64,000 nt of DNA from an uncultured Gammaproteobacteria bacterium (GTDB taxonomy: Bacteria > Patescibacteriota > Microgenomatia > 2-02-FULL-39-11), in assembly GCA_964446235.1 (NCBI GenBank), contig CAYUNW010000002.1:71609-135608 (forward strand), read 5' to 3'. The notes beneath the pieces were generated by a model. That model was not told the DNA's origin and searched no databases. It was given only the letters and a program-made list of their open reading frames with translations. Made by a program: the position numbers and the translations under genes. Below are positions 1 through 64,000 of this stretch, piece by piece (position 1 is the first letter of the stretch; every line of letters begins with the position of its first letter).

Positions 1-268
1 AATTAGAAAAAAGTTTTTCATAGCCTTTACATATTTGTTTATGATCGTGATTACCATAAATGTAAACTGTATCCTTTTTTTTAAGTATAGGAAAAAGTTT
101 TTTCCACTTGCTTTTAACAAATTCTTCTACAGAAATGATGTATCCGTCCCAAAAATCACCGTTGATAATTATACGATGGTATTGCTGAAATAGATTTTTT
201 AAATAAATAAATTGTTGTTCAACAAATTTATCTGTTAAATGCAAATCGGAAATAACAATTGTGTCCAT
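1..268 (-). CDS. Metallophosphoesterase (calcineurin-like), truncated by window edge
   Basis: Not in ORF track because it runs off the window. Reverse-strand translation from ATG (268): MDTIVISDLHLTDKF...INGDFWDGY...YIYGNHDHK. This shows the DxH, GD and GNHD metallophosphatase motifs. Confidence 0.7.
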   Translation of the reverse strand, partial: MDTIVISDLHLTDKFVEQQFIYLKNLFQQYHRIIINGDFWDGYIISVEEFVKSKWKKLFPILKKKDTVYIYGNHDHKQICKGYEKLFSN

Positions 269-273
269 GAGGT

Positions 274-1218
274 TTATTTATGGTGGAATTTATGATGAAT
301 ATCCCGTAACTGTGGATTGGTTACATGAGTATATATCTGGGTTGTAGATATATTTTTATGACCAAGCATTTCCTGAATTGATCTGATGTCAGCACCAGCC
401 GAAAGTAAATCCGTTGCAAAACTATGCCTTAAACCATGAGGAGTAATCCGAACAGGTAACTTGGCCTTTTTGGTATATTTTTCAACGATTCTTTGTACTG
501 ACCTGACAGTCAGACGATAACTTTTATCAGGATGTTGAGGATCAGCTTTTTTACCTGCATAACGGATAAATAATGGTTTATATTCATCTTTTCGGGTATC
601 CAGATACCGTTTAATCCAATTAACAGCCTGTTCGGACAAAAAAACTACCCGAATTTTCCCTCCTTTGCCTCTAACACCGAATTCTCCTCGTTCAAAATTG
701 ATTGAATCTCTATTTAAGGAAACTAATTCACTAACTCTTAATCCCGTTGAAAACAATGTCTCTAAAATCGCTTTATCCCGTAGACCTTTTTCATCAGATA
801 TTGAAGGAGAGCTTAAAAGCCGATCTATTTGATCACGGCTCAAAAACAGTATAGAACGGCTTTCAGCCCGACCCAGTTCTACTTTTTCGGCGGCTAATGT
901 ACGAATATCATTTCTGATCATGTACCTTAAAAATGATCTTACAGCAATTAAATGATAATTCTGGGTGATTTTTTTTAAAGGTAATTTGTTTTCATCATAA
1001 AAACGTGCAAGGAACAATCTGTAAGATCTGATTATATCAGTAGATATTTTACTCGGGTCGGTTACGGAATTTGGTAAATTTTTTAGATAATCGGCAAATC
1101 TGTTTAAATAATGTCTGTAATTTCTAATTGTTAATTTTGAACTATTTTTCTCGATTTCCAAATATTCCAGGTATTTATCAATCATTTCAATTATTGACAT
1201 AATTTGATTTTGCGACAT
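274..1218 (-). CDS. Site-specific tyrosine recombinase, XerC/XerD family
   Basis: 314 aa. Has an N-terminal core-binding (SAM-like) region. Catalytic motifs: GLRVSELVSL, HGLRHSFATDLL, LGHKNISTTQIYTHV. Confidence 0.9.
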   Translation of the reverse strand: MSQNQIMSIIEMIDKYLEYLEIEKNSSKLTIRNYRHYLNRFADYLKNLPNSVTDPSKISTDIIRSYRLFLARFYDENKLPLKKITQNYHLIAVRSFLRYMIRNDIRTLAAEKVELGRAESRSILFLSRDQIDRLLSSPSISDEKGLRDKAILETLFSTGLRVSELVSLNRDSINFERGEFGVRGKGGKIRVVFLSEQAVNWIKRYLDTRKDEYKPLFIRYAGKKADPQHPDKSYRLTVRSVQRIVEKYTKKAKLPVRITPHGLRHSFATDLLSAGADIRSIQEMLGHKNISTTQIYTHVTNPQLRDIHHKFHHK

Positions 1219-1228
1219 ATCTAATTTT

Positions 1229-2492
1229 TAGTCAAGTAAATAGTTCTTATACTTTTATAATTTGAGGCTATAAAACAAGACACTGTAATGGCCTTAAAAT
1301 CGAATATTATAATTTAAATGATGAGTTATTCATCAATAAATTGAGATTTGCTGATGTTACTGTAAAAACTATTTTATTTTAAGAATTTCTAAAAAGGGAA
1401 AATAAATATTTTAATGAATAATTTGGAGAATTTAAAATTTAAAAAAATAATTACAATGGAAAAGTTTGAAACGAGGTAAAAGGACAATTTGAGATGCATA
1501 CGCATATTATTAGTCGCAAAAGATATATTGTACGACGAGTTATCTTATTATTCCCTTGACTATAAATATTAGATTATATTTTTTATTGATCGTGACTATT
1601 TTTATCTCTTTTGAATAATACACTCTTACCAAAATACAAAAGAGAAGACTCTGATTATTAAGTAAATTACTGTTAAACAAACACACATTCAATATAAATT
1701 TAGAGTTTTATTAATTTGAATGTTGAACGCAATATTCAATATTAATATATTTTAAAAACACTTATAAATGAAATAGAGCGCATATTAACGCTCTAAATTG
1801 ATATTTTTGAAGCTAATTAATATTATAGAATTTTAAATCTAGTAATATTAAAAATAAAAGAGCCTCAAACAATTTTATTTATATATATTATTTAGCGCGT
1901 ATTGACTGTCTAATTAAATATTTTTGAGGCTAAAATTGTAGTAGATAATGGTTATTTAAATAGTATAAATAATTAGAGATTAGAGCTTGTTAATAGGCTA
2001 ATTATAAATATTCAAGGCTAATTATCATCATTCAATATATTATATGAGAGAAAATAAATTTGTTAAATTATTATGATTTCTATTAATAAATATATGAATC
2101 AATTTAGCCCTTTAATATGCTCCGATTATCAAATTTTGTAGCTAATCTTACGTATAAATAATATTCTTATAACTCTCCTATTTAGACTGTCAGTACTTGC
2201 TAAATCGATGTATTTGAAGCTGGATTAAGAGTATTTATTTCTTTATCTATAAAAACAGATTCAATCTCATAGAAGATAATCGAGTGAATTTAACTTATAA
2301 TTAGATTGTTATAACGCTTCATATTGCAAATAATAAGGCTAAAAAATCATACGCGACATATATTTATCTAAGGTTTCGGGTATTTTAAATTTCACTTACC
2401 TTTAATAAAATACTAAATATACTTAATTCAGTGACATTTTAAGCATAGATTAGAGCATATTGACGCTCTGTTCAAATACTTTTATGTATAAA
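1229..2492 (+). repeat. Array of at least 7 degenerate ~45-bp direct repeats in a gene-free AT-rich region
   Basis: Copies start near 1229, 1773, 1891, 1980, 2103, 2182, 2301 and 2450. Approximate consensus: TTAGAGCGCATATTAACGCTCTAAATTGATATTTTTGARGCTAAT. The best copy (1774-1817) begins with the palindrome TAGAGCG-CATATTAA-CGCTCTA. Spacing is irregular (79-148 bp). No ORF of 60 aa or more lies in 1219-2649. Confidence 0.6.
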
Positions 2493-2717
2493 TATATTGT
2501 TCAATTTAGTCATAAATAAAAAAAGAACATTGAGACTAAGGGAGCATCTACTATATTCGTATCGTGAAAACGGAATATAAACTTTTGTGAAAACTTATCC
2601 ACAATACTATAGGAATATTATTATAGGTTATTAACTATATCAATATATATCACATCACATCTAAGCCTGGGTTATTCGATACATTCCCCTGTTCCCTGTT
2701 TATTTTAAAGTAAAAAT

Positions 2718-3539
2718 TTATGACCATGATGTTGTAAAAATTGTTAATATTAAAGTAAATATAAAAACATAAATAAATTCTTTTATTGAATTTCTGAATA
2801 GTCGACCGGATAGTTTCAACTGAAACACAGATACCAACATATAATATGCAGATGTTATCAATAATGAATATGTAGCAATTTGTACCGGCCAAAACGACAA
2901 AACGGCTCCTAACTCCCCTATCCCCAAAGCGGTAATCATAGTCATCTGGAGTAATTCTTCAGAAATATTTTCTTCTAAATCTACACTCCATAAAGATTGC
3001 AATGAAAGTAAAAATCCAATTATTGTCGTAATTAAGAAAATACTATAAAAAGGCCAACGGAAGGAATATATAATATTTGAGAATAAGAATATAATTATTA
3101 AAGAAATTAACATTCCTACGCTTTGTGCCGCCCGAGTAAGTTGAATAGATCTGACAACAGCAACATTAAATATATTTTCTATTAATAATACGGCGTAACT
3201 AGATATTGCAAAAAAAACTGTCACAATAGATTTATATACGACTCTATTAGGAAGTAAAAAATAAAATAGTGAAACTGATAGAGTAAGTAATACTGGTAAA
3301 ATAAATAAAAGTATCCATTCATATTTTTTTATATCTTCTTTTAATGACCATGTTGTCAGAATATACGTTAAAAATGAGATGAAAACAGCTAAAATAAACT
3401 TATATTCGTTAAAATATTGTTGAATAACTAAAATTCCTGCAGTCAATATTAAAGATTGGATTAAAAACCGCTGACGTTTATCCAAAAACATAATTATGGT
3501 TAGTTTTTTTTGAAAATTTGTTATTATTTCCGTCATCAT
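2718..3539 (-). CDS. Polytopic membrane protein, unknown function
   Basis: 273 aa, almost entirely hydrophobic helices. No recognisable catalytic motif. Confidence 0.6.
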   Translation of the reverse strand: MMTEIITNFQKKLTIIMFLDKRQRFLIQSLILTAGILVIQQYFNEYKFILAVFISFLTYILTTWSLKEDIKKYEWILLFILPVLLTLSVSLFYFLLPNRVVYKSIVTVFFAISSYAVLLIENIFNVAVVRSIQLTRAAQSVGMLISLIIIFLFSNIIYSFRWPFYSIFLITTIIGFLLSLQSLWSVDLEENISEELLQMTMITALGIGELGAVLSFWPVQIATYSLLITSAYYMLVSVFQLKLSGRLFRNSIKEFIYVFIFTLILTIFTTSWS

Positions 3540-3542
3540 ACT

Positions 3543-4280
3543 TTATATTTCATTTTTCAGTTTACAATTGGTATACACATGCTGAATATCGTCATTCTCT
3601 TTGAGTATTTTTATAAGAGTGTTTATTTTTTCATACTTTTCTTGACTAGCTGGAACAATATAGTTATATGGTTTATATATTAGACCTATTCTTAATATTG
3701 TTACTTGATATTTATCAATTTCAATTTTGATTGCATGAAGATTTTGTGGAAGCGTATAAATATCGATAAAATTACTACCCTGATTAAAATCTGCTACATC
3801 TGTTTCCATAATAAATTTATCAAAATTACTTTGAGTAATTGATTTTGCATCTATAGTAATGCAACCCAAACGTTGGAAAAGATAAGATACGGCTCCGGCA
3901 GATACCATTACTGCGTTATTTCTTTCTAATATATTTTTTATATCAGAAACGGTTCTTGAATTATTATCAGTTGCAGCTTCTATTATAAATCCAATTTCCC
4001 CATATAACGCTTCATATATATTCTCTTCCAATTGACCATACTCTCCCCTGTCTATAGATTTTTCTATAGCTCTACTAATATTTTCTTTTGGCATATTGAA
4101 ATTTTTTGCATTTTCAATTGCCAATCTTAGTTTGAAATTTGTATCGGGATTGATATTTCCTTGACCGCTTTTAACTGCAATAATTATGGCTTTTGTTAAC
4201 TTTGTAAATAATTTACCTTTTATGGCATCCGTTGTTTCTTTTTGATGTTTAACTTTAGACCATTTAGAATGACCGGACAT
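3543..4280 (-). CDS. YebC/PmpR family DNA-binding transcriptional regulator
   Basis: The MSGHSKWSKVKHQK N-terminus is diagnostic of the YebC/TACO1 family. I prefer the ATG at 4280 over the track start at 4367, which adds 29 aa. Confidence 0.85.
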   Translation of the reverse strand: MSGHSKWSKVKHQKETTDAIKGKLFTKLTKAIIIAVKSGQGNINPDTNFKLRLAIENAKNFNMPKENISRAIEKSIDRGEYGQLEENIYEALYGEIGFIIEAATDNNSRTVSDIKNILERNNAVMVSAGAVSYLFQRLGCITIDAKSITQSNFDKFIMETDVADFNQGSNFIDIYTLPQNLHAIKIEIDKYQVTILRIGLIYKPYNYIVPASQEKYEKINTLIKILKENDDIQHVYTNCKLKNEI

Positions 4281-4365
4281 ATATTTTAGGGTAATCTTTC
4301 GGTTATTATATATATCTACTTGACATTTCTCAACTATCTCGCTTAAACTACTTAAAATTATTACC

Positions 4366-5067
4366 ATGGATAATATATCTACACTCTCAAATAATGCTAT
4401 TAATTCCGCTTTAATTGAAGATTGGAATAAGGCTATTGATATAAATAAAAAAATACTCGAAATTCAACCACATAATATCGATGCTTTGAATCGACTTGCC
4501 TATGCATTTTGCCAAAACGGAAATTACACGCAAGCCAAAAAAATATACAAACAAATATTAATTATTGATAAATACAATAATATTGCAACAAAAAATCTAG
4601 ATCGAATTACCATTTTGTCAGAAAACGATAAATTCTATAACCATAAAAAAAGCTCAAAAACACATATCTCTCCATGTAAATTAATCGAACAACCAGGAAA
4701 AACAAAAACAATCGTATTATCTAAAATAGCTCCTAAAAATGTCCTTCTGAAAGTCTCTATCGGTAATGAAGTCTGTTTAATTAATAAAAAATATTCAGTA
4801 GAAGTTAGGACTAATGAAGGACTTTATATCGGGCAATTACCTGATGATATTGCTTTTCGTTTAATAGTATTATTAAAAGCCGGTAATGAGTATTTGTCAT
4901 ACATCAAAAATATCCAAAAAAATAAGGTTTCCGTATTTTTAATAGAAAATAAAAGAGGGAAAAAATATGCAAATCAACCTTCTTTTATAAATAAATCAAT
5001 TAATCCGATTCAACGTAAAAAATCATTAAAAAATTCATCTAAGAAATTCAAGACTTCAGATGAATAA
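4366..5067 (+). CDS. TPR repeat protein
   Basis: 233 aa. TPR-like helices in the N-terminal half (IDALNRLAYAFCQNGNYTQAKKIYKQIL) and a basic C-terminal tail. Confidence 0.55.
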   Translation: MDNISTLSNNAINSALIEDWNKAIDINKKILEIQPHNIDALNRLAYAFCQNGNYTQAKKIYKQILIIDKYNNIATKNLDRITILSENDKFYNHKKSSKTHISPCKLIEQPGKTKTIVLSKIAPKNVLLKVSIGNEVCLINKKYSVEVRTNEGLYIGQLPDDIAFRLIVLLKAGNEYLSYIKNIQKNKVSVFLIENKRGKKYANQPSFINKSINPIQRKKSLKNSSKKFKTSDE

Positions 5068-5217
5068 TTTTTTCTTTAACGAACAATATCACGCCTGACA
5101 GTTTCTTTTTAGGACGAATTTTTATGTTTTTTATTTCCTTCAAAGCGTTGCTTTCTTTTCTTACAGAATTGATTGCTAAAATAAAAGATAAAATAAAGAT
5201 TACAAAAATAACATATA

Positions 5218-6201
5218 TCATAAAATAAATTCCTCACCTAGTATTATATCAATATCAACTTGATTAGTTTCATTTTCCAAAAAATTACTTTGGCAATTAT
5301 ATGATTTCAAGATAAGATTAAAAATTTTTTTTGTAGTAACATTTTTATTGTAATAATTTATGATACATGAAGAATTTTGAATATCTCTACCTGTTTCAAT
5401 AAAAATAACATTAGAACCAAGTCTTTCTAGTATTTTAGAAAAATTAGTAGCTACCATATCACGTCCTGATGAGTTGATAATTCTTAAAGTTACATCTTCC
5501 GTTCTTACATCTATATCCTGAAAAGAATTTTGAAAATGTTCATCAAATTTAGAAATATTAACTTTTTTTCTTTGAGACCCATCAGCAATAATTATATCTT
5601 CGATAATTCCTTTTTTAAATAAATCATGAAATTCCAATTGATCTTGCCTTAATTTGGAAAACAATCTGTATAATCTGATCTTATCTATTAATTGAAGATT
5701 TAAATCTTTAATAAGAAATAAATTCGGAAAAGAAATTATATTTTTAATTATTTTAAAATCCGAATCAGAGTTAACTTTTTTTGTATTGATAATATATATA
5801 TCAATCGGTAAATGAAAAGTTGTTTCAATGCTTCTGGAAATCAATTCCGGACCGGATATTTTTTTATCGATATCAGCTAATGGTCTAATACTTGATAATG
5901 GATACTCGTCATAGCCATATGGAACACTTAATAATAAATCACCCGGTAAATCAAATAATATTGCAGAATCCTTATGTTTGTCATAAGAAATAATATAAGT
6001 GACTTGATCTTTTTGAAAAGAATTGCTTGTACCATTTTGAAGGAGAACATTTATACGATTATTTGTAAAAAATATTGAATCATGACTGTTTAATCTATAT
6101 ATAATTATTACAAATATTGTTAGTATTAATAGTAATATTATATTTATAATGTATTTTATATTTCTTTTTTTAATGCGATGATTAATATTATTTTTGATCA
6201 T
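5218..6201 (-). CDS. LytR/CpsA/Psr (LCP)-like cell-envelope protein, divergent
   Basis: 327 aa with an N-terminal TM anchor. The segment SAILFDLPGDLLLSVPYGYDEY resembles the LCP core (siPRDl.v.ip). The C-terminus looks like a LytR_C domain (VTLRIINSSGRDMVATNFSKILERLG). Confidence 0.45.
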   Translation of the reverse strand: MIKNNINHRIKKRNIKYIINIILLLILTIFVIIIYRLNSHDSIFFTNNRINVLLQNGTSNSFQKDQVTYIISYDKHKDSAILFDLPGDLLLSVPYGYDEYPLSSIRPLADIDKKISGPELISRSIETTFHLPIDIYIINTKKVNSDSDFKIIKNIISFPNLFLIKDLNLQLIDKIRLYRLFSKLRQDQLEFHDLFKKGIIEDIIIADGSQRKKVNISKFDEHFQNSFQDIDVRTEDVTLRIINSSGRDMVATNFSKILERLGSNVIFIETGRDIQNSSCIINYYNKNVTTKKIFNLILKSYNCQSNFLENETNQVDIDIILGEEFIL

Positions 6202-6913
6202 TATCTTGATGATTAATAATTTCTTTTAAATCTTTGGGTAAATCGGATGAAAAATTAATCTGTTTATTGATTTGAGGATCTTTAAAAGAAATAAAATGGC
6301 AATGAAGGAAAAGTCTTGAACAAAAACTATTACTTAAAACCAACAACTTAGGATTAGCGTATAATTTGTCACCTACTACCGGATATCCTATATATTTCAA
6401 ATGTACTCTAATTTGATGAGTACGTCCTGTAAGCGGTTTAACATTTAATAATGAAAATTCCATACCATTTATATTGTAAACCTTAATCAACGAAAATTTT
6501 GTTAAAGCTTCCCTTCCAGAACTAATTACAGTAAATTTTCTTCTATTTGAAATTGATCTACCTATTGGAGCGTTTATTTCTCCTTCACTATAACTTATTT
6601 TAGAATAAACCAAAGTGTAGTATTCTTTCTGTACAAGTCTTACTTTGAACTGATTTTGTAGATTTATAAAAGTAAACTCATCTTTTGCTACGAGAATCAA
6701 TCCTGAAGTCTCTTTGTCTAATCGGTGTACTATTCCACAACGATCAAAAAAATCGTTCGATTCAGATTTTTGCTTGAATATTTCATATCGTTTATAGATC
6801 CAATCTTGAAGTGTATCTTGAGGTGAATTAAGGGACTTATTTACTACGAGATTAGTTGGTTTATTAAGTACCAAATAATGTTTATTTTCATAAACTACAG
6901 AAATTTTTCCCAT
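6188..6913 (-). CDS. RluA-family pseudouridine synthase
   Basis: HRLDKETSGLILVAK catalytic Asp motif and GRTHQIRVHL motif. No S4 domain. Confidence 0.85.
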   Translation of the reverse strand: MGKISVVYENKHYLVLNKPTNLVVNKSLNSPQDTLQDWIYKRYEIFKQKSESNDFFDRCGIVHRLDKETSGLILVAKDEFTFINLQNQFKVRLVQKEYYTLVYSKISYSEGEINAPIGRSISNRRKFTVISSGREALTKFSLIKVYNINGMEFSLLNVKPLTGRTHQIRVHLKYIGYPVVGDKLYANPKLLVLSNSFCSRLFLHCHFISFKDPQINKQINFSSDLPKDLKEIINHQDNDQK

Positions 6914-6938
6914 ATTGAAGCAAGGAAGAATTGCGGTT

Positions 6939-7319
6939 TTATTTTTCCTGTTTTATCTCGCATTTAACACAGAAATTTGCTGTTATTTTTATAGAAAGTC
7001 TTTCCTTTTCTATAACCGATCCGCAATTTTCACATTTACCGTATTTCCCATTTTTAATTCTTGTCAACGCATGTTTAATATCATTAAGTTTTGCCTGTAA
7101 AGTTTTTTCAAGAGCCTCTACTCTTTCATGATTACTTTCTTCACTTGCGTCTGCGTCTGAAGCAGCATTATCGGATAATCTTTCAGGATCAGAATATGGA
7201 TCTTGAACTTTTAATGAACTCAGTTGTTTTTCAACTGTTAAATGTTGGTTATAAAGTTCTTTTTCTATTTCATTTAAATAAGATTTATCGAGCATTATTT
7301 TTTCCTTTCTTGGTAACAC
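6939..7319 (-). CDS. DksA/TraR-family C4 zinc-finger protein
   Basis: 126 aa. Coiled-coil N-terminus and C-terminal CENCGSVIEKERL...ANFCVKC four-Cys finger. Confidence 0.75.
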   Translation of the reverse strand: MLPRKEKIMLDKSYLNEIEKELYNQHLTVEKQLSSLKVQDPYSDPERLSDNAASDADASEESNHERVEALEKTLQAKLNDIKHALTRIKNGKYGKCENCGSVIEKERLSIKITANFCVKCEIKQEK

Positions 7320-8061
7320 TTATAACTTTAATTTTAGCATATAATGGATACACTGTAACAAACATAATTATCAATGAAAATATTTGTCGGTAGCTTAAAT
7401 GAAATAAAGCGGCATTGTATATTTTCAAAAATTCAGTGAAAAATATCAGAATTGAAGATAAAAATAAAAATGCATAAAATAATAACCCATCATGGAGTTT
7501 AAATTTATTTTTATAATTCAATAGAATTGTAAGTAGAATAAAAATCATAAAATAAATAATCATTTCAATAGCCTCTACAGGCCATCTTTTACCTAATAAA
7601 CCAATTATTCTTACACCTATAAAGCTAGTGGTTTCTCTACCGAAACTTGCTCCACCTAACTGTTCACCGGCTTTTGCCAATGATAACATCAGTGAAAAAG
7701 CAACAGTAAATATATCAGCGATATATAAAAATTTCCATTTTTTTAGACGGACTAAAATGAAAAGAAATAAAAATCCGCTAAGAAAACCTCCAAGTAGCGA
7801 CAATCCCGGAGCCTCCCTTACTAAAAAGTATCTCAAAAAATTGAATTTAAATTGATCGAAATTTTGAATAATATAGAATATACGTGCAAAAATAATTGAC
7901 ACTAAACTGGTATAAAGATACAAATCTAAATACGGTTCTTCTTTGAATTCATCTTTTGAGTAACGATATATAATGAACGTTGAAAGTACAAACGAAATTG
8001 CTAAAAATAAGCCAAAACTATATACATTAAAATTATTAACGGTTGAAATAACAGGATACAT
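7285..8061 (-). CDS. lgt: Prolipoprotein diacylglyceryl transferase-like membrane protein
   Basis: 258 aa polytopic protein. N-terminus (YSFGLFLAISFVLS) and mid-protein LGGASFGRET resemble Lgt motifs. The match is weak, so the symbol is tentative. Confidence 0.45.
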   Translation of the reverse strand: MYPVISTVNNFNVYSFGLFLAISFVLSTFIIYRYSKDEFKEEPYLDLYLYTSLVSIIFARIFYIIQNFDQFKFNFLRYFLVREAPGLSLLGGFLSGFLFLFILVRLKKWKFLYIADIFTVAFSLMLSLAKAGEQLGGASFGRETTSFIGVRIIGLLGKRWPVEAIEMIIYFMIFILLTILLNYKNKFKLHDGLLFYAFLFLSSILIFFTEFLKIYNAALFHLSYRQIFSLIIMFVTVYPLYAKIKVISVTKKGKNNAR

Positions 8062-8079
8062 AGATATAATTTTATATGC

Positions 8080-9315
8080 TTATATTTTTTTTGTAAATAA
8101 ATAAGGTACTTTACCCGGTAAATAAAAAATTGATAAAAAAATTATCAATATTGACAATATTAATAGAGTTTTTCCAATCCCCATATAATCAGCTAATATA
8201 CCGGATACCATTACAGGAATTAGAGCAACTCCTCCGGTTATCGAAGTCAATAAACCATAGATACCAGCTCTAGAACTATTATCTCCTTCTTCCTGCAAAA
8301 CCGTATTTGCAGGAACACTGATAAAAGAAAGACAAGTTCCTAACAGAAATAATAAAAAAGTTATAAAAATGATATTAAAATTATCAAAATTCTCCACAAA
8401 TGATAAAAATAGTAATATTAAACCATTAGAGACGAGTCCTAAATAAATTATTTTACTTTTTAAAACTACTTTTCCTAAAATTCCTACAATAAATGCACCT
8501 ACTATCAAACCAAAAGCGGCCGGTCCCATTACTAAAACAGATGCATCTGTTAATTTAATCGACAAAACCTTATCGGCAAATCCCGGCGCTAAAACAGACA
8601 ATACCGCGATTAAAACCTGGGTATATGACATTAAAAGAATACTTTGTAAAATTCTTGAATTAGAAATTATTAATTTAATCAAATTTTGAAATCTGGAATA
8701 TATTGATCGAATTTCAAATATTTTACTTGATATTATTTTATTATCATAATTTGGTAGCAAAAAAAGGAAATATGATGAAATAAACATTAAAATAACCGAT
8801 ACGATAAAACTACCCTGAAAATTAATAATATTTACAAGAGGACCTGCGAAGACATAACCTAAAACCGTAGATAGATAAAAGCTTATGGTAAATAATGAAT
8901 TTGCTGATAATAATTCTTTCTGAGGAACCAAAAGAGGTATAGATGGAGCTTCCGCTGGGATAAAAAATTGGGTTACTACAGAAATTAAAAATGCTAAAAA
9001 ATATAAAATTGTAATATTATCATAAAAAAGGACAAACAAGATTAGAATTAATGCCCTAGTGAAATTCCCATAGAACAATACTTTACGTTTATCTAGCTTT
9101 TCGACAATTACTCCTGCAATTATGCCGAAAAAAACCGCCGGAAAACCTATCATAAAAAGCATCAATGATACTGCTGCATTTGATTTGGTTAAATAATAAA
9201 TCTCTATCATCAATAAAAAAGACAAAATATTTAAGGAGATTTGAGAAAAAATTTGTCCATACCACAATGATCTGAATTTATTATTTACGATAATTGGGGT
9301 AAATGGATTAATCAT
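8080..9315 (-). CDS. MFS transporter
   Basis: 411 aa, ~12 hydrophobic helices. MFS-like loop between TM2 and TM3 (VEKLDKRKVL). Confidence 0.7.
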   Translation of the reverse strand: MINPFTPIIVNNKFRSLWYGQIFSQISLNILSFLLMIEIYYLTKSNAAVSLMLFMIGFPAVFFGIIAGVIVEKLDKRKVLFYGNFTRALILILFVLFYDNITILYFLAFLISVVTQFFIPAEAPSIPLLVPQKELLSANSLFTISFYLSTVLGYVFAGPLVNIINFQGSFIVSVILMFISSYFLFLLPNYDNKIISSKIFEIRSIYSRFQNLIKLIISNSRILQSILLMSYTQVLIAVLSVLAPGFADKVLSIKLTDASVLVMGPAAFGLIVGAFIVGILGKVVLKSKIIYLGLVSNGLILLFLSFVENFDNFNIIFITFLLFLLGTCLSFISVPANTVLQEEGDNSSRAGIYGLLTSITGGVALIPVMVSGILADYMGIGKTLLILSILIIFLSIFYLPGKVPYLFTKKI

Positions 9316-10804
9316 TATATGAGGTTAGATAATCTAGAAAAAATTTCACACCAAAACCTGATGCTCCTTTTTTCTGATATTGATTATCATTTTCATTAAA
9401 AACAGGTCCAGCTACATCTAAATGAGCCCATGGAGTATCATTGATAAAATAACTTAAAAATAATGCTGCAGTTATAGCGCCACCGTACCTGCCAGTTTGT
9501 ATATTTTTTATATCGGCTATATTACTTTTAAGAAGGTCCATATATTCTTTTTCAAGAGGCATATACCATAATTTTTCTCCAGACATATCCGCACTTTTTT
9601 TAATTCTTTGGACCATTTCTATTTTATTTGACCACAAACCGGCAATTTTATCGCCTAAAGCTACCATACAGGCTCCCGTCAAAGTAGCAACGTCAAATAT
9701 CTCATCTGGTTTATATGTCAAAACAGCATAAGATAATGCGTCCGCTAGAGTTAATCTTCCTTCCGCATCAGTATTTAAAACTTCAATTGATTTTCCTTTA
9801 TACACTTTCACAATATCTCCTGGTCTTAAAGATCTACCTGAAGGCATGTTTTCACACGCTGGAATAATTCCAATTACCTCATGTTGACTGTCTAAACATG
9901 CTAGTGACTGAAATATCGACAATACAATTGCTGCTCCTGCCATGTCAATTTTCATGTTTTCCATATGTTCGGGATTTTTTAAAGATAATCCACCGGTATC
10001 GAAAGTTATTCCTTTACCGGCAATAACAATTTTTTTTAACGGTTTTATGGGTTTATAATGAAGAATTATTAACTTAGGTTCTTGATAACTTCCCTGGCCT
10101 ACTCCCAAAAAAGCGTTCATCCCTAGTTTTTGAATTTGTACTTTATCAAGAACTTTAACTTTGACATTATTTTTTGATTCTTTGGCTATTTTTTCAGCCT
10201 CATTTGCCAAATACGAAGGTGTAGTAACATGCGCTGGTTCATTCACTAGATCCTTTGCGTAATTTACCGACTTTGCAATAAAATAACCTTTTTCAATTCC
10301 GTCATGAATATTTTTTAGAAGCGCAGGCGGCAGGGAAATAAATATTTTTTTTAGATTAAAAGAATCATCATTATTTTCTGTTTTATATCTATCGAATTTA
10401 TATAGTACTGTTTCAGAAATTATTGTGATATTTTTTAATATGGTATCAATCGGGAATTTTTCGTACCATTCTTTAGGTAAATGAACCTCTATAATAAGAT
10501 TTTTATTAACTTCAGTATATAAAATTGCAGATGCAAAAAGCGTATTGATTTCACTTATATTTAAATCTTCTTTTTTACCAATTCCGTATAGTATTATTTT
10601 TTTATTATTTTCATCAAAATTATGATTATAAATTAATGTTTGGTATTTCCGTGCATTAAACTTTTCCCGCTCAATTATAGTTTTTATTTTCTGAAATAAT
10701 TTATCTCCTAATAAAGTTAAAGGTTTAAAATCATCCTGACTTAACAAAAATAACAAAGTATCTGATTTTGTTTTTGATATTTCTGTGGTAACTGAAATTT
10801 CCAT
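9308..10804 (-). CDS. pepA: Leucyl aminopeptidase (M17)
   Basis: 498 aa. M17 signature NTDAEGRLTLADAL, plus GKGITFDTGG. Confidence 0.9.
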   Translation of the reverse strand: MEISVTTEISKTKSDTLLFLLSQDDFKPLTLLGDKLFQKIKTIIEREKFNARKYQTLIYNHNFDENNKKIILYGIGKKEDLNISEINTLFASAILYTEVNKNLIIEVHLPKEWYEKFPIDTILKNITIISETVLYKFDRYKTENNDDSFNLKKIFISLPPALLKNIHDGIEKGYFIAKSVNYAKDLVNEPAHVTTPSYLANEAEKIAKESKNNVKVKVLDKVQIQKLGMNAFLGVGQGSYQEPKLIILHYKPIKPLKKIVIAGKGITFDTGGLSLKNPEHMENMKIDMAGAAIVLSIFQSLACLDSQHEVIGIIPACENMPSGRSLRPGDIVKVYKGKSIEVLNTDAEGRLTLADALSYAVLTYKPDEIFDVATLTGACMVALGDKIAGLWSNKIEMVQRIKKSADMSGEKLWYMPLEKEYMDLLKSNIADIKNIQTGRYGGAITAALFLSYFINDTPWAHLDVAGPVFNENDNQYQKKGASGFGVKFFLDYLTSYND

Positions 10805-10869
10805 ATTTTTGATACAATATTGTTTTATTGACTAGATTAGTTATACAAAATATAATCAGGACAGTCAAC

Positions 10870-10955
10870 GCCGAGGTGGCGGAATTGGCAGACGCGCAGG
10901 TCTCAAAAACCTGTCCCGCTAAAACGGGGTGAGGGTTCGATTCCCTCCTTCGGCA
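10870..10955 (+). tRNA. tRNA-Leu (anticodon CAA), class II with long variable arm
   Basis: Acceptor GCCGAGG/CTTCGGC. Anticodon stem CAGGT/ACCTG with loop CTCAAAA. Variable arm TCCCGCTAAAACGGGGT. T arm GAGGG-TTCGATT-CCCTC. CCA is not encoded. Confidence 0.9.
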
Positions 10956-10963
10956 CTAATGCT

Positions 10964-12289
10964 TTATTCTCTTTTTTTCTCTACTCCGTAAAATCTAATT
11001 CTATCCCCTTTAAATATCAAATCTATTTCGCCCAAAGGACCATTTCTGTGTTTAGCGATTAATAATTTAACTATCTGCTGATCCCAATTTTCCATCTGCA
11101 CATCTTCACGATATAAAAACATAACTACATCTGCATCCTGTTCTATAGCTCCTGACTCCCTCAAATCAGCTAATTGCGGAACTTTACTTCCTCTAGATTC
11201 AACAGCTCTGGATAATTGGGATACAGCTATAACTGGAACCTTCAATTCTCTAGCTAAATTTTTCAGGGATTGTGAGACCAAAGATACTTCCTGAACTCTA
11301 CTGTCAAATTTTCTTCCGGGATCTACAAGCTGAAGATAATCTACAATAACCAATTTCACATTATGATTAACCAATAGTCTTCTGGCTTTTGTTCTGATAT
11401 CAAAAATATTCAAGCCCGGAGAGTCATCTATAAAAAGAGGTGCTTCAGCTAATTCCCCCATTGCTTGAGACAGTTTTGTAAAGTCATCATCTGTTAGTCT
11501 ACCTGTTTTTAACCTCCAAGCATCCACATCTGCTTGTGAAACCAATAGACGATCGACTAATTCCTCTTTACTCATTTCAAGCGAGAATATGCCAACTGTT
11601 TCTTTCAGCTGAACTGATACATACTGGGCAATATTCAAAATAAATGCTGTTTTACCTTGTCCGGGTCTGGCAGCTAATATAAGTAAATTTGAATTTTGCA
11701 TACCGGCTAATTTATTATCAATATCGGTGAAACCGGTAGAAACTCCCCTTAATGCCGATCCTTTTTTATGTAGCTCGTCAAGTCTGTCAAAGCTTTCTGC
11801 AAGCGCTTCTCTTATGGGTATAAAATCACGATGAGATCTTCTTTGAACTATAGAAAGAATTTCCGCTTCGGCATTGTCCAGTATTTCTTTTGCTTCCCTT
11901 TTATCGTCAAAAGATGTTTCAGCAATTTTTGCACTGGTAGAAATAAGTTGCCGCTTAACGTAATAATCGGCAATTATATTGGCATAATGCTCAATATTAG
12001 CACTTGTAGCTACAATATTTGTCAATTCAGATAAATACGCTGATCCCCCTATTTCTTTGAGTTTTCCGTCTTTTTTTATCTGTGCTGTAACAGTAACTAG
12101 ATCTATAGGTTCATGTTTCTCAAAAAGCGTTACAATAGCATTATAAATATTCTTATTTGCATTTGTATAAAAATGGTCCGGTTTAAGAAAGTCAATAACT
12201 TCAGCAATAGCATCTTTATCAATTAATATTGCTCCGATTACTGACGCCTCGACATCTTTGTCGTGAGGTGGAATTCGTGCTTGCGGCAT
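10964..12289 (-). CDS. dnaB: Replicative DNA helicase DnaB
   Basis: 441 aa. N-terminal PPHDKDVEASVIGAIL, Walker A ARPGQGKTAF, and C-terminal RecA-like fold motifs. Confidence 0.95.
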   Translation of the reverse strand: MPQARIPPHDKDVEASVIGAILIDKDAIAEVIDFLKPDHFYTNANKNIYNAIVTLFEKHEPIDLVTVTAQIKKDGKLKEIGGSAYLSELTNIVATSANIEHYANIIADYYVKRQLISTSAKIAETSFDDKREAKEILDNAEAEILSIVQRRSHRDFIPIREALAESFDRLDELHKKGSALRGVSTGFTDIDNKLAGMQNSNLLILAARPGQGKTAFILNIAQYVSVQLKETVGIFSLEMSKEELVDRLLVSQADVDAWRLKTGRLTDDDFTKLSQAMGELAEAPLFIDDSPGLNIFDIRTKARRLLVNHNVKLVIVDYLQLVDPGRKFDSRVQEVSLVSQSLKNLARELKVPVIAVSQLSRAVESRGSKVPQLADLRESGAIEQDADVVMFLYREDVQMENWDQQIVKLLIAKHRNGPLGEIDLIFKGDRIRFYGVEKKRE

Positions 12290-12295
12290 ATAAAA

Positions 12296-12940
12296 TTACT
12301 CAATGTTATAAATTGTGGTTTCTACAGGTAGATTTTCCCGGGTAAAAGAAAATTTACTACCTGTAACTATTTTATCGTTAGGGAATTCTTTAAAAAAATC
12401 GTCTTTGGAAAACAAATCGGAAAAGACATCTTTGTTTAATTCAGCATTTTGATGATGCATCGGAATCACAACTGGTGGTTCAATATTTTTGATTAATTCT
12501 ACAGCTTCTTTAATCCCTAAGGTGAAATGACCTCCTATAGGGACGAATAATATATCAATTCCGTCAAGGGCTTCTATAGATTTTTCATTTAAAATATGAC
12601 CTAAATCACCTAAATGAACAATATTCAGCCGATCAATTTCATAGTGATATATCGTATTAAGACCTCTGTCTTTTCCCTCGGAATTATCATGATAGGATTT
12701 GATACCAATAATTCTAGTACCTCCAATTTCGTATTCACCTGGGGCATAAATAATGAATGGATTCTCTTCGATTAATTCTATGAAATTATGATCACGATGC
12801 TGGTGTGATATGGTAACTATATCTGCTTTCTGTTTTTGGTATTTAATTCCGACATATTTTGGGTCAAAAGGATCAGTAATTATTGTAATTTTTTTACCTT
12901 TTAGTTTAAATGATGAATGTCCAATTTTGGTAATATCCAT
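12296..12940 (-). CDS. Metallo-beta-lactamase fold hydrolase (UPF0173-like)
   Basis: ISHQHRDH metal-binding motif. I prefer the ATG at 12940 (MDITKIGHSSFKL) over the track start at 12994. Confidence 0.75.
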   Translation of the reverse strand: MDITKIGHSSFKLKGKKITIITDPFDPKYVGIKYQKQKADIVTISHQHRDHNFIELIEENPFIIYAPGEYEIGGTRIIGIKSYHDNSEGKDRGLNTIYHYEIDRLNIVHLGDLGHILNEKSIEALDGIDILFVPIGGHFTLGIKEAVELIKNIEPPVVIPMHHQNAELNKDVFSDLFSKDDFFKEFPNDKIVTGSKFSFTRENLPVETTIYNIE

Positions 12941-12994
12941 AGTTGAATTATAATTAAGTATTGTATTTTTATCACTTTTAGCTAATCTTGACAA

Positions 12995-13453
12995 GTGTCA
13001 AACAGAGGCTATATCATGGTCAGTATGAAATCAGATAACATAATCGCGGTTGCCGGAGGTTTTTTGTTCGGAGCAGTATCGGCAATTTTACTCGTAAATT
13101 CTACAAATATTATCAATTATTTTAAAAAATCCGAAACATCAAAATCACTACCTATTCCGACAACCACTGAAAATAAAAACGTTTTATCACTTTTAACAAT
13201 TACTGAACCTCCTAATAATTCTATTCTAGCTAGCTCCAGCGCTCAAATTTCAGGAAAATCAAGAATTGGAGATAAAATCATATTGGAAACGGAAGAAGAT
13301 ATTTATTATGGCAAAACAGACAATGACGGTAAATTTAATATAAGTGTGAAATTAATTGAAGGATTAAATAAAATAAATATTTTTTCATATGCCCAGAATG
13401 TTGATACAGAAACGCAAAAAATTAATTTATTTTATACTGCTGAAAAAATATGA
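12995..13453 (+). CDS. Membrane-anchored hypothetical protein
   Basis: 152 aa. One N-terminal TM helix followed by a beta-rich region. The track start is GTG; the ATG at 13016 is an alternative. Confidence 0.5.
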   Translation: MSNRGYIMVSMKSDNIIAVAGGFLFGAVSAILLVNSTNIINYFKKSETSKSLPIPTTTENKNVLSLLTITEPPNNSILASSSAQISGKSRIGDKIILETEEDIYYGKTDNDGKFNISVKLIEGLNKINIFSYAQNVDTETQKINLFYTAEKI

Positions 13454-14217
13454 TGAGTTATAAAAAATATATATTACTTTTTATAATTACGTTATCGATT
13501 TGTTTTTTAAGTTTGTTGCTTAATCCTTTTCTAATTATCGCCCAGTCAACCCCCAGCGCTACCATCAGTACAAACAATAACGATATGATTGATAAAATAA
13601 AACAGATTGAAAACCTTAAAGAGAAAATCGCTACCAAGGTTGCAGAAATTAGGAAAAGTGAAATTATGCTTGTAACAGGAAATATAAATAAAATAAATGA
13701 TAATGAAATACAATTAGAAACAGAAAAAGGTGTAAAAACTATATTTGTAGGAGAGGACAGTAATATTTATGAAATAACAGGTAATTCCAAGAAAAATCTA
13801 AACCAAAAAGATTTATCCCCTGGAACAGAAATTTCGGTTTTAGGTTATCAATCAGACGATAACTCTACCCTTTCTGCAAAGTTTGTCTATATCTACGATA
13901 ATAAAATAAGGTTAAACGGTAAAATACTCAATATTGATAAAGATAATTTTACACTGACAGTGAAAACTAAAGACGGAGAATATGAACTGAACTTCGAAAG
14001 ATCCTCTAAGGCCAATCTTATAAATAAAACTGATACAGTAGAAAAAAGCGGATTTTCAAAAATAAAAGTCCAGGACTTCATACACGCATATTGCCAAAAA
14101 AACGAAACAGAAAATTCCTACTCAATCATCAAGTTACTGCATTTTAATTTCGATTCAGCACAATCAACTGTTTCTGCCAAAAATTCTTCTCCATCAGCTA
14201 CCGTCAAACCAACTTAA
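13450..14217 (+). CDS. Secreted hypothetical protein
   Basis: 255 aa with an N-terminal signal-like helix. Its start overlaps the upstream stop (ATGA). Confidence 0.5.
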   Translation: MMSYKKYILLFIITLSICFLSLLLNPFLIIAQSTPSATISTNNNDMIDKIKQIENLKEKIATKVAEIRKSEIMLVTGNINKINDNEIQLETEKGVKTIFVGEDSNIYEITGNSKKNLNQKDLSPGTEISVLGYQSDDNSTLSAKFVYIYDNKIRLNGKILNIDKDNFTLTVKTKDGEYELNFERSSKANLINKTDTVEKSGFSKIKVQDFIHAYCQKNETENSYSIIKLLHFNFDSAQSTVSAKNSSPSATVKPT

Positions 14218-15293
14218 TGAACAGTGTAATCAATAACTTATTTTCAAGATTAAAAAAAAACCGCAGTATTCAGAAATCAGCTTTTTTCGTTTCATCAAAA
14301 TATAACGTAAATTATATTATTAATTCTTCATCCAACACTATTAAGAATCGAGAAGTATTTCTGATAATAACTTTCAAAAAAATATTTTACCTATATTCCA
14401 GTCTTATAAAACCGGATGATAATTTATCTGAATTATTAAAATTAGAAATGGTTAAATTTTCAACATATGAAGATTTAATAAGCAAAATTAAGATAATTAT
14501 ATTTCAAAATAGAATTTCAACTCTATTTTTTGAAAATTATGATTTAAAAGTCATTGAATTCACAAGAATCCAATCCAGAGTGAAAATTGAATGCAAACCA
14601 GTTAATACACTTTTCGAGCAAATAAGATCTCTCAAAAACGAAAACGAAATAAATAACATAAAAAAAGCCTGTCATCTTGCAGATAAAGCAATGTTTTTTG
14701 CCGCAACAAAATTCAAAACAGGAATTACCGAAATTTCACTAAAAAATCAAATCGCAGATCATATATCAAAACAAAATTGCGAATTAGCTTTCGATACAAT
14801 AGTGTCTTTTGGTAAAAACACTGCCATTCCACATCATCAATCAGATAATAATTCATTACAAAAGAAAGATATCATTCTTATAGATTTAGGAGTCAAATTC
14901 AATAATTATTGCTCTGATATTACACGAGTTTTTTTTCATCATAATACCGAAACTACCATAAGAAAAATTTATGATTTTGTTCATAATGCCCAAAAAATTG
15001 CTCTTAAAATGCTTAAACCGGGAATAAATGGAAAAGATGTAGATAAAAAAATTCAAAAATTTATAAGAAATACAGGTAATATCCCCTATTCACATGGATT
15101 GGGCCATGGTCTGGGACTGGAAATTCATGAGTTACCGAAATTACATAGAAAATATAATTATTTTTTATCTAAAAATAACGTTATTACTATCGAACCAGGT
15201 ATTTATATCCCCTACTGTTTCGGTGTACGGCTAGAAGACACAGTTTTGGTTACTGATAATGGTTATGATAGTCTTACAAGTTTCTCTAAATAA
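14217..15293 (+). CDS. M24-family Xaa-Pro aminopeptidase
   Basis: 358 aa. HGLGHGLGLEIHE and the DLG...D metal ligands of the pita-bread fold. Confidence 0.85.
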   Translation: MNSVINNLFSRLKKNRSIQKSAFFVSSKYNVNYIINSSSNTIKNREVFLIITFKKIFYLYSSLIKPDDNLSELLKLEMVKFSTYEDLISKIKIIIFQNRISTLFFENYDLKVIEFTRIQSRVKIECKPVNTLFEQIRSLKNENEINNIKKACHLADKAMFFAATKFKTGITEISLKNQIADHISKQNCELAFDTIVSFGKNTAIPHHQSDNNSLQKKDIILIDLGVKFNNYCSDITRVFFHHNTETTIRKIYDFVHNAQKIALKMLKPGINGKDVDKKIQKFIRNTGNIPYSHGLGHGLGLEIHELPKLHRKYNYFLSKNNVITIEPGIYIPYCFGVRLEDTVLVTDNGYDSLTSFSK

Positions 15294-15370
15294 ATTGTAA
15301 TAATAAATGACGATTCTATCTAGATTTTTTATCTTGTACTAAATTCTAATTATTGTTAATATCAATTAAT

Positions 15371-16672
15371 ATGCTGACAGTAAAAAAACTACCGGGATTC
15401 AGAGACTTTTTTACACAAGATATTCAAGTTAGGGAATTTGTAATAAGTACTTTCAAAAAAATATTTGAAAAGTACGGTTATGAACCACTGGAAACCCCTG
15501 CATTGGAATATGCCAGTATATTTTCCAGTGAATCGGGACAGGAAGCAGAAAAATTATTTTTTAAATTTAAAGATCAGGGCAATAGAGATATTATGCTTAA
15601 ATATGAAGTGATGATCTCCATGTGCAGAGCTGTTGCTGAAAATTTCAATAATATTCAATTTCCCTTTAAAAGATATCAAGTTCAACCCGTATGGAGAGCT
15701 GAAAGACCCCAAAAAGGCCGTTTCAGGGAATTCACCCAGTGTGATGCTGATACTATCGGGAGTTCATCAGTTATATGGGATGCCGAATTCATTCAAATGG
15801 GAATTGAAGCTTTAGAAAAATTAAATTTTAATAAATTTAAAGTTAATATTTCTAACAGAAAATTTCTAAACGGTTTAATAATCTATGCCGGAGCTGAACA
15901 AAAAGATTTTATTCCTATTTGTATGAGCATAGATAAACTTCCGAAAATCGGAAAAGAAGCTGTTTATGATGAATTAATAAATAAAAAAAATATTTCAAAA
16001 AATATTGTTAATAAAATACTTGACGCAATATCTTATCAGGAAGAATTCAAAAAACTTTTAGTTCAATATAAGAAAATTATGTCAAATATTGATATTGCTA
16101 TAACCGGTCTAAATGAACTTGAAATAATCTATAAATATCTTAAATTATTAAATATAGATGAAGAGAAATATTGTTTTGCTCCTTATATCGCTAGAGGATT
16201 AGCCTATTATACCGGCCCTGTCTGGGAATTCGAGATAACTGACGGACAGGTTGGATCCATTGCCGGATGCGGGCGATATGATGATACGATTGGTCATTTT
16301 TTAGGTAAAAAAATTCCCGCAACCGGTGGTTCTTTTGGTATCGAAAGAATCGTTCAAATAATTCAGGATAGAAATATGTATAATATCCAAACCTCCAAAA
16401 CTAAAATTCTGGTAACTATCTTTAATCCGGACTTATTTGACTATTCAATAAAAATTGCTGATTACTTACGAAAAAATCAAATAAATACAATGCTTTATTC
16501 GGACCCTGATAAATTAGATAAACAATTAAAATATGCGGATAAAAAAGGTATTCCGTATGTCATTATTGCCGGACCAAATGAATATCAAAACAACACAATA
16601 CTTCTTAAACATCTTCCATCTAAAATACAATTTGAATCCAGGATAGAAGACATATTGTCTAAAATAAAATAA
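15371..16672 (+). CDS. hisS: Histidine--tRNA ligase
   Basis: LPGFRDF, RYQVQPVWRAERPQKGRFREFTQCDAD and GGSFGIERI motifs. I prefer the ATG at 15371 over the TTG at 15353. Confidence 0.9.
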   Translation: MLTVKKLPGFRDFFTQDIQVREFVISTFKKIFEKYGYEPLETPALEYASIFSSESGQEAEKLFFKFKDQGNRDIMLKYEVMISMCRAVAENFNNIQFPFKRYQVQPVWRAERPQKGRFREFTQCDADTIGSSSVIWDAEFIQMGIEALEKLNFNKFKVNISNRKFLNGLIIYAGAEQKDFIPICMSIDKLPKIGKEAVYDELINKKNISKNIVNKILDAISYQEEFKKLLVQYKKIMSNIDIAITGLNELEIIYKYLKLLNIDEEKYCFAPYIARGLAYYTGPVWEFEITDGQVGSIAGCGRYDDTIGHFLGKKIPATGGSFGIERIVQIIQDRNMYNIQTSKTKILVTIFNPDLFDYSIKIADYLRKNQINTMLYSDPDKLDKQLKYADKKGIPYVIIAGPNEYQNNTILLKHLPSKIQFESRIEDILSKIK

Positions 16673-16680
16673 CTAGCAAA

Positions 16681-17592
16681 ATGAAATCCCTGCCTAAACA
16701 CAATAAAGCGATATTTGCATTGATTATTGCTAATATAATTTGGGGCTTTGCACCGCCAATTTTTAAATTATCATTAGAAAATATCCCTCTTTTTACATTA
16801 GCTTTTTTAAGATTTTATTTTGCTTCAATTTTGCTACTTCCGTTTACATCCATATCAAAAACATTACCAAAAAAAGACTTAATGCTTTTTTTACTTACCG
16901 GATTTTGTGGAATATTTCTTTCGATAGTATTTTTTTTCCTTGGCTTAAAATATGCTCCCGCCATTAATGCAAGTATTATCGCTTCATCAGCTCCAATTTT
17001 TTTATATGCCTTTTCAATATTTATTCTAAAAGAAAAAAATAATCCCAAGGTCATTATAGGCATGTTTATTAGTTTATTTGGTGTTTTAATAATTATTGGA
17101 CAACCCTTATTTCAAGCCTTTAAATGGTCAGAAATAATCGGAAATATCTTTTTTTTACTAGCAATGCTTACAAACTTAATACATTCAATATTAAGTAAGA
17201 AACTTACTATAAAATATCTACCTCGTAATATAACTTATTGGAGTTTCCTCATCGGAAGTTTTTTCTACCTTCCTTTCTTCATATACGAATTTTATACTTA
17301 TAATCCATTTTTAAATATTGATAATAGAGGTATCACAGGATTGATTTTTGGGATTTTCTTGTCAAGTGCATTAGCTTACTATCTATTTGAGTACGGCATA
17401 GAAAAAATTAAATTAAGTGAAATAGGACTATTTTCATATATAGATCCTATTACTGCAACTATTGCTGCAATGTTAATACTGGGAGAAAAAATTACAGGTA
17501 TTTTTATATTAGGTAGTATTTTCGTATTCAGTGGTATTTATATTGCCGAAGGCAGAATTCATTACCATCCGCTTCACAAGCTGAAAATATAA
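16681..17592 (+). CDS. DMT/EamA-family transporter
   Basis: 303 aa, 10 TM helices arranged as two EamA-like halves. Confidence 0.75.
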   Translation: MKSLPKHNKAIFALIIANIIWGFAPPIFKLSLENIPLFTLAFLRFYFASILLLPFTSISKTLPKKDLMLFLLTGFCGIFLSIVFFFLGLKYAPAINASIIASSAPIFLYAFSIFILKEKNNPKVIIGMFISLFGVLIIIGQPLFQAFKWSEIIGNIFFLLAMLTNLIHSILSKKLTIKYLPRNITYWSFLIGSFFYLPFFIYEFYTYNPFLNIDNRGITGLIFGIFLSSALAYYLFEYGIEKIKLSEIGLFSYIDPITATIAAMLILGEKITGIFILGSIFVFSGIYIAEGRIHYHPLHKLKI

Positions 17593-17613
17593 TGTTATAA
17601 TCCATAAATTGTT

Positions 17614-17919
17614 ATGAAAAAAGATATTCATCCAAAATATTATAGTCAAACACAAGTTCTATGCGCTTGTGGTAATATGTTTACAGTAGGGTCTACCAAA
17701 CCGGAAATTAAAGTTGAAATATGTCATAAATGCCACCCCTTTTTCACTGGTGAAATGAAGTTTGTAGATACATTAGGTAGAGTTGAAAGATTCCAGGCAA
17801 AACAAAAAAAAGCAGAATCAATGAAAGAAACTCTTACTGTTGCAAAAAAGAAAAAACAGGTCGTAAAAGAAGAAATAAAACGACCTAGAACATTACGGGA
17901 AATGCTCCAAAATCTATAG
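17614..17919 (+). CDS. rpmE: 50S ribosomal protein L31 with basic C-terminal extension
   Basis: MKKDIHPKY start. CxC...CxxC zinc-type motif (CACGN...[10 protein letters not shown]). Confidence 0.9.
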
Positions 17920-17942
17920 AATTTAAAAATATCCTCTAAATT

Positions 17943-18635
17943 ATGCAAGGAAACAATGTAATAATTGAAATCAATCAAGGTACGGGAGGTGACGAAGCTA
18001 AACTTTGGACTCAAGACTTATCAAGAATGTACCTAAGATTTGCTCAAAAAAACAAATTTAAAGTTGAACTGTATGGTGACAACATCTTAAGAATTTCAGG
18101 TAATAATGCATATTCGTGCTTTTTCAAAGAAACAGGGGTCCACCGGGTTCAAAGGATACCCAAAACAGAAAGATACGGCAGGATACATACGTCAACTGCT
18201 ATTGTTGCCGTACTTCCGGAAATAACCGAACAACAGATATATATAAATCCCTCCGATCTGGAATGGGAATTTTACAGAAGCGGCGGTAAGGGAGGTCAAA
18301 ACGTAAATAAAGTTTCTACTGCTGTTCGAGTTCGTCATAAACCAAGCGGCATTATCGCATCGTCGCAAAGTGAAAGACAACAGGAACAAAACCGAAAGAT
18401 TGCTCTTTCAATTCTAAGAAGTAAACTATGGGAAATTGAAGAAGAAAAAAAACTTCTTGCTCAATCCCAATTCAGAAATCAGGCTGGCAGAGGAATGAGA
18501 GCTGAAAAAATAAGAACTTATAATTTTCCACAAAACAGACTGACGGATCATCGGATAAATAAAAGCTGGCATAATTTGGATGATATTATGGAAGGAAATC
18601 TTGAAAAAGTTATGAAAGCAATGGTAAATCAATAA
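17943..18635 (+). CDS. prfA: Peptide chain release factor, RF1-type, lacking N-terminal domain 1
   Basis: 230 aa. Starts at the domain-2 segment NQGTGGDEAKLW. Has the RF1-like tripeptide in HRVQRIPKTERYGRIHTS and the GGQ motif SGGKGGQNVNKVSTAVR. Confidence 0.75.
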   Translation: MQGNNVIIEINQGTGGDEAKLWTQDLSRMYLRFAQKNKFKVELYGDNILRISGNNAYSCFFKETGVHRVQRIPKTERYGRIHTSTAIVAVLPEITEQQIYINPSDLEWEFYRSGGKGGQNVNKVSTAVRVRHKPSGIIASSQSERQQEQNRKIALSILRSKLWEIEEEKKLLAQSQFRNQAGRGMRAEKIRTYNFPQNRLTDHRINKSWHNLDDIMEGNLEKVMKAMVNQ

Positions 18636-18640
18636 GTTTT

Positions 18641-19804
18641 TTATTCCTGATCGTACTCCCCTATTGTGATGTTAACAGTTTTTATATCACCGTCTCTCCA
18701 AATTTCAATACTTACTTTATCCCCGACTTTTTTTGATGCAATTATTTTTGCTAAACCTTGATCATTATCGGTTAACTTTTGATTGTCAATCTTGACAATT
18801 ATATCTCCATCTACAATACCGCCTTTGTCTGCAGGAGAATCTGTAATCACTTCCTGTACATAAGCCCCTTCTGGAACTTCATTTAAAAGAGCTAAATCTC
18901 TTGTAATCATTTTATACCTGACACCCAAATAAGGTCTTTCGAATTTCCCTGATTTCCCAAACTGATCAAGGGATTCTTTGACAATGTTTATCGGCAGGGC
19001 AAATCCAATATTTTGACCTTCGGAAGATACAGCTGTATTAATTCCTATTACCTGACCGGATGAATTCAAAAGCGGACCACCCGAATTACCCGGGTTTATA
19101 GCTGCATCTGTTTGTATAACATTATCAAGTCTTTCAACGTAACCTTCAAAAGGACTACCTGCAGTAATCCCTCTTCCCATACCTGAAATCACACCAACAG
19201 TGACCGTATTTCTAAATTCTCCTAAAGCAGTCCCAATAGCAATTGCCATTTGGCCTACTTTAAGCTTAGATGAATCTCCTAGATCTACTGGTTTTAAGTT
19301 TGTCTCATTTATTTTTATAATTGCCAAATCATTTACTGGATCACGAAATATTTTTTGAACTTCATAAGTTTTATCGTCTTTTGTTATAACTTTATATTTG
19401 GCTTGAACATCTGAAACAACGTGTTTATTGGTAACAATCATTCCATCCTGGGAAACTACAAAACCTGTTCCAATATCTTGTTCAATTTTTTGGGTAGATC
19501 TGGGAGTATCATTAAATATATCAAAAGGATCAAACGGGTTTAAGCCAAACGGATTTGCAGAAATCCTGTTAGTACTTATAGATACCGTCACCACACTTGG
19601 TGAAACTTTTTCTACTACATCGATAATAACAGATTCTTCTTCAATGATTTGTACTTTATCTTGAGGTAATTCTAATTTGGAATCTGATTGTTTTTGTTTA
19701 AATATATTTGTTAAAAAATCGGTGTTGAATTTAATGTTATTGTTTGAATATCCTATGGAGAAAAAAATTATAAGTAAAATAATAAGTATAAATATTCTTT
19801 TCAT
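18641..19804 (-). CDS. HtrA/DegP-family serine protease with PDZ domain
   Basis: 387 aa with a signal anchor. TNKHV (His), DLAIIKI (Asp) and GNSGGPL (Ser) catalytic motifs, plus a C-terminal PDZ domain. Confidence 0.9.
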   Translation of the reverse strand: MKRIFILIILLIIFFSIGYSNNNIKFNTDFLTNIFKQKQSDSKLELPQDKVQIIEEESVIIDVVEKVSPSVVTVSISTNRISANPFGLNPFDPFDIFNDTPRSTQKIEQDIGTGFVVSQDGMIVTNKHVVSDVQAKYKVITKDDKTYEVQKIFRDPVNDLAIIKINETNLKPVDLGDSSKLKVGQMAIAIGTALGEFRNTVTVGVISGMGRGITAGSPFEGYVERLDNVIQTDAAINPGNSGGPLLNSSGQVIGINTAVSSEGQNIGFALPINIVKESLDQFGKSGKFERPYLGVRYKMITRDLALLNEVPEGAYVQEVITDSPADKGGIVDGDIIVKIDNQKLTDNDQGLAKIIASKKVGDKVSIEIWRDGDIKTVNITIGEYDQE

Positions 19805-19805
19805 C

Positions 19806-21083
19806 TCAGTGATTTTTTATTAAACTTTCTACAGCTTTTTGAAGTTGAACGTCTATTTCATTATCGGTTATTTCCGGAATAATTTCAATATCAGGCTTGA
19901 TCCCTGTTCCATTTATCCAAGTATTTGAAGGTAATATCCATTTTGCTGTTGTGATATGAATTCCGGCGCCTTCCCTTAATTCCTGTGCTTCCTGAATTGT
20001 TCCTTTACCAAATGTTGTCTCACCGACAAGAGTTGCACGTTCTCGATCTTTTAGAGCACCTGCTACGATTTCTGATGCTGATGCTGAACCTTTGTTAATC
20101 AATACAAACATAGGTATTGTCAATAATTTACCCTGTCTGTTGACGTTATATGTAGTCTTTTCTCCGGTGGCAGTTTGTTGATAAACTACCGGACCCTCTT
20201 TTAAAAATTCAGATGCGATAAAAACTGAACCGGACAAATATCCGCCTGGATTATTTCGTAAATCAAAAATTAAACCTTTTATTTTTTTATTTCTATCTTT
20301 TTGTTGATAATCTACTATTTGGGATACTGCCTGATTCCATTCATTAGTGGTATTATCACCAAATCTACCCAACTGAAGATAGATAACTTCATCACAGACA
20401 GGACAAACAATATCACTCACTTGGCATGTATTATCAGAATTGTTGCAGTCCGCGTATTTTACCTTCCATTCTACACTGGCCACCTTAATGGTATCCCGAA
20501 TAATTTTAATTTCACTGGATACGCTGGCATCCTTATGTAATATTGTTAAATTCACAGTACTGCCTTTAGGTCCTCTGATTTTATTCACCGCTTCAGGCAG
20601 CGTCCATCCTTGCGTATCTTTATCATCCACTTTGATAATCCAATCTCCAGCGAGTAATCCAGACTTTTGCGCAGGTGATTCTTCCAAAGGAGCAACTACG
20701 ATTATTTTTTTATCTTTAATACCCAATTGGGCACCTATACCTTCAAATTTACCTCCTAAGTCATCCTTGGCTTCCTTGTTTTGATCTGGAGATAAAAATA
20801 CGGTATAGGGATCATCTAAAGAAGCTACCATACCGGAAATGGCGCCATAAACCATTTTTTGGCTATCTAATTTGGTTTTATCTATATAATATTTACCTAA
20901 TCTATCCCATACTTCCCAAAATAGTGAAAAATTAATATTCTTACCATCCGGAACGTCTTTTTCTGTAATTGTCTGCAGATTATTGGAATAGTTATTTATG
21001 TTTTTATTACCGTAGTTGTAACCGCTACCAAAAGCTAACACTAATAATATAAGAATGATGACAATATTTCTGATTTTAATCAT
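19806..21083 (-). CDS. S41 carboxy-terminal processing peptidase
   Basis: 425 aa. PDZ domain followed by LRNNPGGYL and GSASASEI (S41 Ser/Lys dyad context). Confidence 0.85.
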   Translation of the reverse strand: MIKIRNIVIILILLVLAFGSGYNYGNKNINNYSNNLQTITEKDVPDGKNINFSLFWEVWDRLGKYYIDKTKLDSQKMVYGAISGMVASLDDPYTVFLSPDQNKEAKDDLGGKFEGIGAQLGIKDKKIIVVAPLEESPAQKSGLLAGDWIIKVDDKDTQGWTLPEAVNKIRGPKGSTVNLTILHKDASVSSEIKIIRDTIKVASVEWKVKYADCNNSDNTCQVSDIVCPVCDEVIYLQLGRFGDNTTNEWNQAVSQIVDYQQKDRNKKIKGLIFDLRNNPGGYLSGSVFIASEFLKEGPVVYQQTATGEKTTYNVNRQGKLLTIPMFVLINKGSASASEIVAGALKDRERATLVGETTFGKGTIQEAQELREGAGIHITTAKWILPSNTWINGTGIKPDIEIIPEITDNEIDVQLQKAVESLIKNH

Positions 21084-21114
21084 AACTTATATAGAAAATT
21101 ATATTATAGTATTT

Positions 21115-21846
21115 TTAATTCTCAACTACTATTTCTTTCATCTGTGGTCGAAGCCATATTTTTTTATCATGAAAAAGTTTCAATTTATTAAAAAGTTCCT
21201 TATCAATGACTGCATAAGACAAGTCAATCGTTTCTGAGCTTGACAATAATATTAATCCACATCCACCTAGTACTTTGATTTTTACTAACTGTTCTTCATC
21301 TATTTCTTTTGCCAATAAAATAGTTTTCGGTTCAATTAAAGATAAATCAAAAATATTCAAATCATCATCTTTGATAAATAAAAGTTTACCCCATGTATCT
21401 TGTCCTTTGGCCTGCTTTACGGCAAATTTATGACCTTCGACTTCGATTTCACAAATATCTTTATGTATCTGAGCAATCGTAAAGTCAAAAGGTATAATAT
21501 TCTCATTTAGGTTAAGTTTTTTTTGTTGACTTATGGTAATTAATCCGTTTGACAGGTCTATATTTGATAAGTATCCTTCTATAGGGCTTTTAATTTTCAT
21601 AATGGAAAATATTGATTTTTTTATCGCTAGAATTTCTCCGGCATTTATTTTTTGACCGATTTTACATTTTAAATAATGAGAAATATTTGCAGGTTTGACT
21701 TTAAGAATATGGCTTATATCCAATATTGATGGTATATAATTATCGACTGATTCAAAAATTTTTGTTTGAGCTTGATATTTTTTTCTTAATTCTAAAATTA
21801 ATTTTGAGTTTTTCGGAAAAGGAATAGTTAATTTCACTTTCATCAA
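21115..21846 (-). CDS. Hypothetical protein with barrel-sandwich-hybrid (lipoyl/HlyD-like) segment
   Basis: 243 aa. The segment INAGEILAIKK...IKSPIEGYLSNIDLSNGLITI resembles a biotinyl/lipoyl-like hybrid motif. Its start overlaps the rpsR stop by 4 nt. Confidence 0.4.
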   Translation of the reverse strand: MMKVKLTIPFPKNSKLILELRKKYQAQTKIFESVDNYIPSILDISHILKVKPANISHYLKCKIGQKINAGEILAIKKSIFSIMKIKSPIEGYLSNIDLSNGLITISQQKKLNLNENIIPFDFTIAQIHKDICEIEVEGHKFAVKQAKGQDTWGKLLFIKDDDLNIFDLSLIEPKTILLAKEIDEEQLVKIKVLGGCGLILLSSSETIDLSYAVIDKELFNKLKLFHDKKIWLRPQMKEIVVEN

Positions 21847-22097
21847 ACAGGTCTGACTATAAAGGGTACAAAAGATATAAATCTTGCTCTTTTTATAGCG
21901 CTAGTAAGTTTTCTTTGATGGGTTTGGCATAAACCGGTAATTTTTCTTCCTTTGATCTTACTTCTATCTGTTATATAGCGCTTAATGGTATCTATATCCT
22001 TATAATTAGGTTCCTTTTTTTGTTCACAAAAAAAACATTTTGAAGGTACTTGTATTCGTTTATCGAATTTTTTAAAATTACTGAATTTTTTTTTCAT
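21843..22097 (-). CDS. rpsR: 30S ribosomal protein S18
   Basis: YKDIDTIKRYITDRSKI...GLCQTHQRKLTSAIKRARFISFVPF. Confidence 0.9.
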   Translation of the reverse strand: MKKKFSNFKKFDKRIQVPSKCFFCEQKKEPNYKDIDTIKRYITDRSKIKGRKITGLCQTHQRKLTSAIKRARFISFVPFIVRPV

Positions 22098-22106
22098 ATT
22101 TTTTTA

Positions 22107-22667
22107 TTAAAATGGAATATCGTCAGGTATTATATCCTCGTTTGATTTTTCGGCTTCTTCTTTTGGTTCGTCATCTTTTTTTTCTGATTTGGTATTTTTT
22201 TTTGATTTGGTTTCTTTTGTTTGTTTCTCCTCATCTACCGAAAACTCAACGTTATCTAGATCTGCGATAATATCCTCATCACTTTTTGTTTCTACTGTGG
22301 ATGTAGTCGCAATTTCATCTTTTACTATTTTTTTTGAGTCTAAAATAATCATATCCTCAATTACTATTTCTGTCGTAGATCGTTGCGTACCGTCCTGACC
22401 AGTCCATGCTCTTGTCGACAATCTGCCTTCAGCAAATATTTTTCTACCTTTTGTTAATAATTGCTGGCATAATTCCGCCAATTTGTTCCATGCCACGATA
22501 CGATGAAATTCTGTCTGTTCTTTAAGCTCACCGTTTTGGGTCGTCCATGACCGATTTGTAGCTAATCCAAATGTACAAACAGCAGTCCCGCTGGGAGTAT
22601 ATCGCAGTTCAGGATCCCTTGTCAGATTTCCGATTAATATAACTTTATTTAATGAGCGAGCAGCCAT
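22107..22667 (-). CDS. ssb: Single-stranded DNA-binding protein
   Basis: OB-fold N-terminus (LNKVILIGNLTRDPELRYTPSG), long charged linker, and C-terminal acidic tip DDIPF. Confidence 0.9.
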   Translation of the reverse strand: MAARSLNKVILIGNLTRDPELRYTPSGTAVCTFGLATNRSWTTQNGELKEQTEFHRIVAWNKLAELCQQLLTKGRKIFAEGRLSTRAWTGQDGTQRSTTEIVIEDMIILDSKKIVKDEIATTSTVETKSDEDIIADLDNVEFSVDEEKQTKETKSKKNTKSEKKDDEPKEEAEKSNEDIIPDDIPF

Positions 22668-22689
22668 AAATATCTCCTTAATTTAATCT

Positions 22690-22971
22690 TTATTCTTTAA
22701 CAAACATATGTCTTAATAAATTATTTTCTAGATTAAGTTTTGAATTTAAGATTTTGATTTTCCCACCATCCAATTCCAATTTCATAATAAGATAAAAACC
22801 TTCTTTTTCACCTGATATATTGTATGCTAGGGTTCTCTTACCCATTTCTTCTTTTGATCTGATTTTACCCTCTTTTTCAATAATTTTTTCAACTGATTCT
22901 ATTTGTTTTTTTCTTTCTTCATCAGTAATTGAAGTTTTTATAATAAATATCAATTCATAATGATTTTTCAT
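22690..22971 (-). CDS. rpsF: 30S ribosomal protein S6
   Basis: 93 aa. Starts YELIFIIK... and sits in the rpsF-ssb-rpsR context. Confidence 0.85.
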   Translation of the reverse strand: MKNHYELIFIIKTSITDEERKKQIESVEKIIEKEGKIRSKEEMGKRTLAYNISGEKEGFYLIMKLELDGGKIKILNSKLNLENNLLRHMFVKE

Positions 22972-23007
22972 ATGCGGAGTATATCATATAGATTTTTAAA
23001 TTAAAAG

Positions 23008-23610
23008 TCATTGACTCTTTTTTACATCAATATATTCATCAAAATATTTGGAAATTTCCAACCAATCTTCCATGCGATGAACGTTGGAACCTAATTCAAC
23101 GCGATTCCAAGGTCTATCCAAAAGTAAAACAGGAACTGATAAATTCTTTGAAATTTCAGGACTATCTTCAATCATCAAACCTATTCTTTGGGTTATTACA
23201 ATATTTTTTTTAAATTCTGAATCGGATAATACTGACTTCTGCATATATAAACTGCAATTATCATGCCAAAAACTATTTTCTTTTAACCATTTTTCGGTCA
23301 CTTTCTGACCGGTTTGAGGTCTTGCGGTAATATAATTTATATAAAAGCCTCGTTTAAGCCAATTTAAAATTACATTTGACGCCATTTCGTATGGTTTAAT
23401 ATTCAAAGCAAATTCTTCGGTTTCGATAATCTGATATACAAAATCTCTGGCTTTTTTATATTCTACACCGCTATGTCTTTCTAAATAATAGAAATCGGTT
23501 AATTGATCAAATTTCAGGTTGGTGTTGAATTTTTGGTTGAAGATTTCAATATAGGAAACATATGTATCTGCTAATACATTATCAATATCGATCCCTATCC
23601 GTAATTTCAT
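23008..23610 (-). CDS. HAD-superfamily 5'(3')-deoxyribonucleotidase-like protein
   Basis: 200 aa. N-terminal HAD motif I in IGIDIDNVLAD. Confidence 0.5.
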   Translation of the reverse strand: MKLRIGIDIDNVLADTYVSYIEIFNQKFNTNLKFDQLTDFYYLERHSGVEYKKARDFVYQIIETEEFALNIKPYEMASNVILNWLKRGFYINYITARPQTGQKVTEKWLKENSFWHDNCSLYMQKSVLSDSEFKKNIVITQRIGLMIEDSPEISKNLSVPVLLLDRPWNRVELGSNVHRMEDWLEISKYFDEYIDVKKSQ

Positions 23611-23620
23611 ATCTTAAATA

Positions 23621-25057
23621 TCATTTCGGTTTTACCAATGGTCCAAATTTTGTATCTTCTACAATAAAACCGAGTTTTTCGATTTCTTTTCGTATTTTAT
23701 CAGCACCCTTATAATCTTTGAGACTGCGGAATTCCTCTCTTTCTTTAACCAACTTTTTGACGTTTTCATCATAATTGACAGTTTTTTCGATTTCAATTTT
23801 GTTCAAATTCAATCCCATTATTTCATCAAAATAGTATATTAAATCTAGTTTATCAGTTGGAGGTATATTGCTTTTTAAAACTTTCCATAGTACTGCCAAC
23901 GCAATTGGAGTGTTAAGGTCATTATTGACTGCTTCCTTGAATTGATTGCGAAAATTATCAACTTTTTCGATCTTTTCATTGGAAATATTTATTCTGGTTT
24001 TATCATGAATTTCTTTCTTTAAGGTAATAAGTTGAGATTTAAGCTCTGTATATGCATTTTGGGCTGCAATGATTCCTTCCCAGGTAAAATTGAGCTGAGT
24101 CCGGTAATGAGCCGTTAAAAAAAGATATCTTAAACTTATTGGATTTAATTTTTTTTCTTCCAAATCCTTTACACGATAAAAATTATGTAAAGATTTGCTC
24201 ATTTTTTCTCCTTGAACAAGCAAGTGTTCCCCATGCAGCCAGTATTTGACAAAAGGTTTATCTGTAGCGGCTTCTGATTGGGCTATTTCGTTGCTATGAT
24301 GTATAGCTATATGATCCACGCCACCGGAATGAATATCAAAATAATTACCGAGAAATTTCATACTCATAGCCGAACACTCAATATGCCACCCGGGAAATCC
24401 TATTCCCCAAGGGCTATCCCATTCCATCTGTCGATTTTTATCTTTTGGTGAAAATTTCCAAAGGGCAAAATCGGTAATATTCTTTTTACCCTGGACAATT
24501 TCAATCCTCTTCCCTGCTATCAGATTTTTCTTAAGATCCTTCAAATTTCTTCCTGTTAATTTTCCATAAGAAGTATATTTTGAGGTGTCAAAATAGATTC
24601 CATCTGCTAATTTGTAAGTATAACCTTTTGTTTCTAATGCTTTTATCAATTCAATCATTTCCGGTATATAATCCGTAGCCTTGCATACAATATCCGGTTT
24701 ATTTATATTCAATTTAACCAGCATACTGAAAAAATCATCAGTATAAAATTTGGCTAATTCCCAGACAGATTTTTTATCCCTTTGTGCACTTTTTTCCATC
24801 TTATCTTCACCGCTGTCAGCATCACTTGTCAAATGACCAACGTCGGTAATATTCATTACCCATTTCACCTTATAACCGTTAAAAATTAGCGTTCTATACA
24901 ATATATCGTTAAAGACATATGTACGGGCATGCCCGATATGAGCATAATCATATACAGTAGGTCCACAGGAATAAAAACCGATATCGGGAGGTGATATTGG
25001 TTTTAATTCTTCTATTTTTTTTGTTAAGGTATTGAAAATATATATCATAACTTTCAC
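23621..25057 (-). CDS. cysS: Cysteine--tRNA ligase
   Basis: Class I motifs HIGHARTY and KMSKSL. Confidence 0.95.
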   Translation of the reverse strand: MKVMIYIFNTLTKKIEELKPISPPDIGFYSCGPTVYDYAHIGHARTYVFNDILYRTLIFNGYKVKWVMNITDVGHLTSDADSGEDKMEKSAQRDKKSVWELAKFYTDDFFSMLVKLNINKPDIVCKATDYIPEMIELIKALETKGYTYKLADGIYFDTSKYTSYGKLTGRNLKDLKKNLIAGKRIEIVQGKKNITDFALWKFSPKDKNRQMEWDSPWGIGFPGWHIECSAMSMKFLGNYFDIHSGGVDHIAIHHSNEIAQSEAATDKPFVKYWLHGEHLLVQGEKMSKSLHNFYRVKDLEEKKLNPISLRYLFLTAHYRTQLNFTWEGIIAAQNAYTELKSQLITLKKEIHDKTRINISNEKIEKVDNFRNQFKEAVNNDLNTPIALAVLWKVLKSNIPPTDKLDLIYYFDEIMGLNLNKIEIEKTVNYDENVKKLVKEREEFRSLKDYKGADKIRKEIEKLGFIVEDTKFGPLVKPK

Positions 25058-25564
25058 TTAACCGGATTTGGTATCCTTTTTCATGCCTTCAAATCCTTGC
25101 TGAGCAGATTTTTTCTTTCTGGCAAACAAGGATCCTCTTGCTTGTTTACCGGAAGGTGCGGCGATAGTTTGTTGTTTTTTTTGAGCTTCAATAGCTTGAG
25201 CTTTTTTTTCTTCCATCTCCCGAACCGTTATTTCATACGGTCTAGGTTGGGCAGTTTGCGGGATGGGACGCATATGCATAGGAACAGTTGTTTTTAGTAA
25301 ATTTCTTGCCTCATCAATTTCTTTTTGATCTTTTATACCCAATTCCTGCTTTTTTCTGGCAATTTCTTCTTCGGATGTATTTTTTGATAAATTTTTCAAA
25401 TATTCTGAGAATTCATTTCGGTTTGAACTGGAAGTATTTGTCCCAATTGCCTGCTCTATAATTTTACCGGGGCTGACAATAGACGCTGCTTGTTTTGTTG
25501 TATCTTTAACAACTTCCAAACTTCCTTCTAAGAATTTTTTTGTGATATTTTTGATTTTTATCAT
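25058..25564 (-). CDS. Hypothetical charged protein
   Basis: 168 aa, Lys/Glu/Gln-rich, low complexity. No recognisable motif. Confidence 0.4.
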   Translation of the reverse strand: MIKIKNITKKFLEGSLEVVKDTTKQAASIVSPGKIIEQAIGTNTSSSNRNEFSEYLKNLSKNTSEEEIARKKQELGIKDQKEIDEARNLLKTTVPMHMRPIPQTAQPRPYEITVREMEEKKAQAIEAQKKQQTIAAPSGKQARGSLFARKKKSAQQGFEGMKKDTKSG

Positions 25565-25905
25565 CAGATATAACCTAACTTTATTTTTGCTTTATCACTG
25601 ATTAAATCTAAATTCCATGGCGGATCGAATGTTAACTCTACCTGAACATCCGTTATCCCTTTTACTTTTAAAAGTCTGGATTTTATTGGCTGGGCAATAA
25701 GATCAAAAAGCGGACAACCCATCGTAGTTAATGTCATCAGAACTGTCACTTTCCCTTTTTTATCTATTGATATATCATAGACAAGCCCCAAATCTACAAT
25801 TGAAATATTTAATTCGGGATCTAGTACTTTTTGGGTTTCTTTCCATAATAATTTTGTTAATGGATTATCTTTTTGTTTTTTGATTTTTGTTTTTTGATTT
25901 TTCAT
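25564..25905 (-). CDS. DUF59/MIP18-family Fe-S cluster assembly-related protein
   Basis: DPELNISIVDLGLVYDI and TMGCP motif typical of DUF59 (SufT/PaaD-like). Confidence 0.75.
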   Translation of the reverse strand: MKNQKTKIKKQKDNPLTKLLWKETQKVLDPELNISIVDLGLVYDISIDKKGKVTVLMTLTTMGCPLFDLIAQPIKSRLLKVKGITDVQVELTFDPPWNLDLISDKAKIKLGYI

Positions 25906-26528
25906 CAGTATTCCCTTCTTCCTTCCAGAGCTTTTTGTAAAGTCACCTCATCAGCATATTCGACATCCCCGCCAACAGGCAAACCGTGCGCAAGTCTGGT
26001 AATCTTGAAATTTTGGTATTTCGTATTACTTTCCGTAAAATTTCTAATTTCTCTTCTAATATACATTGCGGTGGCTTCCCCTTCCATATTTGAATTGGTA
26101 GCCAAAAGAATCTCCTTGATTTCCCCTCTTTTTATTCTGGCTATCAGTTCACTGATTCTAATCTCATCCGGTCCGATATTATTCAAAGGGTTAATTGCGC
26201 CATGAAGTACATGATATAAACCAAAAAATTTATTAGTTCTTTCTAAGGATAAAATGTCTATTGGTTGCTCTACTACACATACAATCGACCTGTCCCTGTC
26301 CGGATTGGCACAGATTACACAGGGATTCTGTTCTGATATATTGAAACACACTTCACAAGTAGTCGTAAAAATCTTTAAATTCTTAACTGCCTGGGAAAAG
26401 TTATCCAATTCTTTTTGCGGAACATGTAATAAATAAAATGTTAACCTCCCGGCTGTTTTTGGTCCTATCCCGGGTAATTTCTGAAAATGTTCGATTAAAG
26501 TACTTACGGCTCGTGGAAGTATCCTCAT
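25905..26528 (-). CDS. recR: Recombination protein RecR
   Basis: LPGIGPKTAGRLTFYLL helix-hairpin-helix, C4 zinc finger (CEVC...CVIC), and Toprim region. Confidence 0.95.
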   Translation of the reverse strand: MRILPRAVSTLIEHFQKLPGIGPKTAGRLTFYLLHVPQKELDNFSQAVKNLKIFTTTCEVCFNISEQNPCVICANPDRDRSIVCVVEQPIDILSLERTNKFFGLYHVLHGAINPLNNIGPDEIRISELIARIKRGEIKEILLATNSNMEGEATAMYIRREIRNFTESNTKYQNFKITRLAHGLPVGGDVEYADEVTLQKALEGRREY

Positions 26529-26534
26529 AGTTAA

Positions 26535-27443
26535 TTATTTTATATATTTTTGAATCTCTGAGGCTAAAAGTTTGGCGATTGGAAATATTTTCAACTTGGG
26601 AAATTTCAGTTGATCTGACAAGGGTATTGTATCGGATACCCAAACTGCATCCAATTCACTGTCCTGCAGAATTTTATCAGATCCACCGACAAAATCTGCA
26701 TGAACCGCTGCTGCGATAACTTTTTTAGCTCCATGTGATTTCAATAAATACGCTGCATTTACCAAAGTACCACCGGTTACAATTACATCATCGATTATTA
26801 ATGCTGTTTTATTTTGTATATCTCCGACAATTCTCATTGATAATATTGAATGCGGTTTGGACAAATCACGTTTTTTTTCTATCAAGGCTAAAGGTAAATC
26901 CAATTTTTCTGCAAATTTTTGCGCCCTTTTCAGGGCACCGGCATCGGGCGTCACCACCACTACATCTCTCCTTATTTTTTCTACCTCAGGAATAAAAATG
27001 TCCGATCCGTTTAAGTGAACTACAGGAATTTTAAAAAATCCTAAAATTGCTTCGTTATGAAGCTCGATAGTTATCAATTTAGTAAATCCGACTGATTCGA
27101 TTAGTTTGGCTACTACCTGAGCCGAAAGACACTCTCCTTGACGGTGTACCCTATCCTGTCTGGCATAAGCATGATATGGTAAAACAGCGATGATTTTTTG
27201 AGCCTCACCACGATTGGCAGCATCTCCCATTAGTAATAATTCCATTAAATTTTCATCGACTGGATTTGAAAGCGCTTGGATTATAAAAATGTTTTTACTT
27301 TCAACATCTTCTTCAATACGTACACGGCATTCACTATCTGCAAATCTGATAATTTCAACTCTCCCTAATTTTTTACCTAAATTATGAGCAATCTGTTCGG
27401 ACAGCGTACGATTGGAATTTCCGGAGAAAATATAATCTGACAT
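26535..27443 (-). CDS. prs: Ribose-phosphate pyrophosphokinase
   Basis: 302 aa. PYHAYARQDR motif and PRPP-binding loop LIIDDVIVTGGTL. Confidence 0.9.
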   Translation of the reverse strand: MSDYIFSGNSNRTLSEQIAHNLGKKLGRVEIIRFADSECRVRIEEDVESKNIFIIQALSNPVDENLMELLLMGDAANRGEAQKIIAVLPYHAYARQDRVHRQGECLSAQVVAKLIESVGFTKLITIELHNEAILGFFKIPVVHLNGSDIFIPEVEKIRRDVVVVTPDAGALKRAQKFAEKLDLPLALIEKKRDLSKPHSILSMRIVGDIQNKTALIIDDVIVTGGTLVNAAYLLKSHGAKKVIAAAVHADFVGGSDKILQDSELDAVWVSDTIPLSDQLKFPKLKIFPIAKLLASEIQKYIK

Positions 27444-27502
27444 TTATATTATTATGCGTGATATTATAATAATTTTCAAGATTTGATAATTTAGAATTAA
27501 AT

Positions 27503-28660
27503 TTATTCTATCGATTTAAAAGCGTACTGAAGATCGGATAACAAATCATCAGCATCCTCAATACCTATGGATAATCTTATAAACGAATCTGATAGTCCGA
27601 TTTTTTTTCTGACTGATTTCGGTACCGAAGCATGAGTCATGCTGGCAGGATGTTCAATTAATGACTCCACCGCTCCAAGACTTTCTGCAATTGATATCAG
27701 TTTAAGTGATTGCAGGAATTTTATACTTTCCTTCATGCCAGTATTAAGTTCAAATGATACCATACCTCCAAAACCCGTCATCTGTTTATCAGCAATTTTA
27801 TAACCCGGATGTGTTTTGAGCATTGGGTAGTATATTTTTTTTACTAGTTTTTGTGATAGAAGAAATGATACAATTTTTTTTGCATTTTCCTGATGTTTTT
27901 GCATCCTAATAGCCAAAGTTTTAATACCTTTAAGTATTTGATAACTATCAAAAGGGGAAAGTATAGCACCTACGGCATTTTGCAAAAACTTTAATCTGCC
28001 AGCCAGAATATCATTGTTTATCATGATACAACCTCCTACCACGTCACTATGGCCGCCAATATATTTAGTCATTGAGTGAAGTGAAATATCGGCACCTAAT
28101 TTCAAAGGTTTCTGAAAATACGGTGAGGCAAATGTATTATCTACTACTGTTAAAATATTTTTAGTTTTGACATAGTTTGTTATAGATTTGATATCTACTA
28201 TTTTCAGAAGTGGATTTGTCGGGGTTTCAATCCACAACATTTTTGTGTCATCTAATGATCTTTTATTTAGATCTTTATAATCACTGAAGTTCAAATACTC
28301 AATTCGCAAACCGAAATTTGTAAAAACTTGGCTGAATAATCTTCTGGTACCACCGTAGACATCATCTATAGAAATTATTTTATCTCCTGACTTTAACAGC
28401 ATAAGACAATTACTTATTGCCGCCAACCCTGATGAATAGGCAAATGCATATTTTGCATCTTCCAACCCGGCCAGGTTTTTTTCTAAAGCATCTCTGGTAG
28501 GATTACCGCTTCTTGAATATTCATATCCGTTTGTCGGTTTATCCACTTTCAATCTGGCAAAAGTGGTAGAAAGATGTATGGGCACAGTCACGTCACCGAA
28601 TGCTCCCTGTTTGAAAATAGGTTTCTGACCCAAATGAATAGTTTTACTAGCAAATTTCAT
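27503..28660 (-). CDS. Cys/Met-metabolism PLP enzyme (cystathionine gamma-lyase/synthase family)
   Basis: 385 aa. PLP-lysine context SMTKYIGGHSDV, plus the N-terminal YSRSGNPT motif. Confidence 0.85.
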   Translation of the reverse strand: MKFASKTIHLGQKPIFKQGAFGDVTVPIHLSTTFARLKVDKPTNGYEYSRSGNPTRDALEKNLAGLEDAKYAFAYSSGLAAISNCLMLLKSGDKIISIDDVYGGTRRLFSQVFTNFGLRIEYLNFSDYKDLNKRSLDDTKMLWIETPTNPLLKIVDIKSITNYVKTKNILTVVDNTFASPYFQKPLKLGADISLHSMTKYIGGHSDVVGGCIMINNDILAGRLKFLQNAVGAILSPFDSYQILKGIKTLAIRMQKHQENAKKIVSFLLSQKLVKKIYYPMLKTHPGYKIADKQMTGFGGMVSFELNTGMKESIKFLQSLKLISIAESLGAVESLIEHPASMTHASVPKSVRKKIGLSDSFIRLSIGIEDADDLLSDLQYAFKSIE

Positions 28661-28661
28661 T

Positions 28662-29651
28662 TTATTTTTTGCTTCTCCTTTTTTTCAGATATCCGTTATT
28701 AATCATCCATTTATTCTGATAAAATTTACTTAAATAATTACGTCCAGTATCAGGAAGTATAACCACCATTATTCCTTTTTCAATATTTCTGGAATATTTT
28801 ATAGCTCCGCATAAAGCCAAACCTGATGATCCACCGCTTAAAATACCTTCTTTATGCGCCAGATTTCTAGCGGTGATGAAACTTTCTTTATCCGAAACTT
28901 TAATTATTTCATCTATGATAGAAAAATCCATAGTATCCGGCATGAAATCTTCACCTACCCCTTCCACTTTGTATGTTGTTAGAATTTTAGGGATTTTTTT
29001 TGTTTTGAAATATTGGTAATAAATTGAACCTACCGGATCAACTCCGATTATTTTTATTTTTGGGTTTTTTTGCTTCAAATACTTACCCACTCCGCTTATA
29101 GTACCTCCAGTTCCCATGGCAATTACTACATGCGTAACTTTTCCTTCTGTTTGCTGCCAAATTTCCGGACCTGTCTTTTCATAATGTGCCAACGGATTAT
29201 TTAAGTTTGAGTATTGATCAGGTTTATAGGAGTTTACAATTTCCTTGGTAAGTTTTTGAGATACCATGTAATAGCTTCTTTCGTCATCCGGTGTGACGGC
29301 GGTTGGTGTAACGACTACTTTTGCACCAAACGCTCTTAAAAGATTTCTTTTATCTTCGCTTTGCTTATCAGGCATGATAAAAACGCATTTATACCCTCTA
29401 ATCGCCGCTACCATCGCAAGACCTGCGCCTGTATTGCCGCTTGTCGGTTCAACGATAGTACCTCCCTTTTTTATAAGATTTTTCTTCTCGGCATTGTCTA
29501 TCAAATAAGACGCAATTCTATCTTTGATACTACCACCGGGATTCAAAAATTCCAGTTTAGCTAACAAAAGTAAATTCGGGTTTGGATTAAGCTTGTTGAT
29601 CTTTACCAATGGTGTGTTACCGATAACATCCAATATATTTTCGTAATACAT
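28662..29651 (-). CDS. Cysteine synthase / cystathionine beta-synthase family PLP enzyme
   Basis: 329 aa. LNPGGSIKDR PLP-lysine motif, TSGNTG, and GTGGTISG loop. No CBS-pair regulatory domain. Confidence 0.85.
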   Translation of the reverse strand: MYYENILDVIGNTPLVKINKLNPNPNLLLLAKLEFLNPGGSIKDRIASYLIDNAEKKNLIKKGGTIVEPTSGNTGAGLAMVAAIRGYKCVFIMPDKQSEDKRNLLRAFGAKVVVTPTAVTPDDERSYYMVSQKLTKEIVNSYKPDQYSNLNNPLAHYEKTGPEIWQQTEGKVTHVVIAMGTGGTISGVGKYLKQKNPKIKIIGVDPVGSIYYQYFKTKKIPKILTTYKVEGVGEDFMPDTMDFSIIDEIIKVSDKESFITARNLAHKEGILSGGSSGLALCGAIKYSRNIEKGIMVVILPDTGRNYLSKFYQNKWMINNGYLKKRRSKK

Positions 29652-29791
29652 AAAAAAACCTCCTTATCTTAGGAGGTGTGATTTAAATACTATAAAAACC
29701 TCCTAAGGAAAGAAGGCCAAACAACAACAAGATATTATTATAGTCTGCATATCGATTTTCTTAGAATAATGGATATAAATTAAAGTGTCAA
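29652..29791 (-). promoter_or_regulatory. Promoter plus switch-like 5' leader (SD / anti-SD / anti-anti-SD) of the transsulfuration genes
   Basis: Minus strand: TTGACA (29791-29786), 17 nt, TATTCT (29768-29763). The leader has CUUAGGAGGU (29707-29698), its exact complement ACCUCCUAAG (29678-29669), and AAGGAGGU followed by U7 just before the AUG (29651). Confidence 0.5.
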
Positions 29792-29806
29792 GAAGTAATT
29801 ACAAAA

Positions 29807-30682
29807 TCAACCTTTTACGGCTTCGATTTTGATTTTAGGCAGATCATCCCATGGACCATCGACTTTAAAGTCTTCGCTGGCTCTGGCTTGTAGCCTGACA
29901 AACTCCAAATAATTTCCTTTTTTGCCTCCTGAAGATCCTTGCAACATACAAAGGTCATATATCTTACCTGAAACACCTTTTATCAAAGTATTTAAGGCAA
30001 AATGGGAATAATGGTTCACTGTAACCCTAACCACTTTAGATCTCAATACAGATTCTTTCAAATGGCTTTTTTTAATTGTGGTTTTGAGGTTACCATAACC
30101 ATCAACTGAAGCAAGCATAAAATGAGGTTCGTCCGGTATTTTATTCAAATCAATCGGATTACCGATTCTTCTAAGATTTCCATTTAGTATGTCCATAGTT
30201 GCTTCAGGATAATAATCCCTTGAACGAAATTGGGTACCTACATTGGGGACTTTGACTTCCCAAAGGCCTTTCAGACGGTGCTTGATAAAAGATAAATTAT
30301 AGCCTGCGTTCACTACGAATACTGGAATATTATTATCCAGAATCCCGCAGACAAAATGCTGTCTTTCCTCCCCACTCCAGGCAATATCACCTCTTGGGGC
30401 GGTATTGGAAAATACGACAAAATTTTTATGTTCTGAATGCAAACCTTCCTGGGCAATCCAAAATCCGGTTTCTATTGTGGAAAATCCGAAAACAGGATGG
30501 TCAGTCACGCTTCTAAGCTTATTGAGCCTGTCAAATCTGTAAAAATGGTTACGTACTTCACTGAATGCGTGGTCCGTAGTGTGACCACCACCATAATCAG
30601 CAATAACTTCAATGTGCAAAGATTGAGGTTTAATCCTATCTACAGGTTTATATAACCAGGATCTTAGCTTATTATTTGACAT
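29807..30682 (-). CDS. Divergent DUF62-like (SAM hydroxide adenosyltransferase / halogenase fold) protein
   Basis: 291 aa. Collinear by-eye resemblance to DUF62 blocks: IADYGGG (cf. TDFG), VTDHPVFGFSTIETGFW, FVVFSNTAPRG (cf. VVDPGVG), VVNAGYNL (cf. PDNG), GTQFRSRDYYPEATMDILNG (cf. STFHGRDifAPvAA). Several canonical residues are substituted. Confidence 0.4.
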   Translation of the reverse strand: MSNNKLRSWLYKPVDRIKPQSLHIEVIADYGGGHTTDHAFSEVRNHFYRFDRLNKLRSVTDHPVFGFSTIETGFWIAQEGLHSEHKNFVVFSNTAPRGDIAWSGEERQHFVCGILDNNIPVFVVNAGYNLSFIKHRLKGLWEVKVPNVGTQFRSRDYYPEATMDILNGNLRRIGNPIDLNKIPDEPHFMLASVDGYGNLKTTIKKSHLKESVLRSKVVRVTVNHYSHFALNTLIKGVSGKIYDLCMLQGSSGGKKGNYLEFVRLQARASEDFKVDGPWDDLPKIKIEAVKG

Positions 30683-30768
30683 AAAGATAAACTAAAAAAT
30701 ACTACAATAGAATAAAAATATCAACTCTGTAATTTTTAAATCCTCTGTAATATACTATAAGGTTAAGG

Positions 30769-32034
30769 TCATGTGCCTTCCCTCCAGGTATTGAGATATT
30801 TCTCCTGCTCGCTGGTCAATTCATCAATATTTACTTTTAATTCCTTCAGTTTCCATCTGGCAATTTCAGCATCCATTTGGGCATCAATTTTATAAACAAT
30901 TGGTTTTAAACTTTTACGATTTCTAAGTAAAAAATCAACAGCCAGAATCTGATTAGAAAAACTCATATCCATCACTTCCGCCGGATGCCCTTCGGCTGCA
31001 GCCAAATTGATAAGTCTACCCTCTCCTAATACATATCTGACTGTTTTATCTTTTAAAGTATATTCTTCAACAAATGGTCGGATATATTTTTTGGATATTT
31101 TTTCTTTTTCCAATTTATCTAGGGCAATTTCTACATTGAAATGTCCCGAATTGGCAATAATTGCACCATTTTTCATAAGTTTAATATGTTCAAAAGAAAT
31201 GACGTTTTTATCACCTGTTAATGTAACAAATATATCACCAACTTTTGCCGCATTTTTTATCGTATCTACTTTATAACCATCCATTACTGCTTCCAAAGCC
31301 TTAATAGGATCTACCTCAGTAACGATAACATTTGAACCCATACCTCTTGCCCTCATAGCCAAACCCCGTCCGCACCAGCCGTATCCGCAGACCACAAATG
31401 TCTTACCGGCTAATAAGATGTTAGTCGCCCTTAAGATTCCATCAACGGTTGATTGTCCGGTTCCATAACGATTATCGAAAAGATGCTTTGTATCCGAATC
31501 GTTGACCGCAAATACAGGCAATTTCAAAGAACCATTTCTTTCCATCGCTTTTAACCTAATCACTCCTGTGGTTGTTTCTTCGCATGAACCAATAATTTCC
31601 TTGATTTGATCTTTTCTTTTCGTATGTAATAAAGTAACCAAGTCGGCCCCGTCATCCAGTGTTATTTGCGGATGATAATCCAGAACGGAATTAAGATGGT
31701 TATAATATGTTTTTGTATCTTCACCTTTGATGGCAAATACAGGTATATCAAAATCTCTAACCAATGATGCTGCCACATCATCCTGGGTTGATAAGGGATT
31801 GCTTGCACATAAATATACTTTTGCTCCGGCTTTTTTCAAGCTTATTGCCAAATTTGCAGTTTCGCTTGTCACATGAAGACAGGCTCCGATAATAATATTT
31901 TTAAAAGATTTGTTTCTAGCGAATTTTTCTCCTAAAAGCCTAAGAACACCCATTGATCTATCCGCCCATAAAATTTTTTCTTTTCCTTTTTTGGATAAGG
32001 AAATATCCTTAATATCATATTTTTTGATAGTCAT
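30769..32034 (-). CDS. ahcY: Adenosylhomocysteinase
   Basis: 421 aa. NAD-binding [10 protein letters not shown] motif, plus the SCEETTTG and HFNVEI regions. Confidence 0.95.
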
Positions 32035-32048
32035 TTTTTTATAAATTT

Positions 32049-32993
32049 TTATAATGTAAGTTTTTCATTATACCGTTTTTCATATCTTCTGCAAAAATCC
32101 GAATATGAAAATACATGTGTGGTAGTACCGTAAGCTTCAACCGTATAACTGGCACAAACACAACCCATCCGGGCAGACTTTTCTATAGGAAATTTTCTCA
32201 TAAATCCTGCGAGAAATCCTCCTCTGAACGCATCACCTGCGCCCGCCGGATCTGTCGGATAATCAACTTTTATTGCACCTACTTCAAGCTGAACTCCTTT
32301 TACCGACACTAGACAACCCTTCTCTCCCATTGTAGTTATAACAATAATATCTTTATTTTTTGTCAAATTGTGCAAATTTTTAATACCTGACTTTTTTTCC
32401 ATGACTGATATTTCATAATCGTTACCGATAATTATTTTTGCTCCTTTGAATCCGCAAAGAAGGTCCTCTCTTGATAACCAAGGTAATTGCATTCCAGGGT
32501 CAAACATATACGGAACCTTTTTTTTAGTGTATTCTTTTGCAAATTTCAGCATTGTTTTAGGATTATGTGGGGCTATAACTGCAAAATCAACCGGTCCATG
32601 AACATCCGAAATTGATAAATTTTCGGATATTCCATCAGCACCCGTATAAAAACCCCAAATTTGATTATCACTGGAATCGGTAATTCCAAAAGCATTAGAG
32701 GTATACATTGAATCTATAACTTTAATGTTACTGGTATCTATTTTAAAGCTATTCAAAAAAGCAAGATATTCAGAAAAATCTTTACCGACCAAACCGATTA
32801 TAGCAGTTTCAATCCCCAACAAGGCTAAATTATAAGCGATATTACCGGCTGTACCTCCATAAGATCTTCTCATCTTATGGACTAAAAATGAAACGTTCAA
32901 ATAATGAAGTTTATCGGGAATTATATGATCTTTAAATTTTCCGGGAAAATCAAAAATCACATCGTATGCTAAAGATCCGCTTACTAAAATCAT
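32049..32993 (-). CDS. PfkB-family carbohydrate/nucleoside kinase (adenosine kinase-like)
   Basis: 314 aa. [11 protein letters not shown] and [16 protein letters not shown] PfkB signatures. Confidence 0.8.
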
Positions 32994-33007
32994 TTCTATA
33001 ATCTAAT

Positions 33008-33295
33008 TTATTTATTTACACCACCAAGTAATCCTTGAAGTCCTCCTGATATTTCCGTCAGTTTTTTGGCTGCAACCTCTTGGCTTTTTTTGATGGCTTC
33101 ACCGATAACATCTTTAATCCGATAATCTTCTTCTCCATCAATATGCAATTCTTTTATTTTTTGATCACCAGTCATTACTACTTTGACTCCGCTTCTTTCT
33201 ACAATAACAGTTTCTGCTGCCAAAGCCTGTTGCATTTTAACTGCCTGGTCACGCATGGATTTCATGTCACCTATGGCTTTGAATGGATTAAACAT
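33008..33295 (-). CDS. YbaB/EbfC nucleoid-associated protein
   Basis: 95 aa. Immediately downstream of dnaX, the usual context. QAVKMQQAL...VKVVMTGDQKIKELHI. Confidence 0.85.
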   Translation of the reverse strand: MFNPFKAIGDMKSMRDQAVKMQQALAAETVIVERSGVKVVMTGDQKIKELHIDGEEDYRIKDVIGEAIKKSQEVAAKKLTEISGGLQGLLGGVNK

Positions 33296-33319
33296 AAAAA
33301 ACCTCCTTTTGAAAATTTT

Positions 33320-34396
33320 TTAATCTGTATGACTATATTGGATAATTGCCGCCTCCAAAGGCAATTTGGCATCCAAAGAACCTTTCATATCGATATAAAT
33401 TTTTGAGAACAAACTGATAAGTTTTGCTGTTTCATTGGGTGTCAGCTTACTCTTAAGATCCGAAAATTGGGAATTCAACTCGTCCTTATAAAAAGATACT
33501 AAAACATCATGAAGTAGAAACAAAATTTGACTTACAAAATACCTGAAATCACTACCTTCTTTACTCATTTTGACAATATCAGCAATCATTTCTTTGGCTT
33601 TTTTATCAAGCATTAAATGCAGGAATTTTTCGGCATTTACAGTATAAAAACCCATTAATTTTGATAACTTTTCTATATCGGAAATATTTTCGGTAATTAC
33701 CTGTTCGAGTATTTTGGTGGCATCCCGGAATGACCCATCCGCCAATCCGGCAATATATTCAAGCATTTCATCGTCAATTTTGACTTTTTCTCCTGCAGTC
33801 ACCCTTTGCAAACTGGAAACAATTTCGGAAACAGTAGCTTTGGTAAACGAAATAACCGTACACCTTGAAAGTATGGTAGATATCATTTTTTCCGGTTCAG
33901 TAGTTGCCATTATGAAAATTGCATGAGCCGGAGGTTCTTCCAATGTCTTCAAAAAAGCATTGAATGCTTCTTTCGTCAACATATGTACTTCATCAATAAT
34001 ATAAACTTTAAATCTTGAAGAAATTGGAGCTAATCTGATTTTTTCACGTAATTCCCTAATCTCCTCAATGCCTCGATTTGAGGCAGCGTCAATTTCCAAA
34101 ACGTCCATACTACCTCCAGCAATTATTTCTCTGCATGAATCGCATATATCACAAGGGTCTATATCTTTATATTCAGCTTTTAAAGGATTTAATCTTTTAG
34201 TTAAATCCCGTTTCTGACAATTGATGATTTTGGCAACAATTCTGGCAGCTGAAGTTTTACCCGTTCCTTTGGGTCCGGCAAAAAGCAAGGCATGTGGAAT
34301 ACTTTTGGAAATAAGCAAATTCAATAATCTTTTTTTGACGTTTAACAAATCCAATTCTTCCAGTTTTTGAGGCCGATATTTTCGATAAAGAGTCAT
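33320..34396 (-). CDS. dnaX: DNA polymerase III subunit gamma/tau (short form)
   Basis: 358 aa. YRPQKLEEL, Walker A GPKGTGKTS, zinc module CDICDSC, and SRC motif TILSRC. Confidence 0.9.
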   Translation of the reverse strand: MTLYRKYRPQKLEELDLLNVKKRLLNLLISKSIPHALLFAGPKGTGKTSAARIVAKIINCQKRDLTKRLNPLKAEYKDIDPCDICDSCREIIAGGSMDVLEIDAASNRGIEEIRELREKIRLAPISSRFKVYIIDEVHMLTKEAFNAFLKTLEEPPAHAIFIMATTEPEKMISTILSRCTVISFTKATVSEIVSSLQRVTAGEKVKIDDEMLEYIAGLADGSFRDATKILEQVITENISDIEKLSKLMGFYTVNAEKFLHLMLDKKAKEMIADIVKMSKEGSDFRYFVSQILFLLHDVLVSFYKDELNSQFSDLKSKLTPNETAKLISLFSKIYIDMKGSLDAKLPLEAAIIQYSHTD

Positions 34397-34532
34397 GTTT
34401 TAGATTATGCCCGAAAAATAGATTTAATTCAACATCATAATTCCTATTTAAAACATTGGATTATAGTTTTTATGAGCTTATATGTTTTGGGTAATTTGTA
34501 TACTTAAATATAAAGAATATCTTGTATATCTT

Positions 34533-34925
34533 TTAATCATGATGAATTCCGAATAAATGATCCATTCCGTGAAGTACCAGAAAATTTATCACCTCATCAA
34601 CCGTCTTATGTTCGGCCAATGCATGCTCTATAGCCTGTGGAAATGAAACTACTACATCTCCTAATCTCAATACCCCATCTGGTTTTGCATCGAATGGAAG
34701 TTGGGATTTACTTTCCATCAAAGGAAATGACAACACATCGGTTGTTTTATCAATGTCACGGAATTTTTTATTTAAAGTCCGCATCATTCTGTCTCCAACG
34801 ATGCTTACAGATATCTCGTATGATCCTTTGAGTTTTTTATTTTCAATATAACCAATAATTGCTGATTTGATCTTATCTTTATTAACCCGATAACGGGAAT
34901 CTGATTTTATAAGAATATTTACCAT
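34533..34925 (-). CDS. ybeY: rRNA maturation endoribonuclease YbeY
   Basis: 130 aa. HGMDHLFGIHH zinc-binding motif (HGxxHLxGxxH). Confidence 0.85.
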   Translation of the reverse strand: MVNILIKSDSRYRVNKDKIKSAIIGYIENKKLKGSYEISVSIVGDRMMRTLNKKFRDIDKTTDVLSFPLMESKSQLPFDAKPDGVLRLGDVVVSFPQAIEHALAEHKTVDEVINFLVLHGMDHLFGIHHD

Positions 34926-35119
34926 TATCTTGATTTTTTACGTCTAGAGCGGTTACGTCTTTCTATTTCCTTTTTGAGTTCCTTACGGCTTTCTGCCGGT
35001 TTTTGGTAAAATTCTTTTTTCTTTAATTCCAGAAGCAATCCTTCGGAAATTACTTTCCGGGTAAATTTACGGATAACTGAATCAGATGTATCTCCCGGTC
35101 CTGCTTTTACATAAACCAT
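34925..35119 (-). CDS. rpsU: 30S ribosomal protein S21
   Basis: 64 aa, very basic. Contains IRKFTRKV...EFYQKPAESRK. Confidence 0.8.
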   Translation of the reverse strand: MVYVKAGPGDTSDSVIRKFTRKVISEGLLLELKKKEFYQKPAESRKELKKEIERRNRSRRKKSR

Positions 35120-35232
35120 TGAATTAAAACACCTCCCTTAAATTTAAATCCGATTTTCATGATAGATTGTAAATTAAAAGACGGAAATTTACAAATACTA
35201 CACATATTTTAAACTTGTCCCTTAGAAAATCA

Positions 35233-35580
35233 TTACACAGACCAATGACTGTTTCTGGCAATTTTTGCCAAAAAATGCATATGCATATGGAATACAATTT
35301 GCCCGCTTTCTTTACCGTTATTTATTACAATCTTGAAGCCGTCATCCAATACTTTCAGTTTCATCGCCAGTTTTTGTGATAGCATAAGCATATTTCCCAA
35401 CAAATCCCTATCAGCCGGAGTAATTTTTTGTAAGGATTCGATATGTTTTTTGGGGATTATCAGAAAATGATACTTTGCTTTGGGATTAATATCCTTAATA
35501 ACTAAAATATCATCTTCTTCATATAATTTTTCTGACTTAATTTTTCCTGAAATAATCTGGCAAAAAATACAATCTGTCAT
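35233..35580 (-). CDS. HIT-family (histidine triad) protein
   Basis: CIFCQII N-terminus and HMHMHF histidine triad. Confidence 0.9.
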   Translation of the reverse strand: MTDCIFCQIISGKIKSEKLYEEDDILVIKDINPKAKYHFLIIPKKHIESLQKITPADRDLLGNMLMLSQKLAMKLKVLDDGFKIVINNGKESGQIVFHMHMHFLAKIARNSHWSV

Positions 35581-36425
35581 TTTTCTATCACCTTGATAAT
35601 TTCCTTTAAAGTCAACCCTGTTGGTTTACTCTCTGGATTTTTTACTGAACCGTTTAAAAGCATTTTTTTGGATATATGCAGATACCAGGTTGCTTTAGGA
35701 TCTTTTTTTTTGAATTTAGTATAACAATTAGTAAAATCAGCTTTTGAATCTGGTAAGGCTTTAATTCGGACGTATCCTTTTTTTGGATCCTTTCTCACTG
35801 CCACTACAAAACCTTTTTTTTGGGCCAGCCGTATTGCTTCGTCATTTACAGTTTCAATTGCTATTGCCTGTCCCCACGGCGAACTAAATTCGATACCGTT
35901 TGCTTCTAGTTCATTTTCTGCCCAAACTTTATTTTGTAATGTCTTATAAGCACCATCCAAAGCAATCAGGCCAAACTCCAGCAGTTTTTGCGGCTCGTCA
36001 GGATATAAAAGCTTCAAACCGTCCAAGACAGAAACCAAACCCAAATCATAATAATCAGCAGTTGCGTTGGGATAATATGCTTCCTTAAAGTGATCAATAT
36101 CATTTACCACGTCAAGCAATCTAACCAATGGGTGATCAGGAAAATCGTTTTTCTGTCTTTTCTGTTTCTGGTTTTTTATAAAATCCGCTGTTCTGATTGC
36201 TGCACAGGTATATTCATCCAAATGATGATGATCAAGTAAACCCATACCAGTATCAACATGTAATATATTCTCGTCTGAATCTACAGGCTGGTTGTTCAGA
36301 GTATTACCTGCCGGGACAAAAACCACTTCAGCCTCACCCCAACCAGGTAAAAAACGCTTCAGAAGCCATACACTGCTGATAGCATCTACATCTGGAGCAA
36401 AATGAGTCACTATGGTCTTTGACAT
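35577..36425 (-). CDS. DHH-family phosphoesterase-like protein
   Basis: 282 aa. THFAPDVDAISS (DHH motif I-like) and GLLDHHH (DHH motif III). Confidence 0.5.
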   Translation of the reverse strand: MSKTIVTHFAPDVDAISSVWLLKRFLPGWGEAEVVFVPAGNTLNNQPVDSDENILHVDTGMGLLDHHHLDEYTCAAIRTADFIKNQKQKRQKNDFPDHPLVRLLDVVNDIDHFKEAYYPNATADYYDLGLVSVLDGLKLLYPDEPQKLLEFGLIALDGAYKTLQNKVWAENELEANGIEFSSPWGQAIAIETVNDEAIRLAQKKGFVVAVRKDPKKGYVRIKALPDSKADFTNCYTKFKKKDPKATWYLHISKKMLLNGSVKNPESKPTGLTLKEIIKVIEK

Positions 36426-36473
36426 TTGGAGGTATTTTATAACTTAAAATACTGATTAACAATCCCCGGTAAT

Positions 36474-37907
36474 TTAATAACTTTGGGCAAAAAGCCAACG
36501 GCTTGAGGCTTCTTTACCGCAATATATACAATTACCGATTTCCTTTTTTGAATTCAATGGTAAAACTCTGGTAGTGGCTTTGGTTTCTTTTTTTATTTGT
36601 GTCTCACATTGAAAATCACCACACCAAATAGAAGCAACAACTCCCTTCTTATTTTGTATCTGTTTTTTGAACTGTTCATAAATGTCAATTTTGGTCGTAT
36701 TATCTAACGTAAAATCATAAGACTTCTGATACATCTTTTGCTGAATATCAGTAAGATTTTTGTGAATTTGTTTAATAAATGCTTTTATATTCATATTATT
36801 TTTGATTCCGTCAATTCTTTTCACTACGGTTAAGGTATGACTAGCTACTTCACGTTCACCGACTTCTACTCTTATAGGTACGCCTTTTAGTTCCCATTCA
36901 TTGAATTTCCAACCCGGTGTTTTAGTATCACGGTCATCGACTTTTACTCTGATATTTTGTTTGATAAGTTGTTCCGATAATTCCCGGACATATTTGGTCT
37001 GCTTACCATCGTTTTTGACCGGTATGATAACTACTTGAATAGGTGCAATCATCGGGGGAAGGACTAATCCCTGGTCATCTCCATGAGCCATAATCAATCC
37101 GCCGATGGATCTAGTCGATAAACCCCAGGAAGTCTGGTAGGCATATTCGTTTTCACCATTTCGATTTTGGAATTTTATACCGAAAACTTTGGAAAAATTC
37201 TGTCCCAATAGATGGGAAGTAGCTCCCTGCAGGGCAAGCCCATCAGGCATCAATAATTCCGTAGCATAGGTACTGACACCTCCGGCAAATTTTTCGCTTT
37301 CACTTTTTTTACCGACCATAGGATAAACTGCCAGATAATCAGAATAAATTTTTTTGTACCATTCCAAAGCCTTCAGTGTAAATTCCAGAGCCTCTGACTC
37401 GGTTTCATGAGCAGTATGACCTTCCTGCCATAAAAATTCACTGGTTCTTAAAAAAAGGAACGTCCGTTTTTCCCATCTGACGACATTATTCCATTGATTG
37501 ATAAGTACCGGTAGATCACGCCAGCTGGATATCCATTTAGAATACATATCATACATGACAGTTTCGCTGGTAGGCCGGACAACCAATGGTTCGGCAAGCT
37601 TTTCACCACCCCCATGAGTCACCACTGCTAATTGCGGAGAAAAACCTTCAACATGTTCTTTTTCTTTCTGTAAAAAACTGTAGGGAATGAAAAGTGGAAA
37701 ATAAGCGTTCTCTACTCCAGCCTTTTTAATCATATCATCAAAGGTTTTCTGGATATTTTCCCATATTGCATATCCGTAGGGTCTGATCACCATACAACCC
37801 TTCACTGGTGAATAATCGGCAAGTTCGCTTTTCAAAATAACATCCGTGTACCAGCGATCATAATCGATACTTTTTTTGGTGATTTCCCTTTTTGAGTAAT
37901 TATCCAT
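36474..37907 (-). CDS. proS: Proline--tRNA ligase (archaeal/eukaryote-like type)
   Basis: 477 aa. Class II core without the bacterial INS domain. C-terminal Cys-containing domain ends in a conserved terminal Tyr (...LFAQSY). Confidence 0.9.
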   Translation of the reverse strand: MDNYSKREITKKSIDYDRWYTDVILKSELADYSPVKGCMVIRPYGYAIWENIQKTFDDMIKKAGVENAYFPLFIPYSFLQKEKEHVEGFSPQLAVVTHGGGEKLAEPLVVRPTSETVMYDMYSKWISSWRDLPVLINQWNNVVRWEKRTFLFLRTSEFLWQEGHTAHETESEALEFTLKALEWYKKIYSDYLAVYPMVGKKSESEKFAGGVSTYATELLMPDGLALQGATSHLLGQNFSKVFGIKFQNRNGENEYAYQTSWGLSTRSIGGLIMAHGDDQGLVLPPMIAPIQVVIIPVKNDGKQTKYVRELSEQLIKQNIRVKVDDRDTKTPGWKFNEWELKGVPIRVEVGEREVASHTLTVVKRIDGIKNNMNIKAFIKQIHKNLTDIQQKMYQKSYDFTLDNTTKIDIYEQFKKQIQNKKGVVASIWCGDFQCETQIKKETKATTRVLPLNSKKEIGNCIYCGKEASSRWLFAQSY

Positions 37908-37911
37908 GTTT

Positions 37912-39033
37912 TTAAAATGGTGGGAATTTTGCTTTGGTGACTATCCTGACGATATCATTTATCGTTACCAGTGCCAAAAGGGACAAAAGTATCAACATGC
38001 CAATCTGATGCACTGCTCTTTCCCATCTGGCTTGTAGTTTACGGCCAGTAGCAGCCTCAATGACGACAAACATTAGCCTTCCTCCATCGAGAGCCGGAAA
38101 GGGTAAAATATTTACTATAGCCAAATTAAGTGATAACAGACCCAATAACTCCAAAATTGCTCTCGGTCCGAATTTCACTGCCTGCCCTGTCAATTGGGCA
38201 ATTCCTAAAGGCCCGGCTACTTCCTGACCGACCGGTTGGAAGGAGATCATTTTCCAGATCGTACCGGCTATACCTTTAGTCAACTCCCAGGATAAAAGTA
38301 AGGCTTCTTTCATACCATAAAAGGGTGCCTGTAATGGGGTATATTTTTTCATTTCATAATTGGATATGGATACTCCCATCGGTCCCTCGTTTTCTGGGAA
38401 TTCCTTTCGGGGAATAACCGAAAATGTCAATTCACTTCCGTCTCTTTCTACTACTATCTCAATAGTTTCCCCCAAATGACCGCGGGTTGTGGAGATAAGA
38501 GTTTCCGATTTGCTGATTTCCACTTGGTTTTTGACATTATTTTCATCCGTAAATAAGATAAAGCGCACTATGTCTCCTTCCTGTAATCCTGCTGTCTGAG
38601 CAGGCGTATAAGGCAAAACTTTTTCGATACGGACATTTTTGGTTGGCACCATCACGCCTTGGGTAAATAGATATGATATGATTCCCACAGCCAGCAAAAA
38701 ATTCATCATTACCCCTGCAGAAAGCACGATGGCCCGCTGCCATAAGGGTTTATGGAAAAATGCCCTTTCAAGTAACTCTTTTTTGTGACTTTTGGAGAGC
38801 TTCTCTTCTTCCTCCTGCTCTTCTCCAAGGAGCTTGACAAATCCGCCTATAGGAAGCCAGTTGAGGGAATATATTGTCTCTCCACGTTTCTTGCCCCAAA
38901 TTCTGGGCGGTAATCCAAAACCGAATTCTTCAACTTTGATACCGAAAATTTTGGCACTGGTAAAATGCCCTAACTCATGAATTAATACCAATACCGATAG
39001 AATGAGTATAAATCCGATAACTGTTAACAACAT
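37912..39033 (-). CDS. rseP: RIP site-2 metalloprotease RseP
   Basis: HELGHF zinc motif, PDZ domain, and C-terminal LPFPALDGG. I prefer the ATG at 39033 over the TTG at 39072. Confidence 0.9.
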   Translation of the reverse strand: MLLTVIGFILILSVLVLIHELGHFTSAKIFGIKVEEFGFGLPPRIWGKKRGETIYSLNWLPIGGFVKLLGEEQEEEEKLSKSHKKELLERAFFHKPLWQRAIVLSAGVMMNFLLAVGIISYLFTQGVMVPTKNVRIEKVLPYTPAQTAGLQEGDIVRFILFTDENNVKNQVEISKSETLISTTRGHLGETIEIVVERDGSELTFSVIPRKEFPENEGPMGVSISNYEMKKYTPLQAPFYGMKEALLLSWELTKGIAGTIWKMISFQPVGQEVAGPLGIAQLTGQAVKFGPRAILELLGLLSLNLAIVNILPFPALDGGRLMFVVIEAATGRKLQARWERAVHQIGMLILLSLLALVTINDIVRIVTKAKFPPF

Positions 39034-39247
39034 AGATTCTACTATTGTAAAGTGAATTGATGATATGTTCAAGCAGAAAATTCAGTCTATAAATTCAAAA
39101 TTTAAATATCAATTTCAAATCAAACTCAAAACTCAAAATAACCGTATAAGTGTTTATAAATTTGATCATTTAAATTTGAATTGATTTTAAGAATGTGTTA
39201 TTTGAAATTTATTGGTCCAATTAAATTGGGATTTGAGATTGTAAGGA

Positions 39248-39290
39248 ACTGTTGTTATCTGTTGACTGTTGACTGTTAACTGTTATCTGA
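39248..39290. repeat. Heptamer tandem array (CTGTTGA/CTGTTAA/CTGTTAT)
   Basis: ACTGTTGTTATCTGTTGACTGTTGACTGTTAACTGTTATCTGA, period 7. Confidence 0.8.
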
Positions 39291-39293
39291 GGC

Positions 39294-39857
39294 TTAAATT
39301 TCATTCAGCTCTTTTTCTTTCTTCTCACGAAGCTGATCGGCATGAAGGGTAAATTCATCGGTGATTTTCTGGATTTCTTTTTCATATTCCTTGCGCTCAT
39401 CTTCACCCAGTTCTTTTGCATCAAACTGTCTTTTGATCTGGGCCATCGCATCTCCTCTGGCCTGACGGATCATCACTTTTCCACCTTCTACTTTGACATG
39501 GGCCAGCTTGATATATTCTTGCCTTCTTTCTTCTGTCAGAGTCGGTAAGTTGATCCTGATATTGTTTCCGTCAGGAACACAGGTAAATCCAAGATTTGCC
39601 GCATTTATACCTTTTTCAATATCTTTTAAGGTTGAAGGATCAAACGGGGCAATCAAAATGTTTCGAGGACCATCGGTGGTAATCGTGGCTAGTTCACGCA
39701 CTTTCAAGTGTTGTGTACCTTCATAAGTAGTGATCACTACATTTTCTACCAGAGCCGGAGTTGCCCTACCTGTTCTAATAGTAGCCAAATCATCAATTAA
39801 GACAGTAAGAGCTTTTTGCATTTTCCCTTTTATGTCATTTAAAAAAGCTGTGTCCAT
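39294..39857 (-). CDS. frr: Ribosome recycling factor
   Basis: RTGRATPALVENV, ITTDGPRNILI and TEERRQEYIK motifs. I prefer the ATG at 39857. Confidence 0.95.
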   Translation of the reverse strand: MDTAFLNDIKGKMQKALTVLIDDLATIRTGRATPALVENVVITTYEGTQHLKVRELATITTDGPRNILIAPFDPSTLKDIEKGINAANLGFTCVPDGNNIRINLPTLTEERRQEYIKLAHVKVEGGKVMIRQARGDAMAQIKRQFDAKELGEDERKEYEKEIQKITDEFTLHADQLREKKEKELNEI

Positions 39858-39891
39858 GATCAATGTATAGGATAGCAATATTTTTTGATAT

Positions 39892-41637
39892 TTACAATAT
39901 TCCGATTATCCTTCCGACTCTATTTCTTCTTCTGGAGATTCCAGGACGATATTTGTATATCATTTTATCGGCGCTAACATCAAAAACTACATTATCATAT
40001 CCGCATAGGTAGACTTTTTGGATACCGTCGTCAATACCCAAAGCATAACTTAAATCCCTATAAGTCCAAGTACCGTCTACAAAAATCAGATGGTTTTCAA
40101 AAAAAACTCCCATAACATAATTACCCAAACTAAACGGCATATTCGGCTCATACAAAAATCCGGTCAGTGAATCACGATGGAAATCCCACAATTCTGTCTG
40201 TCTTATGCCGGTATGGAATAATCCTGTCATCTCAGGTATATCCTTTGCAGATATATCAGAACTTTGCCGAAAATAGTCAATTATGTGTGCTTCATCACTT
40301 TCAAACCTTAAAATATATACCGGATCGTTACTTATATTGACTTGGTAGGTAATAATACTCCTTCCAAAGATTTCGATATAAAATTCATCATTTATATACT
40401 TTTGAGGTGATAAGTTAGCAATAGATTGACCGCTATTTACCCTATCGTTTTTTATAAATCTTCTGATATAGTATGGTTTACCATTGTTAAATAAATCTTG
40501 CATATAATTTCTTGGTACTTTCAATACATATTCCGGCGGAGGCAAGCTACTTTCTCTCCAATTTGTAAAATCATCAGAAGTATTGGATATTGGCCAACCA
40601 GAAAAAACTCGGATATTGTCTTCATTCCAGTCAAAACGTGTTGTTAACATTTTCAAAATATCAGCAATTTGTCCATCTTGCCTTGAGGTATCAATTACAT
40701 ATCCTCTTGGCGGATATTCCCGATCCAATTCCGGGGCATAAGGAGACGTTGTATCCGTCACCTCCGCCAACAGCGTCACTAGTTCCGAACGCATTTCATA
40801 CCATCCCATCCATTCGGCAAGAGATGCGGCAAGTCTACCGCGTAACCTCTTGGCAGGTTTCAACCAATCAGGAGATTGGAAATTATGCCAGATATCGGTA
40901 ATTTTCAATATCAGTATTGCCAAATGGTCATCTGTCAAAAATGCCTGGTCAAATAATTTTCTCAAGTTATAGACTACCTCAAATACAGGTTCCATCTCAT
41001 ATCTATGCAACTTTTGTTGAGGCAAACTCCCTTTCAACCGTCCGCTAGCCATAAATGCCGAAATCATCTTAAAAATTTGTGTGGCTTCTAATTCTGATCT
41101 TATTTGACGTCCTTGAGGGGAAAACTCATCCGGTAATTGAACTTCTGTCAATCCTTTTATCAAACCTTTAAGATATTCAGCTTTTTGGGTATCAGCAAAC
41201 TCTCTAGCAAAAACATCAAGCCACTTATCCGGTCTATCCAATTCATCACCCAGATCCACATCTTCTGCTACATCATGAAGTAAATATGCACAAGGCAAAG
41301 TCCAATTAAGTCCTGTATCAACTAATTTATCAGCCCCTTCTAATGGATGATAAATATACGGAATTTTTTTCCCTTGTTCATCAAGGCTTTTTCGATACCT
41401 TTTCTGGGAATCATAATTCCATTGATGGGCAACTGTTGAGATGATCAGAGCCCGCTCGATATAAGAAGCTTCCAAAGGAGAATATTTTGCCCTGACTTTA
41501 TCCAGGAAACCATTTATCTTTTCAGCATATCGGGAATCAGATTCAACGAATCTATCAAATAACTCATAAAAGGTGAATTCCTGACTACCAATATCCTCAA
41601 CCTGTATTTTCTGCTGTAAAAGTTCCGGAGTTGCCAT
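39892..41637 (-). CDS. HD-domain protein (RelA/SpoT-type hydrolase-like N-terminus) with ~400-aa uncharacterised C-terminal region
   Basis: AHQWNYDSQKRYRKSLDEQGKKIPYIYHPLEGADKLV...CAYLLHDVAEDVD matches the H...PYIxHPL...LLHDvvED layout of (p)ppGpp hydrolase HD domains. I see no synthetase, TGS or ACT motif downstream. I prefer the ATG at 41637 (MATPELL). Confidence 0.6.
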   Translation of the reverse strand: MATPELLQQKIQVEDIGSQEFTFYELFDRFVESDSRYAEKINGFLDKVRAKYSPLEASYIERALIISTVAHQWNYDSQKRYRKSLDEQGKKIPYIYHPLEGADKLVDTGLNWTLPCAYLLHDVAEDVDLGDELDRPDKWLDVFAREFADTQKAEYLKGLIKGLTEVQLPDEFSPQGRQIRSELEATQIFKMISAFMASGRLKGSLPQQKLHRYEMEPVFEVVYNLRKLFDQAFLTDDHLAILILKITDIWHNFQSPDWLKPAKRLRGRLAASLAEWMGWYEMRSELVTLLAEVTDTTSPYAPELDREYPPRGYVIDTSRQDGQIADILKMLTTRFDWNEDNIRVFSGWPISNTSDDFTNWRESSLPPPEYVLKVPRNYMQDLFNNGKPYYIRRFIKNDRVNSGQSIANLSPQKYINDEFYIEIFGRSIITYQVNISNDPVYILRFESDEAHIIDYFRQSSDISAKDIPEMTGLFHTGIRQTELWDFHRDSLTGFLYEPNMPFSLGNYVMGVFFENHLIFVDGTWTYRDLSYALGIDDGIQKVYLCGYDNVVFDVSADKMIYKYRPGISRRRNRVGRIIGIL

Positions 41638-41685
41638 ATTTAGCGCTATAGGATAACAATAAATTGTAAAAATTACAATCAATTA

Positions 41686-41718
41686 GTTATCAGACGTCAG
41701 CTATCAGCTGTCAGTGTC
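41686..41718. repeat. Heptamer tandem array (GTTATCA/GCTATCA/GCTGTCA)
   Basis: GTTATCAGACGTCAGCTATCAGCTGTCAGTGTC, period 7, in the reverse orientation relative to the 39248 array. Confidence 0.75.
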
Positions 41719-41832
41719 TAGAATTTAGAATTTTGAATTAAAAGATAGGAGTTAATTTAGTAATTAAAATAAGTAGTTAATATATATTCTTTTGTATATT
41801 GGGAAATACTAGAAATAAAATAGGTTTTTTTG

Positions 41833-41923
41833 CCAAAAAAAATGACTCTGCCTGGCCCCTATGGGTTACAATGTTGCGAATTACGGCGCAACCCATCTTA
41901 CAGGGACTCGGCGCGAGTCATTT
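41833..41923 (-). terminator. Unusually long GC-rich hairpin with flanking A/T runs (bidirectional terminator-like)
   Basis: Outer stem AAATGACTC (41840-41848) / GAGTCATTT (41915-41923). Inner stems ATGG..CCAT and GTTGCG/CGCAAC. An 8-nt U run follows on the minus strand, downstream of the lipoprotein stop (41959). Confidence 0.45.
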
Positions 41924-41958
41924 TTATCAACTTTTCGGCTGCGAGGTTTGCCGAAAGT

Positions 41959-42483
41959 TTATTCCCAGGCGGCTATCCAGCCATCCCGGAATCGAACGTA
42001 AATCACGATATCATCATCAATTTTGATCTTCATGGTTTGAGTAGACCAATCAACTGACTCTTGCCCAGTGTTGTAATCAGCTGAAGTGTCGACTGTCATC
42101 TGAGTATTGACTTCCCATACACCATCCTTATCAATCTTGATGAACAAAACCGAATAGGTAATATTCACGCCACCGCTAATAAACATATTTGAACCATCTG
42201 GTCCGAATGTTACCGACTGTCCATGAGGTACTGGTTGAAATTTCAAGTTTGGTACAACTGAATCATCTACAGCGCGTATTTTCCAGGACGGCACAGTAAA
42301 TGACTCCTCAGTCGGTTCGATTTCAATAACCTCAGACTCAGGTGTCGCAGTCGGTTGGTACGACGGGGCAATAAAAACTGGCTCAGAAGCAGCCGGCTGT
42401 TGTTCTCCTGAACCAATACACGCTGTCAGTCCTACTACGCCAAAAATTACCACTAAAGTTACGTAAAACAAATTTTTCTTCAT
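41959..42483 (-). CDS. Lipoprotein, unknown function
   Basis: MKKNLFYVTLVVIFGVVGLTAC gives a signal peptide plus lipobox (LTAC). I prefer the ATG at 42483. Confidence 0.7.
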   Translation of the reverse strand: MKKNLFYVTLVVIFGVVGLTACIGSGEQQPAASEPVFIAPSYQPTATPESEVIEIEPTEESFTVPSWKIRAVDDSVVPNLKFQPVPHGQSVTFGPDGSNMFISGGVNITYSVLFIKIDKDGVWEVNTQMTVDTSADYNTGQESVDWSTQTMKIKIDDDIVIYVRFRDGWIAAWE

Positions 42484-42696
42484 CAGAAACTCCTCCATTT
42501 TTGGAATATCCTGATGCTTTCATCTCATTCCAATTTAGACCATCTGGTTTAGAATCCTCGCGCGAGACTAAGCATGGGATAAGAATAGACCTATAAAATA
42601 GATCATTTCTTACCCGATGCTTAATCATCCGTAAGGATTAATTTCAAAAATAAACTTCTTTGCAAAATATAGAAGCTATCTTTGACCTCGCAATTT

Positions 42697-42823
42697 TAAA
42701 GAGCAAAAACCACAATAAATCCGGATATATTTGGCTTCGCTATAGAAGCCGTATCCGGATAATATCGGGCAAGTTACATATTTTTTTGAATTTCCAGGCA
42801 CAATTTAGTCGTGCTTGAAAATT
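42697..42823 (-). ncRNA. Candidate small RNA (orphan promoter to hairpin/U-rich tract)
   Basis: Lies downstream of the consensus promoter at 42830-42858. The interrupted hairpin ATCCGGATA-c-GGCTTC-tatagc-GAAGCC-...-TATCCGGAT (42719-42760) is followed on the minus strand by UUUAUUGUGGUUUUUGCUCUUU. I recognise no known RNA family. Confidence 0.3.
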
Positions 42824-42829
42824 TGCGGT

Positions 42830-42858
42830 ATTATACCACTTTTCGTGCCTCTTGTCAA
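42830..42858 (-). promoter_or_regulatory. Near-consensus sigma70-type promoter with extended -10
   Basis: Minus strand: TTGACA (42858-42853), 17 nt, TGgTATAAT (42838-42830). It sits ~340 nt upstream of the lipoprotein ATG. Confidence 0.6.
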
Positions 42859-42870
42859 CCTATAGTAATT

Positions 42871-42905
42871 GTTATCAGACAACAGTTAACAAGTAACAAT
42901 TAACA
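42871..42905. repeat. Heptamer tandem array (GTTATCA/GTTAACA-type)
   Basis: GTTATCAGACAACAGTTAACAAGTAACAATTAACA, period 7. Confidence 0.7.
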
Positions 42906-42926
42906 TATATATGAATTAAACAGTTT

Positions 42927-43004
42927 GTCATTCTAAGTAATAGAGAAGAATCTCTACTTTGCTGGCAGGCAGGTTGAGAGATCCTTCACTTCGTTCAGGA
43001 TGAC
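42927..43004. repeat. Long imperfect palindromic element (GTCATTCTAAG...CAGGATGAC), copy 1
   Basis: The 5' arm GTCATTCTAAGTAATAGAGAAGAATCTCT pairs with the 3' arm AGAGATCCTTCACTTCGTTCAGGATGAC around GCTGGCAGGCAGG. Confidence 0.8.
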
Positions 43005-43016
43005 AGGTTGGTTATT

Positions 43017-43102
43017 GTCATTCTGAGTGAAACGAAGAATCTAGTTGCGAAGATACGCTATGCTAGATCCTTCATCCGCCTCTTCGGCGGATTCAGGATG
43101 AC
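43017..43102. repeat. Long imperfect palindromic element (GTCATTCTGAG...CAGGATGAC), copy 2
   Basis: GTCATTCTGAGTGAAACGAAGAATCTAG ... CTAGATCCTTCATCCGCCTCTTCGGCGGATTCAGGATGAC. The 3' arm carries a nested CCGCC-tcttc-GGCGG hairpin. Confidence 0.8.
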
Positions 43103-43115
43103 GCTTGAAACAGAT

Positions 43116-43160
43116 ATCTGATTACTGAATTCTGATAACTGAAAGCTGATAGCTGAAAGC
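43116..43160. repeat. Heptamer tandem array (CTGATTA/CTGATAA/CTGAAAG/CTGATAG)
   Basis: ATCTGATTACTGAATTCTGATAACTGAAAGCTGATAGCTGAAAGC, period 7. Confidence 0.8.
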
Positions 43161-43232
43161 CGACCAGCTCTTTATACTTTCTCCCCTATACCTTATACTT
43201 GAAACATAACCCGAAATACGGGATATTTAATT

Positions 43233-45419
43233 ATGGAAGAAAAGATTTTTTTGGAACTGCGTACCCCCAAAACCAGCGAGGAAACTCCGGAAAGCATGGC
43301 TCAGGTGTTTGCTTCACTCTACTCCGGCGGCCACATCCCTCACTGGAAAAGACTTTGGATCAAAGTACGTACACTCTCCTTTGAAATAGCCAGTTACAAC
43401 CAAACTATACGTTTCTTTTCTGTAATCCCCAAATCATATCAATCATTTATGGAAAGCCAGCTTACCAGCCAGTACCCAAAAGTACGGATTATCGAAAGCA
43501 ATGACTATACTCCTGAAGTACTGAAATCCCCATTTCTGGCTCTAGGCAATCTCAAGCTGGCTGACGCTTACTACTACCCTATCAAAACCTTCAAAAGTTT
43601 CCGCGAACTTGATCCTTTGTCAAGCATAATCGGTGTATTATCCAAACTTGGCAAAAACGAATCAGGCATGGTACAGGTGATCATCGAGCCGCCGCATTTC
43701 AACTGGCAAGGTGAAGTAATGCACATGATAGAGCGCGGCATCCCTACACCTACAACCCATGCGCCTGACCGGACTAAAGCCTTCCCCCATGCCAGGCTAA
43801 TTGAAGAAAAAACCAACCAATCGGGTTTCCGTACTTATATTAGACTCTTAATCGGAGCAGAAGACAGAAACAAAGCATTATCAATCCTCAATAACCTGGC
43901 AGGAGCCTTCGGAGCTTTTGCCTTAGGTGAAGGCAACAGGTTTGTCCTTAAAAGACCAAGACTATTTTTCAAAAAATGGACATTTGAAAAACTGATCAAA
44001 CGAGAAAAAAACCACTTCCCCAGAAAACAGATTCTCAATACCGAAGAACTGGCTACCATCTTCCATCCGCCAACCAATCTTTTGGCCGGTATCAAAAACA
44101 TCTCCTGGGGACATTCCCTGGTCGGCGAACCTCCCCAAAACTTACCCGTAGCCCAGGATTTGTCAGAAGATGAAAAAAGGGAGATCAATTTTTTTGCCAA
44201 AGCGGAATTCAAAAACCAGATGACTACTTTCGGTGTCAAAAGACCTGACCGTAGAAAACATATGTATATCATCGGAAAAACCGGTACCGGTAAATCTACA
44301 CTGATTGCCAATATGGCTATAAATGACGCACGTAACCGTGAAGGCTTGGCTATCATCGATCCGCATGGTGATTTATCCGAAATGATACTCAACTACATAC
44401 CGTCTCATAGGATAAACGATGTGGTATATCTGGAGCCTTTTGACCAGGAGCATCCTTTCTGGATGAATCCTTTGGAAGTCAAAAACCCGGCACACAAAGA
44501 ACTGATAGCCAGCGGTATAGTTTCCATATTCTATAAACTTTATTCATATTCCTGGGGACCTAGGCTTGAGTATATCCTAAGAAACGTCATCTTAACTCTT
44601 TTGGACTATCCCAATGCTACACTTACTATGGTACCTGACCTATTGGCTGACCAAAATTTCCGCATGAAAGTACTTAATAAAGGCCAAGATAGAATTCTGC
44701 AAAATTTCTGGAGAAACGAATTTGACAAAATGCATCCCAGGCTCAAAAGCGAAGCAATTGCCCCTATTCAAAACAAAATCGGCCAGTTTGTCACCTCTCC
44801 GACAATCCGCCAAATTCTGCAACAACCTGTTTCCACAATAGATCTTGAGGAAATTATGAATTCCGGCAAAATTTTGATACTTAATCTCTCACAGGGCAAA
44901 CTCGGTGAGGACAACGCCGCTCTCTTGGGGGCTATGTTTATCACCAAAATACAACTTGCTGCTATGAACAGGGTCAATGTGGCAGAAACAGAAAGAAAAG
45001 ATTTTTACCTCTATGTAGACGAGTTTCAAAATTTTGCTACCAGTTCTTTTATTAAAATCTTATCGGAAGCAAGAAAATACAGGCTAAACCTGATACTTGC
45101 CAACCAGTATATCGGCCAGGTCGAAGAAACAGTACAAAAAGCAATTTTTGGTAATGCCGGAACGCTCATCTCCTTTGTGGTTGGCGCTAATGATGCCAAA
45201 CACCTAACCCGAGAGTATGGACAATGGTACAAGGAAGAAGAACTGGTGCAACTTGGTGCATACCAGATAGTACTCAAGCTTGCCATAGACAACCTGACAT
45301 CACTTCCCTTCCATGCCGTCACTTTGCCTCCGCCAAAATCTATAAACCAAAACAGGGAAAAGATAATCAAAGTAAGCAAGGAAAGATATACGAAAAAACC
45401 AACAAAGAGTAGTCAGTGA
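43233..45419 (+). CDS. TraD/VirD4/HerA-like P-loop ATPase (coupling-protein-like) with soluble unknown N-terminal domain
   Basis: 728 aa. Walker A YIIGKTGTGKSTL (around aa 347), IIDPHGD, Walker B FYLYVDEFQNF, and LILANQY. The N-terminal ~330 aa have no TM helix. No other secretion or conjugation genes lie nearby. Confidence 0.65.
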   Translation: MEEKIFLELRTPKTSEETPESMAQVFASLYSGGHIPHWKRLWIKVRTLSFEIASYNQTIRFFSVIPKSYQSFMESQLTSQYPKVRIIESNDYTPEVLKSPFLALGNLKLADAYYYPIKTFKSFRELDPLSSIIGVLSKLGKNESGMVQVIIEPPHFNWQGEVMHMIERGIPTPTTHAPDRTKAFPHARLIEEKTNQSGFRTYIRLLIGAEDRNKALSILNNLAGAFGAFALGEGNRFVLKRPRLFFKKWTFEKLIKREKNHFPRKQILNTEELATIFHPPTNLLAGIKNISWGHSLVGEPPQNLPVAQDLSEDEKREINFFAKAEFKNQMTTFGVKRPDRRKHMYIIGKTGTGKSTLIANMAINDARNREGLAIIDPHGDLSEMILNYIPSHRINDVVYLEPFDQEHPFWMNPLEVKNPAHKELIASGIVSIFYKLYSYSWGPRLEYILRNVILTLLDYPNATLTMVPDLLADQNFRMKVLNKGQDRILQNFWRNEFDKMHPRLKSEAIAPIQNKIGQFVTSPTIRQILQQPVSTIDLEEIMNSGKILILNLSQGKLGEDNAALLGAMFITKIQLAAMNRVNVAETERKDFYLYVDEFQNFATSSFIKILSEARKYRLNLILANQYIGQVEETVQKAIFGNAGTLISFVVGANDAKHLTREYGQWYKEEELVQLGAYQIVLKLAIDNLTSLPFHAVTLPPPKSINQNREKIIKVSKERYTKKPTKSSQ

Positions 45420-45427
45420 TCGGATAT

Positions 45428-45460
45428 CGGCTGTCAGCTATCTGCTATCAGTTGTTAACA
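45428..45460. repeat. Heptamer tandem array (GCTGTCA/GCTATCA-type)
   Basis: CGGCTGTCAGCTATCTGCTATCAGTTGTTAACA, period 7. Confidence 0.75.
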
Positions 45461-45646
45461 ATCATATATATGTAGATTTTATAAATTTGAAGTTAATTTT
45501 GAAGAGAATTGAAGATTTGCAATTCTCGTACACTTAAAATCTTATTCTTTAATAAATGGATGCAAATCTTCACTTAGTGAGTTTAGGGGTAATTTTAAGA
45601 TTCTGAATAGAGAAAAACGAGCGTCTCTGAAAAATTAATTTCAATT

Positions 45647-46102
45647 TTATTTCTGACCTAAAACCAAGCGGGAGAAACGAGAGACGGTGATGTTTTCGCC
45701 AAGCTTGCCTATCACTTGCTTGACTAAAGTTTCTATTGTAATTTTGGGGTCGCGGATATATTCCTGCTTTAGAAGTGCTTTCACATCTTTTGGATCCATG
45801 GAAGCTATCTGTAAACAAATTTCATGTGCCAGATTTTTGAAATCATCGGTTCTTGCCACAAAATCAGTCTCACAAAGAATTTCTAGAAGGACACCGACTT
45901 TACTGCCGTGAACATAACTTTCGATAATACCTGCTTTGGTTTCCCGGGAGAGCTTTTTCTCCGACTTTTCTACTCCCCATTTTTTAAGAAGTTCGGTGGC
46001 TTTAGCAAAATCACCTTTGGTTTCATCTAGAGCTCTTCGGCAATCCATCACTCCACCACCTGTTTTTTCCCTTAATTTCTTGATATCTTCAACTTTTATC
46101 AT
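45647..46102 (-). CDS. tsf: Elongation factor Ts (short form)
   Basis: 151 aa. N-terminal UBA-like IKKLREKTGGGVMDCRRALDETKGDFAKATELLKKWG. Directly downstream of rpsB. Confidence 0.9.
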   Translation of the reverse strand: MIKVEDIKKLREKTGGGVMDCRRALDETKGDFAKATELLKKWGVEKSEKKLSRETKAGIIESYVHGSKVGVLLEILCETDFVARTDDFKNLAHEICLQIASMDPKDVKALLKQEYIRDPKITIETLVKQVIGKLGENITVSRFSRLVLGQK

Positions 46103-46137
46103 ATTTTTTTCCTATTTTATATCAAATATTTTATATT

Positions 46138-47082
46138 TTATTTTTTATCTTTTTTTGGTCTGCCCCTCTTTTTCTTGACCGGTTCGGTTTCTTCTTTAAC
46201 AATTTCTTTTTTAGTTTCAGATTTATCAGCTTTCACATTTTTCTCAGGCTTTTTGGCTTTTGCAGGCTTGTCTTGCTTTGTTTCATCTTTTTTGATCTTG
46301 GATAGTTTTTCCTTAACTTCAGATTTTTTATCCGTTTGTTGTAACGGAATTTCTTTTTCTTCCTTCTGAACGGTCTTGTCTGTTTTTGCACCTTTTTGGG
46401 CAAGTTTGGCTCCTTCGATATAAGCATCCATTAGAAATTCGGTAATTATCTGGATACTCCCAACAGCATCATCATTGGCCGGTATGCTGTAGTTTACTCC
46501 TCTAGGATCTGTATTGGTGTCTACCATACCAATAACAGGCAGATGTTTTATAGTGCTTTCTGTATAAGAAATGATTTCTCTTTTGACGTCTACGATAAAA
46601 ACCGCATCCGGTATAGCCGTCAAATCCGCAACACCCTGATAAACCATTTCAAGTTTTCTAAGGATTTTGGCATGCCCTACCTGCTCGTGTTTGGGGAATT
46701 TACTCCAGGAACCATCAGCTTTTTCTTTCCTGTAAGTATTCATCTTATCAATGTTTTTCTTGACTTCACCCCAGTTGGTAAGAAGTCCGCCAATCCAGCG
46801 GTTGGTCATATATGGAAGTTTTGCTTTTTTGGCCGCATCCGTCACTACTCCTTTGGCTTGTCTTTTGGTAGCGACGACCAAAACAACTTTACCTTCTTTG
46901 CCCAGGTTTTCCATATATTGGGCTGCTTTAAGCAGTCTAGAGCGGGTCTTGGCCAAATCTATGATATGAACACCGTCCCTTTCTCCATAAATATATTCAC
47001 TAGCCTTAGGATGCCATTTTTCTGCCTTATGGCCGAAATGACAACCGGCTTCCAAAAGTTCCGTCAGTTTTATATCTTTCAT
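46138..47082 (-). CDS. rpsB: 30S ribosomal protein S2 with ~90-aa Lys-rich C-terminal extension
   Basis: LLEAGCHFGH..., and the MTNRWIGGLLTNW and VFIVD motifs. The tail ends PVKKKRGRPKKDKK. Confidence 0.95.
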   Translation of the reverse strand: MKDIKLTELLEAGCHFGHKAEKWHPKASEYIYGERDGVHIIDLAKTRSRLLKAAQYMENLGKEGKVVLVVATKRQAKGVVTDAAKKAKLPYMTNRWIGGLLTNWGEVKKNIDKMNTYRKEKADGSWSKFPKHEQVGHAKILRKLEMVYQGVADLTAIPDAVFIVDVKREIISYTESTIKHLPVIGMVDTNTDPRGVNYSIPANDDAVGSIQIITEFLMDAYIEGAKLAQKGAKTDKTVQKEEKEIPLQQTDKKSEVKEKLSKIKKDETKQDKPAKAKKPEKNVKADKSETKKEIVKEETEPVKKKRGRPKKDKK

Positions 47083-47087
47083 ATATT

Positions 47088-47117
47088 CAGTAAACAGTTA
47101 ACAGATAACATTTAACA
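47088..47117. repeat. Heptamer tandem array (CAGTAAA/CAGTTAA/CAGATAA)
   Basis: CAGTAAACAGTTAACAGATAACATTTAACA, period 7, immediately 5' of the rpsB start codon. Confidence 0.7.
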
Positions 47118-47146
47118 AAAAAAGACAGAAGATATTACTTCTGTCT
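47117..47146 (-). terminator. Rho-independent terminator downstream of guaB
   Basis: Minus strand: AGACAGAAG-uaauauc-UUCUGUCU followed by U7. Confidence 0.65.
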
Positions 47147-47264
47147 AGTAACATCTCCTTTATCAAAAGGCTGATTCTAGATATTTTCCAAAATACCTAG
47201 AGGAGTTCATCAACCTATGAAAGTCTATATATAGTAGCAGAAAAATTAATTATCTTCAAGAATC

Positions 47265-48800
47265 TTATCCGATACGGCCATATTGTTCGTTAGCACCAGC
47301 TCCAGTTACTCTTTCAAACCAACCTTTCTCTCTCATTTCATAAATATTATGTGCACCAATATAACTTGCCCCGGAACGAACTCCAGCATCCAATCTTCTA
47401 AAAATTATTCCTACTGGGCCTTTAACAGGCACTTCTCTTTCTCGTCCTTCAGGAGCAGCTTGGGTTTGATCCAAATATCTTTCCTCGTATGGTCCAGCTG
47501 ATGATAATGTTTCCGCTATTGATGTAGCACGAGCTCTAGCAGCATCTGAAGCCATTCCTTCATATCTTTTGACTCTTTGATCTCCTCTCCTAATTACCTT
47601 GCCTGGAGTTTCATCAGTACCAGCAAACATACCGCCAAACATACCCGCATCTGCACCGCACACTAATGCCTTCACTAAATCTGCCGGTTCACGCATGCCA
47701 CCATCTGCAATAATAGCAATTCCCTGCGGATTAGCCACAGCTGCAACGCTTGCAACTGCTGATAATTGCGCTCTCCCTACTCCAGCAATTACTCTAGTGT
47801 CACAAGCCCAACCGGGTCCTATGCCTACTTTTAATCCTTTCGCTCCATGATCAATCAAAATCTTAGCTGCATCTTCAGTCGCAATATTCCCAGCAATAAT
47901 TGGTATATCAAATCCTTCTTTTACCAATCTATCAAGCATTCTCAACATATTTTCGCTGTCACCATGGGCTATATCAATAATGATAAAATCTGCTCCCGCT
48001 TCTGCTAATTTATGAGCTCTTTCTACTTCTGCTTCAATATCTTTGACTCCTATTGCGGCTCCTACTATTAACCTGCCTTTTGGATCTCTAGAAGCGTTTG
48101 GATATTTTTCAAATAACTCAGCATCTTTCCTGGTATACATTCCGACTATCTTCCCAGCATCATCCACAACCGGAACCTTCTCAACTTTTTTTGACTTCAT
48201 CACTATTTCAGCCTGCTCAAGAGTTGTTCCTTGCGGAACTGTAATTAATCTATCTCGTGGTGTCATAAAAGAGATTGCTTTGTCGGTTTCATTTAAAGCA
48301 GAATCAACGTCTTTTTTTGTAACTATTCCCAATATATTTCCTTCGATATTACTAACCAATACGTATCCTCTCTTATGTTGCTTCCATAATTGCCTGATAT
48401 CCCCTGCGGTTGCATCAGGATGTATTGTTAAAGGTATATCCTCCATCGCTCGAGTACGCTCTTTAACGATACGAACTTGTCTTGCCTGCTCATCAGCTGT
48501 CAAATATCTATGAATAACGCCAACTCCTCCCAGAGACGCCATTTCTTGCGCCATTTGCCATTCGGTTACAGTATCCATGTTTGCTGACATTATTGGAGAA
48601 TTGATAAATACATCTCCAGCAACATTAGCTCTTAAAATAATTTCTCTTGGATCTTTTCGTGATGTAATTTCAGAATGTCGGGGTTGAAGAAGCACATCAT
48701 CAAATGTCAAACCAATAGGCGGCATTGGGTCATACTGATGATCATGTAAATATTCCGCATGTATTTGATAAAAAGGGTTTGATGGAACCTCAATTTTCAT
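47265..48800 (-). CDS. guaB: IMP dehydrogenase (with CBS pair)
   Basis: 511 aa. GLTFDDVLLQP, SANMDTVTE and catalytic loop GIGPGWACDTRVIAGVG. A CBS pair is inserted. The N-terminus is ~25 aa longer than I would expect. Confidence 0.9.
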   Translation of the reverse strand: MKIEVPSNPFYQIHAEYLHDHQYDPMPPIGLTFDDVLLQPRHSEITSRKDPREIILRANVAGDVFINSPIMSANMDTVTEWQMAQEMASLGGVGVIHRYLTADEQARQVRIVKERTRAMEDIPLTIHPDATAGDIRQLWKQHKRGYVLVSNIEGNILGIVTKKDVDSALNETDKAISFMTPRDRLITVPQGTTLEQAEIVMKSKKVEKVPVVDDAGKIVGMYTRKDAELFEKYPNASRDPKGRLIVGAAIGVKDIEAEVERAHKLAEAGADFIIIDIAHGDSENMLRMLDRLVKEGFDIPIIAGNIATEDAAKILIDHGAKGLKVGIGPGWACDTRVIAGVGRAQLSAVASVAAVANPQGIAIIADGGMREPADLVKALVCGADAGMFGGMFAGTDETPGKVIRRGDQRVKRYEGMASDAARARATSIAETLSSAGPYEERYLDQTQAAPEGREREVPVKGPVGIIFRRLDAGVRSGASYIGAHNIYEMREKGWFERVTGAGANEQYGRIG

Positions 48801-48824
48801 AGGTATTTAATAGAAATATATTTT

Positions 48825-48853
48825 CTTATACACTTCGTAACTTAGCTTGTCAA
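48825..48853 (-). promoter_or_regulatory. Sigma70-type promoter for guaB
   Basis: Minus strand: TTGACA (48853-48848), 17 nt, TATAAG (48830-48825). It sits ~25 nt upstream of the guaB ATG. Confidence 0.55.
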
Positions 48854-48890
48854 GATGTGATAAATAAAAATCATTAAGAAAATTTTTATA

Positions 48891-50147
48891 CTACTGGATC
48901 CATCTTGATTGGATATACCCGGCAATATTTCCAGCAAAATATCTTATCAGTAGATTGTAAGCTTCGGCTCCGTCCAGATTATCCGGATTGAATATCCATA
49001 AACCATCAAGTCCCGAAAAAGCTCTTAAGCTAAGCTCATTTATGCCGGTTTTTTCAAATTCATCTAATTGTTCATCGGTTAAACTATATTCTTCTCTATT
49101 TAATCTAAGCTCCTGTACAATGGATCTTCCTCGAATTTTAGTATCAAGCAATGGCACGCCGTCCCACATACCACCGATAATCCAATGATCAGGATTGATA
49201 TAATGTGTTTGGGCAATCATTTGCATCTGAATAGCTGCTTTTTGCCGATCCCATTCACTGGTTGTTGGCTCAGCCCATTTCTCTGCCGCAAGTCCTATGA
49301 CAGCTTTTGCAAATGGAGGGTTTTTTATAGAAAATGGTGCGGAAATTATATCGACTTCCCATAATACTTCTGCCAAATCATGCCATACCTGTTGACTTTC
49401 AGACGGATCTAGCTCACCTCTTCTAGCCATTCTGATTTGTTCTTCAAATTTTTCCGGGTGTTCGTAAATATCATGCTTGACTCTAACACCTTTGACTTCT
49501 GATTTTTTCTTAAGTCTTGCCATAGCAAGTTGCTCTAATGTTACGCATGTGTCATAAATATCATCAGGAAAGACTACAATATTGTCAGGATTTGTTAGTT
49601 CTTTGGATAGTTCACCAATTTCAGCATGTCCGGTATCAGTACCCAAAGAACCGGATATATCTGCCGCAATCAAACGATCTGTAGGAACTTGCTGTTTTTC
49701 TAAAGCCCGGAAAATAGCCAATGAACCCCACATCGGTAAAGCCATTACGGTTTTTCTTCCTGATTTGGATTCCAATTTTGCTTGGCCTTCTAAAAGTGTA
49801 TGTATAAATTCATTTTGAACTCCTACCATTTGTTCTTTGGAGTGAAGTTTTACCAAAGCTCTAGTTTCTCCTTCTGATATAGAATCTGTTACAAAAGGAA
49901 ATCTATCAGCACTTCTGTTTATCAGATTATCTACTGTTCGTGTTAGACCATACAGATATCCTAATGTTTGCATATCAAAATTTTCAGAACCTCTTTTCAA
50001 AACTATACGGGTATGAAAGTCATCAAGAGTAACATCCAAACTAGCACCTTCCTTTTCTTGATAACTGTAGATTATCTCATCTTGAGGTAGTTGGCCGATT
50101 TCGGCTTCAAGACTAAATGGTCTTAATTCTTGCAAAGCTCCTGGCAT
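48891..50147 (-). CDS. Type I phosphoribosyltransferase (HPRT-like) core with large N- and C-terminal extensions
   Basis: 418 aa. The central region KTVMALPMWGSLAIFRAL...LIAADISGSLGTDTGHAEIG...NIVVFPDDIYDTCVTLEQL parallels the HPRT layout (vlkGs..F.adL ... vsSYg...G.v ... VliVEDIiDTG.TL). The flanking ~130 and ~200 aa are unrecognised. Confidence 0.5.
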   Translation of the reverse strand: MPGALQELRPFSLEAEIGQLPQDEIIYSYQEKEGASLDVTLDDFHTRIVLKRGSENFDMQTLGYLYGLTRTVDNLINRSADRFPFVTDSISEGETRALVKLHSKEQMVGVQNEFIHTLLEGQAKLESKSGRKTVMALPMWGSLAIFRALEKQQVPTDRLIAADISGSLGTDTGHAEIGELSKELTNPDNIVVFPDDIYDTCVTLEQLAMARLKKKSEVKGVRVKHDIYEHPEKFEEQIRMARRGELDPSESQQVWHDLAEVLWEVDIISAPFSIKNPPFAKAVIGLAAEKWAEPTTSEWDRQKAAIQMQMIAQTHYINPDHWIIGGMWDGVPLLDTKIRGRSIVQELRLNREEYSLTDEQLDEFEKTGINELSLRAFSGLDGLWIFNPDNLDGAEAYNLLIRYFAGNIAGYIQSRWIQ

Positions 50148-50296
50148 TTAGGATTAAAAAGATATAATACGTTTCTTTTACCCTATAGAATAAGTTCTTG
50201 TCAACGATAATTTTCTATAATTCTCTATATCAAAATAGGCCTATATATAAATTATTTGCAAATCTTCTGTTATTTTAAATATAATACTTATCAAAT

Positions 50297-51802
50297 ATGG
50301 CAGTAAATTTGGAAAAACTAACCGTTAAACTGCCTGCCCCACCCGATATCCCTCCAGCCGATAGACTACAACTCCTTTCCCCGATGGAATCAAGATATTT
50401 CACCGATTCTAAAGAGTTTTATCCTTTTTTATCGGAATTTGGGCTTATGAGAGCCAGAACCATGGTGGAGGTAGAATATTTAAAAGCCTTATCCGAAGAA
50501 GGTTTAATTCCTGCCTTAAATCGAGATGAAAGTGATTTCCTAGACGGCTTAGTGATTAATTTTACCCCGGAAGATGCTTCCCGAATAGATGAAATTGACG
50601 GTCAAATACACCATGATATCCTGGCTACGGTAAGCGTGATGAAAGAAAAAATGGTAGGCACACCTTACGAAAGACTAACAGAACTGATCCATCTCTGTCC
50701 TACATCTGAAGACATAGATAATATAGCTAAAAGAGTGATGTTTAATATTGCGCGAGATAGAATTCTCCATCCGGCTCAAAAAAAATTGGTCGATACAATT
50801 TTAACTCAAGCAGAAAAGTCCTCTAATGCCGTAATGCTTGGAGAAACACATGGCCAACCGGCAGGAGTAACAACTTACGGAAAAGAAATGTTGATTTTTG
50901 GAATAAGACTCAAGGATCAACTGCAAAAAGCCAGAGAAATAAAATTAAAAGGTAAATTTAACGGACTCATCGGAACTTACAGCGGATTCCAAGCGGCATT
51001 TCGAGATAAAGTCAGTCTGGAAACATGGGTAGAATTTACCAAAAAATTTGTCGGAAGTTTCGGACTAGATCCGATTCTTACCACCACACAAGGTAATCCT
51101 AATGACGATTTGGTAGAATTTTTGCAAAGTATTCAACTTTTTAACGAAATTAGCCATTCACTGGCTCAAGATGTCTGGTCTTATATCGATCAAGGAGAAT
51201 TGGTACAAAATGCTAGAGGAGCAGGATCATCTACTTCTGCTGCAAAGGTCAATCCCTGGAGAGGAGAACATAGCGAGACTATGTTTGAATTAGCAAACGG
51301 TCAAATAGATGTTTATGTCAGAAATTTACCTGAAACCAGACGACAGCGTGATTTATCGGATAAAACTATGATGAGATTTATCGGAGAATCACTAGCGATC
51401 TGCACTAACGGTTGGAGATATTTAGGTCAACAAATAGGCTCGACCGCACCAAACAGAGAAAAAATGATGGAAATGATCCTCCAAGATTACTCCTGGTTAT
51501 CCGAAGCAGTTCAACTGGTCTTAAGAGAAAGTGGCGTGCAAGGCGGATATGAACTTATCAAACAAAAAATGCAGGGAAGAACCTTTTCCAGAGAACAATT
51601 TGCAGAACTTATTGATCGCACTATTGTTGAATGTTTTTCAGTTCCACTCAGAGAAGATGGTCTGCATCTGAATGAAGCAGAATTATCAGAAGAACAACTT
51701 GCTACAATCACCAAACTACAATCACTATCCCCGCAACAATTCATAGACGATGCGCTTAAACTAACACAGATTTTGTTAAAGGAAGAAGGATTAGAAGAAT
51801 AA
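50297..51802 (+). CDS. purB: Adenylosuccinate lyase (E. coli-type PurB), variant signature loop
   Basis: 501 aa. LSPMESRYF..., the FSE-like region, and ETHGQPAGVTTYGKEM. The signature loop reads GSSTSAAKVNP where E. coli PurB has GSSTMPHKVNP. Confidence 0.8.
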   Translation: MAVNLEKLTVKLPAPPDIPPADRLQLLSPMESRYFTDSKEFYPFLSEFGLMRARTMVEVEYLKALSEEGLIPALNRDESDFLDGLVINFTPEDASRIDEIDGQIHHDILATVSVMKEKMVGTPYERLTELIHLCPTSEDIDNIAKRVMFNIARDRILHPAQKKLVDTILTQAEKSSNAVMLGETHGQPAGVTTYGKEMLIFGIRLKDQLQKAREIKLKGKFNGLIGTYSGFQAAFRDKVSLETWVEFTKKFVGSFGLDPILTTTQGNPNDDLVEFLQSIQLFNEISHSLAQDVWSYIDQGELVQNARGAGSSTSAAKVNPWRGEHSETMFELANGQIDVYVRNLPETRRQRDLSDKTMMRFIGESLAICTNGWRYLGQQIGSTAPNREKMMEMILQDYSWLSEAVQLVLRESGVQGGYELIKQKMQGRTFSREQFAELIDRTIVECFSVPLREDGLHLNEAELSEEQLATITKLQSLSPQQFIDDALKLTQILLKEEGLEE

Positions 51803-51903
51803 AATTGTTAAAATAGTATAAATCAAAGCATATCAATCTATAACAATTTGATTAAATTTGTTGACAAAAATAATGTTTATAGAGTATATGTTAAATTACT
51901 TTT

Positions 51904-53673
51904 ATGGGAATGCCATCACTTGTTGAACGAGCATATCCTGCCGATTACCAAATCCCGTTATTGTTGAAAGAACAGCAACGAAAACTTCTTCTTCATCCTG
52001 AAATCGGTTTAGAAGATGATTTTCGAAGAATCTATTTAAATAATGACTATTCTCTTGGTTGGCCACTAGGAGCAAGAAGAATTTTTGAAGAACTTGCATT
52101 AAACAATACAAATGCGATAATCGGCGTCCAAATCGGTGATGAAGGCAAAGGAAGAATAGTAGATAATCTCATTCAGGAACTTATCCCAAACGTTGAAAGA
52201 GTCTATGTAGTGCGTTTCAGCGGAGGAGCTAATGCCGGACACACGGTTGAAAAAGGTGATATTAAATTAGCTCTACATCAAGTGCCCTCGGGTGTCATGT
52301 CCGGTGAAACAATAGGTATAATTGATCGCGGTACTGCTATACATGCTGAAGATTTTGCCACGGAAATAGAATATGCAGAAAATATTACCGGTGAATCTCT
52401 CCGCGATAGACTATTCCTATCAAGAAATGCCTTATGTATAACAGATCTTGAAAGAGCTGAAGAAACCCTGATGAAATTTAAAAAAGGCAGAAAAGGAACA
52501 ACAGGAAGAGGTATCGGACCGGCCTATAAAAATGTTTATACTTACACTCCAATTGAAATGAGATATTTACTTGAAGATGATTGGGAAGAACGATTTGGCA
52601 AGCAATATGATCAATTAGCCTTAGAATTTTCGCTATTTCCCGATCCGGAAGATCCAAACGGTAATCCTAGAAATTTGGCTGATGTTTTTGTTCCTGATTA
52701 TGCCGAAACGGTAAAAAGTGGAAAAGCAGCAAAACGAACTGTCGGTGATAAGGGAACATATCTGGAAAGACTTCGAAAAACCAGAGAATGGCTTATAGAC
52801 AGAAATATCGTCCAAGATACACTGGTAATTCATAAGGAAGTTATTGAAAATATTGATAAATACGGAGTAGTTTTTGAAGGATCACAGGCTGTGGGATTAC
52901 ATCCCTGGCTTGGAACAAAAGATGATAATTCCGCCTCAGATACTAGTACATACGGAGTACTAGGTGGAACTGGGATCTGGAGGCCTGATGATATTGCCAA
53001 TCGTGTTGGAGTAATCAAAGCTACATACATGTCTGACGTTGGTTACCGAGTGATGCCTACAAAAGTGGATATTGGTGAGGTTAAAACCGTTACAGAATTA
53101 TATGAAAAATATACCAATCCTACTCCAGATCAAATTTGGGCTGCATGGGTACGGGAAAAATTTAAAGAATTCGGCACCACAACAGGTAGACCCAGACATA
53201 TCAACCATATAGATTTGTCGTTAATTTCTTATAACTGTTGGATGGGAGGAACAGAGGTCTTAGCATTCACCCATCTGGATACCGCCAGAGAAGATGAAAA
53301 TATAAAAGTATGCACTCATTATACGGATAGACAAGGAAATATTGTCACTTATAGACCGGGACTTGAGTATCAAAAAAATGTAATTCCCCACTACATTGAA
53401 TTACCCGGATGGGACGGAGAAGCAGTAGCAAGAGCAAAAACTTTCGATGAATTACCTGAAAATGCAAAAAAATATATGGCATTTTTACAAGCCAGATTAG
53501 GAATACCAATAGTTATAGCAACAACCGGTCCTAAGCGAGAAAACATGCTTGACATACCATCAGTCGAAAAGAATAAAATAATTTATGTAAATGATGAAAG
53601 CCCGGCAACTTTCAGCGCCTTAATGCGAGAACACCGATTAGCTGTAGAAAGCGGAAGACAACGAAGAAATTAA
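51904..53673 (+). CDS. purA: Adenylosuccinate synthetase, unusually long
   Basis: 589 aa. GVQIGDEGKGRIVD (P-loop GDEGKG), GANAGHTV, TTGRGIGPAY and TTTGRPR. N-terminal extension and internal insertions relative to the ~430-aa typical enzyme. Confidence 0.85.
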   Translation: MGMPSLVERAYPADYQIPLLLKEQQRKLLLHPEIGLEDDFRRIYLNNDYSLGWPLGARRIFEELALNNTNAIIGVQIGDEGKGRIVDNLIQELIPNVERVYVVRFSGGANAGHTVEKGDIKLALHQVPSGVMSGETIGIIDRGTAIHAEDFATEIEYAENITGESLRDRLFLSRNALCITDLERAEETLMKFKKGRKGTTGRGIGPAYKNVYTYTPIEMRYLLEDDWEERFGKQYDQLALEFSLFPDPEDPNGNPRNLADVFVPDYAETVKSGKAAKRTVGDKGTYLERLRKTREWLIDRNIVQDTLVIHKEVIENIDKYGVVFEGSQAVGLHPWLGTKDDNSASDTSTYGVLGGTGIWRPDDIANRVGVIKATYMSDVGYRVMPTKVDIGEVKTVTELYEKYTNPTPDQIWAAWVREKFKEFGTTTGRPRHINHIDLSLISYNCWMGGTEVLAFTHLDTAREDENIKVCTHYTDRQGNIVTYRPGLEYQKNVIPHYIELPGWDGEAVARAKTFDELPENAKKYMAFLQARLGIPIVIATTGPKRENMLDIPSVEKNKIIYVNDESPATFSALMREHRLAVESGRQRRN

Positions 53674-53675
53674 TA

Positions 53676-54605
53676 TTACCATCCACCAGAGGCACCACCC
53701 CCACCAGATCGACCACCGCCAAATCCGCCAAAACCTCCACCTCCGCTTCGGAAACCTCCACCACCCCAACTGCTTCTGCTGCTACCGGAAAACCCTCCCA
53801 AAGTATGGAAAAAATCAGTAGGTAATCCCTTTTTCTTCCTATCCGTATAATTTCTGGAAAGAATTGCATCCATAATCAAACCAAATATCCCACCAAAAAC
53901 CCCGATAAATAAACCGATTGCTATGGAACCAATTACCAATCCGACTATAATCCCCAATATGCCGCCAATTACTCCTCCTGGCCAGATTTCCTTGGTTCTA
54001 CCCAAAAAACTACCAACATACGTAAAGATCACCCAACCAAAAATCAGTAAAGGTCCAATCCAATCAGCGCTACCGGTTCCGGTATTTGCGGCTTCTCTCG
54101 GCGCAAGTTCCTTACCGGCAATATATTTTTGGATACTGGCTACAGCCAAACCGACACCTTTTTCGTAATCGTCCTGTTTGAAATATGGAGCCATATCGTT
54201 TCTGATGATTTCCCCTGCCCGGCCGTCTGTAATATACGGTTCTATACCGTATCCGACTTCAACTCTGATTTTTCTATCATCTTTGGAAACCAGTAAAAGC
54301 ACTCCATTATCTGCACCCTTTTTACCTATTCCCCATTTCTCAAATAACTCAACTGCATATGTTTCGATATCAATCCCTTCCAAAGATTTGACAGTAACTA
54401 CTGCAATTTCTGCTGATTGTTCTTTGGCAAAATTAGATAAGTTGGAGTCCAGTTCAGTCTTAAATTCAGGAGTAAAAAGTGACGCAAAATCATTGACATA
54501 TCCAACCGGCTGAGGATAATTGACAGCCTCAACCGGAATTACCAATAAACAATATCCAATGATCAATAAAAAAAACGAGAATAAATTACTTAATATTTTT
54601 CTCAT
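53676..54605 (-). CDS. TPM-domain (YgcG-like) membrane protein with Gly-rich C-terminal tail
   Basis: Signal peptide, then TPM-domain start YVNDFASLFTPEF...AVVTV. TM segments follow, and the tail ends GGGGFRSGGGGFGGFGGGRSGGGGASGGW. Confidence 0.8.
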   Translation of the reverse strand: MRKILSNLFSFFLLIIGYCLLVIPVEAVNYPQPVGYVNDFASLFTPEFKTELDSNLSNFAKEQSAEIAVVTVKSLEGIDIETYAVELFEKWGIGKKGADNGVLLLVSKDDRKIRVEVGYGIEPYITDGRAGEIIRNDMAPYFKQDDYEKGVGLAVASIQKYIAGKELAPREAANTGTGSADWIGPLLIFGWVIFTYVGSFLGRTKEIWPGGVIGGILGIIVGLVIGSIAIGLFIGVFGGIFGLIMDAILSRNYTDRKKKGLPTDFFHTLGGFSGSSRSSWGGGGFRSGGGGFGGFGGGRSGGGGASGGW

Positions 54606-54630
54606 CTAAAATTACCTACTTATAGGTATT

Positions 54631-54650
54631 TGTTAACTGTTGACTGTTAT
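54631..54650. repeat. Short heptamer array (TTGTTAA/CTGTTGA/CTGTTAT)
   Basis: TGTTAACTGTTGACTGTTAT, between the lemA start and the TPM gene start region. Confidence 0.6.
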
Positions 54651-54655
54651 TTTCT

Positions 54656-55210
54656 TTACAATTCCACTTTTGGTGCTTCTTCAGCTCCGCTGACGGACTT
54701 AAAAAACGGTTTTTCCTTAAATCCAAAAATAGAAGCTACAAAATTGGTAGGAATTCTCTTGATAGTGATATTATATGAGCCAGCCGCTTCATTGAACCTG
54801 ACTCTTTCTACATTTATCCTGTTTTCCGTTCCAGCCAGTTCATCCATAAGCTTGGCTACAGTTTCATTGGATTTCAAAGTCGGATAATTTTCCATTATGA
54901 CCAAAAGTCTTGATAAGGCACTGTCAAGATTTGTCGCAGAAGTCACTTTCTCATCCAATGTTTTTGCCCCGCCGTATTGAGTACGTGCCTGGGCAATAGT
55001 TTCAAATATTTCCTTTTCCTGCTCCATAAATCCCTTGGTAGATGCTACCAAATTGGGAATAAGATCATATCTTCTCTGATATTGTGTTTCCACTTGTGCC
55101 CATTGACCATCAACTGATGTACTTTTGGAAATCAATGAGTTGTATGTATTAAAAAAATACATTCCAATTACAAGTATTGCTACTGCTATACCTATGAGAA
55201 TTTTTTTCAT
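54656..55210 (-). CDS. lemA: LemA family protein
   Basis: 184 aa. N-terminal TM helix, YNSLI..., QYQRRYDLIPNLV and ENRINVERVRFN motifs. Paired with the TPM gene, as is common. Confidence 0.9.
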   Translation of the reverse strand: MKKILIGIAVAILVIGMYFFNTYNSLISKSTSVDGQWAQVETQYQRRYDLIPNLVASTKGFMEQEKEIFETIAQARTQYGGAKTLDEKVTSATNLDSALSRLLVIMENYPTLKSNETVAKLMDELAGTENRINVERVRFNEAAGSYNITIKRIPTNFVASIFGFKEKPFFKSVSGAEEAPKVEL

Positions 55211-55887
55211 GTGATCACCTCCTTGTCATCAGAATTTGGTTGTGGTTTTTTGTATTTTTGTTTGATAATAACGTCTACCTTATCCCAAATTTCCCGGGTT
55301 ACTTCGTCTACGGGCTTGGAACTATCAACTATGACGAACCTTTCTTTGTTTTTTTCGGCAAGTGACTTATAGCCGGCTGTCACTCTTTCATAAAAATCCC
55401 TCTGCTGCAGATCCAGCCTATCGATTTTTTCACTGATTTTGCGCCTGCCGAAACCTTCCTCCGCATTTACATCTAAAAGTACCGTCAAATTGGGAAACAC
55501 ATCATCCATTGCCAATTTATTGATATCCCATATCTGCTGTTCACCTAATCCCCTGCCAAATCCCTGATAAGCAATGGATGAATCTATAAATCTGTCACAA
55601 ATTACTATTTTGCCTTGTTTAAGCGCCGGTCTGATAATCTCACGAACCAGCTGACCCCTAGATGCGGCCATCAAATACATCTCGGCGACTGCCGTAAGTT
55701 CAACGTTTTCCGGATTATGGGTAATCATACGTATCTTCTCTCCAATTGTAGTACCACCGGGTTCACGGGTAACCACGATATCATAGCCTTCTTCACGTAA
55801 CTGACTGGCCAGAAGACCGACGTGGACACTCTTGCCGGATCCCTCCACGCCTTCAAATGATATAAAAAATCCGTGAAAATTTGGCAT
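55207..55887 (-). CDS. tmk: dTMP (thymidylate) kinase
   Basis: FISFEGVEGSGKS P-loop and DRFIDSSIAYQG motif. Confidence 0.9.
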   Translation of the reverse strand: MPNFHGFFISFEGVEGSGKSVHVGLLASQLREEGYDIVVTREPGGTTIGEKIRMITHNPENVELTAVAEMYLMAASRGQLVREIIRPALKQGKIVICDRFIDSSIAYQGFGRGLGEQQIWDINKLAMDDVFPNLTVLLDVNAEEGFGRRKISEKIDRLDLQQRDFYERVTAGYKSLAEKNKERFVIVDSSKPVDEVTREIWDKVDVIIKQKYKKPQPNSDDKEVIT

Positions 55888-55889
55888 AA

Positions 55890-56390
55890 TTATCTCCTTT
55901 TTACGTTCCCAAGTTCATCTATGCATTCGGGCAGAAACAGCCTCGGGAACTTAAATTTTTGAATGTCCGCACATTTTGGCGGTAATTGCCCTATATATGC
56001 GATACTCCAACCTTTAGAATTTTTTAAGGCTAAATATTCGCCTTTTTTATCATTTTGCAGATTGATATACTCACCTTTGGCAAAAAGGCCGGTATTCTGC
56101 AAAATATCTACCTCAATATCATCATCCGATAAATCAAGTTTTTCCGCAAGTACTTCTTTGATATTTTCCAGAGTATAATCAACTGCTATAGTAACACTCG
56201 GTGTGGAAATTGGAATTGTAGCTGACTCACTTGAGGAAAATACAGCATTTGACTTAAGTTCGGGTATATCAGGCATGCTTTGATTGTAGTTTACCCTGTA
56301 AATTGAAGAAAAATAGATGAATACTCCAATAATAAATGATCCGATTATAATCGCTACGGGAATCTTATTTTTATCACTTACAATACCCAC
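55890..56390 (-). CDS. Membrane-anchored hypothetical protein
   Basis: 166 aa, GTG start, single N-terminal TM helix. Confidence 0.4.
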   Translation of the reverse strand: MGIVSDKNKIPVAIIIGSFIIGVFIYFSSIYRVNYNQSMPDIPELKSNAVFSSSESATIPISTPSVTIAVDYTLENIKEVLAEKLDLSDDDIEVDILQNTGLFAKGEYINLQNDKKGEYLALKNSKGWSIAYIGQLPPKCADIQKFKFPRLFLPECIDELGNVKRR

Positions 56391-56539
56391 AACTGATAAT
56401 TTACAATATTTTCAAGTTAGAAAAAAGGGCTTAATCCTCATATATGTCTTTAATAGCTTCTAACAAAATATATATCTTAATTTATTTAAAATATTTCTCG
56501 ATAATAAAGATAGAAAATTTAAAATCCACTAAAATATTT

Positions 56540-57034
56540 TTACTTGGGACTAGGATAAGTTGATTTTATCGTCGGAGACGGTTTTGTATTTGTTGTCGGT
56601 TTCAAAGTAATTTTCATAGTAGGTTTGGGGGTTGAAGTTAGTTTGAATGTTGGTTTAACAGTTAATTTGACTGTAGGTTTGATTGTTTGTGTCGGATATC
56701 TGGAAGGAGATCTGGTATTTGTAGGATAAAATGCTTTTGTCGTATATAATTTTGTCGGATATGGTGTTGACAGCATCGATTTTGGAGTAATTGTAAGTTT
56801 ATTGAAAATTTTTGCAAACGGAAGTTTAAAATTAAACCAAGCATAAGTTGAAGTTCCCAATGATTCCTTGCCATAGACGATAATCAATAACATCATAACC
56901 CCCAAAAAACCTAATAAAGCCATTTTGAAATTTGGAGTTTTTGATTTTGCTATCTTTGTCCTTTTATAGTTTTTTAGAGACTTTGACGTTTTGTGACTTT
57001 TTTTTACTATTTTGTGTTTTTTCGATTTTTTCAT
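56540..57034 (-). CDS. Membrane-anchored Pro/Thr/Lys-repeat protein
   Basis: 164 aa. Basic N-terminus, one TM helix, then repeats KPTVKLTVKPTFKLTSTPKPTMKITLKPT. Confidence 0.45.
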   Translation of the reverse strand: MKKSKKHKIVKKSHKTSKSLKNYKRTKIAKSKTPNFKMALLGFLGVMMLLIIVYGKESLGTSTYAWFNFKLPFAKIFNKLTITPKSMLSTPYPTKLYTTKAFYPTNTRSPSRYPTQTIKPTVKLTVKPTFKLTSTPKPTMKITLKPTTNTKPSPTIKSTYPSPK

Positions 57035-57071
57035 GATTACAAATTAATTGAATGATAATCTAAGTACAAAG

Positions 57072-58112
57072 TCAAGATGATGTTTTGAGAATCTGAAAAT
57101 GCTTTAGGCTTCGTTCAATAAGAATATCGAAACTACCGTTGTTGAAATTATGGTTTTCAGCTGGATAAGTAAAATATTCTACCTTGATACCCAATTTTTT
57201 CAAATTATTGTATAACTCATCAGACCAGCGTAAAGGTACAGCTTCATCAGCTCCTCCTTGATGGATTTGGATACTGGACTTAATCCATTCATAATAATTT
57301 GTTGGGGAAAAATCCTCAATATCGTAATCCTTTTCAAAATCCGCTACCACTTTTCGCAAAGCCTTACCATGATCTTCAAATTCGTCTGTAAAATAAAGTA
57401 TAGAATAAGGAAATGGTTTGGAAACCGGTGCCCATAAAACCAGCGGAAATTCATTTTGGGTGATGGCAGCAATCGACAATGCTATATGACCGCCATTGCT
57501 ATGACCCCATAAACCTACCTTTCCATTTGACCTAACAGTTGATATAGCTTCCTTATCAAAAGCATCATTAAGTGAAGGAATTGAAGAAAGCAAAGACAAT
57601 ACCGTAGTGTAGGTTTGAAATCTCTCTTCTATAGGTAATGCCGACGGTGAAGCGCTTTCACCGTATCCGAGAAAATCAGGTGCAAGTGCGATAAATCCGT
57701 TTGAGGCAAAAGTCTCTCCTGCTCTTCTGGAACCTTCTCCGCTAGAATAAATTTCCCTATCGACAAACCCCCGTAACAAAACCAATATCGGATAGTTCCC
57801 AGATTTTTTTGGGTAATTTATCAATCCTGAAACCTTTTTGCCTTCCGTTTCAAAATAAAACATCCTGGAAATATAATTGGTTTCTTCTTTTTGGATTTTA
57901 CCTAATGTTATTTCAGATAAAAAAAATTTTGTGTTTTTCAGATTTTCAAAAGAATACTTAAGCAAGGGTTTTACGGTTGGACTTGGAACTATACCCAAAA
58001 AAGGGTTTTTCAAAACTTGATTATCGTTTATCTGGTCGACGTACATCTTCCCCAAAAAAACAAGAAAAAATGTCAAAAAGGATATAAAAATGAATAGAAA
58101 TAATTTATTCAT
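57072..58112 (-). CDS. Alpha/beta hydrolase (S9/dienelactone hydrolase-like)
   Basis: 346 aa with a signal anchor. Nucleophile elbow GHSNGG. C-terminal D and H (ENHNF) fit a catalytic triad. Confidence 0.7.
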   Translation of the reverse strand: MNKLFLFIFISFLTFFLVFLGKMYVDQINDNQVLKNPFLGIVPSPTVKPLLKYSFENLKNTKFFLSEITLGKIQKEETNYISRMFYFETEGKKVSGLINYPKKSGNYPILVLLRGFVDREIYSSGEGSRRAGETFASNGFIALAPDFLGYGESASPSALPIEERFQTYTTVLSLLSSIPSLNDAFDKEAISTVRSNGKVGLWGHSNGGHIALSIAAITQNEFPLVLWAPVSKPFPYSILYFTDEFEDHGKALRKVVADFEKDYDIEDFSPTNYYEWIKSSIQIHQGGADEAVPLRWSDELYNNLKKLGIKVEYFTYPAENHNFNNGSFDILIERSLKHFQILKTSS

Positions 58113-58169
58113 CGGCTATTAGATATCTATTATAGATTGTTTGGAATATTTAGCCAAAAATGATGATTT

Positions 58170-59105
58170 TTAAATCGAAATCCGAAACGGTCTAGTTGGT
58201 CTTGGATAATTTATCTGATTAGTCGGTATTGGCGTAATACTCGGAATTTGCGCTGATATTGTCGGGGTAGAAGATCTATTAAGAAAAATTGTAGGTATTG
58301 ATAAAGTAGGCAAAACCGGTCTTGTCCATCTGGAAGTGGGTAAAACAAATGGTGTCGGTGAAGGTAAGATACCGAAGTAATGGATTTTGCTATCTCCACC
58401 GTTAAATATACCGTTTAATTGATTTGATGAGCTGTCTATTGCTTCATTTTGTCCCCTAATACCATCCAAATTCCATAGTAAAAGTGTGTTTTGATCTGCC
58501 GTCAAAGGATTATTGTAAGCACCCCCATTCCATAAACTCCCGATGTCTCTTGATACTGATGAAACCCTGATATAGTCTATTTCTCCATAAAATTCGTTAC
58601 TACTAAAAATCCCCGAGCTTAAAGATTTACCCAAAATTATATCCGGACCTGCTTTTGCTAAATTGAATGTACCGACGATATCCATGATTTTTTCTCCGTT
58701 TATAAATAATGTGGTCTTATTGATATCAGTAGTCACAGCCACGTGAGACCACTGATTTGAAATCAAATTACCACTAACAGCCGAAAGAAGTGAACCGTTG
58801 TTATAGCGGATTAGAAAAGATAATGAACCTCCATTGATACCTATTTCATAATACACACGGTTTAAGGATAAATCTCCTATAGAAAATATTTTTTGAATAC
58901 CAGAAACCTCATTCGGTTTGATATAAGCCTCAAAAGTAAAAGCATTTAAAGGTGAGTTATCAGTGTTTTTTGCCGAAACAAAACCCCCGTTTAAAATCAG
59001 GTAATTACCGAAATAAGCACTGATATTCTTTGATAGATTGATAAGAATGAATAAAAGTATAAAAAACAGGGTAGCAATGATAATTTTTTTCATAAAAAAA
59101 GACAA
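58170..59105 (-). CDS. Secreted LamG/concanavalin-A-like lectin domain protein
   Basis: 311 aa. FTFEAYIKPN...WSHVAVT...LFINGE matches a LamG pattern. Pro/Thr-rich C-terminus. Confidence 0.6.
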   Translation of the reverse strand: MSFFMKKIIIATLFFILLFILINLSKNISAYFGNYLILNGGFVSAKNTDNSPLNAFTFEAYIKPNEVSGIQKIFSIGDLSLNRVYYEIGINGGSLSFLIRYNNGSLLSAVSGNLISNQWSHVAVTTDINKTTLFINGEKIMDIVGTFNLAKAGPDIILGKSLSSGIFSSNEFYGEIDYIRVSSVSRDIGSLWNGGAYNNPLTADQNTLLLWNLDGIRGQNEAIDSSSNQLNGIFNGGDSKIHYFGILPSPTPFVLPTSRWTRPVLPTLSIPTIFLNRSSTPTISAQIPSITPIPTNQINYPRPTRPFRISI

Positions 59106-59245
59106 TTTATAATTTATAAATTGCCTCTGTGTGCAGCCGACAAAAATTTCGGCAGATTAGTATGGTCTTTATAACTTATAAATTCATATTTGTCAACAGT
59201 TATAAGATTAAAAATATTTCTTGACAGAGAGGATAGATATGACTT

Positions 59246-61405
59246 ATGTTTAAGTTAAGCGTGAAAAAGATTTTCGTTTTATTACTTGTATTATCTTCAT
59301 TGTTATTTTCCTTGATCTCTCCTGCCGAAATTTCAGCATTAGATCCGCAAAATCCGGTTTTTATCTGTCTTGACTCTTATGTCATCCCTGATCCTATAAA
59401 CCAATATGTCAAAAATACCTGGGCTGGTAAAAAAATGCTTGACGTTTGGAACGAAATGGTGGCATCCACCACTCAATGCACGGGAGAACCCAATCCATCT
59501 GCCACATCATGTCTCCATAAAATGCATATCTGGGACAAACAAGGCACTCCCATGCATCATATGCTCATGGCCAAAAACAAAAAACAACCCGACGGTACTT
59601 TCATCCAAATACCGGTTGGTCTTGAAAATTCCGAAGTGAAAATTGTCAGAAGAATTACATATCAAAGCTGTAGTACAGCCAGTACGACCGTATGTAATAA
59701 ATGTACTCAACAACCATGTCGCCCGTGCGACCCTGCTAAAGAAACTTGTTCTTTTTTCCAGTGTGCAGTTGATAAAAACGGAGAAAATATGTGCGGAGAC
59801 ATACTTGAGGCTGCTCCGCAGGATTCAACCTCAAAATTTCAAGTCTTTGACTATGCTAAAGGCCAATTAACTGCTGCAACTGATGATGATGACAATAATA
59901 ACCTTCTTACGGTCAATCATATCCAAAGTTTTACAAGTATCGGTGCTATTCATAGAATTTATGCGCTGATGATGCCTATCGGTGGATCTTCCAACACAGG
60001 CGCCGATCAGGCAACACTTAAATATGCCACCTTCTTACCAAATGTCCAGCCGCCTGATGCTTTGGACTGTGTAACAATCGCCTGGGATCCATACGGAAGA
60101 ATCATAGATTCCAAAACTTTGGAACCTATCAAAAATTGCCAAGTAACTCTTAAAAATTTCAATACCTCAAATGAGCTCGTCAATTCTGCTTTCCCCAATA
60201 TCCCCACTTTCAAAAATCCGTATATGACAAAAGCTGACGGATCGTATTTCTTTACCGTTGATCCCGGTACCTACTACTTATATCCGCAAAATAACCAATT
60301 TAATTTCCCCTCCAGTGAAAATAATCTACAAACTGCCATTTCAAATTTACGTTCATTTGACCCCTTTGGTGTGTATTTCTCCATCGGAAATTTGTACAAT
60401 AATTCTTCAACTCCCATACTAGAACTGGCCGGTAAGGCCGAAAGAAGGGATATGATCCTGGAACCATTAGATCCCAATTATTCCGGATCCTCTCCGGAAG
60501 TTATGGAAACCGATATCATCAGGCTTGAAAATAAGCATTTGATAAGCGGACAGGTTTCCCACCCAAGAAGCACAGTATATGCCTTGAATAATAACCGTTA
60601 TATCGCCTCAGCCAATGCCGATTTGCAAGGTGTATTCAAAATGGAAGTCGATAATTCCCTAATAGATAAAGATAACGAGATAATCGCTTTGATAGTCGAA
60701 AAAATTCCACTGGTTTTACAGCCTCTTGCCCAAAATGTACAATCACAAGCGGTAAAAACTTCAGTCTCCCAGCAGGCTTATTATGTCAAACCGATACCAT
60801 CATTCCTATCCGGTTTCGTATTTTCTGCAAGTGTCCAATTGATACCGTACTCAAAAGTCAATATCATCATCCCCAGTATGGACAATGTGGTTTACTCCCA
60901 AGCATCAACGGATGAAAACGGTTATCTCTTCCTCTCAGAAGAACAATTACCGCCGTTTGAATTTGTCATTCAAACTAACCCGGAAATTAACCAACAAAAA
61001 ATGACTTTTCAGACTGTTGATCAGTTCAAAACAGCCAACAGAATCTATTTGGCTGAATCAAATATCAATTTATATCAAAAACCTACACTGGCGAAAGAAC
61101 AAAAGATCAGAAAGCCTGATATCGCTTTAATAAAAAAAGTGGAAAATGAAACTCCAAACCTGGTTAAATCGGAAGATATCCTAACGGTAATAGACAACCC
61201 TTCACAATATACTGATAAAAATACTGATACCCAAGGTAACCAACCAGACAATAATTCAAAAGAAAATGACACTATAACCGAGAAACAGAAGAAAAACAGC
61301 GACATGCTGATTTTATTACTGGTTCTGATTTTAATATTGGTTATTGGATTCTATATATACAAAAAGAAAAAAACGTCAGCCGATATTCCTACTCTCAACA
61401 AATAA
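59246..61405 (+). CDS. Large Cys-rich surface protein with C-terminal TM anchor
   Basis: 719 aa. Signal peptide, Cys-rich N-terminal third, a CarboxypepD_reg-like segment (CQVTLKNF...KADGSYFFTVDPGTYYLY), and a C-terminal hydrophobic anchor followed by KKKKT. Confidence 0.55.
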   Translation: MFKLSVKKIFVLLLVLSSLLFSLISPAEISALDPQNPVFICLDSYVIPDPINQYVKNTWAGKKMLDVWNEMVASTTQCTGEPNPSATSCLHKMHIWDKQGTPMHHMLMAKNKKQPDGTFIQIPVGLENSEVKIVRRITYQSCSTASTTVCNKCTQQPCRPCDPAKETCSFFQCAVDKNGENMCGDILEAAPQDSTSKFQVFDYAKGQLTAATDDDDNNNLLTVNHIQSFTSIGAIHRIYALMMPIGGSSNTGADQATLKYATFLPNVQPPDALDCVTIAWDPYGRIIDSKTLEPIKNCQVTLKNFNTSNELVNSAFPNIPTFKNPYMTKADGSYFFTVDPGTYYLYPQNNQFNFPSSENNLQTAISNLRSFDPFGVYFSIGNLYNNSSTPILELAGKAERRDMILEPLDPNYSGSSPEVMETDIIRLENKHLISGQVSHPRSTVYALNNNRYIASANADLQGVFKMEVDNSLIDKDNEIIALIVEKIPLVLQPLAQNVQSQAVKTSVSQQAYYVKPIPSFLSGFVFSASVQLIPYSKVNIIIPSMDNVVYSQASTDENGYLFLSEEQLPPFEFVIQTNPEINQQKMTFQTVDQFKTANRIYLAESNINLYQKPTLAKEQKIRKPDIALIKKVENETPNLVKSEDILTVIDNPSQYTDKNTDTQGNQPDNNSKENDTITEKQKKNSDMLILLLVLILILVIGFYIYKKKKTSADIPTLNK

Positions 61406-61737
61406 TGAACTGGATCATAAACATTATTATCAGGGCTTTAATACTTTTAATCACCTCATCAATAATCCCCGGTTTTCGGATAAATTCCTACATGACGGCT
61501 CTGATAGTAGCCTTGGTATTGGGTATATTAAATACATTTCTCAAACCGGTTTTGCTTTTTTTTACATTTCCCTTAAATATACTCAGTCTTGGTTTATTTA
61601 CATTTATCATAAATGCGATTCTACTTATTCTCTCGTCAAAGTTAGTCGAGGGATTTAAAATAGATTCTTTTATGACCGCAATATTGGCCTCTATCGTAAT
61701 ATCTATAATGTCTGTAATTCTAAATAGGCTGATTTAA
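61405..61737 (+). CDS. Phage-holin-family-IV-like (DUF360/YvlD) small membrane protein
   Basis: 110 aa, 3-4 TM helices. The layout IPGF.I.S...A...A.VLG.LN...KP....L..P is typical of this family. Confidence 0.6.
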   Translation: MNWIINIIIRALILLITSSIIPGFRINSYMTALIVALVLGILNTFLKPVLLFFTFPLNILSLGLFTFIINAILLILSSKLVEGFKIDSFMTAILASIVISIMSVILNRLI

Positions 61738-62240
61738 CTTTTGCTCATGAGATAATCCTTTAAAGCTTTCCTGATGCAGTCAAATGCAATATACTTGAAT
61801 GGTAATTTATCGATACTGAAAAAAGTATAATCAGCTACATCATCATTTGGAGTAATTAAAATATCACTATCCAGTTTTCCCAAAAAAACCAAAGATAAAA
61901 CATGACTTTTCACTCCTTTGTATAAATATTCATCGATATAAGAGTGGAAGTATTCAAATACTGAAATTTTGATACCAAGCTCTTCCTCCAATTCCCTAGT
62001 TATACTTTGTTCAATATTTTCTTGGGGTTGTAAAAACCCACCTGGCAGATCCCACATGTTTTTCGCTGGATCGTACTTTCTTTTTGTCAGAAGAATTTCC
62101 TTTTTGGCATTTTCCAATATAACAGCGTTTGTAGCAACCGGATTATCATAAAAATGCGATCCGCACTTAAGACAAACAAAAAGGAACTTTGAATTATGCT
62201 GTAATTCGTTTCTGCATTTCGGACAAAAGGTAAAAATCAT
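61734..62240 (-). CDS. NUDIX hydrolase with N-terminal zinc ribbon
   Basis: CPKC...CLKC ribbon and Nudix box GGFLQPQENIEQSITRELEEELG. Confidence 0.85.
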   Translation of the reverse strand: MIFTFCPKCRNELQHNSKFLFVCLKCGSHFYDNPVATNAVILENAKKEILLTKRKYDPAKNMWDLPGGFLQPQENIEQSITRELEEELGIKISVFEYFHSYIDEYLYKGVKSHVLSLVFLGKLDSDILITPNDDVADYTFFSIDKLPFKYIAFDCIRKALKDYLMSKS

Positions 62241-62815
62241 ATTCTGTTTTTTTCTGTGGAAATTCTGGATGCAACCGGTGAATTCTGATTGATGTATTTG
62301 GCGTCCTTTTTTTTGTTATATGGTATTTGGACAGGACTGGACATTGTCTCAAATGTTAAAGCGCAAATCCTCATTCCTGGATATAAAGCAACCGGCATCC
62401 TGCCTAAATTACCCAATTCCATGACAATTTTCCCCGACCAACCGGGTTCAAAAATTGAAGCTGTTGAATGCACAACTATTCCCAATCTGCCTAAAGAAGA
62501 CCTGCCTTCAAGTCTTGCCAGCAAATCATCAGGAAGGCTAAAGCTTTCTATTGTGGTTGCCAATACAAAATCCGAAGGCTGCAGTACAAACGATTGACCT
62601 GTTTTGACTTTAACGATTTTAGTGATATCTTTGGATAATTTTTCATTGAAAGGATCAATATATGGCACACGGCTGTTTTCAAATACCCTAAATTCATATC
62701 CGAGCCGCATATCTACGGAACAAGATCCAATTTGTGATTGAAAATCCGGTTTGGGTGAAATTTTTATCTTACCTACTTTTAGATATTTTTTTATATCTTT
62801 GTCAGACAATATCAT
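62237..62815 (-). CDS. dcd: dCTP deaminase
   Basis: 192 aa. MILSDKDI start, SVDMRLG, GRSSLGRLGI and the EPGWSG..VMEL motif. Confidence 0.9.
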   Translation of the reverse strand: MILSDKDIKKYLKVGKIKISPKPDFQSQIGSCSVDMRLGYEFRVFENSRVPYIDPFNEKLSKDITKIVKVKTGQSFVLQPSDFVLATTIESFSLPDDLLARLEGRSSLGRLGIVVHSTASIFEPGWSGKIVMELGNLGRMPVALYPGMRICALTFETMSSPVQIPYNKKKDAKYINQNSPVASRISTEKNRI

Positions 62816-62905
62816 AATTTCTCTATTTTATCATAACAGATAAATTTCCTATGAAGATAAGCTGATACTTGTGAAATACATTCTTTTTCTGGTACGCTTT
62901 TTGTA

Positions 62906-64000
62906 ATGCCCGATATTTTTGATTTTATTCATTGGCACTATACTAGCGCTTGGTACAAAACTCTGATACTGACCAGAAACCTGACGGTATTACCTATATA
63001 TCTTCTGGCCTTACCAACACATTTGAAATATCTTTTTTATCCGTGGAAAAGACAGACTATCAGAAGCAAACCCGGGTTTGATTTGGGAGATTTTTTAGGT
63101 GTAATAGCTTTCAATTTGAAATCCCGATTGGTCGGTCTGACTATGAGAATGATGCTTTTCCTTTATGCAATATTTATAATTCCTCTTTTTTCCTTTTCAG
63201 GATTTGTTTGCGTCTTAATTTGGCCGTTTATATTGCCGTTTACTTATTTTATTTATAAGAAAAATAAAGACGATGATAATAATTTACTATCCACGTTGAT
63301 TCATAAAAGCAATAACTCGTTGGAAAAATTTATTATACTTCTTTTGGATACCCAAGCTATTAGTTTTACCTTTGAAAGATTGGGTTTTTCGGCTGAAAGT
63401 TTAAAAAAATATATAAAAACTTTTGCAGATAAAACACAATTAAAGTTAACTTCAGAAAAATTCAAATCAGAAGACGGTTTATATAACATGTCAAAAGTCG
63501 TTACTTTCCTAGCCCAATATTTCACTCCGATAACCTCTTTATTGGACAAAAGTAAAATCACGGTTGAAGATGTATCACATTGTTATTTATGGTACAAAGA
63601 TAACTCTCAAATTCAAAAAAGGTCGGTGATTCTAGACTTGGATAAAATTAAAAACATTCGCGGTATAGGTCTGGATTGGTCGTACGGATACACTCCTGAA
63701 CTTGATAAATATTCTGACGATATCACCATAAAAAATGCAACCTTTCCTCTTCTTGTAGGTAGAGATAAGGAATTGGAGATTTTGCAAAAAACGCTTATCA
63801 AAACAGAAGAAAACAATATTTTATTGGTTGGCGATGCCGGAGTAGGACGTCATATTCTTATACAAACTTTAGCAAGGAAGATACTTGCGGGTGACTGCAA
63901 TCATGAACTTGCCCATAAAAGAGTAATCTCTTTATCAATGCATTCCATCCTATCTGTAAAACAAACAATTAGTGAAACAAAAGGATTTATCAATAACCTC
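62906..64000 (+). CDS. Clp/Hsp100-like AAA+ protein with membrane-embedded N-terminus, truncated by window edge
   Basis: Not in ORF track (no stop before the window end). 365 codons run open from the ATG at 62906. N-terminus has two hydrophobic segments and FYPWKR. Later, LVGRDKELEILQKTLIKTEENNILLVGDAGVGRHIL parallels ClpA/B NBD1 (liGRd.Ei..L.Rr.KNNp.LiG.pGVGKT), but the Walker A Lys-Thr is replaced by Arg-His. Confidence 0.6.
   Translation, partial: MPDIFDFIHWHYTSAWYKTLILTRNLTVLPIYLLALPTHLKYLFYPWKRQTIRSKPGFDLGDFLGVIAFNLKSRLVGLTMRMMLFLYAIFIIPLFSFSGFVCVLIWPFILPFTYFIYKKNKDDDNNLLSTLIHKSNNSLEKFIILLLDTQAISFTFERLGFSAESLKKYIKTFADKTQLKLTSEKFKSEDGLYNMSKVVTFLAQYFTPITSLLDKSKITVEDVSHCYLWYKDNSQIQKRSVILDLDKIKNIRGIGLDWSYGYTPELDKYSDDITIKNATFPLLVGRDKELEILQKTLIKTEENNILLVGDAGVGRHILIQTLARKILAGDCNHELAHKRVISLSMHSILSVKQTISETKGFINNL

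Follow-up and report, generated by a model that had tools for sequence, protein, structure and literature searches.

Gene Context of the Non-Coding Gap

The window, that is, the whole stretch of 64,000 nucleotides analyzed here, contains an ORF-free gap at positions 1219–2717. The gap is 1,499 bp long, with a GC content of 0.234 (0.342 for the whole window), and neither an ORF (≥90 aa) nor a protein-like remnant is present inside it. It is the longest ORF-free stretch of the window, followed by one of 734 bp, which agrees with the original prediction of an AT-rich region longer than any other non-coding stretch. The same prediction described the gap as divergent from the recombinase gene, which is not the case: both neighbours, xer (274–1218) and a DUF5656 gene (2718–3539), are on the minus strand, and the gap is upstream of the former and downstream of the latter. 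The gap is best read as a non-coding locus for chromosome maintenance in a Microgenomates (Patescibacteria) bacterium. Its features are as follows.

274–1218, minus strand: xer, encoding a 314-aa tyrosine recombinase of XerC/XerD/XerA type (by NCBIfam scores)
1260–1270, minus strand: isolated copy of the unit box (TAGCCTCAAAT), about 45 bp upstream of the xer start codon (by sequence; weak HMM match to model positions 1–11)
1288–1463, minus strand: AT/T-rich tract, downstream of the dif-like site on the gene strand (placed by positional homology only; the whole region is AT-rich here)
1511–1538, minus strand: 28-bp dif-like site, TCGTCGTACAA-TATATC-TTTTGCGACTA, organized as 11-6-11 (single-copy block in relatives; arms inverted at 8/11 positions in the window)
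1774–1815, minus strand: unit u1, the best copy, TAGCTTCAAAA..TTTAGAGCG-TTAATA-TGCGCTCTA (32.1 bits over 1777–1815; leave-one-out E = 1e-3)
1861–1869, plus strand: solitary box copy in the orientation opposite to the array (plus strand, AGCCTCAAA; by sequence)
1891–1932, minus strand: unit u2 (26.5 bits over 1892–1932; leave-one-out E = 2e-6)
1979–2020, minus strand: unit u3 (16.9 bits over 1980–2020)
2103–2144, minus strand: unit u4 (15.5 bits over 2104–2144)
2182–2221, minus strand: unit u5, weak (8.5 bits over 2191–2221, against a shuffle maximum of 6.1)
2300–2341, minus strand: unit u6, weak (8.2 bits over 2308–2341)
2450–2492, minus strand: unit u7, good palindrome with a degenerate box (16.6 bits over 2450–2483)
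2563–2603, minus strand: DnaA-box cluster, with a perfect box TTATCCACA (plus strand, 2595–2603) and two TTTTCAC(G/A) (gene strand, 2586–2593 and 2563–2570); block kept in 53 species
2605–2652, minus strand: AT-rich conserved block, two copies of TGATATAGT, then CCTATAAT and CCTATAGT (consensus in about 45 species)
2718–4367, minus strand: conserved upstream neighbours, DUF5656 membrane protein (2718–3539) and YebC (3543–4367) (Pfam families on called genes)

The dif-like site and the DnaA-box cluster had been missed before, and they back the earlier suggestion that the gap is linked to Xer recombination and replication. The extra box copies had been seen correctly at 1261–1270 and, inverted, at 1861–1869.

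The Xer protein scores 245 bits against the NCBIfam models of both XerD and XerC, and 218.8 bits against archaeal XerA (cut-off 220). Its identity to the Xer proteins of relatives is 57–68%. Against the integron integrase models it reaches 123 bits for TIGR02249 (cut-off 265) and 72 bits for NF011946 (cut-off 435).

For comparison, 80 xer loci of Gottesmanbacteria- and Levybacteria-like genomes were collected, with about 20 kb of DNA per genome, giving 81 sequences including the window. The gene order YebC-DUF5656-gap-xer is kept in 64 of the 80 loci. One locus, L036, belongs to OY969569.1 (995 kb), where the module is located near 452–454 kb. The non-coding module that the relatives share consists of AT-rich repeats with three DnaA boxes, units of about 43 bp, and the 28-bp dif-like site. 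Genes of the left flank point towards the module. To the right of xer, minus-strand genes form a local block of 7–9 kb (folD-gyrA-PPase-gyrB-holB), followed by plus-strand pilB and pilT. A replichore-scale terminus had been considered from these convergent genes and was rejected, the block being local only. A second recombinase between the dif-like core and xer was rejected as well; the variable genes there encode AP-endonuclease-like TIM barrels, a transaldolase, a kinase, and others.

The dif-Like Site

The consensus of the dif-like site is ATGTCGCACAA-TAATAC-TTTTGCGACGT. Its arms are inverted at 9/11 positions, and variation is found mostly in the central 6 bp. The site is near-invariant in 72 of the 81 sequences, each of which has one full intergenic copy within the roughly 20 kb per genome, and it is located 0.3–4 kb from xer in 64 loci. 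It matches Bacillus subtilis dif at 17/28 positions and Escherichia coli dif at 14/28. This similarity to known dif sites is modest, as 2.85% of all 28-mers in the window agree with E. coli dif in at least 13 positions. No RNA structure was predicted around the core (RNAalifold, 0 pairs). Downstream of the site, in 72 sequences, the GC content is 0.12–0.14 under the mean of the locus, and T outnumbers A at +75 to +150.

Geometry, conservation, intergenic position, and single-copy occurrence within about 20 kb per genome are thus all those of a dif site, and the criteria used for predicting archaeal dif essentially apply to the 28-bp site (PMC2958812). The dif-like core also occurs in intergenic DNA of three viral contigs, which lack the array; terminase and portal or head proteins are encoded on two of the three. 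These phage copies look like attP. The linkage to xer and the attP-like copies in the three phage contigs point indirectly to Xer acting at the 28-bp site. The phage copies of the core also suggest that phages of candidate phyla radiation (CPR) bacteria may integrate through the host Xer system.

The arrangement resembles the single-recombinase systems XerS-difSL, XerH-difH, and archaeal XerA-dif. All have a short imperfect inverted repeat, here with 11-bp arms and a 6-bp center, linked to a lone xer, and the site is highly conserved over a large clade. The Xer studied here nearly reaches the XerA cut-off (218.8 vs. 220), and the repeats flanking archaeal dif have been suggested to bind a partner (PMC2958812). 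Unlike these systems, the module shows no skew switch in 51/52 species and has a DnaA cluster and an array of 0.3–0.9 kb on one side.

The Repeat Units

The unit consensus is TAGCCTCAAAA-N8-TTTAGAGCG-N6-CGCTCTAAA, about 43 bp long, and the gap contains seven copies, all on the minus strand. Each unit is made of the box GCCTCAAAA followed by TTTAGAGC and GCTCTAAA, three related half-sites placed at intervals of about 16 bp. The palindrome has a 9-6-9 geometry, and its half-sites point outwards with their T-rich ends (TTTAGAGCG). As had been described, TAGAGCG-N8-CGCTCTA is found at 1774–1795, and a 21-nt version of it at 2451–2471. The palindrome of u5 fits that of u2 better in the inverted sense.

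The repeat family holds under formal alignment. In leave-one-out nhmmer searches over the 64 kb, the omitted copy was the best non-training match each time (E = 1e-3, 2e-6, 0.44, and 0.027). With a unit model built mostly from other species, all seven copies named in the original prediction exceed every one of 50 shuffles (maximum 6.1 bits). The count of at least seven therefore stands, with weak scores for 2182–2221 and 2300–2341, and the claim that every copy ends in TTTGARGCTAA fails for the copy at 2450–2492, which lacks that box. The units of one array are only about 60–80% alike.

The array has DNA-level, not RNA, character. Pairing within the palindrome (76.8%) and the covariation score (0.162) hardly differ from those of shuffles (76.4% and 0.160), which means that the half-sites vary independently. 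Two of the seven units fold better than shuffles and five do not. No conserved promoter or terminator flanks the units, and Rfam searches of the window and of seven relatives, at both the gathering and the E-value (E ≤ 1) thresholds, gave no match. The lack of covariation, of promoters and terminators, and of Rfam matches points to DNA sites for a protein rather than RNA, attC, or CRISPR. The units are probably binding sites for a sequence-specific DNA-binding protein.

Array Layout in Related Genomes

The array is conserved in place, order, orientation, and spacing. All 81 unit matches (E < 0.01) in about 1.4 Mb, which comprise the window and the 80 related loci, are inside the DUF5656-xer gap. 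All plus-strand matches have the same orientation, and the few minus-strand matches overlap them at the palindromes. A search restricted to the gaps recovered 101 units in 27 sequences. The number of units per genome is 3–7 in the closest clade and 1–7 overall, varying between genera. The box heptamer is enriched 10-fold in gaps. In other lineages, the box is also present to the right of the core in inverted orientation (27 vs. 4).

The order is constant: DnaA boxes, units, dif-like site. The first unit starts 40–90 bp past the DnaA block, and the last one mostly 245–285 bp before the dif-like core. The array is 300–900 bp long and does not abut the core; its units begin about 220 bp away. Spacing between units is irregular (66–127 bp), and the spacers of 23–107 bp contain no ORFs. 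Across the flanks, no sequence conservation extends beyond the 43-nt unit. In three related species, six units are orthologous, with alternating spacers of 33–35 and 61–63 bp whose sequences have diverged. Conserved spacer length with diverged spacer sequence fits a geometric constraint on bound proteins. A spacing periodicity of about 9.5 bp is weak (R = 0.34; the species are not independent). Recent tandem duplication was rejected as the origin of a 182-bp periodicity in three loci (L014, L015, and L021), where TRF finds nothing and the spacers differ.

DnaA Boxes and GC Skew

The three boxes of the DnaA-box cluster fit into about 45 bp; one is perfect and two are relaxed. The perfect box occurs once in the window, and it is 33-fold enriched in gaps against flanks (TTTTCACG, 28-fold). 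An AT-rich consensus, TGATAtAGTtTGATAtAGT..cctATAAT..cctaTAgT, directly precedes it in about 45 species. These AT-rich direct repeats abut the perfect box and could not be matched to DnaA-trios. A promoter-like TTGATA-17-TAATAT is seen upstream of the DnaA box. No second DnaA-box cluster, as in a bipartite origin, was found to the right of the core. A regular expression for the conserved DnaA motif, which is a weak test, found no instance within 10 kb in 85 loci, nor in the window, which extends 61 kb to one side of the module.

GC skew at third codon positions keeps its sign across the locus in 51/52 species, for at least 10 kb past the module and the inverted boxes. In these species third positions on the gene strand are rich in G (and T) to either side of the dif-like site, whichever way the genes run, with values up to 0.5–0.9. 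In the window genome, no switch is present from −61 kb to +3 kb, and 51 of 52 relatives show none within ±10 kb. Locus L011 represents the only species with a switch in the sampled 20 kb; it is exactly at the module, DnaA boxes included, and has terminus polarity. An origin-polarity switch was not found at the module.

It had been proposed that GC skew and other DnaA boxes might identify the region as plain oriC. The boxes are there; the origin-type skew switch is not, and the weak motif test gave no sign of a dnaA/dnaN neighbourhood. Plain oriC is rejected on these grounds.

Possible Roles of the Module

The reading preferred here, at a probability of roughly 40%, is a dif region with an array on one side that serves as an accessory or architectural element and controls what goes on at dif. 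The neighbouring Xer recombinase would use the 28-bp site as its core. A nucleoprotein complex built on the array and on the DnaA-box block beyond it would form beside this core and govern what takes place there. The likeliest role would be to give direction to Xer recombination, so that only dimer resolution occurs, like the accessory sequences of cer, psi, and res. The array would accordingly be expected to modulate recombination rather than replication.

Accessory DNA is found next to the core in cer and psi and next to the crossover site in res. In cer and psi (XerCD with PepA, ArgR, or ArcA) and in res, it is one-sided, ordered, protein-binding DNA in which spacing matters. The array has the same geometry: one side of the core, one orientation, anchored end distances, and conserved spacer lengths. 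An array of this kind would supply resolution selectivity without FtsK. The known accessory regions differ in being about 120–180 bp long (about 180 bp for cer and psi), in abutting the core, and in having known binders, whereas the array here is longer, has a variable copy number, and is about 220 bp off. No gene linked to the locus is a candidate regulator. An M17 peptidase (PepA) gene is within 10 kb in few loci only, a count that is limited by flank length and gives no clue to the accessory factor.

The dif reading is supported by the terminus-polarity switch of L011 exactly at the module, and by the phage copies of the core, as in phages that integrate at dif. These copies lack the array, so one partner can presumably do without it in recombination at the core, a point against the accessory role. 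Inverted repeats flanking archaeal dif, suggested as partner-binding sites, are a precedent (PMC2958812). Also against the accessory role, no known accessory region is as long or as variable as the array, the DnaA boxes are left unexplained by recombination, and a canonical dif should be at a GC-skew switch, which is absent in 51/52 species.

The strongest rival is possible but doubtful: the module would be an origin beside the terminus (dif), the chromosome would be replicated one way, and the units would be origin-associated, either iteron-like sites for an initiator or regulator or a polar fork barrier imposing one-way replication with termination next to dif. A 2020 study of complete Microgenomates genomes reported one G-rich strand all round, that is, a linear cumulative GC skew, and its authors guessed at a nearby, side-by-side origin and terminus or at unidirectional theta-type replication, naming no locus (PMC7143001). 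The unbroken G and T richness of the gene strand is consistent with this, as are the DnaA cluster and AT-rich direct repeats, kept in 53 species and strongly enriched. Also in its favor, gyrB, gyrA, holB, dnaB, and ssb are within 1–20 kb of the module, with gyrB and gyrA 1–10 kb away.

Iteron plasmid origins and Vibrio chromosome 2 have a layout of this kind, with one or more DnaA boxes leading into a direct-repeat array. The module shares DnaA boxes, direct repeats, and AT-rich DNA with RK2 oriV, pSC101, and V. cholerae oriCII (12-mers and 39-mers plus a DnaA box), and the often unidirectional replication of iteron plasmids would fit a strand asymmetry that never flips. It differs in that its 43-bp units are irregularly spaced (66–127 bp) and palindromic, no rep- or rctB-like gene is adjacent, and a dif-like site is inside the module; iterons are direct repeats of 17–22 bp in helical register with a rep gene. 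Also against an origin are the lack of an origin-polarity switch, the lack of a dnaA motif within 10 kb in 85 loci (by the weak regular-expression test), the small number of boxes (three, two of them relaxed), and L011, where the module with its DnaA boxes is at a terminus-type switch. A barrier role of the array meets a further difficulty: by the leading-strand G/T rule, the surviving fork would run from the DnaA boxes through the array to dif. The fullest version, in which the module is the missing combined origin-terminus of Microgenomates, DnaA opens the box and AT-rich block, one-way replication ends by the dif-like site about 0.3–1 kb away, and the array imposes or regulates the one-way cycle, is slightly more doubtful still. 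If true, it would explain both the linear skew (PMC7143001) and the unflipped skew at dif in 51/52 species.

It is unlikely that the array is a terminus fork trap, in which the units are Ter-like polar barriers for a Tus- or RTP-like protein on a bidirectionally replicated chromosome whose forks meet at dif. Same-orientation units on one side of the dif-like site, the inverted boxes across the core in other lineages (27 vs. 4), and the terminus-type switch of L011 exactly here could all be read this way. RTP sites consist of a core plus auxiliary sites, which the palindrome and asymmetric flanking element of each unit loosely resemble. Tus-Ter, RTP-Ter, the Ter sites of R1 and R6K, and rDNA Sal-box arrays are likewise polar, same-orientation sites near a terminus or dif, and in plasmids R1 and R6K the Ter sites help keep replication one-way. 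On the other side, there is no sequence similarity, and known Ter sites in bacteria are scattered across tens to hundreds of kb, not packed in a 1-kb array. The skew continues unchanged for at least 10 kb past the module in 51/52 species, indicating that forks are not usually stopped there and normally pass.

A centromere-like partition site for a ParB- or SopB-type protein is judged improbable. F sopC consists of 12 repeats of 43 bp, each with an inverted repeat, and the array recalls sopC and other centromere arrays in its unit length of about 43 bp, in the inverted repeat inside each unit, in copy number, and in keeping to one orientation. The half-sites TTTAGCGC/GCGCTAAA also recall the KorB operator, TTTAGCSGCTAAA, as a lead only. 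Unlike sopC, the array is irregular and not tandem, and its half-sites are 16 bp apart and not adjacent. No parA or parB is adjacent or among the 31 family-annotated genes of the window, and no tie of the array to segregation is at hand.

Equally improbable is that each palindrome is a crossover site, which covers the ideas of an integron-like platform, multiple dif sites, and an inversion switch. The 9-6-9 geometry is like that of a tyrosine-recombinase core, and the recombinase gene adjoins an array of imperfect palindromes, as in an integron platform (intI, attI, and attC array). In addition, two independent contigs from other samples (L003 and L004) end at window positions 2098 and 2097, the edge of u4, which could reflect structural polymorphism. 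Still, the sequence and polarity of the half-sites are unrelated to the arms of the dif-like site, and it is the 28-bp site, not the units, that phages copy. The arrays are collinear and orthologous between species, as in the six units of the three species above, and neither inversion nor shuffling of units was seen. The integron idea of the original prediction finds no support, with an Xer far under the integrase cut-offs and gene-free spacers in place of cassettes; as that prediction itself had noted, the unit consensus lacks the attC motifs RYYYAAC/GTTRRRY, and neither the R″/L″-L′/R′ organization nor a hairpin constraint is seen.

Least probable of all is a transcribed RNA (tandem small RNAs, as first considered, or one long structured RNA) or debris of a CRISPR or pseudogene: the promoter-like TTGATA-17-TAATAT and a CCUC, anti-Shine-Dalgarno-like motif in the box would suit the former, and conserved repeats with variable spacers superficially the latter, against which stand the absence of covariation, of a consensus fold at the core, of per-unit promoters or terminators, and of Rfam matches, the five of seven units folding like shuffles, the low likeness and irregular spacing of units in arrays orthologous between species, the absence of cas among annotated neighbours, and a place, order, and spacer length kept across genera with no ORF or protein-like remnant, which excludes debris.

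Implications for Microgenomates

CPR bacteria cannot yet be manipulated, and we know of nothing reported on their dimer resolution or on their replication start and stop sites. The module, with DnaA boxes, a repeat array, a dif-like site, and xer, is a candidate locus defined by sequence in more than 50 species, and it may mark where Microgenomates chromosomes are resolved and perhaps replicated. Three of its parts lend themselves to testing: the candidate 28-bp Xer site, the putative protein-binding unit of 43 bp, and the DnaA-box block. Phage integration through the host Xer system, if it occurs as the phage copies suggest, may be of use in assigning phages to hosts and eventually in genetic tools.

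The Spacer Upstream of xer

No ORF reaches 90 aa in window positions 1219–2717 (1,499 bp). As originally predicted, no other ORF-free stretch in the window comes close in length (the runner-up is 734 bp); its GC content is 0.234 versus 0.342 window-wide. We interpret this locus as the chromosomal dif region of these bacteria, and its repeats as an ordered array of putative binding sites for a protein on one side of a dif-like core. The region had been described as divergent from the recombinase gene, which is not the case. Both xer (274–1218) and the DUF5656 gene (2718–3539) are on the minus strand (hereafter the gene strand), and thus the region is simply a long spacer upstream of xer.

The recombinase is XerC/D/A-like, and its closest relatives (57–68% identity) are from Gottesmanbacteria, Levybacteria, and other Microgenomates MAGs. 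The order YebC, DUF5656, gap (the intergenic DNA) and xer is retained in 64 of 80 related loci; in some species unrelated housekeeping genes are inserted ahead of xer. GC-poor ORF-less DNA of ~1 kb or more always directly follows DUF5656 in the relatives, and no ordinary gene is found in its place. This rules out pseudogene debris, and the stretch is a conserved non-coding feature.

The YebC ORF (3543–4367, minus strand) has its listed start 29 codons upstream of the onset of the family-model match (residue 30, MSGHSKW...), and an internal ATG is probably the true start. The second-longest ORF-free stretch, 42499–43232, contains two copies (~42926–43005 and 43016–43105) of a palindromic element, GTCATTCT(A/G)AG...GAAGAATC...GATCCTTCA...TTCAGGATGAC, and has no credible Rfam match. 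Window GC is ~0.27 in the first 17 kb (1–17000) and 0.35–0.43 at 37000–56000.

The 43-bp Units

The repeats are seven copies (u1–u7, 1774–2492) of a ~43-bp unit with a box and a palindrome, whose consensus is TAGCCTCAAAAaT-N5-TTTAGAGCGTTAaTAcGCTCTAAA. In leave-one-out models, three of the four best copies were used for training and the fourth was sought in all 64 kb; the left-out copy was the top non-training match each time (E = 1e-3, 2e-6, 0.44, 0.027). Under a second model, trained mainly on other species, all seven copies of the original prediction score 8.2–32.1 bits, whereas none of 50 shuffles exceeds 6.1 bits. The similarity held under statistical alignment, and the repeats are a statistically real family. 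Of the predicted details, the box and the palindrome of the best copies were confirmed, as were the extra boxes, one inverted at 1861–1869 and one at 1261–1270, but the copy at 2450 has no box and two copies are weak.

All 81 significant unit matches in the ~1.4 Mb searched are in the gap. Those on the plus strand share one orientation, and the few on the minus strand overlap them at the palindromes. Genomes of the closest clade have 3–7 units; more distant lineages have 0–1 recognisable units and retain the box heptamer, often in inverted pairs. The box GCCTCAAAA is similar to the right half-site GCTCTAAA, so a unit offers three related half-sites ~16 bp apart. Three related species (L014, L015 and L021) have six units that are orthologous one-to-one (e.g., L015 8625–9105). 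Their spacers alternate between 33–35 and 61–63 bp; these lengths are conserved, the sequences have diverged, and TRF detects no tandem duplication in these arrays. Spacer length kept without sequence is expected for proteins needing fixed positions.

Inside these spacers are the short conserved motifs GTGCTAATGG, GGGGTGAAAG and AAAACATT. Another, AAAACCCGAAAG, is seen after the last unit in related loci (window 2368–2383). Two contigs assembled from other samples (L003 and L004) are 100% identical to the window and end at the same base ±1, 2097–2098, the edge of u4. Structural differences in the array among strains could explain the shared endpoint, as could a loss of coverage in AT-rich DNA.

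The units are DNA sites, not RNA. Tandem small RNA units had been suggested, but for the nine palindrome pairs of 46 units, standard pairs occur in 76.8% of cells versus 76.4% with partners shuffled, and the covariation score is 0.162 versus 0.160. Columns vary independently; column 24 (A/C) and column 37 (T/G) are one such pair. Single-strand folding is better than shuffles in two of the seven window units and not in the other five. Nothing is conserved beyond the 43 nt, which indicates no per-unit promoter or terminator. An Rfam search gave no match even at E ≤ 1, and RNAalifold found no RNA structure around the 28-bp site described below (45 species).

The Dif-Like Site and the DnaA-Box Block

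Two further components accompany the units, and the three together are called the module here.

Features of the module and viral copies of the core
Gene strand: AT-rich block, TGATATAGTtTGATATAGT..CCTATAAT..CCTATAGT, leading into the perfect DnaA box
2595–2603: perfect DnaA box, TGTGGATAA on the gene strand, TTATCCACA on the plus strand
Gene strand, after the perfect DnaA box: two TTTTCAC(G/A) boxes
Beyond the units, at a fairly constant distance: 28-bp dif-like site (core), consensus ATGTCGCACAA-TAATAC-TTTTGCGACGT
1511–1538: window copy of the dif-like site, TCGTCGTACAA-TATATC-TTTTGCGACTA (gene strand)
L089 11360–11383, L090 2354–2377, L091 10454–10477: copies of the core in IMG/VR viral contigs

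The AT-rich/DnaA-box block is present in 53 species, and the perfect DnaA box is enriched 33-fold, and TTTTCACG 28-fold, in the gap over its flanks. The dif-like site is single-copy in each of 72 of the 81 sequences. It has the 11-6-11 geometry of dif, with nearly invariant arms and the most variation in the central six bases. The window copy is identical to Bacillus subtilis dif at 17/28 positions and to Escherichia coli dif at 14/28, which is weak evidence alone; predicted archaeal dif sites share ~14/28 positions with bacterial dif, and the 28-bp site has essentially the properties once used to predict them (PMC2958812). As in the single-recombinase systems XerS and XerH, the site is linked to xer (PMC5357621). 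In related loci a purine-rich GGAGAAGTGG motif is seen 20–30 nt past the site, followed by a T-rich tract.

In the three viral contigs the site is intergenic (~0.1 chance matches expected) and stands alone, the array, the DnaA boxes and xer all being absent. Genes for terminase and for portal or head proteins are present in two of the three. Elements integrating at dif through host Xer have the same pattern, and these contigs may represent Xer-dependent integrating phages of CPR bacteria.

Replication Context

GC skew is negative across the whole window, whose genes lie mostly on the minus strand. Within ±10 kb of the module in the relatives (L006–L085), 51 of 52 species have a gene strand that is G-rich (and T-rich) at third codon positions on both sides. 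The magnitudes are independent of gene orientation, agree between the two sides within a species, and reach 0.5–0.9 in some (extremes L047, L075, L072, L034 and L057). The window genome likewise has unbroken skew over the 3 kb available. Checked as a marker of origin or terminus, skew shows no origin-type switch in any species and a terminus-type switch only in L011. In that species GC3 skew is +0.12 to the left and −0.13 to the right (z = 2.7, −4.3), and the sign changes exactly at the module (~5.6–6.4 kb of the locus, CAZGOA010000003.1), with the same gene order as the other species.

Gene convergence just past xer was rejected as a sign of a terminus, as the genes opposite to the gene strand in that stretch form a conserved block of local extent, with the genes beyond it back on the gene strand. 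This block, folD-gyrA-(H+-pyrophosphatase)-gyrB-holB, is located 1–10 kb past xer in at least 46 species (e.g., L001 11579–13026 and L008 12014–20926, plus 45 other loci); pilB and pilT come next, on the other strand. L008 also has an IS200-like transposase in this area.

Possible Roles of the Array

The favoured role of the array is accessory or architectural. It would act as DNA at the core that controls Xer recombination, by analogy with the accessory DNA of cer, psi and res. This role is favoured because the array is anchored in its distance to the core, is one-sided and polar, and has conserved geometry; because the box motif also flanks the other side of the core in other lineages; and because the recombinase is XerA-like, XerA being the type reported to act without FtsK.

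In the main competing explanation, the DnaA-box block works as an origin next to the terminus and the array serves replication. Kadnikov et al. reported linear cumulative GC skew in complete genomes of the class, and proposed, naming no locus, that origin and terminus are neighbours or that replication runs one way (PMC7143001). A working origin here would account for the DnaA boxes and for the unbroken skew. However, the origin-type switch is absent, no dnaA was found nearby (by a regex for the DnaA signature motif, a weak test), L011 retains the DnaA boxes at a terminus, and a fork obeying the usual strand rule would have to traverse the array. The skew shows that the module does not normally stop forks, which counts against a pure fork trap. 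A centromere, an array of crossover sites, RNA and debris are less likely still.

No database family or paper describing the module or the 43-bp unit was found. The parts are of known kinds (a dif-like core, DnaA boxes and a binding-site array); what is new is their combination and the 43-bp unit itself. The one-strand third-codon skew extends the "G/C disparity between strands" reported for a few complete Microgenomates genomes. The value of the module is that it offers defined sequences for experiments on where such chromosomes with one-sided skew start, stop and resolve.
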